Numbered from the stretch's first letter, positions 1 through 64,000 are shown. The stretch: 64,000 bases of DNA from Anaerolineales bacterium (GCA_034434495.1 DAOTZE010000034.1:14032-78031); one strand, 5' to 3'. Numbers and translations are program-made. The notes: generated by a model from the letters alone, not told the origin.

Positions 1-616
1 CGCCCAGCGAATAAATATCGGCGCGGTTATCTGCCGAAGCGCCGCGAATAATTTCAGGCGACATATAACGCGCCGTGCCGACCAACGCGCCTGTGGTGGT
101 GTGGCTTTCGCCGCCCATAATTTTTACAATACCAAAATCCATAAGAATGGCTTGACCATGCACATCTAGCATAATGTTAGCGGGCTTAATATCTCGATGC
201 ACCATGCCGCGCTGATGAGCGTAGCCGATTGCGTCGCTAATGTTTAACATAAACTTTAATGTGTCTTCCAACGAAAGTTGCCGGCCGTTATCCACCAAAC
301 GTTTCATACGGTCTTGTAGCGTTTCCCCGGCAATGAATTCCAACACCATGTAATATGTGCCGTCGTCGTTGTTGAAATCATAGACTTGCACAATGTTAGG
401 GTGACGCAAACTTGCTACCGCCGCGGCTTCGCTTTCAAAGCGCTGCACAAACATCGGGTCGGAGGAAAGATGCGGGTGTATTAACTTAATCGCCACCACG
501 CGCTTCAAGTTTGGGTCGGTGGCTTTATATACAGCCGACATACCGCCCTGCCCAAGTAAAGCCTCAATTTTGTAACGGTTACTAAGCGTTCGTCCAATCC
601 AACTGGGTTGATTCAT
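1..616 (-). CDS. Hanks-type Ser/Thr protein kinase, N-terminal catalytic domain (C-terminal part cut by window edge)
   Basis: Manual reverse-strand translation from the ATG at 616. It gives MNQPSWIGRTLSNRYKIEALLGQGGMSAVYKA..VAIK (Gly loop plus Lys), HRDIKPANIML, DFG and GTARYMSPE. It is absent from the ORF track because it runs off the window. Confidence 0.9.
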   Translation of the reverse strand, partial: MNQPSWIGRTLSNRYKIEALLGQGGMSAVYKATDPNLKRVVAIKLIHPHLSSDPMFVQRFESEAAAVASLRHPNIVQVYDFNNDDGTYYMVLEFIAGETLQDRMKRLVDNGRQLSLEDTLKFMLNISDAIGYAHQRGMVHRDIKPANIMLDVHGQAILMDFGIVKIMGGESHTTTGALVGTARYMSPEIIRGASADNRADIYSLG

Positions 617-631
617 AGCCAAATTATAAAC

Positions 632-1267
632 CTAAACGGCGACAATCTCTTCTTTCGATTCGACAATGCTTGCTTGAATTTTTCCTGCCGATAACTCTCT
701 CAATTCGGCTTGAAACGCCTCAAACGCTTCTTGCCTAACGCGCAGCCTGATGCGCACATCCTCAGTATATTCTTCGCTGACGATTTGCCCGCCATGCTTT
801 ATAACGAATAATCGCACGCGCTCTAAAAGATTATATGGAATTGTAATTTCAGCCACATGCACAGCGATTCGCCTTCCGCGCTTTACTTGTTTTATTGCCA
901 ATTGCGCGGATTCGGTATAAGCCTTTACCAACCCGCCTGTGCCAAGCAATGTGCCGCCAAAATATCGGGTAATGACTAAAACGGCGTCGCCAAGTCCGCT
1001 GCCGCGCAAAGCCGCTAATGCGGGTTTGCCTGCCGTGCCAGCGGGTTCGCCATCGTCCGAAAAATATTCTGTCACCGTATTCCCGCCGCCAATGATATAC
1101 ACAGGCACGTTATGACTAGCATTCGCAAATTCTTTTTTGATATTGACAATAAAAGCTCTGGCTTCATTAATAGAAAAAGCGGGCGCAAGCGTAGCAACGA
1201 AGCGAGATTTCTGCGCTTCATATTCACAGCGGACTTGGGCAAGCGGGATGAAATAATTGGATGACAT
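632..1267 (-). CDS. YigZ / IMPACT (UPF0029) family protein
   Basis: 211-aa ORF with SDDGEPAGTAGKP and ITRYFGGTLLGTGGLVKAY stretches typical of the IMPACT/YigZ N-terminal domain. Confidence 0.8.
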   Translation of the reverse strand: MSSNYFIPLAQVRCEYEAQKSRFVATLAPAFSINEARAFIVNIKKEFANASHNVPVYIIGGGNTVTEYFSDDGEPAGTAGKPALAALRGSGLGDAVLVITRYFGGTLLGTGGLVKAYTESAQLAIKQVKRGRRIAVHVAEITIPYNLLERVRLFVIKHGGQIVSEEYTEDVRIRLRVRQEAFEAFQAELRELSAGKIQASIVESKEEIVAV

Positions 1268-1293
1268 GGGGAGATTTTACTTGAATTGATGTT

Positions 1294-1332
1294 AAAAAAG
1301 CGACAGTCGCCTTTCTTTGAGGCGACTGTCGC
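1294..1332 (-). terminator. Rho-independent terminator after the formate dehydrogenase operon
   Basis: GCGACAGTCGCC (1300-1311) pairs with GGCGACTGTCGC (1321-1332) around a 9-nt loop. On the minus strand the stem is followed by TTTTTT (1294-1299). Confidence 0.8.
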
Positions 1333-1353
1333 TTTTGATTTTGATTTTAATTT

Positions 1354-3594
1354 TTAATATCTTCCCCGCTCAACCACCGCATCGGGGTTGGGTAAATCTT
1401 GTAACCTTGCAGGGAAGATTTGCACGGCGCAGGCTTTGAATTCAGGGATTTTGGCTTGCGGGTCTAAAGCGTCATTGGTTAATAAATTGGCGGCGGCTTC
1501 GGCAAAATGCCAAGGGAGAAAGACAACGCCGATAGATGTTTTTTCGGTAACAGTTGCTCGTACAATAATTTCACCACGGCGACTAGAAACTTTAACAGGG
1601 TCGCCATTGCGAATGCCGTGCATCTCTGCGTCGGCAGGGTGAATCTCAACCCGCGCTTCGGGGTAGGTTTCGTTCAGCGCAGAATGACGAGTCATCGTGC
1701 CGCCATGCCAATGTTCAAGCAAACGCCCCGTTGTCAATATGAACGGATATTCATCATCAGGTTCTTCACGAATTGGAACATAATCCAAGACGTGAAATTT
1801 TCCTTTTCCGCGCGGAAAATCTTTTGTAAATAGCGTCGGCGTGCCTGGATGGTCTAACGATGGGACAGGGTAAATCAAACCGACTTTTTCAATACGCTCA
1901 TAAGTGATGCCAGCGTAATCTGTGTTCACGCTTCCCATTTCGCGTAAAATCTCTTCAGGCGAAGAATATGCCCAATACGAGGTAGCCACTCCAAGTCTCG
2001 ATTCGATGCGCAGGGCTAAATCGCAAATAATTTGCCAATCAGGGCGAGATTGTCCTAAAGGTTTGTGCGCCGTGCGAACTCGCTGCACACGCCTATCGGT
2101 GTTTGAGAATGTGCCGTCTTTTTCGGCAAAAGAAGCGGCAGGCAAGAATACATCGGCAAATGCGCCGCTTTCATTGATGAAAATATCCTGCGCCACTAAA
2201 AACTCAAGTTGTTGCATGTGATGGCGCACGACATTGAGATTCGGTTCAGACATCATCGGGTTTTCGCCCATGATGAAAAGCGAACGAACGCCTCCTTCAT
2301 GTGCATGGCTGAGGATTTCAGTGGTGGTTAATCCTAGCTTGAGGCTTAACCCGCCCTCTTCTATGTTCCATGCCTTTTCCCATTTGGCGCGGTTTTCGGG
2401 ATTATCCACGCGCATATAACCGGGGTAATGAAACGGCATAGCGCCCATGTCGCTTGCGCCTTGCACATTGTTTTGCCCGCGTAATGGATTTAATCCCGTG
2501 CCGTCGCGCCCAACATGCCCCGTGAGGAAGGCAAGGTGAATGAGCGCCAACGCCGAAGCCGTGCCGTGTGAAAGCTGCGAAATGCCCATGCCCCAATAAA
2601 TTGCGCCGTTTTTGGCTTGGGCATATAAACGCGCGGCTTTGCGAATATCTTCCGCTGGAACGCCGGAAATTTCTTGCGCGTATTCGGGAGTGAATTTTTC
2701 AAGGCTTTCGACATATTCGTCAAAGCCTTCGGTGCGGTCTTTGACAAATTGCCAATTGACCAAATTCTCTTTGACAATAACATGCGCCATTGCCGAAAAT
2801 ACGGGTACGTTTGTGCCGGGCTTTAATGGCAGCCATATTTCGGCAAAATCCACTAAGTCAATGCGGCGCGGGTCAACCACAATCATTTTTGCGCCGTTTT
2901 CTTTTACGGCGGCTTTCATTTGCAAAGCGATGATAGGGTGGTTTTCGGAAGTATTTGACCCCGTGACGATAAACACATCGTTCAACATCACTTGCGAAGC
3001 GGTGTTGCTCATTGCCGAGGAGCCGATGGCTTGCTGTAGCGCCACCACCGAGCCTGCATGACATAATCTTGTGCAATGGTCAACATTATTTGTGCGGAAT
3101 AAAGCCCGATACATTTTTTGTAATAGATAATTATCTTCATTGGTCGCTTTGGCGCAACAATAAACAGCCATTGCATCTGAACCGTCGCGCTTGTAAATGC
3201 GCACGAGATTATCGGCAACAAGGTTGAGCGCGGTATCCCAATCGGTTTCAACCCAGTCCCAGTCATTTGAGATTTGGGAATTGGGAATAGGTTTTCCGTC
3301 AGCGCTAACTGCGAAAACTTGTTCGCGTCCTTTTGGTTTGGGCTTGCCTTCTAATAAATACCTTCTTGCCAACGGAGTTGTGATTCGTTTGGGGTGATAA
3401 ATAAAATCGTAGCCAAATCTACCTTTGACGCATAAATTCCCGTGATTCACGGGCGAATCAAACGGCGAAGTGACTTTGAAAATAAAATCGTCTTTGACGT
3501 GCAATTGCAAAGTACAACCCACCCCACAATATGGACAAGTGGATGTGACAATTCGGTCAGGTTTAATCATAGGCGCTCCAATTTCAACTTTCAA
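1354..3594 (-). CDS. Formate dehydrogenase catalytic (molybdopterin) subunit, Cys-type
   Basis: 746-aa ORF with an N-terminal CPYCGVGC 4Fe-4S motif. [14 protein letters not shown] matches the Sec/Cys active-site stretch of formate dehydrogenases, with a Cys codon here and no TGA. The track start is TTG at 3594; an alternative ATG (MIKPDR) lies at 3570. Confidence 0.85.
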
Positions 3595-4288
3595 CCCGTT
3601 TTGCTTTTCTTTGCTTTCTACCAGTATTCATCACGCTAATCTCTTGCGGGCTCACGCCTTGCTCCAATAAAAATTGGCGTTTGGGTTTTAGCGCCCCAGT
3701 TGGGCAAACGCCCACGCATTGACCGCAAAGCACGCAAGTCGTTTCGGGAATGGCTTTGTCAAAAAATGTGCCGATTTGCGTTTCGTATCCGCGCCCTTCA
3801 AAGTTAATCGCGTATGTAAATTGAGCATCCTCCGCGCACACTTGCACACAACGCCAACACAACAAGCATTTGGAATAGTCGCGGATGTACATGGGGTTAT
3901 CGTCTTTGACTTCCGATTCGCGGCGTTCAGCGTCGGGAAAGCGCTTCTCATCTACGGCGTACTCTTGCATCATCCGTTGAATTTCATCCGCTTCGGATAA
4001 ATCCATCGTGGAATTGAGCATTTCTAAAATTGTTTTTCTTGAGCGAACCACTTTTTCACTTTTGGTTTGTACCTTCATACCTTCAGCCGCTTTGACAATA
4101 CACGCAGGTTGAAGCGTGCGCATTCCCTCCACTTCCACCACGCACACTCTGCACAAGGCGTTTGCCGTTGTTGCGTCGTGATAGCAAATCACAGGCACAT
4201 TTCCGCCGTTTTCACGCGCAACTTCAAGCAAGGTTTTGCCTTCTTCGGCGGTTACTTCTTTATTATCAAGTGTCAGCTTAATTGCCAT
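3584..4288 (-). CDS. NuoG/FdsA-N-terminal-like Fe-S protein (2Fe-2S plus 4Fe-4S clusters)
   Basis: 234-aa ORF with a C-x10-C-x2-C-x13-C ferredoxin motif ([22 protein letters not shown]) and [12 protein letters not shown]. It overlaps the downstream catalytic subunit ORF by 11 nt. Confidence 0.85.
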
Positions 4289-4348
4289 ATCATCTCCGTT
4301 TGAAAGTTGAAAAGTTTATAAGTTAAAACCTTCAAACCTGCCAACTTT

Positions 4349-6013
4349 CTAACTCTTAACCTCAAACAACTCGGGCCACAACTTCATTGCAGATAACACT
4401 GCGCTTGCCGCCGTTTGACCTAAACCGCACAAACTCGCATCCGTCATCGTCCAGCCGACATCTTGCAAGCGGGCAAAATCATCAGAATCAACTTTACCAA
4501 TTGCAATGCGATGCAAAATTTCTTTTTGACGTTGCGTCCCCATTTGACATGGATAACATTTGCCACAAGATTCATGCGCAAAGAAATGACCCAAACGATT
4601 CAACGCATCGCGCATATCGCGCGTCTCATCAAAGACCATCACTACGCCTGAACCTAACGGCAAACCTGCCGCGCGCAAATCTTCAAATGTCATTTTGACA
4701 TCCAAATGTTCAGATGTAGCAAAAGCGCCCGCCGCGCCGCCAAACAAAACGGATTTCAAACTTTTCCCATTCGCTATACCGCCAGCCATATCCAAAACTT
4801 CACGCAATGTCACACCAAACGGAACTTCGTATAAACCGGGCGTAGCGACATCGCCTGATACGCAAAACAATTTCGGACCGGGCGATTTTTCCGTTCCAAT
4901 TTTTCTATACTCAGCGGCGCCTTTTGAAATAATCAAAGGCACATTGCATAACGTTTCAACATTATTAATCACAGTCGGTTTGCTAAACAATCCATGCGTC
5001 GTTGGGAAAGGCGGCTTCACACGCGGGAAACCGCGCTTCCCTTCGATTGACTCAAACAGCGCAGTCTCCTCGCCGCAAATATAAGCGCCCGCGCCGACGC
5101 GAACTTCAATGTCAAAATCTTTTCCTAAATAACCTGCACCGCGCGCCTCATCTAATGCTTTTTCTAAAACGGGAATAATGTATGGATATTCTCCGCGCAC
5201 ATAAATAAAACCTTTGCTTGCGCCAATTGCATACCCCGCAATACACATACCTTCAATCGTTGAATGCGGGTCATCTAACAATAAAATTCTGTCTTTGAAT
5301 GTGCCAGGTTCAGATTCATCCGCGTTACAGATGATATATTTTTGATTCGCTTCCGCTTTGAACGCGCCTTCCCATTTGACTCCTGTTGGGAACGCCGCGC
5401 CTCCCCTCCCCACCAAACCTGATTCTTTAACCTCAGCAATGACTTTATCTTGAGGCATTGACTTGGCTTTCATCAGAGCCTTATATTCGCCATATTCTCT
5501 TAAGTATGTCGTTTTGCCCTTGCCGCAATTTTTTGTTAGTTCCCTTATTTGACCATAGACCATAGACCGCGGACGGTCTTCGCCTTCTCCCACCGTCCAC
5601 TGTCCACCGTTCATCGTCCAAACCGCAGGCGCAAGTTCGCACATGCCAAGGCATGGACTCGGCTCAATCGTTAGAGACAAGTCGGCGCGAGTCCGATGCG
5701 GCTCTATATCATATTGCTGGCACAGTTTTCTTAACAACCCATCCGAATCTTTAATCCCGCAAGCAGGGTCGGTGCAAACGCGGATTACTTTTTTGCCAAT
5801 CGGCTCGTTATAAAACAATGAATAAAATTCAATCACGCCATGCACATCAGCCAATGGCACATGCAAAGTTTTGGCAATCTCTGCCGCCACAGGCTCAGAA
5901 ATCCAACCATAAAGTTTTTGAGCCGCATGCAAGGCTGGTAACAACCCAGAGCGGCTCATCGGAATAAATTTTTCAATTGTAGGTTTGAGTGGGGCAAGGT
6001 CAATGTCAGACAT
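4349..6013 (-). CDS. NAD(H)-binding diaphorase subunit, fused NuoE-like and NuoF-like domains
   Basis: 554-aa ORF. It has an N-terminal NuoE-type thioredoxin-like domain, [10 protein letters not shown] (FMN/NADH site) and an ESCGKCYPC 4Fe-4S motif. Confidence 0.85.
5561..5630. repeat. 7-nt-periodic repeat block embedded in-frame in the NuoE/F-like CDS
   Basis: GACCATA GACCATA GACCGCG GACGGTC TTCGCCT TCTCCCA CCGTCCA CTGTCCA CCGTTCA TCGTCCA. It encodes [24 protein letters not shown] in the interdomain linker. Confidence 0.7.
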
Positions 6014-6080
6014 AAACGCTCCAATAATTTAATTATACACGAATAAAATTATGTTTCTTTGCTTAAGCGCAAGTTACTTA

Positions 6081-6113
6081 AGGCGACAGTCGCCTTGAAA
6101 GCGACTGTCGCCT
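6081..6113. promoter_or_regulatory. Hairpin/palindrome in the divergent fdh-gntR intergenic region, same core as the operon terminator
   Basis: AGGCGACAGTCGCC ttgaaa GCGACTGTCGCCT. The 12-13-nt core is identical to the stem at 1300-1332, but no T-run follows on either strand. Confidence 0.5.
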
Positions 6114-6162
6114 GAGAATCTCCACTTCCGAATTTACATTAAATTATATATAATATACAATC

Positions 6163-6897
6163 ATGGCAACCATCCTAGAAACTCACAAAATATTAAAGGA
6201 AGAAATCTTCGACGCTTTGCACAGGCAGATTATTGCAGGCAAATATGCGCCTGGCGATTGGCTTCGTCAAGAAGAGATTGCCTCGCAAATGGGCGTCAGT
6301 ATGACTCCCGTGCGCGAAGCGTTAGATTTGCTGGTGGCAAAAGGCATTGCCGAGCGTGTTCCCTATCGCGGCGTGCGTGTACGCGAAATGAATACAAAAG
6401 AAGTGGTAGAAGCCTACGGCTTGCGCCTCATTCTGGAAGCCATCATTGCGCGCGAGGCGGCAACAAACATTACGCCCGAACAAGTGACTCGCCTCAAAAA
6501 AATCATGGATGAAATGGACAGGCATGTTGACTTAAACGAAATGCCGCAAGAAAGACAACTTAGTCGTGAATTCCATGCCGCCATTGCCGAAGCCTCCGGA
6601 AACGCGCTGTTAATTCAACTTTATACCATCGTCTCAAACGCTTTTCCCGATTGGCTTTTGTATGAAGCGCTGTATCGAAAACCAGAATTAGTTAAAAGTA
6701 GCGTTACGCAAACGCATGACGAACACTCCGCAATTTTAGACGCGCTCAAAAAAGGCAATGCAGATTTAGCCGTCAAAGTTTCCATTGAGCATGTTATGGA
6801 ATCTGGCAGATGGTTAGAAAAATACCTGAATGTGCCAGCGAAGTTGTTAAGAGAACAAGAAAAACAAGTTTTACATTTGATTAAGAAAAGCAAATAA
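6163..6897 (+). CDS. GntR-family transcriptional regulator (FadR/FCD subclass)
   Basis: 244-aa ORF with an N-terminal wHTH (EEIASQMGVSMTPVREALDLLVAKGIAE) and a helical C-terminal FCD-like domain. A TATAAT box sits about 10 nt upstream of the ATG and there is no SD. Confidence 0.85.
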   Translation: MATILETHKILKEEIFDALHRQIIAGKYAPGDWLRQEEIASQMGVSMTPVREALDLLVAKGIAERVPYRGVRVREMNTKEVVEAYGLRLILEAIIAREAATNITPEQVTRLKKIMDEMDRHVDLNEMPQERQLSREFHAAIAEASGNALLIQLYTIVSNAFPDWLLYEALYRKPELVKSSVTQTHDEHSAILDALKKGNADLAVKVSIEHVMESGRWLEKYLNVPAKLLREQEKQVLHLIKKSK

Positions 6898-6902
6898 AAA
6901 AA

Positions 6903-6927
6903 CCTAAAGGTCTTAAAGACCTTTAGG
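6903..6927 (+). terminator. Perfect 11-bp hairpin after gntR (no T-run)
   Basis: CCTAAAGGTCT taa AGACCTTTAGG, followed by GTCTAAG-type heptamer sequence. Confidence 0.35.
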
Positions 6928-6967
6928 GTCTAAGATTTAGATTTTGGAATTAAGGAGAATTTATTAT

Positions 6968-7633
6968 ATGACTGAAGATTTAGATGCCTTATACAAGCAA
7001 ATGGCGCAAAGCATTATTGACGGGGATTCAGACCTCTCTGTTGAACTTGCCAAAAAATCTATTGAACTTAAGATGCACCCGCTCGATACAATTACAAAAG
7101 GCTTTGTGCCTGGCGTGAACTACATTGGCGACCAATTTGGCGCGGGCGAAGCCTTTTTACCCGAATTGGTAATGGCAGGCGAAGCCATGAAAGCCGCAGT
7201 GGCTGTACTTGAACCTGAATTGCTAAAACTCGGCGAAGCGCGCGAGATGATGGGGAAAGTGGTGCTGGCGACCGTCGAAGGCGATATTCATGAAATCGGT
7301 AAAACGCTGGTTGGCACAATGTTAAGCGCCTCTGGGTTTGAAGTAACCGACCTGGGCGTAGACCAACCCGCCGATAAAATCATTGGTAAAGCGCTTGAAA
7401 TTGACGCGCAAATTATCGGCATGAGCGCTCTATTAACGACAACCATGGTGCGCCAACGCGAAGTGATTGAAGAATTAGATAAAGAAGGCTTGCGTCCCCG
7501 AATTAAAGTCATGGTCGGCGGCGCGCCCATTACCCGCGAATGGGCGGCGAAAATCAAAGCGGATGGATATTCTGAAGACGCCGTTGGCGCAGTAAAACTA
7601 GCCAAAGAATTGGTTGGAAAAGCAGACCAGTAA
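6968..7633 (+). CDS. Corrinoid (B12-binding) protein of a methyltransferase system (MtgC/MtqC-like)
   Basis: DxHxxG cobalamin-ligand motif (GDIHEIGK), plus SALLTTT and MVGGAP motifs. The ATG at 6968 is preceded by AAGGAG; the track ORF starts further upstream at TTG 6944. Confidence 0.85.
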   Translation: MTEDLDALYKQMAQSIIDGDSDLSVELAKKSIELKMHPLDTITKGFVPGVNYIGDQFGAGEAFLPELVMAGEAMKAAVAVLEPELLKLGEAREMMGKVVLATVEGDIHEIGKTLVGTMLSASGFEVTDLGVDQPADKIIGKALEIDAQIIGMSALLTTTMVRQREVIEELDKEGLRPRIKVMVGGAPITREWAAKIKADGYSEDAVGAVKLAKELVGKADQ

Positions 7634-7680
7634 ATCGTTCGCGAATGGTTTAGTTTGATTGTTATCTCTTTGAATGAGAA

Positions 7681-7716
7681 CGCCAAATTATATAAAAATC
7701 GTTTGGCGGTTTTTTT
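7681..7716 (+). terminator. Intra-operon rho-independent terminator/attenuator after the corrinoid protein gene
   Basis: CGCCAAA (7681-7687) pairs with TTTGGCG (7702-7708), followed by GTTTTTTT. Confidence 0.55.
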
Positions 7717-7737
7717 GATTATCAAGAAAGGCGTTTT

Positions 7738-9216
7738 ATGCAACCCAAACTTTTACTCCTTGACGATGGATTAATTGAAAGAATTTTAGACGAAGCCTAT
7801 CAATTGTTATTAAAGCCTGGCGTAAAAGTTAATAATGAAGAAGCGCGCGATTTGCTAGGGTCGGCTGGCGCGCAAGTGGATAAAGAATCAAACGTCGTCA
7901 AAATTCCAGAGCAAATAGTCCGCAAAGCGTTAGAAAGCGCCCCGCGCGAATTTTATTTATACGATTACGACGGAAACCCAAAGGTCAAATATGGAGGCGA
8001 CGCCGTTCACTTTGACCCAGGCTCATCGGGAATCGCCATGCTTAATCCAGAAACGCTGGAACATGAAACCACCGAAACGCCTCACTTAATCAAATTACTT
8101 AAAGTCGCAGAACAACTATCGCAATATGACGCGCAATCTACCGCCGTAGTTTGCCATGATGTACCGCAAACGATTCAAGATTCATATCGCTTATATTTAG
8201 CCTTACTATTTTCTAAAAAACCGATTGTCACAGGCGCGTTCACCAACAAAACCGTTGTGGATATGATTGACATGCTTGCCATTATGGCAGGCGGGCATGA
8301 ACAATCTAAAAATAAACCACGCGCCATCTTTGACGTTTGCCCTGCCCCGCCATTAATTTGGAGCAACTTCGCTTCTGGAAATTTAATTGCATTAGCGCGC
8401 GCGGGCATCCCTGCCGAAATCGTCTCCGTGCCGTTATCTGGCGCGGCGGCTCCCGTTACCATGCTGGGAACTGTCACACAGCATACGGCAGAATGCTTGG
8501 CGGGGATAACGATTCATCAATTAGCAAAAGCGGGTTCGCCGATTGTTTGGGGCGGCGCGGCGGCAATCTTTGATATGAAAAAAGGCGCAACGCCAATGGG
8601 CGCAATTGAAACCGCCATGCTCGATTGTTCATACGCGCAAGTGGCAAAATCATTAAACATGCCCACGCACACTTATCTCGGCGCAACCGACTCAAAACTG
8701 GTGGACGCGCAAGCCGGGCTTGAAAGCGGCATGACTGCCCTCGTGGGCGCGCTAAGCGGCATTAACATGATTTCTGGCTCAGGTATGTTAGATTTTCTCT
8801 CATGTCATAGCGCCGAAAAACTCGTCATTGACGCGGAAGGCATTGCAATGGCAAAACGTATGTTGGCGGGCGTTAAACTTCATACCGAAACGTTAGCCAC
8901 AGGCTTTTACGACGACAAAATCAACTTCAAAGGCGGCGATTTTCTCAAACAAAAAATCACCATGAAGTTATTCCGCGAAGAACAACACTTACCCAGCGAA
9001 GTGATAGATAGAGACTCCATGCGCGACTGGAAGAACGCAGGCTCGTTAGACGCTTTCTCCCGCGCCAAGAAAATGGTCGGCAATTTACTCGCTTCTTATA
9101 CGAGACCCGAACTTGATTCTGCAAAAGTGACGCAGTTACATACCTTTATGCTTAACCTTGCGAAAAAAGCGGGCGTTGAGCAATTACCGCCTATTGAAGA
9201 TTTTCAAATTGCATAA
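7738..9216 (+). CDS. MttB-superfamily methyltransferase (non-pyrrolysine; quaternary amine:corrinoid methyltransferase-like), paralogue 1
   Basis: 492-aa uninterrupted ORF with no in-frame TAG. The N-terminus LLDDGLIERILDEAYQLLLKPGVKV and overall length fit the trimethylamine methyltransferase (COG5598) family. Confidence 0.8.
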   Translation: MQPKLLLLDDGLIERILDEAYQLLLKPGVKVNNEEARDLLGSAGAQVDKESNVVKIPEQIVRKALESAPREFYLYDYDGNPKVKYGGDAVHFDPGSSGIAMLNPETLEHETTETPHLIKLLKVAEQLSQYDAQSTAVVCHDVPQTIQDSYRLYLALLFSKKPIVTGAFTNKTVVDMIDMLAIMAGGHEQSKNKPRAIFDVCPAPPLIWSNFASGNLIALARAGIPAEIVSVPLSGAAAPVTMLGTVTQHTAECLAGITIHQLAKAGSPIVWGGAAAIFDMKKGATPMGAIETAMLDCSYAQVAKSLNMPTHTYLGATDSKLVDAQAGLESGMTALVGALSGINMISGSGMLDFLSCHSAEKLVIDAEGIAMAKRMLAGVKLHTETLATGFYDDKINFKGGDFLKQKITMKLFREEQHLPSEVIDRDSMRDWKNAGSLDAFSRAKKMVGNLLASYTRPELDSAKVTQLHTFMLNLAKKAGVEQLPPIEDFQIA

Positions 9217-9219
9217 ACT

Positions 9220-10977
9220 ATGTTAACTCTCCCCCAACTTCTACGCATCCCAAACGTGGACACGGGTTTAGGTTTCAGCGTTTCGCCTGATGAAAGAAAA
9301 ATTGTGTTTGCGTGGAATAAAAATGGAAAGTGGGATTTGTGGGAAAAAGAGATTAGAGGATTGGGGACTAGAGAATTAGTCAGTAGCGTAATTGGGTCTA
9401 AATTTTCTCCAAAACATTCGCCTGACGGGAAATATCTTGCTTATGTCGTTGATTATGATGGCAGTGAGTCATACTATATTGTTCTCTGCGATTTACAGAA
9501 TGACTCGATTATCAATCTCATGCCCTGTTTTGGCTACGCGCAACAACCGAATTTTGATTTCTCGCCAGATACAAAACAACTAGCCGTCCTTTCCGATGAG
9601 AGCGGTTGTTTTGCTTTGTATCTTTTAGATATTCAAACAAGAGAAAAAAAATTATTGCTAGACGTCCACCGCCCTATTTGGAATGTGACTTGGTCTCCTG
9701 ACGGAAAATATATCGCCGCAGAGGCTGAGGCAGAGGCAAGCAATAGAGCAATTTATGTAGTTGAAGCGGCAAGCGGAAAGTGGAAAGCGATAAAGCAGGA
9801 TAGCGAAGTATTAAACGCACAACATCCCGTATGGTCACCCGATTCAAAACATTTATTATTTTCATGTGAAAACGGCGAATGGCATAACATTGGTTTATAT
9901 GACGTTGAATCTGAAAAAATTACTTGGATAACAAATTCTGTTGGGGATGATACACAACCGGCTTGCTCGCGGAGCGGGGAATACATCGGCTGGGTACATG
10001 CCGAAGGAGCAAGAACCAGCGTTCAAGTTAAGAAGAGAAGCGGCGAAGCGTTTGAAGTCAAAATCGGCGACGGCGTACATTCGTTTCCAACCATCATTCG
10101 CCACGAAGTCGTTTTGATATACGAAGACGTAAATCGCCCGCCTGATTTGTGGAAAATTAATTTAGAAAACGGAAAAGCGATTCAATTAACAAAATCAAGC
10201 GAAATAGATTTTGATTTTACAAAGCCTGAAGAAGTTTATTACAACAATGTGCCGGCGCTGTTATTTCGTGGGGAAAAAGATTGCGCCGTGATTGATATTC
10301 ACGGCGGACCGAATTGGCATTATCAAAATATGTGGAATCCGTTTGTGAATGCAATGCTGTCGCGCGGTTGGACGGTGTTGCAACCGAACTATCGCGGCTC
10401 AACAGGCTATGGGAAAACATGGCAAAACGCAAGCCGATACGACATGGGCGGAGTGGACGCAGACGATTGCGCGGCGGGCGCGGCGTTCTTAATGGAAAAC
10501 AATTTAGCCGATAAAAATAAAATCGCCGTAACAGGACGAAGCCATGGCGGTTTTTTAACGATGTGTTGTTTGACGAATTATCCCGATTTATTTTGCGGCG
10601 GTTCGGCAGTTGTGCCGTTTTTGAATTGGATAAAATCGCATTACGAATCGCGCGAAGATTTACAACATTGGAATATTGAAAACATGGGCGACCCTGAAAA
10701 GAATAAAGAGTTATGGATGAAACGCTCGCCGTATTTCTTTTTGGATAAAGTGAACGCGCCTGTGCAACTGATTTGCGGCGCAAACGACCCGCGCTGCCCT
10801 GCGTCCGATTCGGTTGACGCGCGCGATAAGTTACTTGAACTTGGCAAAGAGGTTGAATTGCTGTTATATGAAGACGAAGGGCATTCATTTTTGAACATTG
10901 AAAATATCATTGATTCAGAAACGAGGCGAATAGAATTTTTAGAAAGAGTTTTAACGGCAAACAAAAATCTTAGCTGA
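9220..10977 (+). CDS. S9-family serine peptidase (beta-propeller plus alpha/beta hydrolase; acylaminoacyl/prolyl oligopeptidase-like)
   Basis: 585-aa ORF. Repeated SPDGK propeller blades; catalytic GRSHGGF (Ser), GANDPRC (Asp) and DEGHSF (His). Confidence 0.85.
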   Translation: MLTLPQLLRIPNVDTGLGFSVSPDERKIVFAWNKNGKWDLWEKEIRGLGTRELVSSVIGSKFSPKHSPDGKYLAYVVDYDGSESYYIVLCDLQNDSIINLMPCFGYAQQPNFDFSPDTKQLAVLSDESGCFALYLLDIQTREKKLLLDVHRPIWNVTWSPDGKYIAAEAEAEASNRAIYVVEAASGKWKAIKQDSEVLNAQHPVWSPDSKHLLFSCENGEWHNIGLYDVESEKITWITNSVGDDTQPACSRSGEYIGWVHAEGARTSVQVKKRSGEAFEVKIGDGVHSFPTIIRHEVVLIYEDVNRPPDLWKINLENGKAIQLTKSSEIDFDFTKPEEVYYNNVPALLFRGEKDCAVIDIHGGPNWHYQNMWNPFVNAMLSRGWTVLQPNYRGSTGYGKTWQNASRYDMGGVDADDCAAGAAFLMENNLADKNKIAVTGRSHGGFLTMCCLTNYPDLFCGGSAVVPFLNWIKSHYESREDLQHWNIENMGDPEKNKELWMKRSPYFFLDKVNAPVQLICGANDPRCPASDSVDARDKLLELGKEVELLLYEDEGHSFLNIENIIDSETRRIEFLERVLTANKNLS

Positions 10978-11026
10978 CGCGGTCGGCGATAAATAATTCA
11001 CATAAAAACGCAATACTGGAGACTAC

Positions 11027-12445
11027 ATGCCCTATCTAAAATTTTTATCTGATGAAGACGTGAAAGCCATGCACGAAGCCACGCTACAGGTAATGAGCGA
11101 GGTCGGCATTATTTGGACGCACCAACCAAGTTTGGATATTTTGCTCCAAGCGGGTTGCACAATGAAAGAAAACCGCGTATGTATGCCGCCCGATTTGGTG
11201 ATGGAGTGCGTCGCCAAAGCGAATAAGCGCCCAAAGATTCGCGGGCGCAACGGCACAATCAATGAGTTGGGCGGCGGGAATTTGTATTTTCATAACCTTG
11301 GCGGCGCGCGCGATATTTACGACCCAATCACCAATACCAGACGGGCGGCGACAAATGAAGACTGCGTGAACGCTACGCGCGTTTTAGACGCGCTTCCCAA
11401 TTGCAATAACGTCACGCCGTTTTTCACGCCGCCCGATGTGGCGAATGAAATGATGGCGTTGCACATGTATCGGCATACGCTTTCTAACACGGTTAAGCCT
11501 GTGCAAGGACCTGGCATTCAATTTGGGCATGAAGTGAAATATGCGGTTGAGATGGCGGCAGTGATTGGCATTGAGCCACATGAGTTAACGCTTTCGCTTT
11601 CGCCCGTTAGCCCGCTCACCATGCACGATGTTGCCGCCCAAGCGGTGATGGATATGGCAAACGCGGGGGTCATTCATGCGAATTTACCCGCGCCTACAGG
11701 CGGCGCCACTTCGCCTATGACGATTACTGGAAGCCTCGTGCAACAAAGCGCAGAAACGCTTGCGCCGCTTGTCCTTGCTCAAATCATTAACCCTGGCTGC
11801 GGCGTTGTATATTGCGGGCGCTTGGGGTTGCTTGAACCCCGCACAGGTTTAATTTGGGGCGGCGTGGAACTAGGCATTTCATCCGCCGCAACGGTTCAAT
11901 TAGGACATTATTATGGGTTTTCAGTCAATGTATATGGGTTTTCGACCAACGCCCACACGCTTGACGCGCAAAACGCATTTGAACGCGGACTGAACGCTTC
12001 GCTCCCCGCTTTGGCTGGGGCAGATGAACTCTCCGGCATTGGCGAAATGGAAGCGGGCGTGATGGGGTCTTTCGCTCAAATGGTGTTGGATAATGAATTA
12101 GCAAAAAGCGTGCATCGGCAGCGTCAGGGCTTATCGGCAGACGCAGACCATTTGGCGGTAGAAGTCATTAATACGGTGATGAACACTAATCGAAATTATT
12201 TAGCCAGCAAACACACGCTCAAACACTTAAAAGCCGGCGAAATGGCATTAACCAAATTTGCAGAGCGAAACTCGTGGGATACATGGGAAGATAAAATGAG
12301 CCGCAAGCAAATGGCAGATTACGCAATTGAAGAAGCGCAGAGAATCTTGCGCGAGCATGTTGTTCCGCCACTAGAACCGCAACAAGAAGCCGAGTTAGAT
12401 AAGATTATGGCGGCGGCGGAGAAAGAAACTGTAAAGAAAAAATGA
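11027..12445 (+). CDS. MttB-superfamily methyltransferase (non-pyrrolysine), paralogue 2
   Basis: 472-aa uninterrupted ORF. The N-terminus LSDEDVKAMHEATLQVMSEVGIIW is typical of the family. GGAG lies upstream of the ATG. Confidence 0.8.
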   Translation: MPYLKFLSDEDVKAMHEATLQVMSEVGIIWTHQPSLDILLQAGCTMKENRVCMPPDLVMECVAKANKRPKIRGRNGTINELGGGNLYFHNLGGARDIYDPITNTRRAATNEDCVNATRVLDALPNCNNVTPFFTPPDVANEMMALHMYRHTLSNTVKPVQGPGIQFGHEVKYAVEMAAVIGIEPHELTLSLSPVSPLTMHDVAAQAVMDMANAGVIHANLPAPTGGATSPMTITGSLVQQSAETLAPLVLAQIINPGCGVVYCGRLGLLEPRTGLIWGGVELGISSAATVQLGHYYGFSVNVYGFSTNAHTLDAQNAFERGLNASLPALAGADELSGIGEMEAGVMGSFAQMVLDNELAKSVHRQRQGLSADADHLAVEVINTVMNTNRNYLASKHTLKHLKAGEMALTKFAERNSWDTWEDKMSRKQMADYAIEEAQRILREHVVPPLEPQQEAELDKIMAAAEKETVKKK

Positions 12446-12503
12446 GCGAAGGAATACTAAGCGCGATTTGCAATAAGAAAGAAGCGTTATAAGGAGAATA
12501 AAA

Positions 12504-13661
12504 ATGATTAAACAGGCTCATGCAATTTCGGAAGAATTAATCGAATGGAGAAGAGATTTTCATCAACACCCTGAAACAGGGTTTGATGTGTTTTGCACGG
12601 CTGGCATCGTCGCCGATGAATTAGAAAAGATGGGTTACAGAGTGAAGCGCGGAGTGGGCAAAACAGGCGTGGTGGCAGAGATAGGCGAAGGCGGAAAACT
12701 GGTCGCTATTCGGGCAGATATGGACGCGCTCCCGTTACAAGAATTAAATGAAACAGAGTACAAATCAAAAATAGAGAACAAAATGCACGCCTGCGGGCAT
12801 GACGCGCATACCGCCATGGCGCTGGGTGCGGCAAAAATTTTGGCAAAAGAAAAATTAAACGGGCGCGTTCGTTTTTTATTTCAGCCATGCGAAGAAACGG
12901 CGGACGAAGAAGGGAAAAGCGGCGCGCAGCGAATGTACGATGAAGGCGCAGTGGAAGGCGTGGATTATGTCATTGCCCAGCATGTAGACCCAACCAGCCC
13001 CGTCGGCACCATTGCCATCAATGAAGGCGCAAGCGGCGGAGGCGTCACCTCATGGAGCGCTAAAATTAGAGGCAAAGGCGGGCATGGAGCGTACCCGCAT
13101 AAATCGAACGACCCATTTGTTTTGCTCGCCCATGTGATTATGGGAATCAATTCCATTATTTCCAGAAGAATAGACCCCTTTGAACCGACCGTGATTAGCA
13201 TTGGCGCCGTAAACGGCGGGTTTACTGAAAACGTCATACCTGACCAAATTGAAATGAAAGGCACGATGCGCTTCACTTCATTAGAAGTGGAAAAACAATT
13301 GCGCGAAGAAATGACCCGCGTATTTGAAATAACAAAAACGCTGGGCGGCGAATATGAATTAAAGTTTTTATTTGGCGGCTTGCCCTTGATAAACGATAAA
13401 TTTGTGGCTGAAACAATTGAAAAAGTAGGCATAGATTTATTAGGCGCGGGCAAAGTCCAACCGCTGCACAAATCCTTAGGGGCGGAAGATTTCCCCGAAT
13501 TTTTGAAGAACGCCCCCGGCGCCATGTTTACGCTCGGCACGATGATTGAAGGACGCGAAATTTACGAACTACATCACCCCAAATTTGATTTGGACGAACG
13601 CGCCCTGCCGATTGGCACAGCCGTCTTAGCCGAAACTGCGATGAGGTTTTTGAAAGAATAA
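12504..13661 (+). CDS. M20D amidohydrolase (N-acyl-amino acid amidohydrolase/aminoacylase-like)
   Basis: 385-aa ORF with WRRDFHQHPE, IRADMDALP and HACGHDAH metal-binding motifs. AAGGAG RBS. Confidence 0.85.
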   Translation: MIKQAHAISEELIEWRRDFHQHPETGFDVFCTAGIVADELEKMGYRVKRGVGKTGVVAEIGEGGKLVAIRADMDALPLQELNETEYKSKIENKMHACGHDAHTAMALGAAKILAKEKLNGRVRFLFQPCEETADEEGKSGAQRMYDEGAVEGVDYVIAQHVDPTSPVGTIAINEGASGGGVTSWSAKIRGKGGHGAYPHKSNDPFVLLAHVIMGINSIISRRIDPFEPTVISIGAVNGGFTENVIPDQIEMKGTMRFTSLEVEKQLREEMTRVFEITKTLGGEYELKFLFGGLPLINDKFVAETIEKVGIDLLGAGKVQPLHKSLGAEDFPEFLKNAPGAMFTLGTMIEGREIYELHHPKFDLDERALPIGTAVLAETAMRFLKE

Positions 13662-13727
13662 TTTTTCACCGCAAAGAACGCCTATGAAGATTTGCGGCGC
13701 TTTACGGTAAATGTTTATCGGAGAAAA

Positions 13728-14606
13728 ATGCACACCACACTTAAATCAAACTCAAAAGAAGTAACGATTGGCATTGATAAACCGTTTGTCATCATTGGCG
13801 AAAAAATCAACCCAACGGGAATTAAAAAACTTGGGCAAGCGTTGGTGGAACGAAACATGGATTTTGTTAAACATCTCGCCAAACGCCAAGTGGATTGGGG
13901 AGCGGATGTGTTAGACGTCAATGTCGGTCACCCGCAAATTGAAGAAGCCGAAGTGATACCGTTGGTCGTTGAAGCGGTGCAATCCGTCGTAGATATCCCG
14001 CTGTGCATTGATTCAAATGAGCCGAAAATTTTAGAAGCGGGTTTAAACGCCATCAAAGGCGGAAAGCCGTTAATCAATTCTGTCAACGGAGAAGAAAAAC
14101 AACTGGCGAGCGTTCTGCCCATCGTCAAAGAAAGAGGCGCGGCAGTAATTGGGCTGACCATTGCAGACGAAGGCATCCCGCCTACAGCGGAAGGTCGCTT
14201 AGCCGCGGCGGATAAAATCATTCAACGCGCCGCAAAATTAGGAATCCCAATCGAAGATATTATCATTGACCCATTGGTAATGACGGTCGGACACGATAGC
14301 AAAGCCGCCACCGTCACATTGAAAACCATTGAGTTGGTTAAAAAAGAATTTGGCGTGAATATCAGTTTAGGCGCGAGCAACGTTTCGTTTGGCTTGCCCG
14401 ATAGACATTCCGTCAACGCTGCGTTTCTGGCGCTGGCAATGCAAACAGGCGCAACATGCTCCATCACCGACCCTATCAAACTAGGCGGCGCAATCAAAGC
14501 CGCAGATTTACTGCTGGGCAAAGACCCTAATTCCATTCGGTATCTCAAATATTTTCGCACAACAGAAAAATTAAGAGAAGTAGAGAATTCGGCAAAAGCG
14601 CAATAA
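13728..14606 (+). CDS. Pterin-binding methyltransferase (methylcorrinoid:tetrahydrofolate methyltransferase, MtgA/MtqA/AcsE-like)
   Basis: TIM-barrel pterin-binding domain pattern (IGEKINPTG, LDVNVG, INSV, DPLV, GASNVSFGLP). The ATG at 13728 follows GGAGA; the track ORF starts at TTG 13692. Confidence 0.75.
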   Translation: MHTTLKSNSKEVTIGIDKPFVIIGEKINPTGIKKLGQALVERNMDFVKHLAKRQVDWGADVLDVNVGHPQIEEAEVIPLVVEAVQSVVDIPLCIDSNEPKILEAGLNAIKGGKPLINSVNGEEKQLASVLPIVKERGAAVIGLTIADEGIPPTAEGRLAAADKIIQRAAKLGIPIEDIIIDPLVMTVGHDSKAATVTLKTIELVKKEFGVNISLGASNVSFGLPDRHSVNAAFLALAMQTGATCSITDPIKLGGAIKAADLLLGKDPNSIRYLKYFRTTEKLREVENSAKAQ

Positions 14607-14626
14607 TTGAAGTTAAACTTGATGAA

Positions 14627-15703
14627 ATGAAAAAACTCTGCTGGGCGTTTTTTATTTCATCGCTTTTGATATCTGCCTGCGCGTCGGCGCCGCCTCTCTC
14701 TACGCCGACCGTTGCGCCTGCCTCCCCAACCTTTACTTTAACTTCAACATTCACCCCCGAGCCGACAGCCACCTTCACCCCCATCCCCACCGCCACGCCC
14801 ATTCCCCACCCAATGAGCATTATAGCTTTGCGAAATGGGAATTACCCCGGCAGTGAAATTGTGATTGAAAAAGAACTAGAGCGCGGCTTAAACTATCGCC
14901 GCTATTACGCTTATTATCTTTCAGAAGGCTTGAAAATCTACGCCTTGCTAACCGTTCCAAACGGCGAACCGCCCGAAGGCGGCTTCCCTGCAATTGTTTT
15001 CAATCATGGTTATATTCCGCCCGATGTGTATAAAACTACAGAAAGATACATTCATTATGTAGATGAAATTGCGAAGGCTGGGTATGTTGTCTTTCGCATT
15101 GACTATCGCGGGCATGATAATTCGGAAGGCGAAGCCACTGGCGCGTATGGGCATCCTGGCTATCAAATTGACGTGCTGAATGCGGTCGCTTCGCTCAAAC
15201 AACATCCGCAGGTGAACCCTGAAAAAATTGGCATGTGGGGTCATTCGATGGGTGGATATTTGACTTTGCGCGCGATGGTGATTTCATCGGATGTAAAAGT
15301 CGGCGTGATTTGGGCAGGCGTTATCGCTTCGTATCCCGACTTGTTATATAACTGGCGGCGGACTGGCGCATTTACGCCTTCGCCCAGTTCTACAGGCAGA
15401 GGCTGGCGCAGCGCGTGGATTGAACAATACGGCGCTCCTGAACAAAACCCTGAATTTTGGAATTCCATTTCAGCCACATCTTACCTCGCCGATTTATCGG
15501 GACCGATACAACTCCATCACGGCACGAACGATGAAGATGTGCCTTATGAATTTTCCATTCGCGTGGCGGAGCTGGCACGCCTGCAAGGCAAAATTGCCGA
15601 TTTATATTTGTACGACGGCGATAACCACAACATCGCTACAAATTTTTATACCGCTATGGGGCAAACGATTGAGTTTTTTGATATTTACTTGAAGTCGCCC
15701 TAG
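14627..15703 (+). CDS. Secreted lipoprotein, S9/dienelactone-hydrolase-type alpha/beta hydrolase
   Basis: Signal peptide with a lipobox (LLISAC), then a Thr/Pro-rich linker. Catalytic triad candidates are WGHSMGG (Ser), GTNDEDV (Asp) and GDNHNI (His). Confidence 0.75.
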   Translation: MKKLCWAFFISSLLISACASAPPLSTPTVAPASPTFTLTSTFTPEPTATFTPIPTATPIPHPMSIIALRNGNYPGSEIVIEKELERGLNYRRYYAYYLSEGLKIYALLTVPNGEPPEGGFPAIVFNHGYIPPDVYKTTERYIHYVDEIAKAGYVVFRIDYRGHDNSEGEATGAYGHPGYQIDVLNAVASLKQHPQVNPEKIGMWGHSMGGYLTLRAMVISSDVKVGVIWAGVIASYPDLLYNWRRTGAFTPSPSSTGRGWRSAWIEQYGAPEQNPEFWNSISATSYLADLSGPIQLHHGTNDEDVPYEFSIRVAELARLQGKIADLYLYDGDNHNIATNFYTAMGQTIEFFDIYLKSP

Positions 15704-15710
15704 CCCTTAC

Positions 15711-15746
15711 ACCGCCCCAAAGGCTTAAGAAACCTTCGGGGTGGTT
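15711..15746. terminator. Bidirectional hairpin between convergent genes
   Basis: ACCGCCCCAAAGG ... CCTTCGGGGTGGT is an imperfect 13-bp stem, followed by TTTTC on the plus strand. Confidence 0.5.
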
Positions 15747-15760
15747 TTCTCTCATTCATG

Positions 15761-17737
15761 CTATTTATCAAAATGTAATATTGCCAAGTTGCCGTCAAAA
15801 GCATTGGCGATTTGTTCGGGGATATTGCCAAGCGTATCTGCCACGCGTTTTCGTGAGCCAAAGCCGGGCAACACAATAAACGAGCTGATTGATTCTTCTT
15901 CCAAGTGTTCAGGGTGGGCTTGGTCGCTTAACGCTTCGACTTCTACAGGGTGGTCTGTTTGGCAAGCCGCCACCAACGCCTCTAACGTTTGCAGGTAGCT
16001 TTTATGCGCAAAAATATGCAATGGAACATTTAAGGCTTGCGCAATGGCTAAATTCGCTTCTAACATTCTACGCAAAGCAATGGGCGGAACGGATTTTTGC
16101 GGCACAATAAACATAATACGTTGCATACTGTTTAATGGCAACGGCAATTTGCCGACCATCACAGGCGTATCTGAACCCCATATCACTTCGTCTAAAACAG
16201 AACCTAGCACATTTTCACGGAATGTGCGTTTGCCGCGCCAGCCCATCAGAATCAACGAGGCGTTTTCTTCATGGGCGGTATGTAAGATGCCCTGCGCATG
16301 AGTGACGGCTAAACGTGGGATCAATTCAATGTGAGTCTCGGGGTCATGTAGCAGTTCGTGAACTTTATCCAGCTCGCTTTTGTGCATGATTAAGCTATTG
16401 GGGCTGCCGGCGCCTTTGTCGCTGGCGACGCTCACCGCTAACACTTTACCGTTTGAAGAACGAGCCAATAAACTGGCTAAGGCAACCAAGCCTTCAGCCT
16501 GTTTCGCGTCGGCTATGGGAACGAGGACTCTGCCGAAGAGTGGAATCTGTTCCGCGTCGGCAGGGGCAGTTTGCAAGTTAGGGGCGAAGCGTTGGACGAT
16601 AAGAGGAGAGGTGATGGAGGTGAGGAGAATCATCAAGATGGCGGCGTTGAATAAGGTTGAATCAAAAAGTCCAGTTTCTAGCCCTATCACCAAAGTGGGG
16701 ATAGTCACCGCGGCTTGCGCGTGAGATAAACCGTAAACCGTCCAAAATTCTGATTTTGTGTATTTGTAAATTTTTGCGATAATCCATGCGGCGATTAATT
16801 TTGAAACATAAGCCACAATGGTGACGCCGACTGCGACAATAATCGTTTGTGGGCTTTCAAGAAACGTTAATGGGTCTGTGATGAGCCCGCTATACAAAAG
16901 AAAAACGGGAATGAAAAAAGATTCGCCGATAAATAAAACATGGCTGGCAACAGGGCTATGCCGCGGCAACATAGAATTGACCGCCAGCCCGGCGATGAAG
17001 GCGCCGACTACTTCATGCACGCCGATTACTTCGGCTACAAATGCGGCGACAAACAGCGCCACGATAACGAATTGAAATTCAAGCGCGCGCGCTTTGAGCG
17101 TTTGAAAAACTAGTTTTCCTAAACGCGGTAAGCCAAAAATAATGACGGCAGTAAAAATAGAAAGCATAACAAGTAATTGAAGAAAATAGCCAACGCTTAC
17201 GCCGCCGCCCGTTTTTGCGCCTAATACAACCGCTAACACAATGAACGCGCCAATATCTGTTAATACGGTTGCGCCTGTTGTCACTGCCACCGCTTCGTTT
17301 CGAGCGACTCCAAGTTTGGTGAGGATTGGAAATGCAATTAAGGTGTGCGAAGCAAACGCAGAGCCGAGCAAAATCATGCCGAGCCAGTCAAGCCCTAAAA
17401 TATATCCAAGCCCCATGCCCATAAGTTGCGGGAAGATAAATGTGATTGTGCCAAAGGCTAATGCGCGCGCGCGAACTTTCATAAATTGGTTAATATCCAC
17501 TTCTAGTCCGGCGCTGAACATTAAATATACAAGCCCGATGGTGGATAGGAATTGGATGCGGTCGTTATCTTCTAGCAGAGCAAATCCATGCGGTCCAATT
17601 AACATTCCGCCAATAATGATTCCGATAATACCTGGGAGTTTGAGCCTTTCTGAAATTAGGGGTGTGATGAGAATGATTGTCATCACAATTAAGAAGAAGC
17701 CAACGGGTTTTGCAAAAAGTTCGAGGAGGGAATGCAT
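15761..17737 (-). CDS. CPA2-family cation:proton antiporter with C-terminal USP-like domains
   Basis: About 12 TM helices of the Na+/H+ exchanger type, plus a soluble C-terminal half. The likely ATG (MHSLLELF) is at 17737; the track start TTG 17788 lies inside repeat sequence. Confidence 0.75.
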   Translation of the reverse strand: MHSLLELFAKPVGFFLIVMTIILITPLISERLKLPGIIGIIIGGMLIGPHGFALLEDNDRIQFLSTIGLVYLMFSAGLEVDINQFMKVRARALAFGTITFIFPQLMGMGLGYILGLDWLGMILLGSAFASHTLIAFPILTKLGVARNEAVAVTTGATVLTDIGAFIVLAVVLGAKTGGGVSVGYFLQLLVMLSIFTAVIIFGLPRLGKLVFQTLKARALEFQFVIVALFVAAFVAEVIGVHEVVGAFIAGLAVNSMLPRHSPVASHVLFIGESFFIPVFLLYSGLITDPLTFLESPQTIIVAVGVTIVAYVSKLIAAWIIAKIYKYTKSEFWTVYGLSHAQAAVTIPTLVIGLETGLFDSTLFNAAILMILLTSITSPLIVQRFAPNLQTAPADAEQIPLFGRVLVPIADAKQAEGLVALASLLARSSNGKVLAVSVASDKGAGSPNSLIMHKSELDKVHELLHDPETHIELIPRLAVTHAQGILHTAHEENASLILMGWRGKRTFRENVLGSVLDEVIWGSDTPVMVGKLPLPLNSMQRIMFIVPQKSVPPIALRRMLEANLAIAQALNVPLHIFAHKSYLQTLEALVAACQTDHPVEVEALSDQAHPEHLEEESISSFIVLPGFGSRKRVADTLGNIPEQIANAFDGNLAILHFDK

Positions 17738-17815
17738 GAGAAATGGGTAATCCTTTGGGTTGGTAATATGTAATTGGTAATTAGTCAATTGGAGACTAGA
17801 GATTGAATCATTTTA
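17738..17815. repeat. Degenerate heptamer-periodic leader repeat
   Basis: TTGGTAA TATGTAA TTGGTAA TTAGTCA ATTGGAG ACTAGAG ATTGAAT, directly upstream of the antiporter start. Confidence 0.5.
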
Positions 17816-17971
17816 ATTCAGGAAAGCGATATGGGATAGTGTACGGAGTTCCTATGATGTGTTACCCTGAGCAATAGCGAATGTCCTCTGAGATTATCTT
17901 CGAGATTCTTCGCCACAAAAAACAAGAGCTTCGTTCAGAATGACATGGCTTCACTAAGGTAAAATTGAAAT

Positions 17972-18922
17972 ATGAATCCGATTGAAAAAATTTTACAAAA
18001 ACAAAATATTGTAATTATAGATGGCGCATTGGCGACTGAACTTGAAGCGCGCGGTTGCGATTTGAACGACGCATTATGGTCGGCAAAGGTGTTGATGGAA
18101 CAGCCTGAATTAATTCAGCAGGTGCATTTGGATTATTTCAACGCCGGTGCGGATGTCGCTATCACTGCTAGTTATCAAGCGACTGTGCAAGGCTTTGAGC
18201 AGCGCGGTTTGAGCGAAAGTCAAGCCATTGAGTTGATTCAAAGGTCTGTGCAATTAGCAAAAAACGCGCGCGATGCGTTTTGGTCCAATGAAAAAAATCG
18301 AATCCATAGACAATATCCATTGATTGCAGGCTCAGTTGGACCGTATGGGGCGTTTCTTGCAGACGGCTCGGAATATCGCGGCGATTATCGCTTAACAGAA
18401 AAAGAATACATGGATTTTCATCGCCCGCGTATGAAGGCGTTGATTGAAGCAGGCGTGGATGTATTCGCCTGCGAAACAATCCCTAATTTTGACGAAGCGC
18501 AAGCGTTGGTTAAGTTATTAAGTGAATTCCCAAATGCAAGTGCATGGTTTACATTTACAGCAAAAGATGGCGAGCATATTAGTCATGGAGAAAGAATTGG
18601 GGATGTTGCAAAGCGGTTAGATTCATATCCGCAAGCGGAGGCGGTTGGCATTAATTGTTCGTCTCCATTGCATATTCCTTCTTTGATTGATGAGATAAAG
18701 AAAAATACAAGCAAACCAATTATTGTGTACCCCAATTCGGGTGAATTTTATGTCGCGGTTACAAACTCGTGGCACGGAGAAACCTCTTGCGAGTCGTTTG
18801 GCTTACAAGCAAAAGATTGGTATGAACATGGAGCAAGATTAATTGGCGGATGTTGTAGGACGACGCCTGAGCATATCAAAGAAATAAAAAGGATAATGAC
18901 TCTGTACGGGTCAAATGATTAA
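17972..18922 (+). CDS. Homocysteine S-methyltransferase (MmuM/YbgG-like)
   Basis: 316-aa ORF with IIDGALATELE and GINCS motifs and a C-terminal GGCCRTTPEHI zinc-binding motif. Confidence 0.85.
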   Translation: MNPIEKILQKQNIVIIDGALATELEARGCDLNDALWSAKVLMEQPELIQQVHLDYFNAGADVAITASYQATVQGFEQRGLSESQAIELIQRSVQLAKNARDAFWSNEKNRIHRQYPLIAGSVGPYGAFLADGSEYRGDYRLTEKEYMDFHRPRMKALIEAGVDVFACETIPNFDEAQALVKLLSEFPNASAWFTFTAKDGEHISHGERIGDVAKRLDSYPQAEAVGINCSSPLHIPSLIDEIKKNTSKPIIVYPNSGEFYVAVTNSWHGETSCESFGLQAKDWYEHGARLIGGCCRTTPEHIKEIKRIMTLYGSND

Positions 18923-18931
18923 GGAATTGAT

Positions 18932-19984
18932 ATGAAATTAAGCAACATGATTACAGCAGTGGATTTGCACGCTTGCGGCGAGCCGGGGCGCGTTATCACA
19001 GGCGGCGTTTTGGATGTGCCAGGCAAAACCATGTTTGAGAAGATGAAATATTTTGAAAAGCATCATGATGACATTCGTTTGCGAATGTTGCGTGAGCCGC
19101 GCGGATACCCCGCTTTGTGTTGCAATGTGATTCTTCCGCCAACCAAGCCACAAGCCGATGCGGGTTTTATCATCATGGAGCAGACGGAATATCCGCCCAT
19201 GTCTGGGACGAATACGATTTGTGTGGCGACGACGCTTCTAGAGTTGGGAATGTTGAAGATGACCGAACCAGTTACCACGTTCACGCTTGAAGCGCCTGCG
19301 GGTTTGGTCGAAATTCGCGCGGAGTGTAAAGATGGCAAAGTCACGCAGGTCACATTTAAAAACGTCCCAGCCTTTGCAGTGCATTTGGATGTAAAAGTGG
19401 AAGTCCCAAAACTTGGCACAGTAACAGTTGACGTTGCATGGGGCGGGATGTTTTATGTGATTGCAGACGCTTCGCAATTTGATTTGAAATTGACTCCTGA
19501 TGAAGGAAAAGATATTACGCGAATCACCGAGATGATAAAAACCGCTACTGCGGAGCAATATCCTGTGACGCATCCTGATAACCCAGAAATTACTGGACCC
19601 ACCATTGGTCAACTTTCTGCGCCGCCAACAAACCCAAAAGCACATCGCAAAAATGTGGTAACTGTTTCCACAGGAAAATTGGATTGGAACAAACCCTCCA
19701 CATGGACAGGCGTGATTGACCGCTCGCCTTGCGGAACAGGTACCTGCGCAAAAATGGCGGTGATGTATGCCAAAGGTGAATTAGGATTGAATCAAGATTT
19801 TTATCACGAAGGAATTTTAGGAACTTTATTTACTGGAAGATTAGTTGAAGAAACACAAGTTGGGAAATATAAAGCCGTTGTGCCAACGATTGGAGGCACG
19901 GCGTGGATTACGGGAATCAATCAATTCGTGGTTGACTCAAGTGACCCTTACCCGAACGGCTTTACGGTTGGGGATATTTGGTAA
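18932..19984 (+). CDS. Proline racemase / hydroxyproline epimerase family protein, apparent Ser/Cys dyad
   Basis: 350-aa ORF with HACGEPGRVITGG and DRSPCGTGTCAK motifs. The first catalytic position reads PPMSGTNT where canonical members have MCGH. Confidence 0.75.
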   Translation: MKLSNMITAVDLHACGEPGRVITGGVLDVPGKTMFEKMKYFEKHHDDIRLRMLREPRGYPALCCNVILPPTKPQADAGFIIMEQTEYPPMSGTNTICVATTLLELGMLKMTEPVTTFTLEAPAGLVEIRAECKDGKVTQVTFKNVPAFAVHLDVKVEVPKLGTVTVDVAWGGMFYVIADASQFDLKLTPDEGKDITRITEMIKTATAEQYPVTHPDNPEITGPTIGQLSAPPTNPKAHRKNVVTVSTGKLDWNKPSTWTGVIDRSPCGTGTCAKMAVMYAKGELGLNQDFYHEGILGTLFTGRLVEETQVGKYKAVVPTIGGTAWITGINQFVVDSSDPYPNGFTVGDIW

Positions 19985-20043
19985 TTATTAATTGAAAAGT
20001 TTGCAGACATAAGACATAACAAGTCATACACTAGAGATAAAAC

Positions 20044-20727
20044 ATGATGCTACCTGATTATTGGCTCACACGCCCAAATGCACACACAAGCGAAGAAATT
20101 CACCTTGCCTTTGATAAGTTGTTAACTTCAACTCTTAAAATTGGCGGTTGCCCAACGATTGAATACAATTTGCCTCAACCAAAATGGCAATTCCTATGTT
20201 ATCTGGCTGACTATCATAATATTGCGTTACATGGTTCAGGCAATCCGTCTATTGATTTGTTTGAGCCACGCCAATCCAACGACCTCACTGAATTTGGCAA
20301 TCAAAAAGCAGTCTATGCCGCATCCGATGGTTTATGGTCTATGTTCTTTGCTATTGTAGATCGCGACCGTGTTGGGTCAATTACCAACGCTTGTATCCGT
20401 CTTGAAGATGAAACAGGAAATATTCATGGACCGTTTTATGTTTTTTCTGTCAGTAAGTCTGCACTTCCGAATCAGCCTTGGCGGACAGGCACAGTGTATC
20501 TATTACCAAAACAAACATTCATAAATCAAGCATCTGTTCCGTTTGGTTCTAGTCAGGTACACATTGCGCAATTAGCAAGTTTTGAATCCGTTCAACCTTT
20601 GGCAAAAATTACTGTTTCACCCCATGATTTTCCATTCTTAAGTCAAATCCGCGGGCATGATGATGCACGTCTGCAAGAATATGCAACCGCGTTGCAAACA
20701 GGAAGCTCTTGGCCCAAGGATGAATAA
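20044..20727 (+). CDS. Hypothetical protein
   Basis: 227-aa ORF with no overlap with neighbouring ORFs. I recognise no family motif. Confidence 0.5.
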   Translation: MMLPDYWLTRPNAHTSEEIHLAFDKLLTSTLKIGGCPTIEYNLPQPKWQFLCYLADYHNIALHGSGNPSIDLFEPRQSNDLTEFGNQKAVYAASDGLWSMFFAIVDRDRVGSITNACIRLEDETGNIHGPFYVFSVSKSALPNQPWRTGTVYLLPKQTFINQASVPFGSSQVHIAQLASFESVQPLAKITVSPHDFPFLSQIRGHDDARLQEYATALQTGSSWPKDE

Positions 20728-20784
20728 GAAATTGAATCATTTGCCAGAAGCCAAGATGAGCGGTTAAGATTTCACAAGTTGGGA

Positions 20785-22356
20785 TTAAGTATTTCCATCC
20801 ACTAACGTAACTGTGAACTCGCTGCCCGCGTTGCTCCCTTTACTATTCGCAGAGACTTCGCCGCGATGCGCATCAACGATTGCTTTGACAATCGCTAGCC
20901 CTAGCCCATTCCCTGTATAGGTTGCGACGTTTCGCCCGCGATGAAAACGCTTGAACAAATTGGGCAAATCTTCAGGTAGGATGCCAATTCCTGTATCCGC
21001 TATTTTGATTTGGATTTTATTATCAAACGCTTGGGCAGATAAGGAAATCGTGTCATTTTTACGGGTGAACTTGATGCTGTTTTCAAGTAAATTAATCAAC
21101 GCCTGTCGGAGTTGCATTTCATCGCCTATTAATTGTATATTTTCCTCTGGCAAGTTTAAGAGGAAGATACGATTGGATTGTTCAGCCCGCGATGCAAATT
21201 GCTCGGCAATTTCGTGAAGCAATTGCGAAAGGTTGACACGTTCAAATTTCGATTGCGATTCGCTCGATTCAAGGCGAGATAAGTCTAATAAGTTTTTCAC
21301 AAGCGATTCGAGGCGTTGAGTCTGTTCGGAAGCGCGAGACAGGTAGAGGCGTAGAGATGAAGCGTTGGCTTCATTGGCGGCTAGTTCTAAATTGGTTTGT
21401 AAGGCGGTCAATGGGGTGTGTAATTCATGAGCGGCATCGGCAATGAAAGCGCGCAAGGTAGAAACAGTCCGCTCTACTTGTTCAGCCATGCCATTAAAAG
21501 AATTGGCGAGAGATAAAAATTCGCTTTGCTTTTCATTTGGTAATTGAATGCGCGTCGCAAGGTCGCCCTGTTTCATCTTTCGGGTTGCGGATTCAAGAAT
21601 CAAAACAGGCGTTGTCACTTGTTTACTGACAAACCAACCGGCAAGGGCGGCGATTGTAATAGCGAACAGGCTTGCAATTAACCATGCTAGCGCAACAGAT
21701 TCAACGACATCGGCGCCGTAGCTTGGTCCATTTGAAAACTCTAGCGTGCCCAATCGGCTTCCATCAAGCGCAGTTAGCGGAATGTCCACAATTTGTGAAG
21801 AACGGCGTAAAGTGTCGGGGTTGTGTTGGTCTGAAAATCCATATCCATAGGGAGATGGGCTAACAGATAATAAAACATCTACCCCTCCTTCGGTAGGCAA
21901 AGTAGAATGCTCAATAGTCACTCCTTGCGGAAGTAAATTTTCATCACTGCGATAAATTAAAGCGGGGGCAGAATCTGCTGGAGGGGCAGCCGGTATGGTG
22001 AACATGATTTCAGCAAAGGTTGGGACGCCTGACACTGTGAGCGTCTGATTCAACACAGGTTCGCCTGAGTTGACAATCTCATTTCCGTTTTCGTCTAATA
22101 GGCGAATTTGAGCTCGTGAAAGAAACGCTAGCCCGTTAATCTGGCGTTCTAAGTTCGATGTAGATACATCGGATTGCAACGCTTGTTCAAGAATCGGTTT
22201 TAGCGCTGTCGCATTATTCAATAAATATTCTCTTTCTTGATTCGCGTAATATTCTCTTAAAACAAGCAACATTACAGAACCAAGCGTAAGCGCCGCAAGA
22301 AATGCAATGAGAGCGTAACTTATAGGTAAACGCCAACGGATAGAATTTTGATTCAT
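20785..22356 (-). CDS. Sensor histidine kinase (TM-periplasmic-TM-HAMP-HisKA-HATPase)
   Basis: H-box AAHELHTPLTAL, N-box LLENSIKFT, G-boxes DTGIGI and GNGLGLAIV. ATG at 22356; the track start is TTG 22362. Confidence 0.85.
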   Translation of the reverse strand: MNQNSIRWRLPISYALIAFLAALTLGSVMLLVLREYYANQEREYLLNNATALKPILEQALQSDVSTSNLERQINGLAFLSRAQIRLLDENGNEIVNSGEPVLNQTLTVSGVPTFAEIMFTIPAAPPADSAPALIYRSDENLLPQGVTIEHSTLPTEGGVDVLLSVSPSPYGYGFSDQHNPDTLRRSSQIVDIPLTALDGSRLGTLEFSNGPSYGADVVESVALAWLIASLFAITIAALAGWFVSKQVTTPVLILESATRKMKQGDLATRIQLPNEKQSEFLSLANSFNGMAEQVERTVSTLRAFIADAAHELHTPLTALQTNLELAANEANASSLRLYLSRASEQTQRLESLVKNLLDLSRLESSESQSKFERVNLSQLLHEIAEQFASRAEQSNRIFLLNLPEENIQLIGDEMQLRQALINLLENSIKFTRKNDTISLSAQAFDNKIQIKIADTGIGILPEDLPNLFKRFHRGRNVATYTGNGLGLAIVKAIVDAHRGEVSANSKGSNAGSEFTVTLVDGNT

Positions 22357-22441
22357 AAACAACTCAATTCAGAGTTCGGAAGCGCAAACTTCCGAACTCT
22401 CGTTAGGACTGGCGATAATTTTATCGTCAATCTTAGTATAA

Positions 22442-23026
22442 CTAAGGGGCGTTTTTTTGCACGACCATCGGCTGAGTATAAAGAATCACGTCTGCAATGA
22501 TGCGGTCGCCGTTTTTGCGTCCCCAAACCATAATCATGCTGTTAGCGTTCAATTCATCAAGAGAACCTTCTGTTACCTTTTGTTGTAATATTGTAGGTTC
22601 GTTTGAATTGGAGGGAGGCAGCATTTCAGTGGCATCTCGATAAATGACCGTCTCATTGGTAATTAGGACTTCCACTTGAGGACCTTGTTCTACGTTTTGG
22701 CTGGTGATTTGACCTCCTTGACCGCCAGAAGACGGCGCTTCCGAGATGACAACGCCGCCCCCGCCAGAATCCATAGAAACAGTTTGAAGAGTAATGGTAT
22801 TGTCATTGCGTTCAACAAACACACCTCTGGCATCTGGTTCGGTGATAGGCAGTTCGGGCGCTGGGGTCATGTTGATTTGGATAGACATGGCATTCCCGTC
22901 GCTGCCTGGTGAAAACAAACTCACCGGGTTGACGCTGCCATTTAGCAAACTTCCGCCAATGAAAGCCGAAACAGCCACAATTAGGATAGCTACAGCAAGA
23001 GTGATATAAAGTTTTTTGTTTTGCAT
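22442..23026 (-). CDS. Hypothetical membrane-anchored/secreted protein
   Basis: 194-aa ORF with an N-terminal TM/signal anchor (LYITLAVAILIVAVSAFIGG) and a Gly/Ser-rich centre. It sits between the exporter genes and the kinase gene. Confidence 0.5.
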   Translation of the reverse strand: MQNKKLYITLAVAILIVAVSAFIGGSLLNGSVNPVSLFSPGSDGNAMSIQINMTPAPELPITEPDARGVFVERNDNTITLQTVSMDSGGGGVVISEAPSSGGQGGQITSQNVEQGPQVEVLITNETVIYRDATEMLPPSNSNEPTILQQKVTEGSLDELNANSMIMVWGRKNGDRIIADVILYTQPMVVQKNAP

Positions 23027-23104
23027 GTTTATTTCTCCTTGAATTTTATATTTAAGGGCAGGGTTTTGTTTCTAAGGATGGGTAACCTGCCTCTATCTCA
23101 TTAA

Positions 23105-24397
23105 CTATTCGTATCGTAACGCTTGAATCGGGTCGAGTTGCGAAGCGCGCAAAGCGGGGTACAACCCAAAAGCAACTCCAATTAACACAGCCACAATGAA
23201 TGCAAGCGGAATACTCCCTGGATATAACAGCGCTACGCCTTGATTTAAAGCCGCAGCCACCGGAATGGCAAGAACGCCCAATATAATCCCCGCTATACCG
23301 CCGCCAGCGCTAATCAGAATGGACTCAAGCAAGAATTGCCTCACAATATCTCTTTGTTTTGCGCCAATTGCCAGGCGAACGCCAATCTCACGAGTTCGCT
23401 CGGTGACGCTGACCAACATGACATTCATAATTCCAATTCCCCCAACAATCAAAGAAACTGTCGCCATTGCCGCAAGCAAAAGCGAAAACGTCCGCGCGGC
23501 TTCTTGTTGTTGACCGAGAATGTCATTGCGGGTGGTCATATCAAAATCATCAAGGTAATTTCCTCCTTCATCCATCTCAATTTGATGCTTTTCGCGAAGA
23601 TATGCGGCAATTTGTTCTTTGGCTTCGTCAATGAGGTTGGCATCGGTAATATGCGCAGTCATATATACAGAAGGCTCTTCATCATAGAATTCTTGAATCA
23701 TTGCGCTGATAGGCATGATTAACGCTTCATTAGGGTCAGATTGATAACGCTCTTGCACGTCGGCGCTTTCCAACTCTGCCATTACGCCAATTACTGTGCA
23801 ACGTGCGCGGTCTATCCAAATGGATTCGCCGATGGGATTATCGCCTGAAAACAAATCTAACGCAGTTTGATAACCAAGCACGCAAACCGGCGCGCCAGCA
23901 TACACTTCGTCAGCGGTAAAAAAACGTCCTTCGGCAATCAAGTCTTCAACTGAAATTGACTCGTCTCCCGTCCACTCCACAGGCTGAACGTCTCCTCCAG
24001 CTATAATTCCTTCAAGAGCATCGGCTGTTGTGCCTGTCGCATTAATTTCAATGGATGCGCGCCCAAAACGCGCCTTGATAGTTTTATTTGCAGACATTTC
24101 TACCCGCTCAACCAAAGGAACTGCCTCTAGCATTTCAAGCCCTTCTTGATACGTAAGTTTTTTACCGCTGGGGGCAAATTCGCCGTTTTGCATTTCAAAA
24201 CGTTGCCCAATTTGAATTTGATTTGCGCCAAGCGATTGAAACGTGGCGTCTACCGCAGCCCGCGCGCCATTACCCAATGCCAACATAGCAATTACAGACG
24301 CAACGCCAATCACCACTCCCAGCGCAGTTAGCGCCGCGCGAAGCTTGTTAGCCGATACGCTTCGTAGCGCAGTTCGAAGTAAATCAATGAACGACAT
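23105..24397 (-). CDS. ABC transporter permease, MacB/FtsX type
   Basis: 430-aa ORF with an N-terminal TM, a large periplasmic domain and a C-terminal FtsX-like 3-TM bundle ending DPIQALRYE. Confidence 0.85.
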   Translation of the reverse strand: MSFIDLLRTALRSVSANKLRAALTALGVVIGVASVIAMLALGNGARAAVDATFQSLGANQIQIGQRFEMQNGEFAPSGKKLTYQEGLEMLEAVPLVERVEMSANKTIKARFGRASIEINATGTTADALEGIIAGGDVQPVEWTGDESISVEDLIAEGRFFTADEVYAGAPVCVLGYQTALDLFSGDNPIGESIWIDRARCTVIGVMAELESADVQERYQSDPNEALIMPISAMIQEFYDEEPSVYMTAHITDANLIDEAKEQIAAYLREKHQIEMDEGGNYLDDFDMTTRNDILGQQQEAARTFSLLLAAMATVSLIVGGIGIMNVMLVSVTERTREIGVRLAIGAKQRDIVRQFLLESILISAGGGIAGIILGVLAIPVAAALNQGVALLYPGSIPLAFIVAVLIGVAFGLYPALRASQLDPIQALRYE

Positions 24398-25070
24398 TCA
24401 AAACTCCATCGCGCATACGGTAAATACGATTCGCGTTACGCGCCACTTGCACATCATGAGTGACCATAATAATTGTGCGACCTTCGGCATTCAGATCTTT
24501 CAGCAAGCGCATAATCTCAACGCCAGTGTTACTGTCTAGGTTTCCTGTCGGCTCATCGGCAAGAATCACAGCAGGTTGTGTTATTAGCGCACGCGCAATT
24601 GCCACACGCTGACGTTCTCCGCCGGATAACTCCATAGGGTTATGTTCAATACGATGCTCCAAATGAACCCGAGTGAGCGCTTCGCGCGCAAGAGATAGTT
24701 GCTTCTGATAGTTAAATTCTCCATGACGATACGCCAAAGGCAAAGCGACATTCTCCCAGGCTGAAAGCCGCGCTAGCAGATTAAAATTTTGAAAGATGAA
24801 ACCGATTCTCCTACCGCGCAAATCAGCCAATTCATCTCGCCGCAAAGACGAAACAGGCTTGCCTTCGAGAAAATATTCTCCCGATGTTGGGCGATCTAAC
24901 AAACCGAGCAAATTTAATAAAGTTGATTTACCGCTCCCTGAGGCGCCCATCAATGAAATGAATTCGCCTTTGTGAACCGTCAAATCCACTGCGCGCAACG
25001 CAAGGACGGGACTATCCCCCACTTGATAAGCGCGCGTAAGTTTTTCTGTGCGGATGATTGGTTCGCTCAT
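24384..25070 (-). CDS. ABC transporter ATP-binding protein (MacB/LolD-like)
   Basis: Walker A GASGSGKST, signature LSGGERQR, Walker B ILADEPT. The ATG at 25070 overlaps the upstream stop (ATGA); the longer track ORF is an N-terminal over-extension. Confidence 0.9.
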   Translation of the reverse strand: MSEPIIRTEKLTRAYQVGDSPVLALRAVDLTVHKGEFISLMGASGSGKSTLLNLLGLLDRPTSGEYFLEGKPVSSLRRDELADLRGRRIGFIFQNFNLLARLSAWENVALPLAYRHGEFNYQKQLSLAREALTRVHLEHRIEHNPMELSGGERQRVAIARALITQPAVILADEPTGNLDSNTGVEIMRLLKDLNAEGRTIIMVTHDVQVARNANRIYRMRDGVLNVVH

Positions 25071-26269
25071 CGAGTTACCACCTGTTCCCCTTCGTTCAAA
25101 CCAGAAATAATTTCCACATAAGTATCGCCGCGTAAACCGACCGTAATCTCTCTTTCCGTTTCCTGAGTTCCGTCCCACACTTTGACGATAGTTACGCTAT
25201 CCGCCGAAGCGCGCGCCACAGCGCGCGGCAAGCATAAAACATTTTCTCGTTTCGCAATGGTAATGGCAACATCAGCGGTCATGCCGTCTGCCAATCCATC
25301 AGGGATCTCATCTAACGTAATATAAATATCGTAAAGTGGGCTATCGCCGCCCTCAATGCGTTGGGGAATAATGCGAGAGACTACCCCTCGAATGGTAAGT
25401 TCAGGGCGCGCTTCAAAGAATAATTCCGCTTCTTGCCCTACTGAAACAATTGGAAAATCTTCTTCAGTGATATTCGCCTTCACTTCTAAATCTTTTGGGT
25501 CGCCAACTTTAAAGAGGGTTGTTTCAGCGTTAATCGTCACGCCAGTTTCTGCGTTTACTTCTAAAATAACGCCGTCAAATGGAGCGGTGATAGATAGGCT
25601 TTCAAGCAACGCTTTCGCGGCTTCATACTTCGCTTGGGCTAAAGCCAACTCAGAATCCGCAAGAGAAAAATCCGTTTCGCTTGGATGCCCTAAATACCAC
25701 TTAAGATTGTTTTCCATTTCGGCTAATTCTTTTTTTGCATTGGAGAGTTCATTCAACGCTATCGCCTTTGCTTCCGAACCAATTGCGTTGTTATACACAT
25801 CTTCTAACAGTTCCACTTTTTGTTTTTGCAACTTGATTTTTTGGCGATATTCTTTAATAAATTCATCCGTCGCGCGCGGATAATCTAATGCGGTTCGGTG
25901 TTTTTGTTTTTCATATAATTCTTCCTGCGCTTCAATTAACTTCAACTCCGCTTCTGATTTCGCTACTGCGTCTAAATCCGCTAGCGTTTGCCCTTTCTGA
26001 ACCGCATCGCCAGCGCGCACATAAATTTGAGAGAGCCTTCCAACGGTAGGCATATTTACATTGGCTAAACCCACATTTTCTAAATTGCCAGGCGCGGCTA
26101 CAGTTTGCTCCACATCACAACGGTTAACTGAAACCGTATCAGGCGCAGGCGTAGGTTCAGGCTGGCGCGTAGTTGCAAAGCCCAAATACCCCGCAAAAGA
26201 AACGACCAAAACCCCAACGGTAATAAAAATAATGACGGCGCGTTTATCCACAAAAAACTCCTTTGACAT
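25067..26269 (-). CDS. HlyD/MacA-family periplasmic adaptor
   Basis: N-terminal TM, a coiled-coil hairpin region (KSEAELKLIEAQEELYEKQK...), and barrel-sandwich and beta-barrel domains. The start is ATG 26269 or TTG 26314. Confidence 0.8.
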   Translation of the reverse strand: MSKEFFVDKRAVIIFITVGVLVVSFAGYLGFATTRQPEPTPAPDTVSVNRCDVEQTVAAPGNLENVGLANVNMPTVGRLSQIYVRAGDAVQKGQTLADLDAVAKSEAELKLIEAQEELYEKQKHRTALDYPRATDEFIKEYRQKIKLQKQKVELLEDVYNNAIGSEAKAIALNELSNAKKELAEMENNLKWYLGHPSETDFSLADSELALAQAKYEAAKALLESLSITAPFDGVILEVNAETGVTINAETTLFKVGDPKDLEVKANITEEDFPIVSVGQEAELFFEARPELTIRGVVSRIIPQRIEGGDSPLYDIYITLDEIPDGLADGMTADVAITIAKRENVLCLPRAVARASADSVTIVKVWDGTQETEREITVGLRGDTYVEIISGLNEGEQVVTR

Positions 26270-26386
26270 GTTGAAGGCAACCAATGCGCTGGCAAACTTA
26301 AAAAATACAGACAAGGGATTGCCTTGTCTGTAAGTTTATTGGCGTAAGATTTCAACCAGATTATGATGCGATTAAGATTCTGTAAT

Positions 26387-27082
26387 CTACCCCACCAAAC
26401 GATAACCAATTCCTGGCACAGTCAAAATAATAGACGGTTCTTCCGGTTGCAATTCGATTTTTTCGCGCAAGCGCCGAATATGCACATTAACAGATTTTTC
26501 GCTTTCCAAGTCTGGCGCATACCCCCACACCGCTTCTACAATTTGGGCGCGCGTCACTGCTTGCCCGCGATGGCGCGCCAAATAACTTAACAAACGAAAT
26601 TCAATTGGCGTTAATGAGATAAAAGCGTCGCCGCGCCTTACCTGACCAGTCGTCGAATCTAAAACTAAATCCGCGATTACAACTGACGCCGAATCGACTA
26701 AAGCGTAATCGCCATAATTCCTTCTTAACTGAGCGCGAACCCTTGAAATTAATTCGCGCAAACTAAACGGCTTAGTAACATAATCATCTGCGCCCACTTC
26801 TAAGCCAACTACCTTATCAATTTCTTCGCCTTGCGCCGTCAACATAATAATCGGCTGCTTAATTCCGAGCGAACGCATTTGCTTGCAAAAATCAAACCCA
26901 GAGCCGTCAGGCAAGCGAATATCCAAAAGAATTAAATGCGGGGAATATTTTTTAACAAATTCAATTCCGCTTTCGCCTGTTGTGCATAGACTTGGCTCAA
27001 AGCCATGTGTACGAAAACCATCTAGCAGACTTTGTCCAATTGCCGGGTCATCTTCAATCAATAAAATTCTATAAATTGCCAT
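26387..27082 (-). CDS. OmpR-family response regulator
   Basis: REC domain (LLIEDD, LLDIRLPDGSG, MLTA) plus a winged-helix output domain (LTPIEFRLLSYLARH, TVPGIGYRL). Confidence 0.9.
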   Translation of the reverse strand: MAIYRILLIEDDPAIGQSLLDGFRTHGFEPSLCTTGESGIEFVKKYSPHLILLDIRLPDGSGFDFCKQMRSLGIKQPIIMLTAQGEEIDKVVGLEVGADDYVTKPFSLRELISRVRAQLRRNYGDYALVDSASVVIADLVLDSTTGQVRRGDAFISLTPIEFRLLSYLARHRGQAVTRAQIVEAVWGYAPDLESEKSVNVHIRRLREKIELQPEEPSIILTVPGIGYRLVG

Positions 27083-27083
27083 C

Positions 27084-28328
27084 TTATATCAACATCACTT
27101 CTACAATTTCACCAGCCGATAAACCTGTTGCGTCCGCATGAATTTTTAACAAGCCATCTGCGGAAGCTAGCGAAAAAATTAAATTACTTTTTCCAAATAT
27201 AGGAATAGCCTCATATCTAACCGCTGACGACTGACCGCTAACCGTCAACTTCACCGGAAACCAATCTTCTCTGCCCGCTTGCGACGATAAATTTACAGTC
27301 AAAGTCGCTCGCACGCTGGCTTTTGGTTTTGGCGTTACGCCTAATAATTTTTCAATCACTGGCGCCACAAATAAATATCCGTTCACCAATGCGCTCACAG
27401 GGTTGCCGGGCAAGCCAATTACCGCTTTGCCGTTGCACACGCCTAAAATGGTTGGCTTGCCGGGGCGCGTGTTAATGCCATGCACTAAAACGCCCGGGCT
27501 TCCTAATTGATTTATTACTTCAGCGGTCATATCTCGTGTGGAAGCAGATGACCCCGCCGTGATGATTACCGCATCGCATTCCGATAGCGCTTTTAGCGCC
27601 GCCTCTTTCAACGCCTCAAATTGGTCGCTGATAATTCCGTATCGTTTTGCTTCGCCTCCATATTTTTGAATTAATGCAGACAGCGTATATGAGTTCACAT
27701 CTCGCACTTGCCCTATGTTGGGGGTTTGACTTGGTTCAACTACTTCATCGCCTGTTGATATAACTCCAACTTTTACTAAATTGGCTACGCGCAAAGATAA
27801 AATCCCCAATGCCGTTAAGCCGCCAATTTCAGCGGGGCGAATTAATGTGCCTTTGGGAAGCGCCAATTGGTTTTGGGCAATATCTTCTCCCATGCGAATC
27901 ACATTTTCCCCGTCTGCAACAGATTTGAAAATTTCAATTTCATTCCTTTGTGCAATTTGGGTATATTCCAGCATCACCGCCGCATCGGCGCCATTGGGCA
28001 ACATGCCGCCTGTATGAATCAATGCACATTGACCTGATTTAATTTCAAAGGCTGGCGCCTCGCCCATTGGAACTTCGCCAATTAAGTTTAAGTAAGCTGG
28101 CAATGAGTCGGTTGCGCCAAATGTGTCTTTTGATTTAACAGCGTACCCATCTACGGCGCTGCGTGAAAACTGAGGCAATGGGTGCGGCGCAAAAATATCT
28201 TGCGCGGTCACCCTGCCTAACGATGAAGCGACGGCGACAGTTTCAGAAGCCACTATCCCCGAAGAAAGATGCGAAAGAAGTTTTTGTCGGGCGGCGTCGG
28301 GCGGGAGTAAAGTCAAAAATTCAGGCAT
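27084..28328 (-). CDS. moeA: Molybdopterin molybdotransferase
   Basis: 414-aa ORF with the MoeA domain order and ISTGDEV, ITAGSSAS and LPGNPVSA motifs. Confidence 0.85.
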   Translation of the reverse strand: MPEFLTLLPPDAARQKLLSHLSSGIVASETVAVASSLGRVTAQDIFAPHPLPQFSRSAVDGYAVKSKDTFGATDSLPAYLNLIGEVPMGEAPAFEIKSGQCALIHTGGMLPNGADAAVMLEYTQIAQRNEIEIFKSVADGENVIRMGEDIAQNQLALPKGTLIRPAEIGGLTALGILSLRVANLVKVGVISTGDEVVEPSQTPNIGQVRDVNSYTLSALIQKYGGEAKRYGIISDQFEALKEAALKALSECDAVIITAGSSASTRDMTAEVINQLGSPGVLVHGINTRPGKPTILGVCNGKAVIGLPGNPVSALVNGYLFVAPVIEKLLGVTPKPKASVRATLTVNLSSQAGREDWFPVKLTVSGQSSAVRYEAIPIFGKSNLIFSLASADGLLKIHADATGLSAGEIVEVMLI

Positions 28329-28356
28329 AGAAAAAATCGCAATTTGTAAATTGTAA

Positions 28357-29220
28357 TTAGCGAAGCCAAAAAGTTAATGTCAAAAAATATACGGTTAATC
28401 CAAATAATATCAAAGCGGTGGATGTTAATAATTTCCAATTGGGCGGGTTTCCGTTGGCAATAGCGCGGATTTGAATGATTTGAAAAATTGCAAACGGCAG
28501 CGTGAGAAACGACGCCCAGATTAAGTTAAATGAAAAGCCAAATAACGGCATGAGCGCAAATACGGAATATGCAAAGACAATGAGGCTGTGATGCAACGGC
28601 ACGGCTCTTTGCCATGTAAGCAAACGCAGCATAGTGTTGCGCTCATATTTTGAGTCTTCGGCGAAGGCGGCGAAGTTGATCATTAGGAAATAAGTCAAGG
28701 CTAACGCCGTGAGCGGGATTGTTAATATGATAAGCAAACGATGCAGTTCGCCTGTTTGTAAAACAAAAGCAAGCGCGGGAACAAGATATGCAATTTGAAA
28801 AGATAAAAGCAATTCGCCAAAGCCGCGATTGACGAAGCGAAATGGCGGGACTGCATAAAGCACGACAAAGGCAAGAAGTAAGATAAATGGGAATATGGGA
28901 GGTTGGTAATTAACGATAAGTAAATAAGCAAGCGTGATAGACGTAGAAATTAAAGCAACGGAAACGTAGAGTAGATTATTCCTTAATACTTCTTTCTTCG
29001 CCGGCGTTTCATTTTCTATTAACGGTTCATTGTGCGGGCGAAACGTTTCGGATAAAAAGTTCATGCTCAGTTGCGCGAAGAGAATGACGACCAAGCCAAG
29101 TATGAATGGTATCGCTTGGAATGGTTCGCCAAGATAGGCAGGGATGCTTGAGCCGAGAAAGTAGGTCAAGGAGGCGAGAAGGAGTGTGAGGGGTTTGGAA
29201 AGTTTTATAAAAGAAGTCAT
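28357..29220 (-). CDS. Polytopic membrane protein, UbiA-prenyltransferase-like with degenerate Asp-rich motifs
   Basis: 287 aa with about 8-9 TM helices. NFLSETF sits where UbiA enzymes have NDxxD, and EDSKYERNT resembles a degenerate second motif. The assignment is tentative. Confidence 0.35.
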   Translation of the reverse strand: MTSFIKLSKPLTLLLASLTYFLGSSIPAYLGEPFQAIPFILGLVVILFAQLSMNFLSETFRPHNEPLIENETPAKKEVLRNNLLYVSVALISTSITLAYLLIVNYQPPIFPFILLLAFVVLYAVPPFRFVNRGFGELLLSFQIAYLVPALAFVLQTGELHRLLIILTIPLTALALTYFLMINFAAFAEDSKYERNTMLRLLTWQRAVPLHHSLIVFAYSVFALMPLFGFSFNLIWASFLTLPFAIFQIIQIRAIANGNPPNWKLLTSTALILFGLTVYFLTLTFWLR

Positions 29221-29306
29221 AGTGAGTGGTGAATGGTGAATAGTGAGTAGTGAATGGTGAATAGTGAGTAGTGAGTAGTGAATAGTGAGTAGTGAATAGT
29301 GAGTAG
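29221..29306. repeat. Heptanucleotide tandem array (AGTGA[A/G]T / GGTGAAT), about 12 units
   Basis: AGTGAGT GGTGAAT GGTGAAT AGTGAGT AGTGAAT GGTGAAT AGTGAGT AGTGAGT AGTGAAT AGTGAGT AGTGAAT AGTGAGT. It fills the whole intergenic gap from the upstream stop (29307) to the ATG (29220). Confidence 0.9.
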
Positions 29307-30425
29307 TTAGTTGTTAATAGTTTTAGAAAGATATTCTTCTAATCTTTGTGCAGCCTGTGGAAGATTTTTTCTTCCGAGACCTAAGCGAAAGTTATTGCTT
29401 TCTTCCCCATACATAGACGCAGGTAAAAGCAAAACTCCAGCCTGCTTGACCAAGTCATCACAAAATTCTTCAACATTTCCTTTTAGCAATTTTGGAAATC
29501 CCATTGAACCTGCTTGTGGACGAACCCAAGTGAAGAGGTCAGAATGACGCGTGAAAAGTTCATCAATAACTTCTAAATTACTTTTTATAATTCCGACATT
29601 GCGAGCAATTAATTTATGGCGATGACGAAGCGCAACTTCAGCAAGAAATTCGCTCGGAGCAGAATTACAAATGGTTGTGTAATCTTTCAAGCCTGCCATT
29701 GCGTCATATATTTTCTTATTCTTCGTCGCAACCCAACCAATTCGCAAACCTGCCAGCCCATACGTTTTTGATGTCACGCCCAATGAAATAGCATTTTCGT
29801 TAATGTCACATGCGGCGGGCAGACGTTGCGTCGCATCATATTCAGATTCTCGATAAACTTCGTCTGAAAACAGCAAAATATTTTTTTCTTGCGCAATTTG
29901 ATTGACCGCTTCAAAATCCGCGCGAGACATTAAATATCCTGTCGGGTTATGCGGCGTATTGATAATGATGGCTTTGGTATTGAGTTGAATCTGGCTTTTC
30001 AGTTCATCCAAATCCAATCTCCAGCCGTTTTCTTCACGCGCTTGCCAATTGCAAATTTCACAGCCAAGTGATTTTGCCACTTCGCTCAACGATTGATAAT
30101 GCGGCGTATGCACAATGACGTGGTCATTTTTTGTCAGAGCCGCGTGCATGAAGAGATAAATCGCTTCTTCCGCACCTGCAAATGTGATGACATCTTCAAC
30201 ATTTATTTTGCTATAAATTTTTGCAATCTCATTCCGCAGCGATGGACTGCCTAACGATTCAGTGTATCCCAGCCAAACATGTTGAAATTTCTCCGCCGCG
30301 CCTTCTTCCAATGCGAGCAATTCGGAAATCGGCATGGCTTCACAATCTGAAGAACACAGAGTAAATTCTGTGTTGAATTCATATTTGGCAAAATAGCGTT
30401 CGAGTTTGAAGGGGCTTAAGGTCAT
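29307..30425 (-). CDS. Class I/II PLP-dependent aminotransferase
   Basis: LERYFAKYEF N-terminus and SKTYGLAGLRIGW (PLP Lys region). The likely ATG (MTLSPFK) is at 30425; the track extension reads through repeat sequence. Confidence 0.8.
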   Translation of the reverse strand: MTLSPFKLERYFAKYEFNTEFTLCSSDCEAMPISELLALEEGAAEKFQHVWLGYTESLGSPSLRNEIAKIYSKINVEDVITFAGAEEAIYLFMHAALTKNDHVIVHTPHYQSLSEVAKSLGCEICNWQAREENGWRLDLDELKSQIQLNTKAIIINTPHNPTGYLMSRADFEAVNQIAQEKNILLFSDEVYRESEYDATQRLPAACDINENAISLGVTSKTYGLAGLRIGWVATKNKKIYDAMAGLKDYTTICNSAPSEFLAEVALRHRHKLIARNVGIIKSNLEVIDELFTRHSDLFTWVRPQAGSMGFPKLLKGNVEEFCDDLVKQAGVLLLPASMYGEESNNFRLGLGRKNLPQAAQRLEEYLSKTINN

Positions 30426-30455
30426 AGGGAATAGGTCATAGGGAATAGGGAATTG
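30426..30455. repeat. Heptamer repeats abutting the aminotransferase start
   Basis: AGGGAAT AGGTCAT AGGGAAT AGGGAAT TG. Confidence 0.7.
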
Positions 30456-30480
30456 TTTATTTGCGCACATGTTTACTTAA

Positions 30481-30951
30481 TTACTTCATTGCTCTTTTCA
30501 CATCACGATAATGATTCATGTGATGAATGTATAACATTTTAATCATTTCACGAAGGATAGACTCGCCTAAGAATGGATGCCTGCCTTTAATTTCGAGCTC
30601 TTCGTCTTTTAATCCTAAAACCCAAGCAACCGACTCGGCGCGCGCTTGTTTGTACTGCTCTAATAATTCGGCGGGCGTTAGGTCTTTTGTCTTTTGCTGT
30701 TGCGCGGCATTGTATCGGTCAATCGAAAAATCTTCGGATGCGCCCTCGCCCGTCGTTCTAATGCGCTCAAATAATTTAAGCAAGCCGCGTTCCGATGTCA
30801 CAAAATGCGAAAGCACATTTCGCAACGTCCATGTTTCGCCTTCGGTATAAACGCTCACGTTCCATTGTTCCTCCGTCAAGTTAGAGAAAAACGCAAACAT
30901 CTTTTCTCCTTCAGATTTTAATTTTTCAGCGAGTTCGGTTGTTTCAGACAT
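30481..30951 (-). CDS. DinB-superfamily (DinB_2-like) protein
   Basis: 156-aa four-helix-bundle-like ORF with His residues spaced as in the DinB family (LSHFVTSE ... HHMNHYRD). Confidence 0.6.
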   Translation of the reverse strand: MSETTELAEKLKSEGEKMFAFFSNLTEEQWNVSVYTEGETWTLRNVLSHFVTSERGLLKLFERIRTTGEGASEDFSIDRYNAAQQQKTKDLTPAELLEQYKQARAESVAWVLGLKDEELEIKGRHPFLGESILREMIKMLYIHHMNHYRDVKRAMK

Positions 30952-30973
30952 TGGCTAATCTCCAATCTTTGTT

Positions 30974-31047
30974 GATTGATGAATGACCGCAGACGGTGGA
31001 CGATAGACAGTAAAACAAAAAACGGTCTACGGTCTTTCGTCTATGGT
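30974..31047. repeat. Palindromic GAC/GTC heptamer-periodic element
   Basis: GATTGAT GAATGAC CGCAGAC GGTGGAC GATAGAC AGTAAAA CAAAAAA CGGTCTA CGGTCTT TCGTCTA TGGTTAC. Its right arm encodes the last residues (TIDERP) and the stop of the 31027-32664 gene. Confidence 0.75.
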
Positions 31048-32664
31048 TACTTCCGCATAATTAATAGAACGCTTGCCAGTTGTCGGATAAAAATAATTTC
31101 TAAATTGAGAAATTTGCACAATCAAACGTTTGCTATCTTCAAAATCGGGACGAACATAATAATAATGCGTGTCGTACGGGCTATCGCCAAACACAGCGGC
31201 AAGGACATAACCGTTTTCTTCGGCGTATGTTTTTAACAAAATCGTCATACTAAACCAACGCTGGCGCAAATTTTCTTCGGTTAATTTTGGCGGCACAAGC
31301 GGCGAATAATAATCATGAAACATAATAATATGCGGTTTATATCTATCTAAATATTCTTTGGTTATGCCGCCATTGTGTGCAATAAACTGGTCGTTTAGCC
31401 CCCAAGTATCAATCGCCGCCCAGCCCGAATAATACGGCAACAACCCCGCTTCGGTGGTCGCAATCACATATCCCTTATCGCGATAATCCGCCAACATGCG
31501 CGCCATTTCCAAACGCCCATCGCGTTCATACGGTCGGTCGCACGTTTGTTGATACAAAATCAAATGGCAATTTTGATACCACGAATAAAAGACAAGAGTC
31601 GCAGACAAAACTATTAATGAAATAAAGACCGCGCTTCGCTCTCGCAGGGAAATCTGATTCTGCTTTTCGACATTTATTTTACCGACAAGCGGAATCCACG
31701 ACATGAGCGCGATGGGAACGGTTGCATATTGAAAACGCGCGCCAAAATTCATTTCATCCGAAACCAAGCCAAACGCAGAAGCAAAACCGATTATAGGAAT
31801 TAAATAAGCAAGCGCAAGTTTGGTCGTCTCTTTATTACGAAAGGCATAAATAAACGCAAATAAAACAGGCAAAGATAATCGTAATGTATTGCCTAATGAA
31901 ACCCAAAAGGTAGCCCACTTCCAGCCGCCATCGCCTTTTTTATAAAACGGATTCGGCAATGGGTAGCCGAAATAATCCCAGCGCCATAAAAAGTATGCGC
32001 CGCCTAAGGTTAAGAAGACAATTCCAAATGTGGCAATAATTGAAATTGAATTTTTGAGTCCACGCATGACGATGATTGATAACAACATCAAACACGCCAG
32101 AATGACTCCTTCGGGGCGAATGAGCCCAGTGATGAGCCCGCTGAAAGAGAAAGCGAGAATCAGCCACAGGCTAGGATTCTGTCGCTTCATCAGTAACAGG
32201 CTGAAGGTCCAAGTTGAAGCGGCAGCCAGGGCGAAGAATGGAGTCCCGAAGTAGGCTGATACATAAGAGAATCCAGTTCCGGCTGCGAAATATAATCCGC
32301 TTAAAAATGAAAAGGGAATATTGCCGTTATGAATTTTTCGGTTTGTGAAATAAATGATGAGAATAGTAAGCAAATGCGAAACAAAACCAATGCCGCGCAC
32401 AGCCTGCCCCACCGTAAAACCAAGTTTAATTAATGCGGCGGCGACGGCCATGAATAGAAAATCAGTCGCGCCATCCACAGGCGCTTCGCCAATGTTCCAC
32501 ACAATGCCATGACCGTTTGCAAGATGCTGCGAGTAACGCATTATCATGGCGGCGTCTTCAAATGGAGGGATAGACGAATCGATAAAGTTGGAGAAGTAGT
32601 AGAGACTTAAGATAATTAGAAAAATAGAGAATAGGAGGTCGGGGGAAAGTTTTTTGAAGTTCAT
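31027..32664 (-). CDS. Large polytopic membrane protein, GT-C-fold glycosyltransferase-like
   Basis: 545 aa with about 11-12 TM helices. The first-loop motif FEDAAMIMRYSQHLANGHGIVWN..GEAPVDGATDFLF resembles the DDAxIxxRYAxNLxxGxGxVxN motif of arabinosyl/mannosyl-type GT-C proteins. It also has a C-terminal soluble domain. Confidence 0.45.
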   Translation of the reverse strand: MNFKKLSPDLLFSIFLIILSLYYFSNFIDSSIPPFEDAAMIMRYSQHLANGHGIVWNIGEAPVDGATDFLFMAVAAALIKLGFTVGQAVRGIGFVSHLLTILIIYFTNRKIHNGNIPFSFLSGLYFAAGTGFSYVSAYFGTPFFALAAASTWTFSLLLMKRQNPSLWLILAFSFSGLITGLIRPEGVILACLMLLSIIVMRGLKNSISIIATFGIVFLTLGGAYFLWRWDYFGYPLPNPFYKKGDGGWKWATFWVSLGNTLRLSLPVLFAFIYAFRNKETTKLALAYLIPIIGFASAFGLVSDEMNFGARFQYATVPIALMSWIPLVGKINVEKQNQISLRERSAVFISLIVLSATLVFYSWYQNCHLILYQQTCDRPYERDGRLEMARMLADYRDKGYVIATTEAGLLPYYSGWAAIDTWGLNDQFIAHNGGITKEYLDRYKPHIIMFHDYYSPLVPPKLTEENLRQRWFSMTILLKTYAEENGYVLAAVFGDSPYDTHYYYVRPDFEDSKRLIVQISQFRNYFYPTTGKRSINYAEVTIDERP

Positions 32665-32779
32665 GGTGAATGGTGAATAGTGGATAGTGAATAGTAGATA
32701 GTGAATAGGTAATAGTGAGTGGGGAGTAGAAAGCGTTTATCGTCTAAGGTCTAAAGTCTAAGGTCTAAGGTCTAAGGTC
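32665..32779. repeat. Two adjacent heptanucleotide tandem arrays: (GGTGAAT/AGTGAAT)n and (GTCTAAG)5
   Basis: 32665-32727 reads GGTGAAT GGTGAAT AGTGGAT AGTGAAT AGTAGAT AGTGAAT AGGTAAT AGTGAGT and starts right after ATG 32664. 32742-32779 reads GTCTAAG GTCTAAA GTCTAAG GTCTAAG GTCTAAG GTC and overlaps the SDR stop codon. Confidence 0.9.
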
Positions 32780-33497
32780 AAATTAAGGAATAGCCGCCAT
32801 CTACAACAAGTGTGTGACCAGTAATATACTCGTTTTTGATTAGAAATTCGAGAGAAGATATCAGTTCGTCTAACCTAGCGGCGCGTTTGAGCGGAAGTTT
32901 ATCTACAAGTTTATTCCATGTTTCTTCATTGACAACATCAGACGGCAAAACTAAACCTGGCGCAATGGCATTGACTCGAATGGTTGGGGCAAAGGCTCTG
33001 GCTAAAATTTTTGTCAAAGATTCTAAACCCGCCTTGCTAACTGTATAAGACGGATAGCGACTCCATGTTTTGTTTGCGCCAATATCAGTGATGTTGACAA
33101 TTAATCCGCCACTCGTCATTCGCTTGGCGGCGTGTTGTGAAATTAAAAACGGCGCACGCAGATTTAAGTCAACCGCATTATTCCAATCTTTTAATTCAAG
33201 TTCAGCCGCTTTGCCAACGGGCATCACCGCCGCAGAGTTGACCACGACTCTTAAGGGTTGTTTGAATTCATCTACCAGTGAAAATAAAAATTCAATTTTT
33301 TCTGGTTTGGTTAAGTCGGCGCGGATGGGAATGCAATCTACGCCCAAAGCGCGAATTTCTTTGACGGTTTTTTTGGCTTCGTCTGCCGAGCCGCGATAAT
33401 GCAAAGCAATTGAATATCCCATGCTTGCAAGGGATAACGCAAAGGCTTTGCCAAGTCTATGGGCGGCGCCAGTCACGAGGGCGAGGGAGGAGGTCAT
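32778..33497 (-). CDS. SDR-family oxidoreductase
   Basis: TGAAHRLG cofactor motif, NSAA, and the catalytic YTVSK (YxxxK). Confidence 0.85.
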   Translation of the reverse strand: MTSSLALVTGAAHRLGKAFALSLASMGYSIALHYRGSADEAKKTVKEIRALGVDCIPIRADLTKPEKIEFLFSLVDEFKQPLRVVVNSAAVMPVGKAAELELKDWNNAVDLNLRAPFLISQHAAKRMTSGGLIVNITDIGANKTWSRYPSYTVSKAGLESLTKILARAFAPTIRVNAIAPGLVLPSDVVNEETWNKLVDKLPLKRAARLDELISSLEFLIKNEYITGHTLVVDGGYSLI

Positions 33498-33655
33498 AAG
33501 GGAATTCGCAATTAGAGGACTAGGGAATTGTAATTGATGTTTAGGAAGTTATTATATAAGATTGCATAAAGCGTGCATAAAATTACCAACAAGAGTATAA
33601 TCTCTCCCGCGCCAGCCATAGGCTGGCATTTTCGTGGATGGAGAACTCTTAACGC

Positions 33656-35017
33656 ATGATTCGTAACTTAACCAATCGTATTATTCTCATTGTGGCTGTG
33701 GTCGCCTTGGCTGTGTGGGTAGACCTGAGCCATCAAATTGAAATCCCTAACCCGTTGAGCGCTAGCAACGAACTGCTGTTTTCAAGGAACGTTGAACCGC
33801 GACTCGGATTAGATTTGCAAGGCGGGTTACAAGTGTTGCTTGAAGCCGATATTCCTGCAGAACAAAGCATAGACGCCGCGTCAATGGACGTTGCCCGTCA
33901 AATTGTGCAACAACGCACCGACGCTTTAGGCGTGAACGAAAATGTAATTACCGTGGCAGGCGACCGCCGCATTGTAGGAGAATTCCCAGGTTTGGAAGAT
34001 GCCGAATCGGTTTTGGCGACGATTCAACAAACAGGTCTGCTTGAATTTGTAGATACGGGCGACTACTACCCGCAAGTGGGCGAAGTTTTACTAACCGATT
34101 ACAGCGCCACAGGCGAAACCACAGAAGCGGCAGAAGGCGAAACGGTGTATCACACCATTTTCACGGGCTCCGAAATTGACTCGGTGAGCGTTGGGCAAGA
34201 CCCTCTCACTAGTGAATACTTAATTAATTTCATCCTAAAACCAACCGGCGCGCAAATTTTTGGCGATTACACCGCCGCCAATGTCGGCAGACCTCTCACC
34301 ATTACCCTTGATAAACAAGTCATTTCCTCTCCAATTATTCAAGATGCAATTTACGGCGGGCAAGGCTCTATCAGCGGCGATTTTACCTATGAGGAAGCCA
34401 ATGCGTTTGCTATTCAACTTCGGTATGGCTCATTGCCTGTTCCATTAAAAATTGTAGAAACCCGCATTATTGGTCCAACGCTCGGCGCAGATTCATTAAG
34501 TAAAAGCTTAATGGCGGGTTTAATTGGCATGACGATTGTGGCGTTATTTATGCTCATTTACTATCGCCTGCCCGGAGTGGCTGCTGTATTTTCCATCTTA
34601 ATTTACGCCGCAATTACATTCGCCGTCTTTAAGTGGTTTCATTTCACCCTCACCTTGCCGGGCATTGCAGGTTTCTTACTCAGCACAGGCGCCGCGTTAG
34701 ACGCGAACATCTTAATCTTTGAACGCATGAAAGAAGAATTGCGAAACGGCAAAACGCTGAATCATGCCGTAGACCAAGGCTGGACGCGCGCATGGTCTTC
34801 CATTCGAGACTCAAACCTAGCCGCCCTCATCACCTCTGTTATTCTTTTCTGGTTTGGCTCTGCATTTGGGGCGACCATTGTAAAAGGCTTTTCGCTCACC
34901 CTCGCGCTTGGCGTTATCATCTCGCTATTTACCGCCATTTACGTCACACGCACATTGCTGGTCATTCTCTTACGGGCTTTCAAACCGCAAAATCTTGAAC
35001 GCTGGTTTGGAATTTAA
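33656..35017 (+). CDS. secD: Protein translocase subunit SecD
   Basis: 453 aa with LGLDLQGG, a periplasmic P1 domain and a C-terminal 5-TM bundle containing ALDANILIFERMKEE. Confidence 0.9.
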   Translation: MIRNLTNRIILIVAVVALAVWVDLSHQIEIPNPLSASNELLFSRNVEPRLGLDLQGGLQVLLEADIPAEQSIDAASMDVARQIVQQRTDALGVNENVITVAGDRRIVGEFPGLEDAESVLATIQQTGLLEFVDTGDYYPQVGEVLLTDYSATGETTEAAEGETVYHTIFTGSEIDSVSVGQDPLTSEYLINFILKPTGAQIFGDYTAANVGRPLTITLDKQVISSPIIQDAIYGGQGSISGDFTYEEANAFAIQLRYGSLPVPLKIVETRIIGPTLGADSLSKSLMAGLIGMTIVALFMLIYYRLPGVAAVFSILIYAAITFAVFKWFHFTLTLPGIAGFLLSTGAALDANILIFERMKEELRNGKTLNHAVDQGWTRAWSSIRDSNLAALITSVILFWFGSAFGATIVKGFSLTLALGVIISLFTAIYVTRTLLVILLRAFKPQNLERWFGI

Positions 35018-35093
35018 CCCAGAGACAAACAAAGATAAACAGAGATAAAAATCTTTACGTCTCCGTTTATCTTTCATGAATTAAGGATATAAC

Positions 35094-36011
35094 ATGATTG
35101 ATATTCTCGGCAAACGATACTATTACTTTTTACTCTCGCTTCTTGTCATCATCCCAGGCTTGATATTTCTAGCCATAGACGGTTTACCCCTTTCGATTGA
35201 TTTTACGGGCGGTAGTCTTTTTGAATTGCAATTTACAAACGCAGAAGCGCCAAGCGCCGAAAGCGTTTTTAGGGTTTACGAAGCGAACGGCATTGACGAC
35301 GCGCAAATCACTACAACCGATTCGGGCACGTTCTTAATCCGTTCTTCTTTCTTAACCAACGAAGTCCGCGACCAAATTTTGTCAACGCTTCAAACCGAAA
35401 CAGGCGCCGATATCGCCGTGATTCAATTTGACAGCGTAGGTCCGAGTATTGGAGCGCAAGTCGCCTCGCGCGCTCTTTTAGCCATTGCAGTCGCGGCGTT
35501 AGGCGTGATTATTTACATCAGCGTGGCGTTTCGTAAAGTTGAAAACGCCTTTCGCTATGGCATTTGCGCCGTCATTGCAATGATTCACGACGTAGCGGTC
35601 GTCTTTAGCATAGCGGGTATTGGCGCGCGATATTTTGGCTGGCAAATGGACGCGCTATTCTTAACCGCGCTATTAACCGTCATTGGTTTTTCTGTGCAAG
35701 ATAAAGTCGTAGTCTTCGACCGCATCCGCGAAAACGCAAATGTCTTACGCAGGCTTGAATACGAAAAACTGGTCAATCATTCGATTGTGCAAACCCTGCA
35801 GCGCTCCATCAACACCCAATTAATGACCGTAGAATTTTTACTATTAGCGCTTGCTTTATTCGGCGGGGTGACATTGCAAGAATTTGCCGTTATCTTGTTA
35901 GTGGGCTTGCTAAGCGGAACATACTCATCTATTTTTGTCGCCGCGCCTATTCTTGTTTTGTGGGAAAAAGAAGAATGGCGAACATGGTTTGGCAGAAGCG
36001 CAAACGCATAA
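35094..36011 (+). CDS. secF: Protein translocase subunit SecF
   Basis: 305 aa with SIDFTGGS, a 6-TM pattern, and VVFDRIREN. Confidence 0.9.
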   Translation: MIDILGKRYYYFLLSLLVIIPGLIFLAIDGLPLSIDFTGGSLFELQFTNAEAPSAESVFRVYEANGIDDAQITTTDSGTFLIRSSFLTNEVRDQILSTLQTETGADIAVIQFDSVGPSIGAQVASRALLAIAVAALGVIIYISVAFRKVENAFRYGICAVIAMIHDVAVVFSIAGIGARYFGWQMDALFLTALLTVIGFSVQDKVVVFDRIRENANVLRRLEYEKLVNHSIVQTLQRSINTQLMTVEFLLLALALFGGVTLQEFAVILLVGLLSGTYSSIFVAAPILVLWEKEEWRTWFGRSANA

Positions 36012-36023
36012 ATGATTTGAACG

Positions 36024-36053
36024 CCCCCCGCCCTCTTCGGCGGGGCTTTTTTT
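36024..36053 (+). terminator. Rho-independent terminator after secF
   Basis: CCCCGCC ctcttc GGCGGGG followed by CTTTTTTT. Confidence 0.85.
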
Positions 36054-36082
36054 ATCGTCAAGTGCGGCGAAAGGCAATTAAA

Positions 36083-37366
36083 TTAAAAAGCAAAACAAAA
36101 AACAAAATCATTGACATTTGTGCCTGTGGGATTTGTTTTGATTAAATCGCCCAGCGGATAAAAAAAATGATACGCATCGTTTCTGAACTTGTAATCTGCC
36201 GCCGCCAACCCAAGCGCCTCAGCCCGTGCGGCGGTTTCGCCTGTCGCCACAGCGCCTGCCGCGTCTGTTGGTCCATCTTCGCCATCGCTAGCGATGGAAA
36301 TGAGCATGACATTTTCCAAGCCCGATAGTTCATCCACAGCCGCTAATACGAGTTCTTGATTCCGCCCGCCTTTGCCTTCCCCACTGATTGTGACAGTCGC
36401 TTCGCCCCCAGCCAACAAGCAAAAGGGGCGCGGCATGGTTTGCAAAGCGGTTTTGAACCGTTTTGCAATTTCTACTCCCGCCTCGCTGGCTTCGCCTTGT
36501 AGTCTGTTATTGATAATTTTTACTTGGCTTTCTCCCCATATCTTACTGATTTGGCTACGCGCAAAATCTAAAGCGGTGGAATTGCCCGCGATAATTCTGT
36601 TTTCTACTCGCTCAAACAGCGGGTTATCCGCTTTTAGGGTTTCTTTCCATGCGTAAATTTTATTGCCGAGTTTGTATTTACTCAAAATCTGCATCGCATC
36701 TTCTTTTGTCGTTGAGTCTGGCGCGGTAATTCCTGAAGCAATCGCCTCCAATGAATCGCCGACCACGTCTGAAAGAATTAAACTAATAATCTTCGCGCCA
36801 TTTGCCAGTTGAATCAATCCCCCGCCTTTTAATTCATCCAAATGCCTTCGGATTGTGTTTATTTCGTCTATACTTGCACCCGATTTTAACAATGCGGCGG
36901 TGAGGCGTTGCAATTCATCTAATGGTATGGTGGGCGCAGTCAGTAATGCCGAGCCGCCGCCTGAGATTAAGCAAATTAGCAAATCGTCTTTTTTCAAGCG
37001 CGATACAAATTTTTTTGCCTCAACGCCCGCTTGCAGGCTCAATCTGTTGGGGATGGGATGACCGCCCAATAAAACAGCAGCAGGCTGAAAGTTAGGTTGC
37101 GAAGCGTGTTTGGTAACAATAAGCGAGTCGGTTAATGAAATTTCATCCGCAATGGCGTGGGTCATCGCCAACGCCGCTTTTCCTAATCCAAAAGCAAATA
37201 GCCGCTTTGCGGCGGGAATATCATGTTTCTGTAAATGTGTTTTTACAACATAATATGGGCGAACGGAATCAAACGTAGAAGCAAGGACTTGTTGAATAAA
37301 GTCACGGTGAGGGTGGCGGCGAATAGAAAAGCAATCAAAACGCGCGGGGTTAAATTTTTGGGTCAT
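36083..37366 (-). CDS. Glycerate 2-kinase / hydroxypyruvate reductase-like (DUF4147 + MOFRL)
   Basis: 427 aa with GLGKAALAM, SGGGSALL, LLAGGEATVT and GKGGRNQE motifs. Confidence 0.8.
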   Translation of the reverse strand: MTQKFNPARFDCFSIRRHPHRDFIQQVLASTFDSVRPYYVVKTHLQKHDIPAAKRLFAFGLGKAALAMTHAIADEISLTDSLIVTKHASQPNFQPAAVLLGGHPIPNRLSLQAGVEAKKFVSRLKKDDLLICLISGGGSALLTAPTIPLDELQRLTAALLKSGASIDEINTIRRHLDELKGGGLIQLANGAKIISLILSDVVGDSLEAIASGITAPDSTTKEDAMQILSKYKLGNKIYAWKETLKADNPLFERVENRIIAGNSTALDFARSQISKIWGESQVKIINNRLQGEASEAGVEIAKRFKTALQTMPRPFCLLAGGEATVTISGEGKGGRNQELVLAAVDELSGLENVMLISIASDGEDGPTDAAGAVATGETAARAEALGLAAADYKFRNDAYHFFYPLGDLIKTNPTGTNVNDFVFCFAF

Positions 37367-38786
37367 TTTTGCGGCGGCGGTGATGCTCGCCTTTGTTCTT
37401 ATACATCACATCATCTGCCAGGCTGATGACTTTTTCAAGGCTCAATTCAGGAGCGCTGGTGGCGGCGCCTATTGAAACGCTTAACAAAGGCTCGCGATAA
37501 AACTTATTGTTCATTTCAACCAGCGCTTGAATATGCTTAATAAACTCATCGGCTGATTCTGCGTCTTCGTTCGGCAAGATGATTGCAAACTCATCGCCGC
37601 CAATGCGCGCCGTGAAATATTTATTGTCCGCCGCCGCATGTAAAACTTCGGCAATGCGGCGAATTAATTTATCTCCCGCTTGATGACCGTAAGTATCGTT
37701 AACTTGTTTAAGATAATTCAAATCAAGAATCACAATGCTAATTGGCTCTACGCGGTTGGTTTCAAGTTTTGCGATTGTTTCTTCAAAATAAGCGCGATTA
37801 TATAATCCCGTCATCACGTCATGCGTGCCGAGATAGCGTAAATAATTTTCGGCTTTTTTTCGAGCGGTAATATCTTGAATCGCCACGCTAACCCACGCAA
37901 AATCATTCTCATGACCCGGCATCACACGGAAGTTCAACAAAATATTTATCGGTTCGCCGCTCAGCGAATAATTGACCGCTTCGCGCTCGTAGGCTAATTT
38001 GCCGTTCCATAAATCAATTAATTCTTTGGCAAAGGAATCCCCCATTTCGTCACGAAACACTTGGCTTAAGTTGTTGAGCAATTCGCGCTTAGACGATGCG
38101 CCGAATAACTCAAGCGTTTTTTGATTGACGTTTAACACGCGAATCAAAGAAGCGCAATGAAGCGCGGCTTCGGGGTGTTCGCGCAAATAATCGTCAAAAC
38201 TGGTAACGCCTTGCGCGCGAAGCGCGTCAAAATATTTTTTAATTTCGCTGTAATCTTCTTCCCATAACGAAATCGGCGAAGATTCAAATAAACTTTCTAA
38301 CCGCTTTTCAGCGCGCTTTCTAGCAGTAATATCTTCAATGGTAACTAAGACTTTGTCCCATTTTTCTTCATGCTCTGGCAAAATGCGCCAATGCAAGATA
38401 ATGTCTAACGCTTCGCCGTCAAGGGTATAGTTGATTCCTTCGCCCGCCCACTTGACCTCTCCCCTCCACAGCGCGAGCAATTCGTCTCGAAAGTGACGCC
38501 GCATTCCATCGCGCAGCGCCAAATTCAAATTTGCAAGAAAGCTTTCCTTCGATGGGGCTTTGAACATTGAAACCGTCTGCCGATTGACGTTCAGCGTTCT
38601 GATTGCCTGCATACATATATCTATAAATTCGGGGCGCGTATCTAAATACGAATCTAAATTTTCTACGCCTTGTTTTCTCAGCTCGTCAAACAAAGTTTTG
38701 ATGCGGCTAAAATCCTGTTCCCAAAGCGAAATTGGCGCGTATTCAAACAAAGTCACCAAATACTCCTTACTGTCTGCACTAAACAT
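37350..38786 (-). CDS. Diguanylate cyclase with two PAS-like domains
   Basis: Two internally repeated PAS-like modules (SLFE.SPISLWE.D.S.IK..FD.LR.QGV), and a GGDEF domain with an intact RIGGDEFAI site and DVMTGLYNR. Confidence 0.85.
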   Translation of the reverse strand: MFSADSKEYLVTLFEYAPISLWEQDFSRIKTLFDELRKQGVENLDSYLDTRPEFIDICMQAIRTLNVNRQTVSMFKAPSKESFLANLNLALRDGMRRHFRDELLALWRGEVKWAGEGINYTLDGEALDIILHWRILPEHEEKWDKVLVTIEDITARKRAEKRLESLFESSPISLWEEDYSEIKKYFDALRAQGVTSFDDYLREHPEAALHCASLIRVLNVNQKTLELFGASSKRELLNNLSQVFRDEMGDSFAKELIDLWNGKLAYEREAVNYSLSGEPINILLNFRVMPGHENDFAWVSVAIQDITARKKAENYLRYLGTHDVMTGLYNRAYFEETIAKLETNRVEPISIVILDLNYLKQVNDTYGHQAGDKLIRRIAEVLHAAADNKYFTARIGGDEFAIILPNEDAESADEFIKHIQALVEMNNKFYREPLLSVSIGAATSAPELSLEKVISLADDVMYKNKGEHHRRRKNDPKI

Positions 38787-38893
38787 GGCTTAAGTCCTTG
38801 TAGCGCTGAGATAAACGAATATGGTTATTATACATGCGGAATAATCAAAAAAATAATTTCAACATAAAAACACTTAAGGCGTATAATATCCTC

Positions 38894-39793
38894 ATGGGTA
38901 AGCCCATCGCCTTAATTATTGAAGACGACCGCGATATTGTCGCTTTATTTCGGCATGTGCTAGATGTGGCGGGGTATCACACCGAAATCGTGCTAGACGG
39001 CAAAGACGCCATGGAGCGCTTGGGCGCGCTCACGCCAGATATCGTTTTGCTCGATTTGCAATTGCCCAGAATGAGCGGGATAGATATTCTAAAAAACATG
39101 CGCGATGACGAACGCTTAAAACGCGTGCCGGTGGTTGTTATCACAGCCTATGCCCCTATGGCAGATACCTTACCCGTAGAGCCCGATTTGCTTTTGCTTA
39201 AACCTGTGGATATTAACCAACTTAGCAATCTGGTGCAACGGTTGCAAGCCACGCAAGGCGCGCTGAATGAACCCTCTCACGATAAAATCACAGGCTTATA
39301 TTCCTATTCGTTTTTCAATGTGCGCCTTACATTTTCTTTAGAACGAATCAAACAAAGCGCGTTCCGACGGTTTGGGGTGCTATTTGCCGAAGTAGACCAA
39401 TTGCCTAAACTCAAAACCCAAATTACCCAAAGCGAATATGAATCTTTTTTACGCAAACTTGCCGACCAATTTCGGATGACGCTTCGCCCAACCGACACAA
39501 TGGCATGGTCGAGCGCGCATTATTTATTTTTTACATTAATCGAAGAAATTCCCAGCCCCGAAGCCCCGCTTAAAATCGCCTCGCGCGTAAAAGACAACAT
39601 GAAGCGCTTTATAGATAATCGCCATCATGATTTAGACATGAAAGCGAATGTCGGCGTATTATTGTGCGACTCGGAATACGAAAACATTCAAAAAATTTTA
39701 CGCGACGTTGAACTCGCTCGCACATATTTACGCGAAGGGTTATACACCAACCCTTCCATTTTTGACCGTGAAATGCTCATAGCAAAAGGTTAG
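38894..39793 (+). CDS. Response-regulator receiver fused to a degenerate GGDEF-like domain
   Basis: REC motifs (IIEDD, LLDLQLPRMSG, VITA). The GGDEF-type start DKITGLYSYSFF is present, but the active-site position reads SSAHYLF instead of GGDEF. ATG at 38894. Confidence 0.65.
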   Translation: MGKPIALIIEDDRDIVALFRHVLDVAGYHTEIVLDGKDAMERLGALTPDIVLLDLQLPRMSGIDILKNMRDDERLKRVPVVVITAYAPMADTLPVEPDLLLLKPVDINQLSNLVQRLQATQGALNEPSHDKITGLYSYSFFNVRLTFSLERIKQSAFRRFGVLFAEVDQLPKLKTQITQSEYESFLRKLADQFRMTLRPTDTMAWSSAHYLFFTLIEEIPSPEAPLKIASRVKDNMKRFIDNRHHDLDMKANVGVLLCDSEYENIQKILRDVELARTYLREGLYTNPSIFDREMLIAKG

Positions 39794-40587
39794 TCGTTAT
39801 CTTTTAATTTACTAAACACAGCCTCTAACACGCCGCCAGCCACCGCTAACGATTTATCTGAAATCAAATGAATTGAATTGGGGTCATTACGGGCGTCCAC
39901 GTCGCCAATTTTCATACCTTCTGTCACATCTACTTTGGGGTGAATTAACCCGCGCAAGATTCCATCAAACGGGCTAACGACCGCTTGATTATTTATCAAA
40001 CAAATTTTTTCGCCGGCTTTACAAAAATCGCCAATTTGTTTTAAGGCTTCTATGTTTCCATTGGCGGGCGCGCGCAATACGCGCCGCGCATCGCCATCAG
40101 GTTGTTTGCTATCCGCTTGCGTTTGTCCTTGCCAATAAACCCTGCCCAATGTATGACTGCGGCGCGTTTCTATCACGGCGTGGCAATCGGCTCCCGCGGT
40201 AAACCCGGGTCCAAGTCCGATATGAAGCGCAACTTCCACAGGTAAAGGTTCAGGTTCGGTTTTCAAAAGTCGGGCGTCAATCAAAAATGTATTTTGCGGG
40301 CTGGTTAAGAATTGATTTCTTAAGATGTTGGCTTGCGGGTCAACGATGACTGCAATTTCGCCCGCTTCCATTGTGACTTGAAACTGGTCTGCCGACGCCA
40401 ACCGCGCGACTACGCCTTCGACAGTTTGCACCCCCTCATACACCGCCTCTGAAAATGAAACCGTGCGGCGGACTGCAAGCGGTTTATCTAATTCGAGAAT
40501 GACAATTTGAAAGCCAACACGATGCAAGCGCAATGCGATTCCAGTCGCAAGGTCGCCGCCGCCGCGAATGACGATTAAAGGTTTCAT
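39790..40587 (-). CDS. YqeB-family (XdhC-related) molybdenum hydroxylase maturation protein
   Basis: 265 aa. The N-terminus IVIRGGGDLATGIALRLHRVGFQIVILELDKPLAVRRTVSFSEAVYEG matches, from memory, the EF2563/YqeB-type family linked to selenium-dependent molybdenum hydroxylases. Confidence 0.6.
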   Translation of the reverse strand: MKPLIVIRGGGDLATGIALRLHRVGFQIVILELDKPLAVRRTVSFSEAVYEGVQTVEGVVARLASADQFQVTMEAGEIAVIVDPQANILRNQFLTSPQNTFLIDARLLKTEPEPLPVEVALHIGLGPGFTAGADCHAVIETRRSHTLGRVYWQGQTQADSKQPDGDARRVLRAPANGNIEALKQIGDFCKAGEKICLINNQAVVSPFDGILRGLIHPKVDVTEGMKIGDVDARNDPNSIHLISDKSLAVAGGVLEAVFSKLKDND

Positions 40588-41282
40588 GTTTTTTGAATTT
40601 GTTCCTGTAGGAGTAAACCAAAAGTATAAATGCTGATATAGATAAAAATAAACAAAGCGGAAAATATACCAATGAACATGATTGATTGTAAACTAGGATT
40701 GCTTGAATAATACAATAATTCAACGAAACGGTCATGCGGATTAAATAACACATCCCACGAGTTCCATCGCAAAAACCTACCGATGTAAATGCCGAGGCTA
40801 GCAAGAAAACCAACGGATAATACAAATAACCAACTTGCGATTCTGCCAAACTCTCTGCGGATGATGTTTTGCATCATAAACATAGAAATTAAACCGAGCG
40901 ATAAACCTGTCCATACGAACCATAGTAGCATAAGGGTATCAAACCAAATTGGTATATCGCCAGATTTTTTCCAACTTAAATGAAACAAGTCTGTAAGAAT
41001 GTAAGGCGCATTTGGAAAAAACAAAAGCCACAGAAACGCCGCCAACGGCATAATCAGCAAAAGCGTTTTTCGATTCCATGAAAATAATTCGGCGGCGTAG
41101 GCAAACCCAAGCGGAATCCACGCTAGAAAAATATTCCAAATTAAGAAGGCGTATTCATCCGAACCGCTGAGGATGGCGCGCAACCGAAACAGGATAAACG
41201 AAAATACGGTTGCTCCGCATAGCAAAGCAAAAAGCGCGAGGCGAAACCGAGATGGATAAATTTGCCGATATAAGTTTTCCAT
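40584..41282 (-). CDS. DUF1361-like polytopic membrane protein, paralogue A
   Basis: LIWNIFLAWIPLGFAY and FFPNAPYILTDL motifs. ATG at 41282 preceded by GGAGG. There is a 4-nt overlap with the downstream yqeB-like gene. Confidence 0.65.
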   Translation of the reverse strand: MENLYRQIYPSRFRLALFALLCGATVFSFILFRLRAILSGSDEYAFLIWNIFLAWIPLGFAYAAELFSWNRKTLLLIMPLAAFLWLLFFPNAPYILTDLFHLSWKKSGDIPIWFDTLMLLWFVWTGLSLGLISMFMMQNIIRREFGRIASWLFVLSVGFLASLGIYIGRFLRWNSWDVLFNPHDRFVELLYYSSNPSLQSIMFIGIFSALFIFIYISIYTFGLLLQEQIQKT

Positions 41283-41396
41283 AACTACCTCCAAGTTGAG
41301 GCAAGTGTAAATATCTTTTCTTTCAATTGCTTGCAAAGGCTATCAGAATTAAGAGCGGTTTTCAGTAATCAAGTGAAAGAAGAAAGAGGAAAGAAA

Positions 41397-42149
41397 TTAT
41401 GAAATCGAACTTGATGGTTGTGTAGAAGCCAATTGCTCTGAAGTTTCTTGCGCTCTGACAGTTTGTTCTACCAGCATGTGGCTAAATGAATATAAAAGCA
41501 AAAACACAAATAAGAAGAAAACCGTGTATAACACGGTGAACGCGGCGAGGCGCATACTTGGGTCAATGACTATGCCTAAAATTTCCATTGCCGTTTCGGA
41601 GGGGTTTTGCAAAATGTCCCATGAGTTTAATCTCACAAATCTGCCAATATACATGCCAAAACTGCTGGCGGCGGAAATGATAAAAACAAACGCCCAGCCC
41701 ACCCACCGATTGATGGCGCGGAAAATAATATCTTGCATTAAGTAAAGCGAAATAATCCCAAGCAGGGCGCCTGTCCATGAACACCAGACGACAATGATGA
41801 CATCATACCAAAGCGGCGCGCCGACTCCGCCTGCGCGGGCTAAGTCTTGCAAATCGGTTAGCATGTAAGGCGCATTAGGAAAGAAGATAAGCCACAAAAA
41901 GGCGATTATTGGGAGGCCAATGTAGAGGGTTATTTTTTTCCAAGAAATAGCGTGAGCAAAATATGCGAGGATAAACGGAATCCAGGCAAGGAAGAGATTC
42001 CAAATTAATCCCGAATGTCTTGTGGAGTCGGTATAGGCTACGCGGGCGGCGACGAGCGCAATGCACGCTAGGCAGGCAAAGTTCAGCAAAACGAAAACAG
42101 CCAAATTGTGGCGGTTACGGTATATGTAATTTTTTATTTTGTTCATCAT
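41397..42149 (-). CDS. DUF1361-like polytopic membrane protein, paralogue B
   Basis: LIWNLFLAWIPFILAY and FFPNAPYMLTDL. It is clearly paralogous to the adjacent gene. Confidence 0.65.
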   Translation of the reverse strand: MMNKIKNYIYRNRHNLAVFVLLNFACLACIALVAARVAYTDSTRHSGLIWNLFLAWIPFILAYFAHAISWKKITLYIGLPIIAFLWLIFFPNAPYMLTDLQDLARAGGVGAPLWYDVIIVVWCSWTGALLGIISLYLMQDIIFRAINRWVGWAFVFIISAASSFGMYIGRFVRLNSWDILQNPSETAMEILGIVIDPSMRLAAFTVLYTVFFLFVFLLLYSFSHMLVEQTVRAQETSEQLASTQPSSSIS

Positions 42150-42153
42150 CTCG

Positions 42154-42648
42154 TTAAATCTTTTTTCTAAAAAATAGAATCATGTCAATATCGCCAGGCG
42201 AATGACCAAACTCCGTTAACATGGCGGCGGCTTCCGCCCGGTGTTGCGTGCCATGATTGACCACATGCAACATCGATTCCCATAAAATATTTTCGTACTT
42301 TACGCCTTCGGTGGAGGTATATTGAAACGGCGAGTTTAATTGTTCGTCTGAAACCGTTTCGACAAATTTCATTAATTCTTTTTCTTCTTCTAACCAGCGG
42401 GTATGCAAAGCCTCAAAAGTGGGAAAATCTTCTGGTTTGAATTTCACGGTCGGAGAAACGCCCTGCCAGCGGTTGCGCCAAATCCACTCGGCAAATAAGG
42501 CGTGCGTCAATGTGCCGCGAATGCCGCCGTGAGGAAATGCCGCCGAAGCAAGAAACTGCTCACTGGTCAGGTTTGAAGCGGCGGCGAAAATTTTTCCGTT
42601 TGCCCATTGGTTGTATTTGAATAACGTTTGGATATTTTGCTTATTCAT
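42154..42648 (-). CDS. DinB-family protein
   Basis: 164 aa with the KYNQWANGKI N-terminus and HVVNHGTQHRAE His triad pattern typical of DinB. Confidence 0.75.
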   Translation of the reverse strand: MNKQNIQTLFKYNQWANGKIFAAASNLTSEQFLASAAFPHGGIRGTLTHALFAEWIWRNRWQGVSPTVKFKPEDFPTFEALHTRWLEEEKELMKFVETVSDEQLNSPFQYTSTEGVKYENILWESMLHVVNHGTQHRAEAAAMLTEFGHSPGDIDMILFFRKKI

Positions 42649-43525
42649 CTTTCCTCTTCAAAAATTCTAACAAAATCGGATTCACTTCGTTTGGTTTTTC
42701 ATAATGTGGAATGTGCCCGCAATTTTCGATGGCGTGAAATTCAGTATGTGGAATGGCTTTCAAAATAATTTCGCTATGCGCAAATGGCACGGTAGTATCT
42801 TGCTTGCCCCAAAATAGTAATGTCGGTTTGCGTAATTTTCCAATTTGCTCATAAACTTCTAAAAATGAGGCGAGCATGTTGTTCCGCATGGTGGAAAGAA
42901 TGGCGCGTTTGAATCCGCTATATTGCATTTGGATTGCATACTGTTTTTGAAAATGTTCGACGAGTTCGGGGGTAAATAAATCTGAAGCCGCAGACTTAAT
43001 CATATTTTCGCTTCCAAACAGACCAAGCAGGAGTTCGCCGATGATTGGAGTTTTGACTATCTTCAACAGCGTTGATAGTTCTATTGGCTTTGCGCCGGCG
43101 GGGTCAATCAAAACATGTTTGGAGACGTAGCGCGGGTATCGCTCAATAAATTTTGCCGTAATGGGTCCGCCCATAGATAACCCCACCAAATATATGTTCC
43201 TGAAGTTTAGCGCGTCTAACAATTCTTTGAGTTGTTTGACAAACAGATGAATATCATATTTGAGATTGGGTCTATCGGAAAAGCCGCGCCCGAATAAGTC
43301 ATATCGCAATACCCGAAAACCTTGCTTAGATAAAAATTCAAACGTGGGGTCGTAAATAAAAAATGGGACGGAAAAACCATGAACCAAAACAACTACATCG
43401 CCATTTTCATGCCCGCCTAATTGATAATGCGCGATGCCATCTGAGAGTTGAATAAACGAGCCTACCGCTTCTTTACGGGTAGATTCGTTTAATGCTTTGG
43501 TTTCGTCAAGGTAGGGGAATGGCAT
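42641..43525 (-). CDS. Alpha/beta hydrolase
   Basis: HGFS oxyanion motif, GLSMGG nucleophile elbow, and a C-terminal GHIPHYE His. Confidence 0.8.
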   Translation of the reverse strand: MPFPYLDETKALNESTRKEAVGSFIQLSDGIAHYQLGGHENGDVVVLVHGFSVPFFIYDPTFEFLSKQGFRVLRYDLFGRGFSDRPNLKYDIHLFVKQLKELLDALNFRNIYLVGLSMGGPITAKFIERYPRYVSKHVLIDPAGAKPIELSTLLKIVKTPIIGELLLGLFGSENMIKSAASDLFTPELVEHFQKQYAIQMQYSGFKRAILSTMRNNMLASFLEVYEQIGKLRKPTLLFWGKQDTTVPFAHSEIILKAIPHTEFHAIENCGHIPHYEKPNEVNPILLEFLKRKDE

Positions 43526-43566
43526 TTAATCAGACAAGGGTTCTTAATAGCGGTGTCTTGTTCTTT

Positions 43567-44112
43567 TTACTTTGAGTTTTCTTCTTCTTTGCGACCTTGT
43601 ATAAATGCAAATGGGGCTAGCGTTAATTCAATCAACGCTCCTGCAAACGGTTGAAGATTAAATGCGATATTGAAATACGCCAAGGCTCCCCCCGCCAGCG
43701 CGAGCAATAAACCGCATACCCAATAAAGGCGCATTCCATACACAGTGGAAAAAGTTAGGTAGCGCCCGCCAATGACTAAAAGCATTGAAGGAAAAAACCA
43801 CAAAGGGTTCATTTGTGAAATGAGATAGGCTAAAGGCAAACAAAAAACCAACCAAAGCGTGCCTTCCATGGCTAACCCCATCAATGGGTTTCCTTGAGTT
43901 CCTCTATCAGGGCGACCTAAAGCCTTTGTAATTATTCCGCTCATAGGAGCAATAAGCGCGCCGCCAATCAACAACGCCCATATTGCCTGTTTTGTTTCTC
44001 CGTAAACGGCAATGACTCCAGCTAACGCCCACACCGCGCCTGAGACGAACATTCCAACGCCGCCGCCCAAATAGCCATAACGCATATCTTTTTGCGCATC
44101 TAAAATATTCAA
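43567..44112 (-). CDS. Hypothetical polytopic membrane protein
   Basis: 181 aa with about 5-6 hydrophobic helices. No family recognised. Confidence 0.5.
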   Translation of the reverse strand: MNILDAQKDMRYGYLGGGVGMFVSGAVWALAGVIAVYGETKQAIWALLIGGALIAPMSGIITKALGRPDRGTQGNPLMGLAMEGTLWLVFCLPLAYLISQMNPLWFFPSMLLVIGGRYLTFSTVYGMRLYWVCGLLLALAGGALAYFNIAFNLQPFAGALIELTLAPFAFIQGRKEEENSK

Positions 44113-44139
44113 TGGATTCTCCTAAACAAACATTCTCAA

Positions 44140-46344
44140 CTACTTTATCTTCCCTAACGCCCTTAACACTTGTTCAGGCGTGAATGGAAATTCATCAATC
44201 CAAACGCCTGTGGCGTCATGAATCGCCGCCGCAATGGCAGGCGCAACAGGGAGATAAGGCAATTCGCCCACGCCGCGCGCTCCCCATGGTCCATTTGGGT
44301 CCGGAATTTCTACCAAAACCGATTCTACTTTTTCAGGAATATCCCAAATCGTAGGCAATAAATAGGTGCTGAGTTGGTCGGTTAATACTTTGCCGCCTTT
44401 GGTTTTAAAGTCTTCTAAAACGGCGTATCCATGCGCTTGCACAATTGCCCCTTCAATTTGCCCGACGATTAAGTCGGGGTTAATGGCTTTGCCAACATCA
44501 TCGGCAGATAAGATACGCTTCACTCTTACATGACCTGTTTCCGTATCCACTTCCACTTCGCAGGCTTGCGCTACATACGCATATTGAAAATTCGGTGTGG
44601 AATACCCTGTCTCTTTATCCATTGGCGTTGTGCGCGGAGCAAGATACTTAAATTCAGCCACTGCAGGTCGTTCTTCATTCTTCCATTTTTCTAAAGCCAA
44701 TTCCGCCGCGCCTTTGATGGAGTTCCCCGCCATAAAGGTTAATCGTGAAGCGGAAGCGGAACCTGGGTTTTCTTGTGTGGCAGAGTCTGAAGTCTTCAAT
44801 TCAATAATGTCTGTCGGCACGTTTAGAGTGTGCGCCGCCATTTGAATCATGACAGTATGAACGCCCTGCCCCACTTCTGCCCCAGCGTGATGCAAAATCA
44901 CCTTTTCAATTTTTCCATTGCCATAAATTTCTACTTTTGCCCAACAATTTTCTTGATAGCCAAACGAAAAACCGACATTCTTAAAGCCAGCGGCAAAACC
45001 CCGACCACGTACAACGGACGGCTGACGGATTTTTTTCTGCGGTCTTCGGTCTGTTGTCTGCCGTCGTTTTTTCCACTTAAACTTATCTCTTGCCGCTTCA
45101 ATACACTGCACAATGCTCACAGGGTTTGGCGCAGGCGTGCCAACGCCCATTGTGTCGCCGTCTCGCAAAGCGTTTTTCAACCGAAACTCAACAGGGTCTA
45201 TGCCGAGTTTTTCAGCCAACTTATTCATTTGCGTTTCAGCCATAAACAAGGCTTGCGGCGCGCCAAACCCGCGAAATGCGGCGGCGGGGATATTATTGGT
45301 ATAAACGCCATACACATCCGTTTTGACATTGGGGATGAAATAAGGTCCCGTAGAGGTAATGGCGGAATTTCCTAAGACTTTATTGGTGGTGTACATATAA
45401 GCGCCGCCATCGCCAATGATTTCGTTTTCAGCGGCGATTAATTTGCCGTCTTTGGTGGCTCCCCATTTTGCCTTGAGGAAAATTTCATGACGCTTGCCAT
45501 GCCCAATGATAGATTCGCGCCGCGACCAAATAATTTTTACCGGTCTTTGTAACTTCCATGCCGCTAGCGCCAACGGAATTTGAACCGATAAATCTTCACG
45601 CCCGCCAAACGCCCCGCCAATGGCAGGGTATATCACGCGAATTTTTTCTTCGGGTAAATCTAAAGCATGAGCAATAGATTTTCTATCTGCATGAGTCCAT
45701 TGCCCCGCCGATTCGACCGCTATTAATCCATTTTCGTCAATATACGCTAAACCCGCTTCAGGCTGGAGGTAGGCATGTTCTTGCACTGGAGTATGATACT
45801 CGCCCTCGACAATGACATCGGCTTGGGCAAAGGCTTCTTCTACATTCCCTTTGCGAATTTTGTAATGCACGCAAACGTTTGTATCGCCCCTGTCGGGGTG
45901 TAAGAGAATCGCGTCCGCGCGCATAGCAGATAGAGGGTCAGTCAGAGGCGGTAAATCCTCATAATCCACTTCGATTAACTTCAGCGCGGCATGGGCTTGT
46001 TGCTCGGTGTTTGCCACCACTGCGGCAATTTGGTCGCCAACAAAGCGGACAATATCGGTATAAGGCTTGGATGAGCCAGGTCCGCAAAAAACAGGCTGGT
46101 CTGGAATTTGCAAACCGTATTCGTTATTAGGCACATCTTTTGCGGTGAAAATAGCCACAACGCCTTCCGAAGCGAGCGCTTTGCTTAAGTTAATATGTTT
46201 CACTTTGGCATGTGGGCGCTCGGCGAAGAGAATCTTCATGTGCAACATGCCAGCGCGGCGCAAATCGCCGGAGTAGGGCGTTTCGCCAGTGACTTTTCCG
46301 CGCGCATCTATACGATGATGAGATTGACCAATGACTTCGGGCAT
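44140..46344 (-). CDS. Xanthine dehydrogenase/aldehyde oxidase-family molybdopterin-binding subunit
   Basis: a/b-hammerhead N-terminus (RIDARGKVTGETPYSGD), GGAFGGRE, and GVGELP near the C-terminus. The likely ATG (MPEVIGQ) is at 46344, immediately after the upstream stop. Confidence 0.85.
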   Translation of the reverse strand: MPEVIGQSHHRIDARGKVTGETPYSGDLRRAGMLHMKILFAERPHAKVKHINLSKALASEGVVAIFTAKDVPNNEYGLQIPDQPVFCGPGSSKPYTDIVRFVGDQIAAVVANTEQQAHAALKLIEVDYEDLPPLTDPLSAMRADAILLHPDRGDTNVCVHYKIRKGNVEEAFAQADVIVEGEYHTPVQEHAYLQPEAGLAYIDENGLIAVESAGQWTHADRKSIAHALDLPEEKIRVIYPAIGGAFGGREDLSVQIPLALAAWKLQRPVKIIWSRRESIIGHGKRHEIFLKAKWGATKDGKLIAAENEIIGDGGAYMYTTNKVLGNSAITSTGPYFIPNVKTDVYGVYTNNIPAAAFRGFGAPQALFMAETQMNKLAEKLGIDPVEFRLKNALRDGDTMGVGTPAPNPVSIVQCIEAARDKFKWKKRRQTTDRRPQKKIRQPSVVRGRGFAAGFKNVGFSFGYQENCWAKVEIYGNGKIEKVILHHAGAEVGQGVHTVMIQMAAHTLNVPTDIIELKTSDSATQENPGSASASRLTFMAGNSIKGAAELALEKWKNEERPAVAEFKYLAPRTTPMDKETGYSTPNFQYAYVAQACEVEVDTETGHVRVKRILSADDVGKAINPDLIVGQIEGAIVQAHGYAVLEDFKTKGGKVLTDQLSTYLLPTIWDIPEKVESVLVEIPDPNGPWGARGVGELPYLPVAPAIAAAIHDATGVWIDEFPFTPEQVLRALGKIK
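45001..45066. repeat. 7-nt-periodic repeat block embedded in-frame in the XDH-family CDS
   Basis: Plus strand: ...TCTGCGG TCTTCGG TCTGTTG TCTGCCG. Coding strand: CGGCAGA CAACAGA CCGAAGA CCGCAGA. It encodes the basic insert KKRRQTTDRRPQKKIRQPSVVRG. CAGACAACAGACCG closely matches the intergenic CAGACGACAGACCG at 57553-57566. Confidence 0.65.
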
Positions 46345-46345
46345 T

Positions 46346-46768
46346 TTATCGTTTGTATTTTTTGAACTTAACATTTGGAGGAGGCACATCTAATGGACCG
46401 TAACGCGGCGGTCCGACGAGGCGATAGATAAATGCATACACCACTGACATAACCCCGCCAAGCAAAATTATATACAAAAGGCTAGTTACGGCGTAGGCGT
46501 AAAAATGTCTGGTGTTGGTAATGGGGCTGAGGAGTAGCATTAAACCGTCTGAAGCGTAAAACCAATTGGGGTAACGCGGAAAGCCAAGTAATTGGTATGG
46601 AATTGCCCAGCGATTATCTAAGCCATAATCAATAGTTAGCACAGCCGCCGCTATAGAAATAGCGGGGACGATGAGCATCATAATACATCCAATACCGCGC
46701 CAAGCCACATGCACGCCTCTGTTTTTTTCTTTCACAACTTTTTTTGATAGACTTTGATATTTGCCCAT
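46346..46768 (-). CDS. Small hypothetical membrane protein (2-3 TM) wedged between the XDH subunit genes
   Basis: 140 aa with hydrophobic helices IGCIMMLIVPAISIAAAVL and LLYIILLGGVMSVVYAFIY. The gaps to both neighbours are 1-6 nt. Confidence 0.55.
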   Translation of the reverse strand: MGKYQSLSKKVVKEKNRGVHVAWRGIGCIMMLIVPAISIAAAVLTIDYGLDNRWAIPYQLLGFPRYPNWFYASDGLMLLLSPITNTRHFYAYAVTSLLYIILLGGVMSVVYAFIYRLVGPPRYGPLDVPPPNVKFKKYKR

Positions 46769-46774
46769 AAAACC

Positions 46775-48208
46775 TCATGCTTTCATTTTGCTCGCGTCGT
46801 GAATCGCGCTCACAATTTTGTAATAGCCAGTGCATCGGCATAAATTTCCAGTGATGGCTTGCTCAATATCGGCTTTGGTTGGGTTTGGTTTTTCTTCTAA
46901 CAATTTTGCGCCAGACATGATAAAACCCGGAATGCAGTAGCCGCATTGCACCGCGGCATGTTCAATAAATTTTTCTTGCACGGGGTGCAACCGATTCTCT
47001 TCTCCTGAGTGGCTAGGAGTAAAAGTAGACGCTAACCCTTCAATGGTCACAATATCGGCATGGTGGGCGCGCGGCGCAGGCACTAAACACGACATCACCG
47101 CTTGCCCATCTAAGAACACTGTGCAAGCGCCGCATTCGCCTTCGGCGCAACCTTCTTTTGTGCCAGTTAAGTTCACATCTTCACGCAAGAAGCGCAAGAG
47201 CGTTTTTTCGTACCCTGTATGAATTGAATACTTTTTATTATTAATGGTCGTTTCAATATTTAATTTTGGAAATTCAGATAGGGTGCGCGGTTTGGCTTCC
47301 AGCGTTTGCGCATCTAACAAAATGGGTTTTTTAGGCATTCCTGTTTCTTGTTGATTGTCGCGAATCATCGTCAAGCCGCGTTTGACGGCGACTTTGACCA
47401 TTTCGCGGCGGTAACTTGCCGAGCCGCGCACATCGTCAATTGGGCTTGCCGATTGCATGGCAAGTTCGGCGGCTTGCAAAATATTTTTCTCGGTTAATTT
47501 TTTGCCCGTTAAAAACGCTTCGGCTTGCGCGGCATGAGTAATGATGGGCGTCACCGCGCCAAGCGTGATAGACGCCGATTTGACAGTGTCGGCTTTGAAA
47601 TCGAGAAGAAGCGCGACATCTACCAAAGAAATTGCCTGCGCGCGCCGCAGCGCTAGTTTGATGAATGCGCCGCGCTGCGATTTTTTCATTGCGGGGAAAG
47701 AAATATCCACCAACATTTCATCCGCTTGCATAACGTTTTTACGCACGCCCGTATAAAACGCTTTAAGCGGAATTGTTCTTTCGCCGTTTTTTGAAAGCAA
47801 CCGAACGCTTGCGCCAAGCGCCATTAAGGGCGTAATGGTGTCGTTGGCGGGCGAGCCTGTAATTAAATTGCCCGCAATTGTGCCGCGATTACGAATTTGC
47901 GGCGCGCCCACCTCCCATGCCGCGCGCGCCAATGGATAAGCGCGTCTGCGAATCAAACGATTGGAGGCGCAATCGTTATGCGTAACCAGCGCGCCGAGAT
48001 GAATCGCATCGTCTTCGTCTATCGTTATTTTTTTTAATTCAGAAATTCTGCTTACGTCAATTAACGTTTCTACCCCTGTGCGCACGCCGCGTTCAAGTTC
48101 AAGAATCAAATCGGTGCCGCCGGCAATAACGCGCGCGCGCTCGCGTTTTTCAGCGAGGATTTGAATTACCTCGTCAACAGAGGTTGCGTTGATATATTCA
48201 TGCCACAT
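46775..48208 (-). CDS. XDH-family FAD-binding subunit fused to a [2Fe-2S] subunit
   Basis: N-terminal CoxM/XdhB-like FAD domain (AGGTDL, RNRGTIAGNL). The C-terminal 2Fe-2S domain has GCAEGECGACTV and CRCTGY. Confidence 0.85.
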   Translation of the reverse strand: MWHEYINATSVDEVIQILAEKRERARVIAGGTDLILELERGVRTGVETLIDVSRISELKKITIDEDDAIHLGALVTHNDCASNRLIRRRAYPLARAAWEVGAPQIRNRGTIAGNLITGSPANDTITPLMALGASVRLLSKNGERTIPLKAFYTGVRKNVMQADEMLVDISFPAMKKSQRGAFIKLALRRAQAISLVDVALLLDFKADTVKSASITLGAVTPIITHAAQAEAFLTGKKLTEKNILQAAELAMQSASPIDDVRGSASYRREMVKVAVKRGLTMIRDNQQETGMPKKPILLDAQTLEAKPRTLSEFPKLNIETTINNKKYSIHTGYEKTLLRFLREDVNLTGTKEGCAEGECGACTVFLDGQAVMSCLVPAPRAHHADIVTIEGLASTFTPSHSGEENRLHPVQEKFIEHAAVQCGYCIPGFIMSGAKLLEEKPNPTKADIEQAITGNLCRCTGYYKIVSAIHDASKMKA

Positions 48209-48220
48209 ATTGTTTGAAAA

Positions 48221-48262
48221 CCGACTGCCGACCGCCGAACAATATCGCTCGTCGGCAGTCGG
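48221..48262 (-). terminator. 12-bp hairpin downstream of the 48275-48793 gene
   Basis: CCGACTGCCGAC (48221-48232) pairs with GTCGGCAGTCGG (48251-48262). On the minus strand the stem is followed by TTTTC. It is also heptamer-periodic (GACTGCC GACCGCC). Confidence 0.5.
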
Positions 48263-48274
48263 CGGTTCAATGTC

Positions 48275-48793
48275 TTAACTTCCCGTCACAACTTCCGAGC
48301 GGCGGTCAAACGTTTCCACAGCCAAACGCGCTACGGAGGTTAAATTACGAATCACGGCAGGCAAAGCTTCTTCATCGCTTAGGCTGGCTTCTAAATTATC
48401 TACGCCGCTTTTTACTTGTTCGGCTAAATCAAAAAAGGCGGCGTCAAATTGATAAATTTTTTCCAACTCGGCTTCGTTGATTTTAACGGCGTCAAACAAC
48501 CCTGAATATCCGCGCGCCGCGGCGCTAATTTTGTCAATGAATGTGCGTAAAGCCACTGCCGCTTTTTCCACATCATCCACATACTTAATCATGCCGGCGC
48601 TCACAAGTTCGGTTTGCAAGTTAGAAACGCGCTTCCATTGTTCTTCAAAACGGCGCGCCACCGTTTCTCGCAAGAGGGCGTCTGCATCGCGGCGATTTTG
48701 CCGTTCAACATATCCGCTAAAGCCTGGAATATACGAAGCCAGTTTCTTAAACGGGTCAACCTGATTGCTTACTTTTTCAAAAAAATCGCTCAT
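48275..48793 (-). CDS. Hypothetical all-helical protein
   Basis: 172-aa ORF with no recognised motif. Confidence 0.5.
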   Translation of the reverse strand: MSDFFEKVSNQVDPFKKLASYIPGFSGYVERQNRRDADALLRETVARRFEEQWKRVSNLQTELVSAGMIKYVDDVEKAAVALRTFIDKISAAARGYSGLFDAVKINEAELEKIYQFDAAFFDLAEQVKSGVDNLEASLSDEEALPAVIRNLTSVARLAVETFDRRSEVVTGS

Positions 48794-48906
48794 GGGAGCC
48801 TCCTGCCAAAGATATACGCTATTTTTTTCAATTTGTTTCGCGCTTGCAATTATATCGTTTAATTCAAGATATAATCAAGTTGATACGATATATTGAGGAG
48901 AATCAA

Positions 48907-50325
48907 ATGTCAAACCACATCAACGAATTAATCGCGCTGGTTGAAAACAGCATATCCGTAGAAGGGACAAGCGTAAAAGTTTTAGACGCAAATACATTTC
49001 GGAAACATGTCGGCAAACTGGTAGAACGCTCGGCGCTCGCTTCAGACTTAACTTCAGGCTGGGCGCGTTACCTCATCCGCTGCGCCGCCTTAGAGTTGGG
49101 CGTTATCCCCGCGTCTATTCACGACTTATACATGGCGCGTGGGCGCGGCGATGCGCCAATGACTTTTACAACGCCAGCGTTTAACTTGCGGGCATTGTCT
49201 TATCATGCCGCGCGGGCAATGTTCCGCGCCGCAAATAAAATTAACGCGGGCGCGTTTATTTTTGAAATTGCCCGCTCCGAAATTGGCTACACCGCCCAGC
49301 GCCCAGCCGAATATGCCGCGAACATCATCGCCGCCGCCATTGCCGAAGGGTTTGTGGGTCCCGTCTTTATTCAAGGCGACCATTTTCAAGTTTCTGCGAA
49401 AAAATATCAAGCAAACCCTGAAGCCGAATTAAAAGCGGTTCAAGACTTAACGCTCGAAGCCATTGCCGCAGGTTTTTATAATATTGACGTGGACACTTCG
49501 ACTTTAGTGGATATTAGCAAACCGACTATTCCAGAGCAACAAGTTTTGAATTACCAACTCTCGGCGCGCCTTTCGGCGTTTATCCGCGAGCATGAGCCAA
49601 ACGGCGTGACAATTTCCATCGGCGGAGAAATTGGCGAGGTAGGAGGACATAATTCTAACGAACACGAACTCCGCGCCTATATGGACGGCTACAACGCCGA
49701 ATTGAAAAAACTCGCTCCCAACAAAGCGGGGCTAAGCAAAATTTCAATTCAAACAGGCACATCGCATGGCGGCACTGTCTTACCAGACGGTTCTCTTGCT
49801 GAAGTGACGATTGCCTTTGATGTGCTGCGAGATTTAAGCCGCATTGCTCGAAAAGAATACGGCATGGGCGGCACAGTGCAGCATGGGGCTTCTACTTTGC
49901 CAGAAGAAAACTTTAACCAATTTGTGCAACACGAAGCGATTGAAGTGCATTTGGCGACAAACTTTACAACGATGTTTTTTGATAATGTCCCTGCAGACTT
50001 TAGAAAAGAAATGTACGCTTGGTTAGACGAAAATTTCGCTAACGAGCGAAAACCCGGCATGACAGACGAACAGTTTTATTACAAAGTGAGAAAGAATGCG
50101 GTGGGACCGTTCAAAGCCAAATCATACGCATTGCCAGAAAGCGAAAAAGAAAAATTAGGCAAAGCGTGGGAAGTGCAATTTGATAAATTGTTTAATCTGC
50201 TAGGCGTGAAAGATACGAAAAAATACGTCGAGCAGTTTGTTAAACCCGTAAAAGTTCAGCCTAACCTTTCGGATTATGTGGCGGGCGAAGCGCAAGCGGA
50301 AGATGTGAGCGATTTAGCGGATTGA
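48907..50325 (+). CDS. Class II (metal-dependent) ketose-bisphosphate aldolase-family protein, long form
   Basis: FNLRAL, IQGDHF and QTGTSHGG motifs parallel the class II FBA motifs (FN, DH, TSHG). The ATG at 48907 is preceded by GAGGAG. Confidence 0.6.
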   Translation: MSNHINELIALVENSISVEGTSVKVLDANTFRKHVGKLVERSALASDLTSGWARYLIRCAALELGVIPASIHDLYMARGRGDAPMTFTTPAFNLRALSYHAARAMFRAANKINAGAFIFEIARSEIGYTAQRPAEYAANIIAAAIAEGFVGPVFIQGDHFQVSAKKYQANPEAELKAVQDLTLEAIAAGFYNIDVDTSTLVDISKPTIPEQQVLNYQLSARLSAFIREHEPNGVTISIGGEIGEVGGHNSNEHELRAYMDGYNAELKKLAPNKAGLSKISIQTGTSHGGTVLPDGSLAEVTIAFDVLRDLSRIARKEYGMGGTVQHGASTLPEENFNQFVQHEAIEVHLATNFTTMFFDNVPADFRKEMYAWLDENFANERKPGMTDEQFYYKVRKNAVGPFKAKSYALPESEKEKLGKAWEVQFDKLFNLLGVKDTKKYVEQFVKPVKVQPNLSDYVAGEAQAEDVSDLAD

Positions 50326-50339
50326 TTGAAACGAAATCC

Positions 50340-50858
50340 ATGCCGCAATCGGAGCAGTTTTCAAACAATAACCGCTATATGATAATTCCCCGCGTTTTGA
50401 TTTTTATCAGGCGCGGGGATGAGTATTTGCTAATAAAAGGCGCGCCGGCAAAAAAATTATGGGCGGGAAAATATAACGGCTTGGGAGGGCATATTGAGAA
50501 AGGGGAAGACGCCCTTTCTGCCGCAAGAAGAGAATTGCTTGAAGAAGCGGGCATCCGCGCTGATTTGTGGTTATGCGGAACGGCAATGGTGGACGCGGGC
50601 GAAGTTGGAATTGGTTTGTTTGTCTTTTGCGGAGAAAACGCTCAGGGCGAAATTAAAGAGTCGAACGAAGGCAGAGCAGAATGGGTTAAGAAAGAAGCGT
50701 TGAGTCGTTTGCCAACCGTTGAAGATTTGCCCATCCTATTAAATAAAATTCATGCCATGAAGCAAAACGACCCGCCGTTTTCGGCAAGGTCGTTTTATGA
50801 AGGCGATACATTGAAAGTTATCTTTGCCGCCGAGGGCGAGGCAAAAGCGCCCGATTAG
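50340..50858 (+). CDS. NUDIX hydrolase
   Basis: Nudix box GGHIEKGEDALSAARRELLEEAGI. Confidence 0.85.
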   Translation: MPQSEQFSNNNRYMIIPRVLIFIRRGDEYLLIKGAPAKKLWAGKYNGLGGHIEKGEDALSAARRELLEEAGIRADLWLCGTAMVDAGEVGIGLFVFCGENAQGEIKESNEGRAEWVKKEALSRLPTVEDLPILLNKIHAMKQNDPPFSARSFYEGDTLKVIFAAEGEAKAPD

Positions 50859-51646
50859 GGGACGCTATACGATTGCAGTTCGGTTGTGAGGGTAAACGGC
50901 GAGCCGCCAAAATCGGAATTGCTGATGGATTTTACTTGCCCCACGCCGGGCGCATACCAAGTGATGGTTGAGCCTGTAATCTTCATAGGCACTTGAATGC
51001 CTTGAAATTCGCCAATGATGTCGAGGGTGGTGGCAGCTTGAATTTTGACGGTTTCAAATGTGCCTGCAGGAACGGTAATCGTTTCGCCGCCCATCTCTTG
51101 CATGGTGGCGCTAAACGTGCCGCTGGATTTGGTTTGCGAGCCGTCGGGCATTGTGGTTCCGCCTTCGAGCGTGAGGCTATATAGCCATTGCATTCCCGGC
51201 ACAATTTCTTTTGGCAATGTAATGCCGCTCACTTCAAGCGTGGTGAAAGAAATATCCATACCTGCGGTGGAAATAACCGCCGTGGCGCCGCCGCCGTATT
51301 CCAGCGCTTTCAATCCGCCTGTTTCACATACCCATTGTTGCGTGCGGGTTAATCCTTCAAACGTTGTAGTGAGCGTGAAACCATCGGGGCGGGCTTCGGT
51401 GATAGTGTCTGTGTAAGTAAAATCGCCGCTAGGTCCGCCTGTGTTGAAATATGTCCATGTGGCGTTTTGTTTGACGGGGTAAAGCGGATTATCGCACAAG
51501 CCTTCGATGACCGCCGCTTCTGTCGCTACGGGGGTAGATGAATCTACAGGGGGAGCATTTTCTACGGGGCTGGTTAAATTGCAAGCAAGCGAAACGATTA
51601 ACAGTACGCTAAAGGCAAAATGTTTTTTGACGGACAGATTAAGCAT
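50855..51646 (-). CDS. Hypothetical secreted lipoprotein
   Basis: Signal peptide with a lipobox (LLIVSLAC); beta-rich, Thr/Gly-rich mature part. Confidence 0.55.
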   Translation of the reverse strand: MLNLSVKKHFAFSVLLIVSLACNLTSPVENAPPVDSSTPVATEAAVIEGLCDNPLYPVKQNATWTYFNTGGPSGDFTYTDTITEARPDGFTLTTTFEGLTRTQQWVCETGGLKALEYGGGATAVISTAGMDISFTTLEVSGITLPKEIVPGMQWLYSLTLEGGTTMPDGSQTKSSGTFSATMQEMGGETITVPAGTFETVKIQAATTLDIIGEFQGIQVPMKITGSTITWYAPGVGQVKSISNSDFGGSPFTLTTELQSYSVP

Positions 51647-51682
51647 GAATGGCTCTCCATGTAAGAAATTTGTAGAGAAATT

Positions 51683-52894
51683 TTATTTCCATTTCAACAA
51701 TGAAATTGTAAAGACGCTTCCCTTGCCCACTTCGCTTTCCACTTCGATATTGCCGCGATGCTGTTGTATGACTTGGCGGGTAATCGAAAGCCCAATGCCT
51801 AAACCGCTATACAGTTCCTCATCGTCGTTCAATTTATCGGTATGAAAGAAGCGGTCAAAAATGCGCGTGCGAATTTCGGGAGCAATGCCTATGCCGTTAT
51901 CTTGCACAATCACTTGAACATGGCTGGCGTCTTCTGTGAGGCGCACCTCCACTGCACCGTTGGGCGGGCTAAATTTAATTGCATTATCCACCAAAGCGGT
52001 TACGGCGCGTTCTAAAGAAGGCGCGTCTCCTTGCACAGGCGAAACGCTCATATTACCTTTGGCTCTCAAAGAAACGTTGCGCGATTTTGCTTTACTTTCG
52101 TATTTATGCAAAACGTTGTCAACAATTGTTTTCATATCCACCGCTTGAAAATCGGGTAAGACCAAATCCATTTCTTGTAAAAACAAAATATCGTTGGTGA
52201 GGTTGACAATTTGGTCTACGTTGCGGCTGATAGTTTCAATTGTGGAATTTAATTGTTCGCCTGAAAGCATTCCTTTTTTTAGCGCGTGTAAATACCCGCT
52301 TGCCACCATAAGCGGCGTGCGTAATTCGTGAGCGATGTTGGTTAAAAATTCTCGGCGGGCTAAATCTTGTTCGGCAAGTTTTTGATATGCGTCCGCAAGT
52401 TCTGAGGCGCGTAATCTTAAATCTTCAATAGCGAGCGCGTCGTTTTGCCGCAGGCGGTTGCTGATTTCCGCCACCATAGCCATAGCCACGCTTGGGCTTC
52501 GCTTCAGAACTCGGTCGAAGCCTGTTTTGTTTAATTCAAGCACGACCGCGCTTGTGAGCGATTTGACCGTTGCCGCGCGCGGGGCGTTGTGAATCAATGC
52601 CATTTCGCCGAAAAAATCTCCAGCAGATAAAGTTTTTAGTAATCGTTTTTCGGTTTTATTGATGAGTTTTGTAACTTCAAAATCCCCTTCCAAAATCATG
52701 TAAAAGGTATGTTCAATGGCGTCTTCTCTACATAAAACCGTTTCGGCAGGATATGATTTGATTTGGCTATTAATAATGATTTCCTGCACTTCGTCTGGTT
52801 TAATGCCGGGAAAAGCGCGGGGGATAATACGAGCGGGCGTGCGGATGGTGGTCATTTTCGAGATTGTATCATGTGAGGCAAAAAAGGTTTTCAC
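51683..52894 (-). CDS. Cyclic-nucleotide-binding domain histidine kinase
   Basis: cNMP-binding motif (FFGEMALI..PRAATV), H-box IAHELRTPL, and the HATPase motifs DNGIGI and GLGIGLSI. Confidence 0.85.
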   Translation of the reverse strand: MKTFFASHDTISKMTTIRTPARIIPRAFPGIKPDEVQEIIINSQIKSYPAETVLCREDAIEHTFYMILEGDFEVTKLINKTEKRLLKTLSAGDFFGEMALIHNAPRAATVKSLTSAVVLELNKTGFDRVLKRSPSVAMAMVAEISNRLRQNDALAIEDLRLRASELADAYQKLAEQDLARREFLTNIAHELRTPLMVASGYLHALKKGMLSGEQLNSTIETISRNVDQIVNLTNDILFLQEMDLVLPDFQAVDMKTIVDNVLHKYESKAKSRNVSLRAKGNMSVSPVQGDAPSLERAVTALVDNAIKFSPPNGAVEVRLTEDASHVQVIVQDNGIGIAPEIRTRIFDRFFHTDKLNDDEELYSGLGIGLSITRQVIQQHRGNIEVESEVGKGSVFTISLLKWK

Positions 52895-53055
52895 CCATTT
52901 GGACTATTGAAGCGCGCGAGAAACAAAAACAATTTCTTGCATAGTCATTTTTTTAAGTTGTTCATAGCGCTCCAAAATATAACCGCCCCACAGGCATCCA
53001 TCTATGATAACTCGACGAAACCTGCGAGGCGATTATGAAAACGCGCTAGGCGCGC

Positions 53056-53406
53056 CTATGCGTACATGCCCCAATCTAACGCAGAGGGGTCTTCCATCAT
53101 AGAGAAGTCCCACATTTCCATGCCCATTTCAATTGTGACGGGCATATTCAAACCTTCTATAGCTTTGGCTTTGGTCATCTCAATCATGGCGGGACCGTAC
53201 GGGCAGAATGGCGTGGTGAGAATCATTTTAATGCGCGCCATGTTGTTTTCAATTTGAATATCGCGAATCAAGCCTAACTGAATAATAGTCATGCCTATTT
53301 CAGGGTCAACGACTTCGCCAAGTTTTTCGCGCGCCGGTTTGACGAGTTCTGGATGCGTGGAGTGAATCGTCCACTGAATTTCTTTGACTTCCGATTCTTC
53401 GCTCAT
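53056..53406 (-). CDS. DUF59 / SufT-like Fe-S assembly protein
   Basis: 116 aa with LGEVVDPEIGMTIIQLGLI and the conserved TTPFCP Cys motif. Confidence 0.75.
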   Translation of the reverse strand: MSEESEVKEIQWTIHSTHPELVKPAREKLGEVVDPEIGMTIIQLGLIRDIQIENNMARIKMILTTPFCPYGPAMIEMTKAKAIEGLNMPVTIEMGMEMWDFSMMEDPSALDWGMYA

Positions 53407-53416
53407 AGTTCCTCTT

Positions 53417-54043
53417 TTACTTGTTTTTTACATTTGCTTGTTTGACGACATAAGTGCAATGGCTGTTACCGTCTAAAATACATTGCACTTTATTCACGGG
53501 CAACGCCAGCATTTTGGAGATTAAAGTTTGGTCAACGGTGCAGATCTCAGGGTGGGCGATGCCAATTTGATAATAGGGGCAAGAAATTTCATGAATCTGA
53601 TAGGAGTCGTCTTTTTTTTCCCATTCCACCGTGAAACCTTCTTGCGCCAGCAAATCTTTGACGAGGTCTAAGCGGGCTTCCATACTCAAGCCTTTTACGT
53701 CGTTGGCATATTGGCTTGCTAAGTCTTCTGCAATTTGCCCAAAGAGCGCGCTGACCGTTTCTGCGGGCATAGATTCCTTCATTTGGGCAATCAGGCGTTT
53801 GGTTAATTGTAAATACCGAGTGGGGAATTGCTCCATGCCTTCGTTGGTTAAGACATACACTAAGCGGGGTCTCCCAACTCCGTGCCGCTCTTCTTGCGCC
53901 TCAACTAAGCCTTCCATTTGCAAGTTGGTGAGGTGGTGCCGCACAGAAATTGGGTTAATGCCCACCGCCTCCGCTAAATCGTTGATAGTTGATTTTGGTT
54001 TTTTGAGTAGCGTTTGTAAAATTTTATTGCGCGTGGCGTTCAT
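53417..54043 (-). CDS. wHTH transcriptional regulator with C-terminal Cys cluster (SufR-like)
   Basis: ArsR/DeoR-type wHTH (TINDLAEAVGINPISVRHHLTNLQMEGLV). The C-terminus has C-x12-C-x19-C-x7-C (CPYYQIGIAHPEIC...C...C). The likely ATG (MNATRNK) is at 54043. Confidence 0.5.
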   Translation of the reverse strand: MNATRNKILQTLLKKPKSTINDLAEAVGINPISVRHHLTNLQMEGLVEAQEERHGVGRPRLVYVLTNEGMEQFPTRYLQLTKRLIAQMKESMPAETVSALFGQIAEDLASQYANDVKGLSMEARLDLVKDLLAQEGFTVEWEKKDDSYQIHEISCPYYQIGIAHPEICTVDQTLISKMLALPVNKVQCILDGNSHCTYVVKQANVKNK

Positions 54044-54114
54044 GCAAGGGAGTATAACGGGGCAAAAGAGGAATGTCAATATACTAGATAATTATGATAA
54101 AAATTTTCATCACA

Positions 54115-54140
54115 AAAGACTCCTCGAGTGAGGAGTCTTT
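54115..54140 (-). terminator. Hairpin downstream of tRNA-Gln
   Basis: AAAGACTCCTC gagt GAGGAGTCTTT is an 11-bp perfect stem, with T-rich sequence following on the minus strand. Confidence 0.55.
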
Positions 54141-54146
54141 CGTGTG

Positions 54147-54217
54147 CTGGGGGCAAAGGATTCGAACCCTTACTAGCTGAGCCAGAATCAGCCGTCCTGC
54201 CATTAGACGAGCCCCCA
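54147..54217 (-). tRNA. tRNA-Gln (anticodon CUG)
   Basis: Manual cloverleaf on the reverse strand: UGGGGGC-UC-GUCU-AAUGGCA-GGAC-G-GCUGA-UUCUGGC-UCAGC-UAGU-AAGGG-UUCGAAU-CCUUU-GCCCCCA-G. It has the U1-A72 pair typical of tRNA-Gln, and no CCA is encoded. Confidence 0.85.
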
Positions 54218-54272
54218 CTGAAAAACCAGCGGGGTGTATTTTAGCACGGCAATCAGAGCGAAGCAAGCAAAA

Positions 54273-54611
54273 TCATTTTTCGCGCGCGGCGCGGCGGGCA
54301 GATTCTTCAACGTCTAAAAGGATTAGGCTGGCGTGCTGGATAAATTTAAGGGCAAAAAAGTAAACGATGCCCGGCGCGAGTTGCATAGGGTATGGCGTAA
54401 AGAAGCTTATCAAATCAAAAACAGACATGCCTTTTTGATAATACACGCCATTGAGAAATTGCGTCATAAATTGAATAAAAGAATTGACGGTCATAACGCT
54501 GTAAAAAACAAGGACCGCCCAAGCAAAAACGCCCGCCCAATAAGAAAATTTAAGGACGGCGTCTTTGTTAAAATAAGTGGCGTAGAAATTGTCTCGTTTT
54601 TCTTGCATTTT
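54273..54611 (-). CDS. Small hypothetical membrane protein
   Basis: The ATG at 54611 (MQEKRDNFY) is preceded by AAGGAG. There are 3 hydrophobic helices. The longer track ORF is an over-extension. Confidence 0.5.
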   Translation of the reverse strand, partial: KMQEKRDNFYATYFNKDAVLKFSYWAGVFAWAVLVFYSVMTVNSFIQFMTQFLNGVYYQKGMSVFDLISFFTPYPMQLAPGIVYFFALKFIQHASLILLDVEESARRAAREK

Positions 54612-54774
54612 AGATTCTCCTTTTAGGGGTTCTTCAGTCGCTATCGCTCCCTCAGAATGACATGCAACCATATTATAATTCAGCGACGCTTGAAACGCGG
54701 CAAACGTTCTATGAAGCGAAATCAATAATCCCCGAAGTTTGAAGCGGGTTTATATCAAAAAATAATGAAGGTAT

Positions 54775-56454
54775 ATGAATCGAATGAGCGACGAAGAAAA
54801 CAAACCGACAGATTTTATCCGTGAAGCGGTAAAAGAAGATTTGAAAAGCGGGCGCTTCAATTATGTGCGCACGCGCCTGCCCCCTGAGCCAAACGGGTAT
54901 TTGCACATTGGGCATGTGAAGGCTTTTATGATTGACTATCTCGTTGCGAAGGAAAACGGCGGCGAGTTAATTTTACGCTTTGACGATACGAACCCGACAA
55001 AAGAAGAAACTGAATTTGTTGAAGCTATTGAAGAAGATGCGCGTTGGCTTGGCATTGAATGGTCGAAGGTGACGTTCGCTTCTGATTATTTTGATTTGTT
55101 GTATGAGTGGGCAAAAAAATTGGTGCGCGACGGCAAGGCGTATGTGGACGACCAAACGCCTGAAGAAGTGAGCAAAAATCGCGGCACACTTACGGAGCCC
55201 GGGAAAAACTCCCCCTACCGCGATAGAAGCGTGGAAGAAAATTTGGACTTGCTGGAACGCATGAAGAACGGTGAGTTCCCAAATGGCACGCGGATTTTAC
55301 GCGCAAAAATTGACATGGCGCATCCAAACATCAATATGCGCGACCCGGCAATGTATCGCATTTTGCACGAGCCGCACCATCGCACGGGCGACAAATGGAA
55401 AATTTATCCTTTGTATGATTGGTCGCACGGGCAAAACGATTCAATGGAAGGCATCACGCATTCTTTGTGTTCATTGGAGTATGAGAATCATCGCCCGTTG
55501 TACGAATGGTTTTTAGACCAATTGGGCGTGTTCAAACCGCGTCAAATTGAATTTTCGCGTTTGAATATGAATTACACAGTGATGAGCAAACGCAAGTTGC
55601 GAAAACTTGTGGAAGAGAATCTCGTTCACGGTTGGGATGACCCGCGTATGCCAACGCTTCGCGCCATGCGCCGACGCGGGTACACCCCTGAAGCGATTCT
55701 AGACTTCATCAGCCGCGTGGGCGTGGCAAAGACGAACAGCGTAACCGATGTGGCGCTGCTTGAAGCGTGTGTGCGCGATGATTTGAATAAACGCGCCTTA
55801 CGCCGCATGGCTGTGATTCGTCCGCTTAAAGTGGTGATTGATAATTACCCCGATGATTTAGTGGAAGAGATGGACGCGGTGAATAACCCAGAAGATGAAA
55901 ATGCTGGCACGCGCAAAGTTCCCTTCTCAAAAGTCATTTACATTGAACAAGACGACTTCCGTGAAACGCCGCCGCCGAAATATTATCGTCTGTTCCCCGG
56001 CAATGAAGTGCGTTTGAGGTATGCCTATTACATCAAATGTACGCATGTCGTCAAAAATGAACGCGGAGAAATTGTTGAGGTTCACGCCACCTATGACCCT
56101 GAGTCACGAGGCGGTAGTTCACCCGATGGACGAAAGGTCAAATCTACCATTCATTGGGTTTCGGCAAAACACGCCAAAGAGGCGGAAATCCGCATGTATG
56201 ACAGGCTCTTTACAAAAGAAGACCCTGAAGAAGGCGAAGAAGGATTCTTGAATTGTTTGAATCCAAATTCTTTAGAAATTTTGAATGGGTTTGTAGAACC
56301 GTCGCTGGCTTCGGCGGAAGTCGGCTCTCGCTTCCAATTTGAACGTCTCGGCTATTTCTGCGCGGATAAAGATTCGACGAAAGAAAAGCCTGTGTTTAAT
56401 TTGACGGTCAATTTGAAAGATACTTGGTCAAAGGTTGAGAAAAAGAGCGGTTGA
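54775..56454 (+). CDS. glnS: Glutamine--tRNA ligase
   Basis: 559 aa with HIGH motif [16 protein letters not shown]-type VMSKRK, and a C-terminal anticodon-binding beta-barrel region of GlnRS length. Confidence 0.9.
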
Positions 56455-56495
56455 TGGTTGGTGGTTGTCAGTAGGTAGTGTTCAGCGCTCAGTTC
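56452..56495. repeat. Heptamer-periodic repeat after glnS
   Basis: GGTTGAT GGTTGGT GGTTGTC AGTAGGT AGTGTTC AGCGCTC. Confidence 0.6.
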
Positions 56496-56595
56496 AGTCC
56501 GAAGGACTTCCATGTATTGAGGCAGGGCTTTAGCCCGCACTGAATGAAGGGATTCGATTTTCCCACTTGACAACTCACCCCTTCTAAAGAATATC

Positions 56596-56647
56596 CGTCC
56601 CGCAGGTTTAATAAAACACCATAACCTTAACTCAACCCTGCGGGACG
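56596..56647. repeat. REPIN-like inverted repeat (left)
   Basis: CGTCCCGCAGGTT (56596-56608) and AACCCTGCGGGACG (56634-56647), with a 25-nt spacer. Confidence 0.8.
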
Positions 56648-56667
56648 TTTTTTTCAAAGAGTAATTT

Positions 56668-57246
56668 ATGCCATATCAAAATACTGAATTCACAAAAGGA
56701 CAGTACTATCACATCTACAATCGCGGCGCGGGGAAATCAAAAATTTTCTTGGTTGAAGAAAACTACCATTATCTAATTCAGCTAATCGAAAAAAATTGTG
56801 AGAAATATGGGATGGGAATTATCTGTTATTGTCTCATGCCAAATCATTATCATTTTTTACTGCGGCAATTAACTGATATACCAATTTCAAAATTTATCAA
56901 TGTCCTGTTCAATGGATATGTGCAAGCGCTAAATAGGCAGCAAAATAGAACGGGAACTTTATTTGAGGGTCGTTTCAAGCATATTTTGATTGATGAGTGG
57001 AAATATTTAATCCACCTTTGCAGATACATTCATAGGAATCCAGTAAAAGCAGGCTTGGTTAAAAGCCCGGAAGAATGGGAACATTCAAATTACAGAGACT
57101 GGATTGGAAGGCGAAATGGAATTTTGAAAGATAATGAATTTATCAAAGAACATTTTGCAGATGCAAATTCTTACATTCAGTTTGTTAATGACACTGAGGA
57201 TGAAAAGAAAAATTTATCTAAAATTGGAAAGTATATTTGGGATTGA
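56668..57246 (+). CDS. REP-associated tyrosine transposase (RAYT; IS200/IS605-like Y1 HUH transposase)
   Basis: 192 aa with HUH motif LMPNHYHFLL and the catalytic-Tyr motif RYIHRNPVKAGLV, which parallels YIxxNPVKxGxV of E. coli RayT/YafM. Confidence 0.85.
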   Translation: MPYQNTEFTKGQYYHIYNRGAGKSKIFLVEENYHYLIQLIEKNCEKYGMGIICYCLMPNHYHFLLRQLTDIPISKFINVLFNGYVQALNRQQNRTGTLFEGRFKHILIDEWKYLIHLCRYIHRNPVKAGLVKSPEEWEHSNYRDWIGRRNGILKDNEFIKEHFADANSYIQFVNDTEDEKKNLSKIGKYIWD

Positions 57247-57262
57247 GATTTACCTGTAACAA

Positions 57263-57317
57263 CGTCCCGCAGGGTTGATTATTAGTTTGTGACGAATCTA
57301 CTTCAACCTGCGGGACG
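57263..57317. repeat. REPIN-like inverted repeat (right)
   Basis: CGTCCCGCAGGGTT (57263-57276) and AACCTGCGGGACG (57305-57317), with a 28-nt spacer. Confidence 0.8.
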
Positions 57318-57404
57318 GATTTGAATTTTCCCACTTGACAACTCACCCCCCTCTCATGTAAACTGCTAACGTAATTAAATTCTAAAGAAAGGAGCGCACT
57401 TCAA

Positions 57405-57482
57405 ATGATTTTAGAAAACCGAAAAGACCGCAAACCTGAAATAAATGTATTGTCTCGAAGTGCGCCTATTGACTGTTCTTAG
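57405..57482 (+). CDS. Candidate small ORF / leader peptide (25 aa: MILENRKDRKPEINVLSRSAPIDCS)
   Basis: AAAGGAG lies 10 nt upstream of the ATG, and a TTGACA-N18-TAAACT promoter-like sequence lies in the upstream direct repeat. A strong terminator lies 20 nt downstream. There is no homology evidence, so the ORF may be non-coding. Confidence 0.3.
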   Translation: MILENRKDRKPEINVLSRSAPIDCS

Positions 57483-57503
57483 GTCTATCCTTGCGTCCTC
57501 GCA

Positions 57504-57536
57504 AGCCACGGTGCATTTTGCATCGTGGCTTTTTTG
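57504..57536 (+). terminator. Strong rho-independent terminator
   Basis: AGCCACGGTGC atttt GCATCGTGGCT (11 bp including one G-U pair), followed by TTTTTGTT. Confidence 0.85.
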
Positions 57537-57543
57537 TTGGTAA

Positions 57544-57613
57544 AACCGACCGCAGACGACAGACCGCTTTCTTTCGTCCGCGGCCTACCGTCAACCTAGC
57601 AACCTTCAACCTG
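57544..57613. repeat. GAC/GTC heptamer-periodic element upstream of the ABC genes
   Basis: AACCGAC CGCAGAC GACAGAC CGCTTTC TTTCGTC CGCGGCC TACCGTC AACCTAG CAACCTT CAACCTG. Confidence 0.7.
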
Positions 57614-57631
57614 TAATTTGGAACTCACACC

Positions 57632-59377
57632 ATGAACTTATCACTCAAATCTTACTACCACCTGCTCGCCGGCCACATCCGCCCCCAGCGCGGACGGTTC
57701 TTCCTGCTCGCCTTTTTACTGTTTGGCAGTATCGGCTTGCGGATTTTCGCCCCGCAAATTATGCGCGAGTTTATTGACTCAGCCCTGGCAGGCGAAGCGC
57801 TTGCCACTTTAATCTGGACCGCGCTTGCCTTCATCAGCATTGCCTTGATTCAACAAGTCGTTGCAATCGGAGTGACTTATCTCGGCGAAACCGTCTCATG
57901 GACTGCAACCAACGCGCTCCGCGCCGAACTCGCCGAACACGCTTTACATCTCGACATGAAATTCCACAATGACCATACACCTGGCGAATTAATCGAACGC
58001 ATTGATGGCGATGTCACCGAGTTAGCAACTTTCTTTTCACAATTTGCATTGAACTTAATTGCAAACGGTTTATTGCTCATTGGCATTCTCATCGCCTTGT
58101 TTATTGAAGATTGGCGCGCGGGTTTGGCGTTCACTATTTATTCTTTCTTAACCATTTTTATTTTAGGAAAAGTAAAAGACATCGCCGTGCCGCATCAAAA
58201 AGCGCGGCGCGAAGCCGAAGCGCAATATTACGGCTTTATTGAGGAACAATTAAACGGCACAGAAGATATTCGCTCCAGCGGCGCGGTTAGTTTTTCCATC
58301 CGCGAGTTATTTCGGCATCAAAGCGAAATTCTCACGCACAGCCGCAAAGTGCATTTCAAACGTTGGATTATCGAAAACGCAATGGGACTTGCGCTCACCT
58401 CTGGCACAATCCTCGCCATCGTCAGCGGCTATTGGCTGTTTGCTTTAGGCCTCATCACCATTGGCACGGTTTATCTTTTCGTACATTACATCAATTTACT
58501 TGAAGAACCGTTTTGGGCAATGACGCATGAAATCGAAAGCTTTCAAACCATCGGCGCGTGCGTGGAGAGGCTAACTGAGTTTAAGGCGCTCCAGCGTGAG
58601 GTCAAGAACGAAGCGGGTTTGGAAATTAAGTCACACCCGCTTGATTTGAAATTCGACAATGTGACATTTTCCTACAACGGAAACGATTCGGTTCTTTCGC
58701 GCCTCTCTTTTGACCTGCAGGCTGGTTCTGTTTTAGGTCTGCTGGGCCGCACGGGAAGCGGAAAGACCACCATCGGACGATTGATTTTCCGTTTGTATGA
58801 TGTGCAAAATGGAAGCATAAAAATAAATGGTGTAAACATAAAAGATTTATCTCTTGAATCATTACGAAAAAATATCGCCATTGTCACTCAAGATGTGCAA
58901 TTATTCAAAGCATCCATTCGCGAAAATTTGACTTTCTTCGATAGAACAATTACAGACGAAAAAATTATCAGCACACTAGAAGAATTGGAGCTCGGCGATT
59001 GGTATAAAAATTTACCCAATGGTTTAGATACTGAACTTGAAACAGGCTCAAAATCGCTATCCGCAGGCGAAGCGCAATTGCTGGCGTTTACGCGAGTCTT
59101 TTTGAAAAATCCAGGCTTGGTGATTTTAGATGAAGCCTCATCACGGTTAGACCCCGCCACCGAAGTCAAACTTGAACACGCTATAGATAAATTATTAAAA
59201 GGCAGAACCGCCATCATCATTGCCCACAAACTCGACACCATCAAACGCGCAGATGATATTTTGATTTTAGAACGCGGCAACGCGCTTGAATATGGAAACA
59301 GAAAAGGACTTGCCGAGAATCCAAATTCGCGTTTTTATCAACTCCTGAAAACTGGCATGGAAGAAGTGCTTGCATAA
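57632..59377 (+). CDS. ABC exporter, fused permease/ATPase half-transporter (type I exporter)
   Basis: 581 aa: a 6-TM domain followed by Walker A GRTGSGKTT, signature LSAGEAQ, and Walker B VILDEAS. Confidence 0.9.
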   Translation: MNLSLKSYYHLLAGHIRPQRGRFFLLAFLLFGSIGLRIFAPQIMREFIDSALAGEALATLIWTALAFISIALIQQVVAIGVTYLGETVSWTATNALRAELAEHALHLDMKFHNDHTPGELIERIDGDVTELATFFSQFALNLIANGLLLIGILIALFIEDWRAGLAFTIYSFLTIFILGKVKDIAVPHQKARREAEAQYYGFIEEQLNGTEDIRSSGAVSFSIRELFRHQSEILTHSRKVHFKRWIIENAMGLALTSGTILAIVSGYWLFALGLITIGTVYLFVHYINLLEEPFWAMTHEIESFQTIGACVERLTEFKALQREVKNEAGLEIKSHPLDLKFDNVTFSYNGNDSVLSRLSFDLQAGSVLGLLGRTGSGKTTIGRLIFRLYDVQNGSIKINGVNIKDLSLESLRKNIAIVTQDVQLFKASIRENLTFFDRTITDEKIISTLEELELGDWYKNLPNGLDTELETGSKSLSAGEAQLLAFTRVFLKNPGLVILDEASSRLDPATEVKLEHAIDKLLKGRTAIIIAHKLDTIKRADDILILERGNALEYGNRKGLAENPNSRFYQLLKTGMEEVLA

Positions 59378-59378
59378 A

Positions 59379-59443
59379 TGGACGATAGACTGCCGACCAT
59401 AGACTGTTTGTTTTTATCGTCTATCGTCTGCGGTCCGTAGTCA
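59379..59443. repeat. Palindromic GAC/GTC heptamer element between the two ABC genes
   Basis: GACGATA GACTGCC GACCATA GACTGTT TGTTTTT ATCGTCT ATCGTCT GCGGTCC GTAGTCA. GACGATAGAC (59381-59390) pairs with GTCTATCGTC (59419-59428). Confidence 0.8.
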
Positions 59444-59453
59444 AGGAATTTAT

Positions 59454-61259
59454 ATGACTGAAACCACCCTCAACCAAAACGAAAACATCCCATCCCTTCC
59501 CGCATGGAAAGTGATTTGGGAAATGATTCGCTTCCGCCCGTGGCTCGATTTTATTGACTTCATCAGCGTCGCTCTGATTCGCTTTTGCTGGCAAATTGCG
59601 CCTGCGTTAATCATCAAAGCCTTTTTTGATTTTGTCACAGGCGCAACGCAACTCGCCTTTGGCGTTTGGGCAATCGTGGCGTTTTTATTCGCCGCATGGA
59701 TTGGGCGCGTCATCGCAAGTTATGGCTTTTACTATGCCGATGTCCCCATCTTCGCAGAGATGAATACGCTGGTGCGAAAAAATTTATTATCGTATATTCT
59801 CAAACGCCCCGGCGCATCGCAACTCCCCGATTCCCCGGGCGAAGCGGTGAGCAGATTCAAAACCGATGTGGACCAAATCCCGTTGTTTGTGATTCTCATC
59901 AACGACATTCTCGTCGGCATTGGCATCATCGTGTATGCCATTTACTTGATGACTCAAATCAGCGTTTCCATCACTGTCATGGCGCTGCTTCCATTAATCA
60001 TCGTTGGCATTGTCGCAAACATCGCCACAAAACGAATTGAGCATTATCGCACTGCCTCACGTCAAGCCGCAGGCAATGTGGCTGGGTTCATTGGCGAATT
60101 TTTTGGCGCAGTGCAAGCGGTCAAAGTTGCAACTGCTGAAAAAAACATCATCAACCATTTCCACAAAATCAATGATGAGCGCCGCGTGTTAACCGTGCGC
60201 GAAAAAGTTTTTGACGATATTCTCGGTTCGATTTACCGCAACACATCCACGCTTGGCACGGGCGTTATCTTAATTCTTGTCGGTCAAGCCATGCGCGGGG
60301 GCAGTTTTACGCTCGGCGATTTTTCGCTCTTCGTTTATCTGCTTGTCAGCATGGGCGACCTCACAACGTTTGCAGGCATGTTGTGGGCGCGTTATAAACA
60401 ACTCGAAGTTTCCGTCAAACGCATGTATCGCCTCATGGAAAATGCGCCATTGAACGCGCTCGTTGAACACAGCAAAGTGGATTTTTCTGCCCCATTGCCT
60501 GAGGTTAAGTATGATGAAAAAACCGCTTCAGACCGACTGGAAGAATTGGTCGCTGACCGTTTGACATTTCACTACCCCGATTCATCCAACGGCATCGAAG
60601 ACATTTCTCTCAAAGTCAAGCGCGGCACATTGACAGTGATTACAGGTCGTATTGGCTCTGGCAAAACAACTTTATTACGGACATTGCTCGGTTTGCTCCC
60701 GGCAGAATCTGGCACAATCAAATGGAATGGAAACATCATTCAAGATGCAAGTAACTTCTTCATTCCGCCAAGATGCGCGTACACGGCGCAAGTTCCGCGT
60801 TTGTTTAGCAACACCTTACGCAACAATATTTTGCTTGGCTTGAACAAAAGCGATGATGAAATTTATCAAGCCGCCAAACTCGCCGTGATGGATAAAGATT
60901 TAGAACAACTTGATGATAATCTTGAAACAATGGTTGGCTCTCGTGGAGTTAAATTATCTGGCGGTCAAATGCAACGAACCGCCGCCGCGAGAATGTTCAT
61001 CCGTGAGCCCGAACTCGTCGTGTTTGACGATTTATCCAGCGCGTTAGATGTGGATACCGAAAAACAACTCTGGGAGCGAATCTTTGAATCAGGCAAAGAG
61101 ATGACCTGTTTAGTCGTATCCCATCGCCGTCCGTTGTTGAGGCGTGCAGACCACATCATCGTGCTAAAAAATGGTAAAGTTGAATCCGAAGGCAGATTAG
61201 ATGAACTGCTTGGGTCAAGCCCTGAAATGCGAGAGTTATGGAAGTTGGAAAATGAATGA
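59454..61259 (+). CDS. ABC exporter, fused permease/ATPase half-transporter (heterodimer partner)
   Basis: 601 aa: a TM domain followed by Walker A GRIGSGKTT, signature LSGGQMQR, and Walker B VVFDDLS. Confidence 0.9.
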   Translation: MTETTLNQNENIPSLPAWKVIWEMIRFRPWLDFIDFISVALIRFCWQIAPALIIKAFFDFVTGATQLAFGVWAIVAFLFAAWIGRVIASYGFYYADVPIFAEMNTLVRKNLLSYILKRPGASQLPDSPGEAVSRFKTDVDQIPLFVILINDILVGIGIIVYAIYLMTQISVSITVMALLPLIIVGIVANIATKRIEHYRTASRQAAGNVAGFIGEFFGAVQAVKVATAEKNIINHFHKINDERRVLTVREKVFDDILGSIYRNTSTLGTGVILILVGQAMRGGSFTLGDFSLFVYLLVSMGDLTTFAGMLWARYKQLEVSVKRMYRLMENAPLNALVEHSKVDFSAPLPEVKYDEKTASDRLEELVADRLTFHYPDSSNGIEDISLKVKRGTLTVITGRIGSGKTTLLRTLLGLLPAESGTIKWNGNIIQDASNFFIPPRCAYTAQVPRLFSNTLRNNILLGLNKSDDEIYQAAKLAVMDKDLEQLDDNLETMVGSRGVKLSGGQMQRTAAARMFIREPELVVFDDLSSALDVDTEKQLWERIFESGKEMTCLVVSHRRPLLRRADHIIVLKNGKVESEGRLDELLGSSPEMRELWKLENE

Positions 61260-61260
61260 C

Positions 61261-61310
61261 GGCGGACCGCGAACCGCTGACTATTGTCCGCCGTCAGCGG
61301 TTCGCGGTCA
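61261..61310. repeat. 17-bp perfect hairpin after the second ABC gene
   Basis: GACCGCGAACCGCTGAC (61265-61281) pairs with GTCAGCGGTTCGCGGTC (61293-61309) around an 11-nt loop. No T-run follows. Confidence 0.8.
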
Positions 61311-61339
61311 TGTTCATTGAAAAGAAAGATGCAAAATAA

Positions 61340-61762
61340 ATGTCAACATCAAACGAATTAATTCGCCAAGCGCGCGAAACATTTAATAACGCCATAGCAA
61401 ACAAAGACGCTGAAACAATACGCTCTCTGCTTGCTCCAAGTTACCACATCGTCACAGGTCGCAGCGACCAGTTTCACGGTCAAGAAGAAGAGGCGAAGCG
61501 ATGGAGTCAAGTTTTTGAATCGGACCCCACTGCAATTTATCGCCGCACTCCGCGAGAGATAACAATCAATGAACGCTGGGGCATTGCTGAAGAACTCGGC
61601 AATTGGCATGGAAGTTATACTATCGAAAAACAGTTAGTGAATGCTTCGGGCGTGTATTCGGCTAAATGGCAAAAAACAAAAAATGGAAACTGGGTGTTGC
61701 AAGCGGAAATTTTTACGACGATTGAGTTTGATGAGGCTTGTATTCCACCAGAGCCAATTTAG
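61340..61762 (+). CDS. SnoaL-like / DUF4440 (NTF2-fold) protein
   Basis: 140 aa. The N-terminal pattern FNNAIANKDAETIRSLLAPSY and the WQKTKNGNWVL C-terminus are typical of NTF2-like DUF4440 proteins. Confidence 0.6.
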   Translation: MSTSNELIRQARETFNNAIANKDAETIRSLLAPSYHIVTGRSDQFHGQEEEAKRWSQVFESDPTAIYRRTPREITINERWGIAEELGNWHGSYTIEKQLVNASGVYSAKWQKTKNGNWVLQAEIFTTIEFDEACIPPEPI

Positions 61763-61810
61763 ACAATGGACGACAGACGATGGTCAATGGTCTATCGTCC
61801 GCCGTCAAGG
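61763..61810. repeat. GAC/GTC heptamer-periodic element upstream of rtcB
   Basis: GACAATG GACGACA GACGATG GTCAATG GTCTATC GTCCGCC GTCAAGG. The track ORF start at 61738 reads through it. Confidence 0.7.
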
Positions 61811-61818
61811 AACTTAAG

Positions 61819-63240
61819 ATGGACATCATCACAGGCAAAATCTTAAAATATCACAACTGGGCTGATGGAAAAATTATCGGGTTAGCAAAAGATGCGGGGA
61901 ACAAGTTAATGGAATCAGGTCTGGATAGAGAAGCGGCTCTTGCCCGACTCGATGCCGTGCGTCAAAATCCCGGGAGTTTCCTCGCCGACCCCTTGTTCGC
62001 AGACCTCGCGCGCGAATGCTTGAAAATCGCGCAAAAAGATGAAGCCCCGCCAAGCGAACTACGCGCCTCGCCCCTACCCTTCCCCATTTGGGGACGCGAC
62101 CAAATTGACAGTGAAGCAATTAAGCAGATGCAAAATGCAATGCGTTTGCCGGTCACTGTGACAGGCGCGTTAATGCCTGATGCTCATGTCGGTTATGGGC
62201 TTCCCATCGGCGGCGTGCTAGCCACCGATAATGTCGTCATCCCGTACGCGGTGGGCGTGGATATCGCCTGCCGCATGAGACTTTCATTGTATGAAGTCTC
62301 CCCCATTTTGCTTGGTCAAAAGAAAGGCATGTTTGAAGAATCATTATGGAATGAAACTGCCTTTGGCATGGGTGCAAAATGGACAGGTAGCAAAAGAGCA
62401 AGCCATGAAGTGTTGGATGATGAGGCTTGGGATGCAACAAAGCAATTGAAGTCCTTGAAAGATACGGCTATGAATCAACTTGGCACAAGCGGAACGGGTA
62501 ATCATTTTGTCGAGTGGGGTTCGTTCCGTTTGCACGAGCCGATGTTCGGATTACAGCCCGGCGAATATTTGGCTCTGCTCTCGCACAGCGGCTCGCGCGG
62601 CGTGGGCGCGAAGATTGCCGATAGATTCAGCAAACTTGCGATGGAAAAACATCCTGATTTAGATAAAAGCGTGCGCCACTTAGCGTGGTTAGATTTAGAT
62701 TCGGAAGATGGGCAGGAATATTGGCTCTCGATGGAATTGGCGGGCAGGTTCGCTTCGGCGAATCATTACGTCATTCATAAACGCGTCGCCGCGGCGGTTG
62801 GCTTGAAAGAAGTTGCTGTTGTAGAAAATCATCACAACTTTGCATGGAAAGAAAAACTTCCTGATGGGCGCGAAGTGATTGTCCATCGCAAAGGCGCAAC
62901 GCCGGCAGGTAAAGGCGTTTTGGGCGTGATTCCCGGTTCGATGGGCGATGCAGGTTATGTCGTCAGAGGAAGAGGCGTAAGCGAATCTCTTGAGTCTGCA
63001 TCACATGGGGCAGGTCGCTTAATGAGCAGACGCGCCGCGATTAATTCCATCAGCAAATCTTCAAGAGATGAATATCTCAAAGAACGTGGCGTCACTTTGC
63101 TTGGCGGCGGCATTGACGAATCTCCGCAAGCGTATAAGCCGATTGATGAAGTCATTTCCGCTCAACGTGATTTGGTGGATGTAATCGGCAAGTTCACACC
63201 GAAAATTGTCCGCATGGCAGATGAGCCTGGTGATATATAA
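61819..63240 (+). CDS. rtcB: RNA 3'-phosphate ligase RtcB
   Basis: PDAHVGYGLPIGGV, GTGNHFVEW, SHSGSRGVG, HRKGAT and SHGAGR metal/GTP-site motifs. The likely ATG (MDIITGK) is at 61819. Confidence 0.9.
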   Translation: MDIITGKILKYHNWADGKIIGLAKDAGNKLMESGLDREAALARLDAVRQNPGSFLADPLFADLARECLKIAQKDEAPPSELRASPLPFPIWGRDQIDSEAIKQMQNAMRLPVTVTGALMPDAHVGYGLPIGGVLATDNVVIPYAVGVDIACRMRLSLYEVSPILLGQKKGMFEESLWNETAFGMGAKWTGSKRASHEVLDDEAWDATKQLKSLKDTAMNQLGTSGTGNHFVEWGSFRLHEPMFGLQPGEYLALLSHSGSRGVGAKIADRFSKLAMEKHPDLDKSVRHLAWLDLDSEDGQEYWLSMELAGRFASANHYVIHKRVAAAVGLKEVAVVENHHNFAWKEKLPDGREVIVHRKGATPAGKGVLGVIPGSMGDAGYVVRGRGVSESLESASHGAGRLMSRRAAINSISKSSRDEYLKERGVTLLGGGIDESPQAYKPIDEVISAQRDLVDVIGKFTPKIVRMADEPGDI

Positions 63241-63456
63241 AAATTGTAAGGGCGACCCATCTATGCAAAGCAAAACCATTAGGAAGAAAATCATTGTAAT
63301 CATCAAGAATCAAATTTACGGAAAAGCGGGTCGCCCTTTTTGGGGATGCGTGGCTCAACAAAAGGGCGACCCGCTCTGCATAGATGATGTTAATTTACAA
63401 TTTTGATAAAGGGATAATTGTAATCATTGGTTAATCTTGATGGGTCGCCCCTACGA
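63241..63456. repeat. Nested inverted-repeat region built on GGGCGACCC/GGGTCGCCC cores (candidate structured RNA or MITE)
   Basis: GTAAGGGCGACCCATC (63247-63262) pairs with GATGGGTCGCCCCTAC (63439-63454). AGCGGGTCGCCCTTT (63325-63339) pairs with AAAGGGCGACCCGCT (63361-63375). AAATTGTAA with TTACAATTT and CATCTATGCA with TGCATAGATG are also complementary. Confidence 0.7.
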
Positions 63457-63468
63457 TATAATAAAAAT

Positions 63469-64000
63469 ATGTTAATAAAAGATTCTCAATTCCAAGAACT
63501 CCTGCTTTCCTTTTCACAAGAAACTGGTATCAAAGAACGCAAGCAAATCGAAGAGCAGATTTGGAAAAAATACGGCACAGAAAACACTGTGCTGGTTTTG
63601 GATATGTCGGGCTTTTCTTTATTGACCCGCAAATATGGAATTGTGCATTATCTTTCGATGATTCGTAGAATGCAATTAACCGTTGAGCCAATTATCAGTG
63701 GGCATGGCGGGATGTTAATCAAATTTGAAGCGGATAACTGCTTTGCCATTTTGCCAAACCCGCTCAATGCGGCTCGCGCGGCAATCAGCATTCAACATGC
63801 CTTTGCGGCTTCCAATTTACTCACAGCCGATGACTTGGATATTCACGTTTCGATTGGCATTGATTATGGAAAGATATTAATTGTCAACAACGAAGATATG
63901 TTTGGAGATGCGGTGAATCGAGCCTGCAAGATGGGCGAAGATATTGGGAACGCCGATGAAATACTCATCTCAAAAGAAGCGATGGATTTAATTCCAAAAG
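63469..64000 (+). CDS. Class III adenylate/guanylate cyclase domain protein (3' end cut by window)
   Basis: Manual translation from the ATG at 63469. It gives VLVLDMSGFS (metal Asp), KFEADNCFAI (second Asp) and FGDAVNRACKMGE. It is absent from the ORF track because it runs off the window. Confidence 0.75.
   Translation, partial: MLIKDSQFQELLLSFSQETGIKERKQIEEQIWKKYGTENTVLVLDMSGFSLLTRKYGIVHYLSMIRRMQLTVEPIISGHGGMLIKFEADNCFAILPNPLNAARAAISIQHAFAASNLLTADDLDIHVSIGIDYGKILIVNNEDMFGDAVNRACKMGEDIGNADEILISKEAMDLIPK

Follow-up and report, generated by a model that had tools for sequence, protein, structure and literature searches.

Gene content and organization of the cluster

The analyzed window (64,000 nucleotides) comes from an Anaerolineales (Chloroflexota) MAG lineage. 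An earlier note, made from the sequence alone, had placed eight co-directional genes at 6163–15703, and every ORF was found on the plus strand at its given position, with intergenic gaps of 3–104 nt and domain contents that match Pfam and NCBIfam profiles. The cluster and its surroundings comprise the following features:

1354..6013, minus strand: divergent formate-dehydrogenase-like genes encoding a molybdopterin subunit, an Fe-S subunit, and a NuoE/NuoF fusion (Pfam, NCBIfam)
6143..6160, plus strand: putative promoter/operator, a 12-bp palindrome ATTATATATAAT with a -10-like TACAAT immediately after it and the GntR ATG 2 nt further on
6163..6897, plus strand: GntR/FCD-family transcription regulator (PF00392 + PF07729), first gene of the predicted operon
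6903..6927, no strand: hairpin with a perfect 11-bp stem, inserted between the GntR and corrinoid protein genes
6968..7633, plus strand: corrinoid (cobalamin-binding) methyl-carrier protein, 221 aa (PF02607 + PF02310, B12-binding_2 + B12-binding)
7738..9216, plus strand: MttB-1, non-Pyl MttB superfamily, subfamily 'B1', 492 aa (PF06253, 285 bits)
9220..10977, plus strand: cytoplasmic S9 serine peptidase with an N-terminal PD40 beta-propeller, acylaminoacyl-peptidase-like (PF00326, 161 bits, + PD40)
11027..12445, plus strand: MttB-2, non-Pyl MttB superfamily, small distinct subfamily 'B2', 472 aa (PF06253, 223 bits)
12504..13661, plus strand: M20D-family amidohydrolase, N-acyl-amino-acid amidohydrolase/carboxypeptidase type (TIGR01891, 335.6 bits vs. 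153.75)
13728..14606, plus strand: methyl-corrinoid:tetrahydrofolate (THF) methyltransferase, MeTr/MtgA type, 292 aa (PF00809, pterin-binding)
14627..15703, plus strand: lipoprotein alpha/beta-hydrolase, 358 aa (PF00326, 73 bits, and other alpha/beta-hydrolase families)
17972..18922, plus strand: homocysteine S-methyltransferase, MmuM/YbgG type (NF007020, 451 bits vs. cut-off 215)

Based on orthologue N-termini and independent gene calls (221 and 292 aa), the most probable start codons of the corrinoid protein and THF methyltransferase genes are ATG 6968 and ATG 13728, respectively, and not the upstream TTG codons. The palindrome, in the form ATTATATATAAT-nTAyAAT, precedes the GntR gene in all 63 related loci having upstream DNA, and no other sequence in the region is a better sigma-70-like match. 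Within 1.24 Mb of related DNA, every locus has a single copy of the exact 12-mer, as does the window. Given that TACAAT lies 2 nt from the GntR ATG, the transcript is predicted to be nearly leaderless. The corrinoid protein gene has a GGAGG ribosome-binding site and follows the GntR gene by 6–18 nt in most relatives. The intervening hairpin is missing in most of them, with unrelated hairpins at the same place in a few, and it is lineage-specific. No convincing internal terminators were found in the eight-gene cluster (16 terminator-like matches vs. 21.8 expected). The eight genes are predicted to form a dedicated operon under their own GntR regulator, and this prediction shares the even odds given below to the main reading as a whole.

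Methyl-transfer proteins

Known MtgB-type systems use a non-Pyl MttB TIM-barrel protein to methylate a corrinoid protein, and a pterin-binding methyltransferase then draws on the methyl-corrinoid to methylate THF (PMC13080624, PMC12478193). In the window, the DIHEIGK motif that the earlier note had read in the corrinoid protein corresponds to D114-x-H116-x-x-G119, the His-ligand motif, which is invariant in 68/68 orthologues. This protein narrowly exceeds the TIGR02370 cut-off (216.2 vs. 215.3), whereas it scores below that of the MtgC-specific NF047995 (223 vs. 310). The THF methyltransferase scores 290 bits against PRK07535 (NCBIfam cut-off 259), and in the PDB it best matches MeTr (2yci/2e7f) and a 290-aa chain deposited as 'dihydropteroate synthase DHPS' (4o0q).

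Both MttB proteins fall below the TIGR02369 cut-off of 525 (MttB-1: 366 bits; MttB-2: 335), and neither ORF contains an in-frame TAG, as had been noted earlier, nor an in-frame TGA or TAA. They share 20% identity with each other and 26–30% with MtgB and Methanosarcina barkeri MttB (MttB-2: 27–28%); the best PDB match of MttB-1 is the latter (7xcl, 207 bits). The MttB-2 subfamily is small, with about eight full-length representatives at ≥38% identity in a library of 1.84 billion sequences. Four substrate residues of MtgB (Y97, R312, H348, F356) have been defined experimentally, and R312, which contacts the acidic group of the substrate, is common to MtgB, MtcB, MtpB, MthB, and MtyB (PMC13080624). 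The columns of these residues coincide with those of the M. barkeri MttB catalytic hot spots G110, Pyl334, and Y364 (PMC9842639). At MtgB Y97/R312/L317 (the Pyl position)/H348/F356, MttB-1 has S/H/A/S/L, four of them invariant in 80/80 orthologues and the Pyl-position Ala kept in 78/80. MttB-2 has G/N/S/S/G at the same columns, invariant in 51/51 orthologues; among 79 distant members of its subfamily, four positions are kept in 76–79 proteins and the Pyl-position Ser in 67. Relative to M. barkeri MttB, Pyl334 is replaced by Ala316 in MttB-1 and by Ser in MttB-2, and Tyr364 by Ser in both, whereas Gly110 is a Ser in MttB-1 and is kept in MttB-2. In the comparison with glycine-betaine enzymes that the earlier note had proposed, both proteins thus stand apart, with all four MtgB substrate residues replaced and each replacement invariant within its group. 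None of the MttB paralogues has the betaine carboxylate-binding Arg/His or the aromatic pair, and neither MttB appears to be a glycine-betaine enzyme.

The homocysteine S-methyltransferase gene is displaced in the window, behind a convergent antiporter gene. In 10 species, its orthologue (70–73% identity) is flanked by the THF methyltransferase and lipoprotein genes, and in nine of these its start overlaps the THF methyltransferase stop by 4 nt; in loci L001–L003 it directly follows the lipoprotein gene. The window gene (17972–18922) is regarded as a probable accessory member of the system. The overlap points to translational coupling in the manner of a split MetH, parallel to MtgBCDE (PMC12478193).

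When the larger ORFs of the window were searched against Pfam, with several small ORFs outside the scan, neither a RACo (RamA-type activase) nor a BCCT/OpuA-type betaine transporter was found, in line with the earlier note. The annotated subset of neighbor genes at related loci also contains no BCCT/OpuA transporter, and no importer gene was found among the window ORFs scanned.

Hydrolases

The S9 propeller peptidase gene begins 3 nt past MttB-1. The Ser/Asp/His triad previously attributed to its product was located at GRS441HGG, D523, and H555 (invariant in 52/52 orthologues), no signal peptide was found, and the PDB entries that match it best are 5l8s ('amino acyl peptidase') and the Aeropyrum acylamino-acid-releasing enzyme. 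The best matches of the M20D protein are ILL2 (1xmb), YxeP (1ysj), and an N-acyl-glutamine aminoacylase (6slf), and its HAC97GH99D motif and residues E130/E131/H160/H357 are invariant in 53/53 orthologues. The only catalytic domain of the lipoprotein hydrolase is S9-like; the protein has a lipobox (LISA-C18), and a Pro/Thr-rich linker is predicted to tether it outside the membrane. Its PDB matches are weak (esterases/MHETase and DPP4 catalytic domains), and either a peptidase or an esterase function is possible. All 30 orthologues (30/30) share Cys18 and S207/D302/H334. We know of no demonstrated use of N-methylated substrates by M20D or S9 enzymes.

Conservation of the cluster in Anaerolineae

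Related loci were sampled as 80 species-level loci with an MttB-1 orthologue (74–93% identity), and gene order was counted in the 49 Anaerolineales loci, one per species, that continue for 8.5 kb or more downstream of MttB-1. The earlier note had made its proposal dependent on gene-order conservation in relatives, and the S9 propeller peptidase, MttB-2, and M20D genes follow MttB-1 in 40/49 loci (M20D in 46/49), even though the S9 peptidase is only 45–78% identical across this set. This order recurs in dozens of species and is therefore not due to chance, and the MttB, S9, and M20D genes constitute the conserved core. About eight of the 49 species have the cluster but lack the THF methyltransferase and lipoprotein genes within 10 kb, the lipoprotein gene is missing in a quarter of otherwise complete clusters, and a few species have reduced loci with MttB-1 + M20D only or MttB-1 alone, showing that the parts are separable. 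Relatives also encode up to three extra MttB paralogues (up to five MttB subfamilies per cluster), the homocysteine module is present in 12/49 clusters, and an MFS transporter lies upstream of GntR in some. The three formate-dehydrogenase-like genes are found upstream of GntR in about 26/80 related loci; they are a possible sink for oxidized methyl groups, although the association is weak and could be no more than gene order kept by descent. As the loci all belong to a single bacterial class, shared ancestry accounts for part of the conservation.

Distant MttB-2 relatives (45–59% identity) were compared in 44 loci of other Anaerolineae, where gene layouts differ. An amide hydrolase or Opp/Dpp component lies on the same strand within four genes of the MttB-2-type gene in 38/44 loci, and an SBP_bac_5 protein lies within three genes downstream in 19/33. 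The neighbors include Opp/Dpp-type ABC importers, a second kind of S9 peptidase, C45 hydrolases, Amidohydro_3, and M20D proteins. One locus (L164) has a compact operon in the order C45, S9, SBP5, DppBCDF, Amidohydro_3, MttB-2-type, C45, and in two others (L150 and L155) the full window-type cluster is followed by an ABC importer. These reshuffled neighborhoods provide apparently independent support, beyond the window, for a link between hydrolases and MttB. Nickel, opines, and glutathione are likewise among the ligands of family-5 binding proteins, which counts against a peptide-related reading; one of them scored below the NCBIfam cut-offs for Opp4A, NikA, CntA, and GsiB.

Proposed pathway and alternative explanations

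The operon may serve the use of methylated nitrogen compounds that arrive in amide-linked form, a reading to which we assign a probability of about 0.5. The likeliest substrates would be methylated amino acids in short peptides or N-acyl conjugates. Entry of the conjugate would depend on an importer and, in clusters that encode it, on the lipoprotein hydrolase at the cell surface; the importer is an Opp/Dpp-type ABC system in relatives and presumably encoded elsewhere in this genome. In the cytoplasm, amide bonds would then be cut by the S9 propeller peptidase and the M20D amidohydrolase, and each MttB would accept a different methylated product (or the conjugate, if still intact), from which a single methyl group would go to the shared corrinoid protein in its Co(I) state. 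From there, the pterin-binding methyltransferase would transfer the methyl group to THF, or the nearby homocysteine S-methyltransferase might transfer it to homocysteine, making methionine. MmuM-type enzymes are known to use S-methylmethionine or AdoMet rather than methyl-corrinoid, which counts against the homocysteine step. Methyl-THF could be oxidized, possibly to formate and CO2 via the adjacent formate dehydrogenase. The conserved gene set partly supports the coupling of both hydrolases with both methyltransferases that the earlier note had proposed; that they act on one substrate stream, in this order, and with homocysteine as an acceptor is what we infer. The Anaerolineae are widespread environmental bacteria; if this reading is true, they obtain methyl groups from methylated amino acids bound in peptides, and we know of no earlier description of such a route.

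The most serious alternative, which we consider unlikely, is that the genes share regulation and no substrate. The MttBs would demethylate free small methylamines or onium compounds imported unchanged (e.g., an unrecognized betaine, a tertiary or secondary amine such as dimethylglycine or sarcosine, or a sulfonium such as S-methylmethionine) and the peptidases would be general scavengers, both gene sets supplying carbon, nitrogen, and one-carbon units on cell debris. All characterized non-Pyl MttBs use a free small quaternary amine (PMC13080624, PMC12155760), and the reduced loci, the MFS transporter before GntR in some relatives, and the MmuM-type enzyme, which by family assignment acts on S-methylmethionine, are all consistent with this view. 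However, the betaine-binding residues are gone from all paralogues, and the scanned window ORFs and annotated neighbors include no betaine transporter. The MttB-2 subfamily also stays beside amide hydrolases and a family-5 ABC importer despite extensive reshuffling, and co-regulation of unrelated functions is therefore hard to uphold.

Alternatively, the steps could run in reverse, a rather improbable scheme in which the MttBs first demethylate intact imported peptides or conjugates, removing N-methyl groups that block hydrolysis (e.g., at the N-terminus or a side chain), which leaves the unblocked molecule to be broken down by the S9, M20D, and other hydrolases. The Tyr, Arg, His, and Phe that narrow the MtgB pocket are replaced in both MttBs, suggesting a larger cavity, and an amino group might be bound by acidic residues that are invariant in, and specific to, MttB-2 (D333/E334/E340). 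The L164 MttB gene is located downstream of the importer genes and is flanked by hydrolase genes. Yet the larger pocket is deduced from sequence only, and peptides are not a known substrate of any MttB-family enzyme. Because S9C-type peptidases are known to cope with N-blocked peptides, there would be no need to remove the block beforehand.

A split cobalamin-dependent methionine synthase (corrinoid, pterin, and homocysteine modules), with the MttBs and hydrolases as minor or unrelated add-ons, is very improbable. Each of the three MetH-like catalytic modules has a protein of its own, the Fol and Hcy modules appear translationally coupled in nine species, and the MtgCDE modules are essential for methionine synthesis in Ruegeria and Phaeobacter (PMC12478193). 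Nevertheless, the limited presence of the homocysteine module, which is MmuM-type and not MetH- or Bhmt-like, contrasts with the conserved MttB, S9, and M20D core, and a methionine synthase alone needs no two to five MttB paralogues. Chance or purely inherited juxtaposition of functionally unlinked genes, already disfavored and the least probable explanation, draws on the single-class sampling and on gene order that can persist by descent, but it conflicts with the 3-nt gap between MttB-1 and S9, the single conserved promoter motif, the order kept with S9 down to 45% identity, and the seemingly independent recruitment of similar functions around MttB-2 relatives in other layouts.

Comparison with known systems

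The preferred reading, release of amide-linked compounds coupled to demethylation, shares its three-component logic with MtgB/MtgC/MtgA of Desulfitobacterium hafniense and with the Eubacterium limosum enzymes MtpB, MtcB, MtyB, and MthB, and several MttB paralogues per corrinoid protein are likewise a feature of known MtgB-type systems (PMC12478193). In contrast to the MtgB system, the window MttBs are only 26–29% identical to MtgB and lack its four substrate residues, including the conserved Arg, and peptidase and amidohydrolase genes are interleaved; betaine transporter and RamA genes were not seen among the scanned window ORFs. In MtgBCDE of Ruegeria pomeroyi and Phaeobacter inhibens, glycine betaine demethylation is tied to methionine synthesis (PMC12478193). 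Shared features are the MttB enzyme, the corrinoid protein, the pterin-binding methyltransferase, a separate PF02574 homocysteine module, and genomes with multiple MttB paralogues; MtgBCDE also occurs in non-strict anaerobes. The PF02574 protein here is, however, MmuM-type (NF007020) instead of Bhmt-like and is limited to a minority of clusters, and the proteobacterial system has no hydrolases.

The Pyl-dependent trimethylamine MttB of M. barkeri (7xcl), the best-scoring solved relative of MttB-1, belongs to the same fold family and also has a corrinoid partner, whereas the window MttBs lack UAG/Pyl. A similar S9-M20 pairing is found in the two-step breakdown of N-blocked peptides by acylaminoacyl-peptidase (S9C, APEH) and aminoacylase (M20, ACY1), a resemblance only, with ACY1 presumably an M20A enzyme compared to the M20D member here. 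Unlike APEH/ACY1, the putative S9-M20D pair is embedded in a predicted methyl-transfer operon. The closest precedent for substrate preparation in an MttB cluster is the MthK-MthB-MthC-MthA choline pathway of Eubacterium limosum, in which the kinase MthK makes phosphocholine, the form accepted by MthB (PMC12155760). Compared to MthK, the accessory enzymes here are amide hydrolases, and preparation would consist of conjugate release instead of activation.

Operon layout and gene assignments

All eight operon genes were assigned by Pfam and NCBIfam, as follows.

6163-6897, + strand: GntR, a GntR/FCD regulator (Pfam, NCBIfam)
6968-7633, + strand: Corr, a corrinoid protein in which the DxHxxG motif reads DIHEIGK
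7738-9216, + strand: MttB-1, PF06253, 492 aa
9220-10977, + strand: S9prop, an S9 peptidase with PD40 propeller repeats
11027-12445, + strand: MttB-2, PF06253, 472 aa
12504-13661, + strand: M20D, an amidohydrolase (TIGR01891, 335.6 bits vs 153.75)
13728-14606, + strand: MeTHF-MT, a pterin-binding methyl-THF:corrinoid methyltransferase (PRK07535, 290.3 bits vs 259)
14627-15703, + strand: S9lip, an S9-like alpha/beta hydrolase

The eight co-directional open reading frames reported in the earlier note were recovered at exactly the same positions, with intergenic distances of 3-104 nt (3-103 nt in that note), and its observation that neither MttB gene carries an in-frame TAG extends to zero internal stop codons in all operon genes. 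Two start codons were corrected from orthologue N-termini and independent gene calls, that of Corr to ATG 6968 (221 aa) and that of MeTHF-MT to ATG 13728 (292 aa). A scan of the larger window ORFs upheld the statement that a RamA-type activase and a betaine transporter are missing (RamA/RACo and BCCT/OpuA-type domains were absent from those scanned); another part of the genome may encode the activase. No riboswitch, such as a cobalamin riboswitch, was found near the operon by an Rfam scan, whose sole match in the window is a tRNA.

Corr combines a B12-binding cap (PF02607) with a Rossmann domain (PF02310) and lies barely over the TIGR02370 cut-off (216.2 vs 215.3) and under that of the MtgC-specific model NF047995 (223 vs 310). 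Its lower-ligand motif (D114/H116/G119) is identical in 68/68 orthologues. The nearest PDB relatives of MeTHF-MT are the MeTr structures 2yci and 2e7f.

The three hydrolases retain complete sets of catalytic residues. S9prop (PF00326, 161 bits, plus PD40 repeats) has an N-terminal beta-propeller and a C-terminal alpha/beta-hydrolase domain (GxSxGG, Asp, His) and is S9C-like; its triad, S441 (GRSHGG), D523 and H555, is the same in 52/52 orthologues. The closest solved structures are acylaminoacyl peptidases, matching over the catalytic domain only, and among NCBIfam models Dpp5 and all others score far under their cut-offs. M20D contains the HACGHD motif, with C97/H99/E130/E131/H160/H357 identical in 53/53 orthologues, and falls under the equivalog cut-offs for CpsA (344 vs 500) and DoeB2 (223 vs 550). 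In S9lip, a lipobox (LISA-C18) is followed by a Pro/Thr-rich linker, and Cys18 and S207/D302/H334 are unchanged in 30/30 orthologues.

Other features of the window include an IS200-like gene (Y1 transposase, 56668-57246), tandem DUF1361 paralogues (40584-42149), a molybdoenzyme of the xanthine-dehydrogenase/CO-dehydrogenase type (44140-48208) and two ORFs without a Pfam match, at 31027-32664 (545 aa) and 20044-20727 (227 aa). The latter, which has no NCBIfam match either, follows a proline-racemase-family gene (18932-19984). That gene was considered as a core member and rejected, as only L002 and L003, the closest relatives, have it next to the cluster. It adjoins the homocysteine S-methyltransferase gene HcyMT, and its product scores under the model cut-offs of trans-3-hydroxyproline dehydratase, of proline racemase and of 4-hydroxyproline epimerase. 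The product has the second catalytic motif (DRSPCGTG), and the first reads PMSGT, presumably with Ser instead of the usual Cys.

MttB family membership and active sites

Both window MttBs match PF06253 over nearly its full length (MttB-1: 285 bits; MttB-2: 223 bits; gathering cut-off 25; profile positions 29-493/497 of 500), and both stay below the cut-off of TIGR02369, the model for pyrrolysine-dependent trimethylamine (TMA) MttB (366 and 335 bits vs 525). Among PDB entries, MttB-1 scores best with the Pyl-containing M. barkeri MttB (7xcl, 207 bits), followed by MtgB (182 bits), and MttB-2 scores best with MtgB (155 bits). Each is 26-30% identical to MtgB and M. barkeri MttB, and the two share 20% identity. 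The Pyl334 position is occupied by ordinary residues, Ala316 in MttB-1 and Ser in MttB-2, placing both in the non-pyrrolysine branch. Besides lacking Pyl, both differ from M. barkeri MttB in having Ser for Tyr364, and Gly110 is kept in MttB-2 only. With a corrinoid protein gene in the same operon, methylation of the cognate Co(I) corrinoid protein from a methylated amine is the candidate role of both.

A 2026 study used mutagenesis and a ligand-bound structure to define the substrate site of MtgB: the quaternary nitrogen is touched by Y97 and F356, R312 and H348 hold the carboxylate, and R312 is common to MtcB, MtpB, MthB and MtyB (PMC13080624). We read the corresponding columns from pairwise HMMER alignments to two solved references and from a 195-sequence alignment, covering the two window MttBs and B0, an additional paralogue found in relatives only.

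Residues at the MtgB substrate positions and the Pyl334 position in three MttB paralogue groups
MttB-1 group: Y97 = S, R312 = H, Pyl334 position = A, H348 = S, F356 = L; 80/80 (Pyl position 78/80)
MttB-2 group: Y97 = G, R312 = N, Pyl334 position = S, H348 = S, F356 = G; 51/51
B0 group: Y97 = G, R312 = S, Pyl334 position = A, H348 = L, F356 = S; 35/35

The active-site comparison proposed in the earlier note gave a uniform answer against MtgB, all four MtgB substrate residues being replaced: the aromatic pair Y97/F356 by Ser/Leu in MttB-1 and Gly/Gly in MttB-2, and the carboxylate ligands R312/H348 by His/Ser and Asn/Ser, respectively. The functional hot spots of M. barkeri MttB (Gly110, Pyl334 and Tyr364; PMC9842639) match the columns compared, and each paralogue group thus has its own fixed active-site signature. 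Judged from the alignments, none of the three signatures resembles the betaine signature, and MttB-1 and MttB-2 are predicted not to be betaine enzymes of any characterised kind. The exchange of bulky or charged residues for small ones suggests roomier pockets.

Conservation and regulation of the operon

Relatives were collected by scanning one genome per GTDB species, and all ORFs of each locus were compared by BLAST to the window proteins. This yielded 80 loci with an MttB-1 orthologue (74-93% identity), nearly all titled Anaerolineales, Anaerolineae or Chloroflexota and including Ca. Villigracilis species. Public collections hold identical proteins, the named cluster members being 'Anaerolineales bacterium' and 'Chloroflexi bacterium OLB14' MAGs. 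Each window MttB has >100 cluster representatives at at least 79% identity, the named ones nearly all from Anaerolineales, Anaerolineae or Chloroflexota and one labelled Bacteroidota. Two orthologues at about 80% identity carry non-Chloroflexota names, in locus L060 (Syntrophothermus sp.) and record P0282 (Bacteroidota bacterium), and are probably from mis-binned contigs rather than products of horizontal transfer.

The canonical gene order, with optional members in parentheses, is GntR - Corr - (B0) - MttB-1 - (B1-prime) - S9prop - MttB-2 - M20D - MeTHF-MT - (HcyMT) - S9lip. The earlier note had asked whether S9 and M20 genes accompany MttB in related genomes, and they do: of the 49 loci that extend 8.5 kb or more beyond MttB-1 on its downstream side, S9prop, MttB-2 and M20D occur together in 40 and M20D in 46, with the THF methyltransferase additionally in 32 and the lipoprotein gene in 29. 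The position of S9prop is retained despite divergence to 45-78% identity. Reduced clusters, consisting of MttB-1 and M20D or of MttB-1 by itself, indicate that the system is modular.

Extra MttB paralogues occur in relatives' clusters (L021: 8441-9892 and 11754-13229; L155: 10597-12018). B0 shares 28% identity with MttB-2 and is the top scorer against the TMA-MttB model (436 bits), B1-prime shares 72% identity with MttB-1, and Bx, a fifth MttB type, lies after M20D; the window lineage has a reduced, two-paralogue version of the cluster. In one sub-lineage (L008: 5719-7590; L073: 2450-4305), an MFS transporter gene lies immediately upstream of GntR on the same strand, itself preceded by a cytidylyltransferase-like gene, and the transporter could serve the system as another import route.

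Just ahead of the GntR start codon, an AT-rich palindrome, ATTATATATAAT, runs straight into a -10-like hexamer (6143-6160). The palindrome followed by nTAyAAT precedes GntR in 63/63 loci with upstream DNA, abutting the start codon in many, and the 12-mer is present as a single copy per locus in 1.24 Mb of related DNA and as a single copy in the window. It is likely a promoter overlapped by a palindromic operator, and the mRNA would be nearly leaderless. The conservation of this one putative promoter/operator suggests that the operon is a single dedicated unit.

Two other candidates were rejected. Pairs of 13-bp palindromes (GGCGACAGTCGCC / GCGACTGTCGC) lie in intergenic DNA upstream of GntR (6084-6114) and again near 1301-1335, with a further site at 7269; the GGCGACAGTCGCC pair was ruled out as an operator since these palindromes are conserved in no relative and recur in the window, and they resemble genomic repeats of the REP type. 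A hairpin at 6903-6927, between GntR and the corrinoid gene, is lineage-specific to the window and not a conserved terminator or operator; most relatives have a 6-18 nt spacing there with a GGAGG site.

MttB-2 relatives in other gene settings

As the homologue lists of MttB-1 and MttB-2 were saturated by Anaerolineales orthologues at at least 79% identity, they gave no distant context. A search of 1.84 billion 50%-identity representatives gave no more than about eight full-length relatives of MttB-2 (38-58% identity), below which scores fall to the general superfamily level. These relatives were aligned and used to scan metagenome contigs, yielding 80 loci with an MttB 45-59% identical to MttB-2; this survey covered the MttB-2 subfamily only. 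In these distant members, four of the five G/N/S/S/G signature positions are each retained in 76-79 of 79 sequences, and the Pyl position is Ser in 67/79. They also have in common invariant residues specific to the subfamily, D333, E334 and E340 among them.

Their neighbours are not those of the window. Of the 33 loci that reach far enough downstream, 19 encode an SBP_bac_5 protein at most three genes downstream, followed by genes for DppB/C-like permeases and for ATPases carrying an oligo_HPY domain, and a transporter component or amide hydrolase lies on the same strand at most four genes away in 38/44. The hydrolases belong to the S9, M20D, C45/AAT and Amidohydro_3 families. In one compact operon (L164), the order is C45 - S9 - SBP5 - DppB - DppC - DppD - DppF - Amidohydro_3 - MttB-2-type - C45. 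Two loci (L150 and L155), in which a full window-type cluster is followed by an ABC importer, bridge the window-type and importer-type layouts. The neighbourhoods have clearly been rebuilt, but the theme of importer, amide hydrolases and MttB-2 is constant. Nickel, opines and glutathione are also among the ligands of family-5 binding proteins, and the SBP_bac_5 protein tested scores under the NCBIfam cut-offs of Opp4A, NikA, CntA and GsiB. Named relatives of importer-type loci are only Chloroflexota/Anaerolineae, so this evidence is confined to one class.

Downstream of the L164 operon (12858-19153) are genes for two LysW-like zinc ribbons, a lysine-2,3-aminomutase-like radical SAM enzyme, two ATP-grasp ligases, an acetyltransferase and a histone-deacetylase-family enzyme, which look like a beta-lysine or modified-lysine gene set. 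A saccharopine-dehydrogenase gene is directly upstream of MttB in L099 and L101. Together, these genes are a faint hint of lysine-related substrates.

Proposed pathway and alternatives

We propose, with a probability of about one half, that hydrolases and MttBs share one substrate stream in which hydrolysis comes first. The operon would then serve the use of methylated nitrogen compounds arriving amide-linked. S9lip, as a surface lipoprotein hydrolase, may pre-process substrates; uptake would follow, in relatives by the Opp/Dpp-type importer, and the S9 peptidase and M20D amidohydrolase would cleave the amide. Both MttB enzymes would pass the methyl group to the shared corrinoid protein, from which it would move to THF and possibly on to homocysteine. 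Divergent NAD-linked formate-dehydrogenase genes upstream, kept in about 26 loci, would suit methyl-group oxidation, although the adjacency may simply be inherited.

The best-placed alternative, itself improbable, is that hydrolases and MttBs are co-regulated without a common substrate; against it stands the recurrence of amide hydrolases beside distant MttB-2 genes. Somewhat less probable still is the reverse order, in which demethylation comes first and unblocks the peptide, to be set beside the resemblance of S9prop to acylaminoacyl peptidases. That the cluster is mainly a split methionine synthase is very unlikely: homocysteine methyltransferase genes do enter the cluster in some species, and the hydrolases are the more constant partners. 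Chance juxtaposition is the least likely of all, given the gene order kept across relatives.

We tentatively suggest, at rather long odds, that corrinoid-dependent demethylation by the MttB-2 subfamily, and perhaps by MttB-1, acts on methylated proteinogenic amino acids set free from proteins and peptides, with N-epsilon-methylated lysines and N-terminally methylated residues as candidates. If so, Anaerolineae would have a non-oxidative route returning protein methyl marks to the folate and methionine pools. An MttB-family enzyme acting on an amino acid or peptide instead of a betaine would then be without precedent, as would the coupling of peptidases to B12 methyl transfer. To our knowledge, the MttB superfamily has thousands of members and a handful of known substrates, all of them free small quaternary amines or TMA.

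The earlier note's impression that such a coupling had not been described held in a full-text literature search, which returned no paper in which MttB-family genes are connected with peptidases, peptide importers or methyl-lysine, and no discussion of these genes in Anaerolineales or Villigracilis. The operon defines at least two conserved MttB subfamilies (up to five in relatives) without the known betaine-binding residues, and their genes are linked to those of peptidases, aminoacylases and peptide-type importers. Were the coupling real, methylated amino acids or peptides would be a new substrate class for B12-dependent demethylation, and Anaerolineae, which are abundant and common in activated sludge, anammox reactors, sediments and groundwater, would have a new way to draw one-carbon units and methionine from cell debris. 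The well-delimited gene set and candidate operator offer a concrete, testable lead on the role of some orphan MttB proteins.

Comparison with known systems

The machinery of MttB, corrinoid protein and THF methyltransferase is already known. New are MttB subfamilies whose active sites are fixed and of a non-betaine kind, the stable coupling of these subfamilies with amide hydrolases and with import of the peptide type, and an MmuM-type homocysteine module. This last, HcyMT (17972-18922), is of the MmuM/YbgG type (NF007020, 451 bits vs 215; the Bhmt model only 85.6 vs 338). In ten species its orthologue lies inside the cluster, between MeTHF-MT and the lipoprotein gene, and in 9/10 of these its start overlaps the preceding MeTHF-MT stop by 4 nt (translational coupling); in the closest relatives it is directly downstream of the lipoprotein gene. 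Its methyl donor may be either the corrinoid protein or S-methylmethionine.

An MttB cluster encoding a substrate-preparing enzyme has a precedent in the MthK/MthB pathway (PMC12155760). In MtgBCDE of Ruegeria, the corrinoid, pterin and homocysteine modules are separate proteins beside the MttB-family enzyme (PMC12478193); the window has genes for all four component types and may encode a comparable system. A cytochrome oxidase subunit I gene near the reduced cluster of one relative (L033, 14002-15486) indicates that these organisms are probably not strict anaerobes, in which respect they resemble the aerobic hosts of MtgBCDE. Unlike in Ruegeria, where the homocysteine module is Bhmt-like (PMC12478193), it is MmuM-type here and in the window lies outside the operon.
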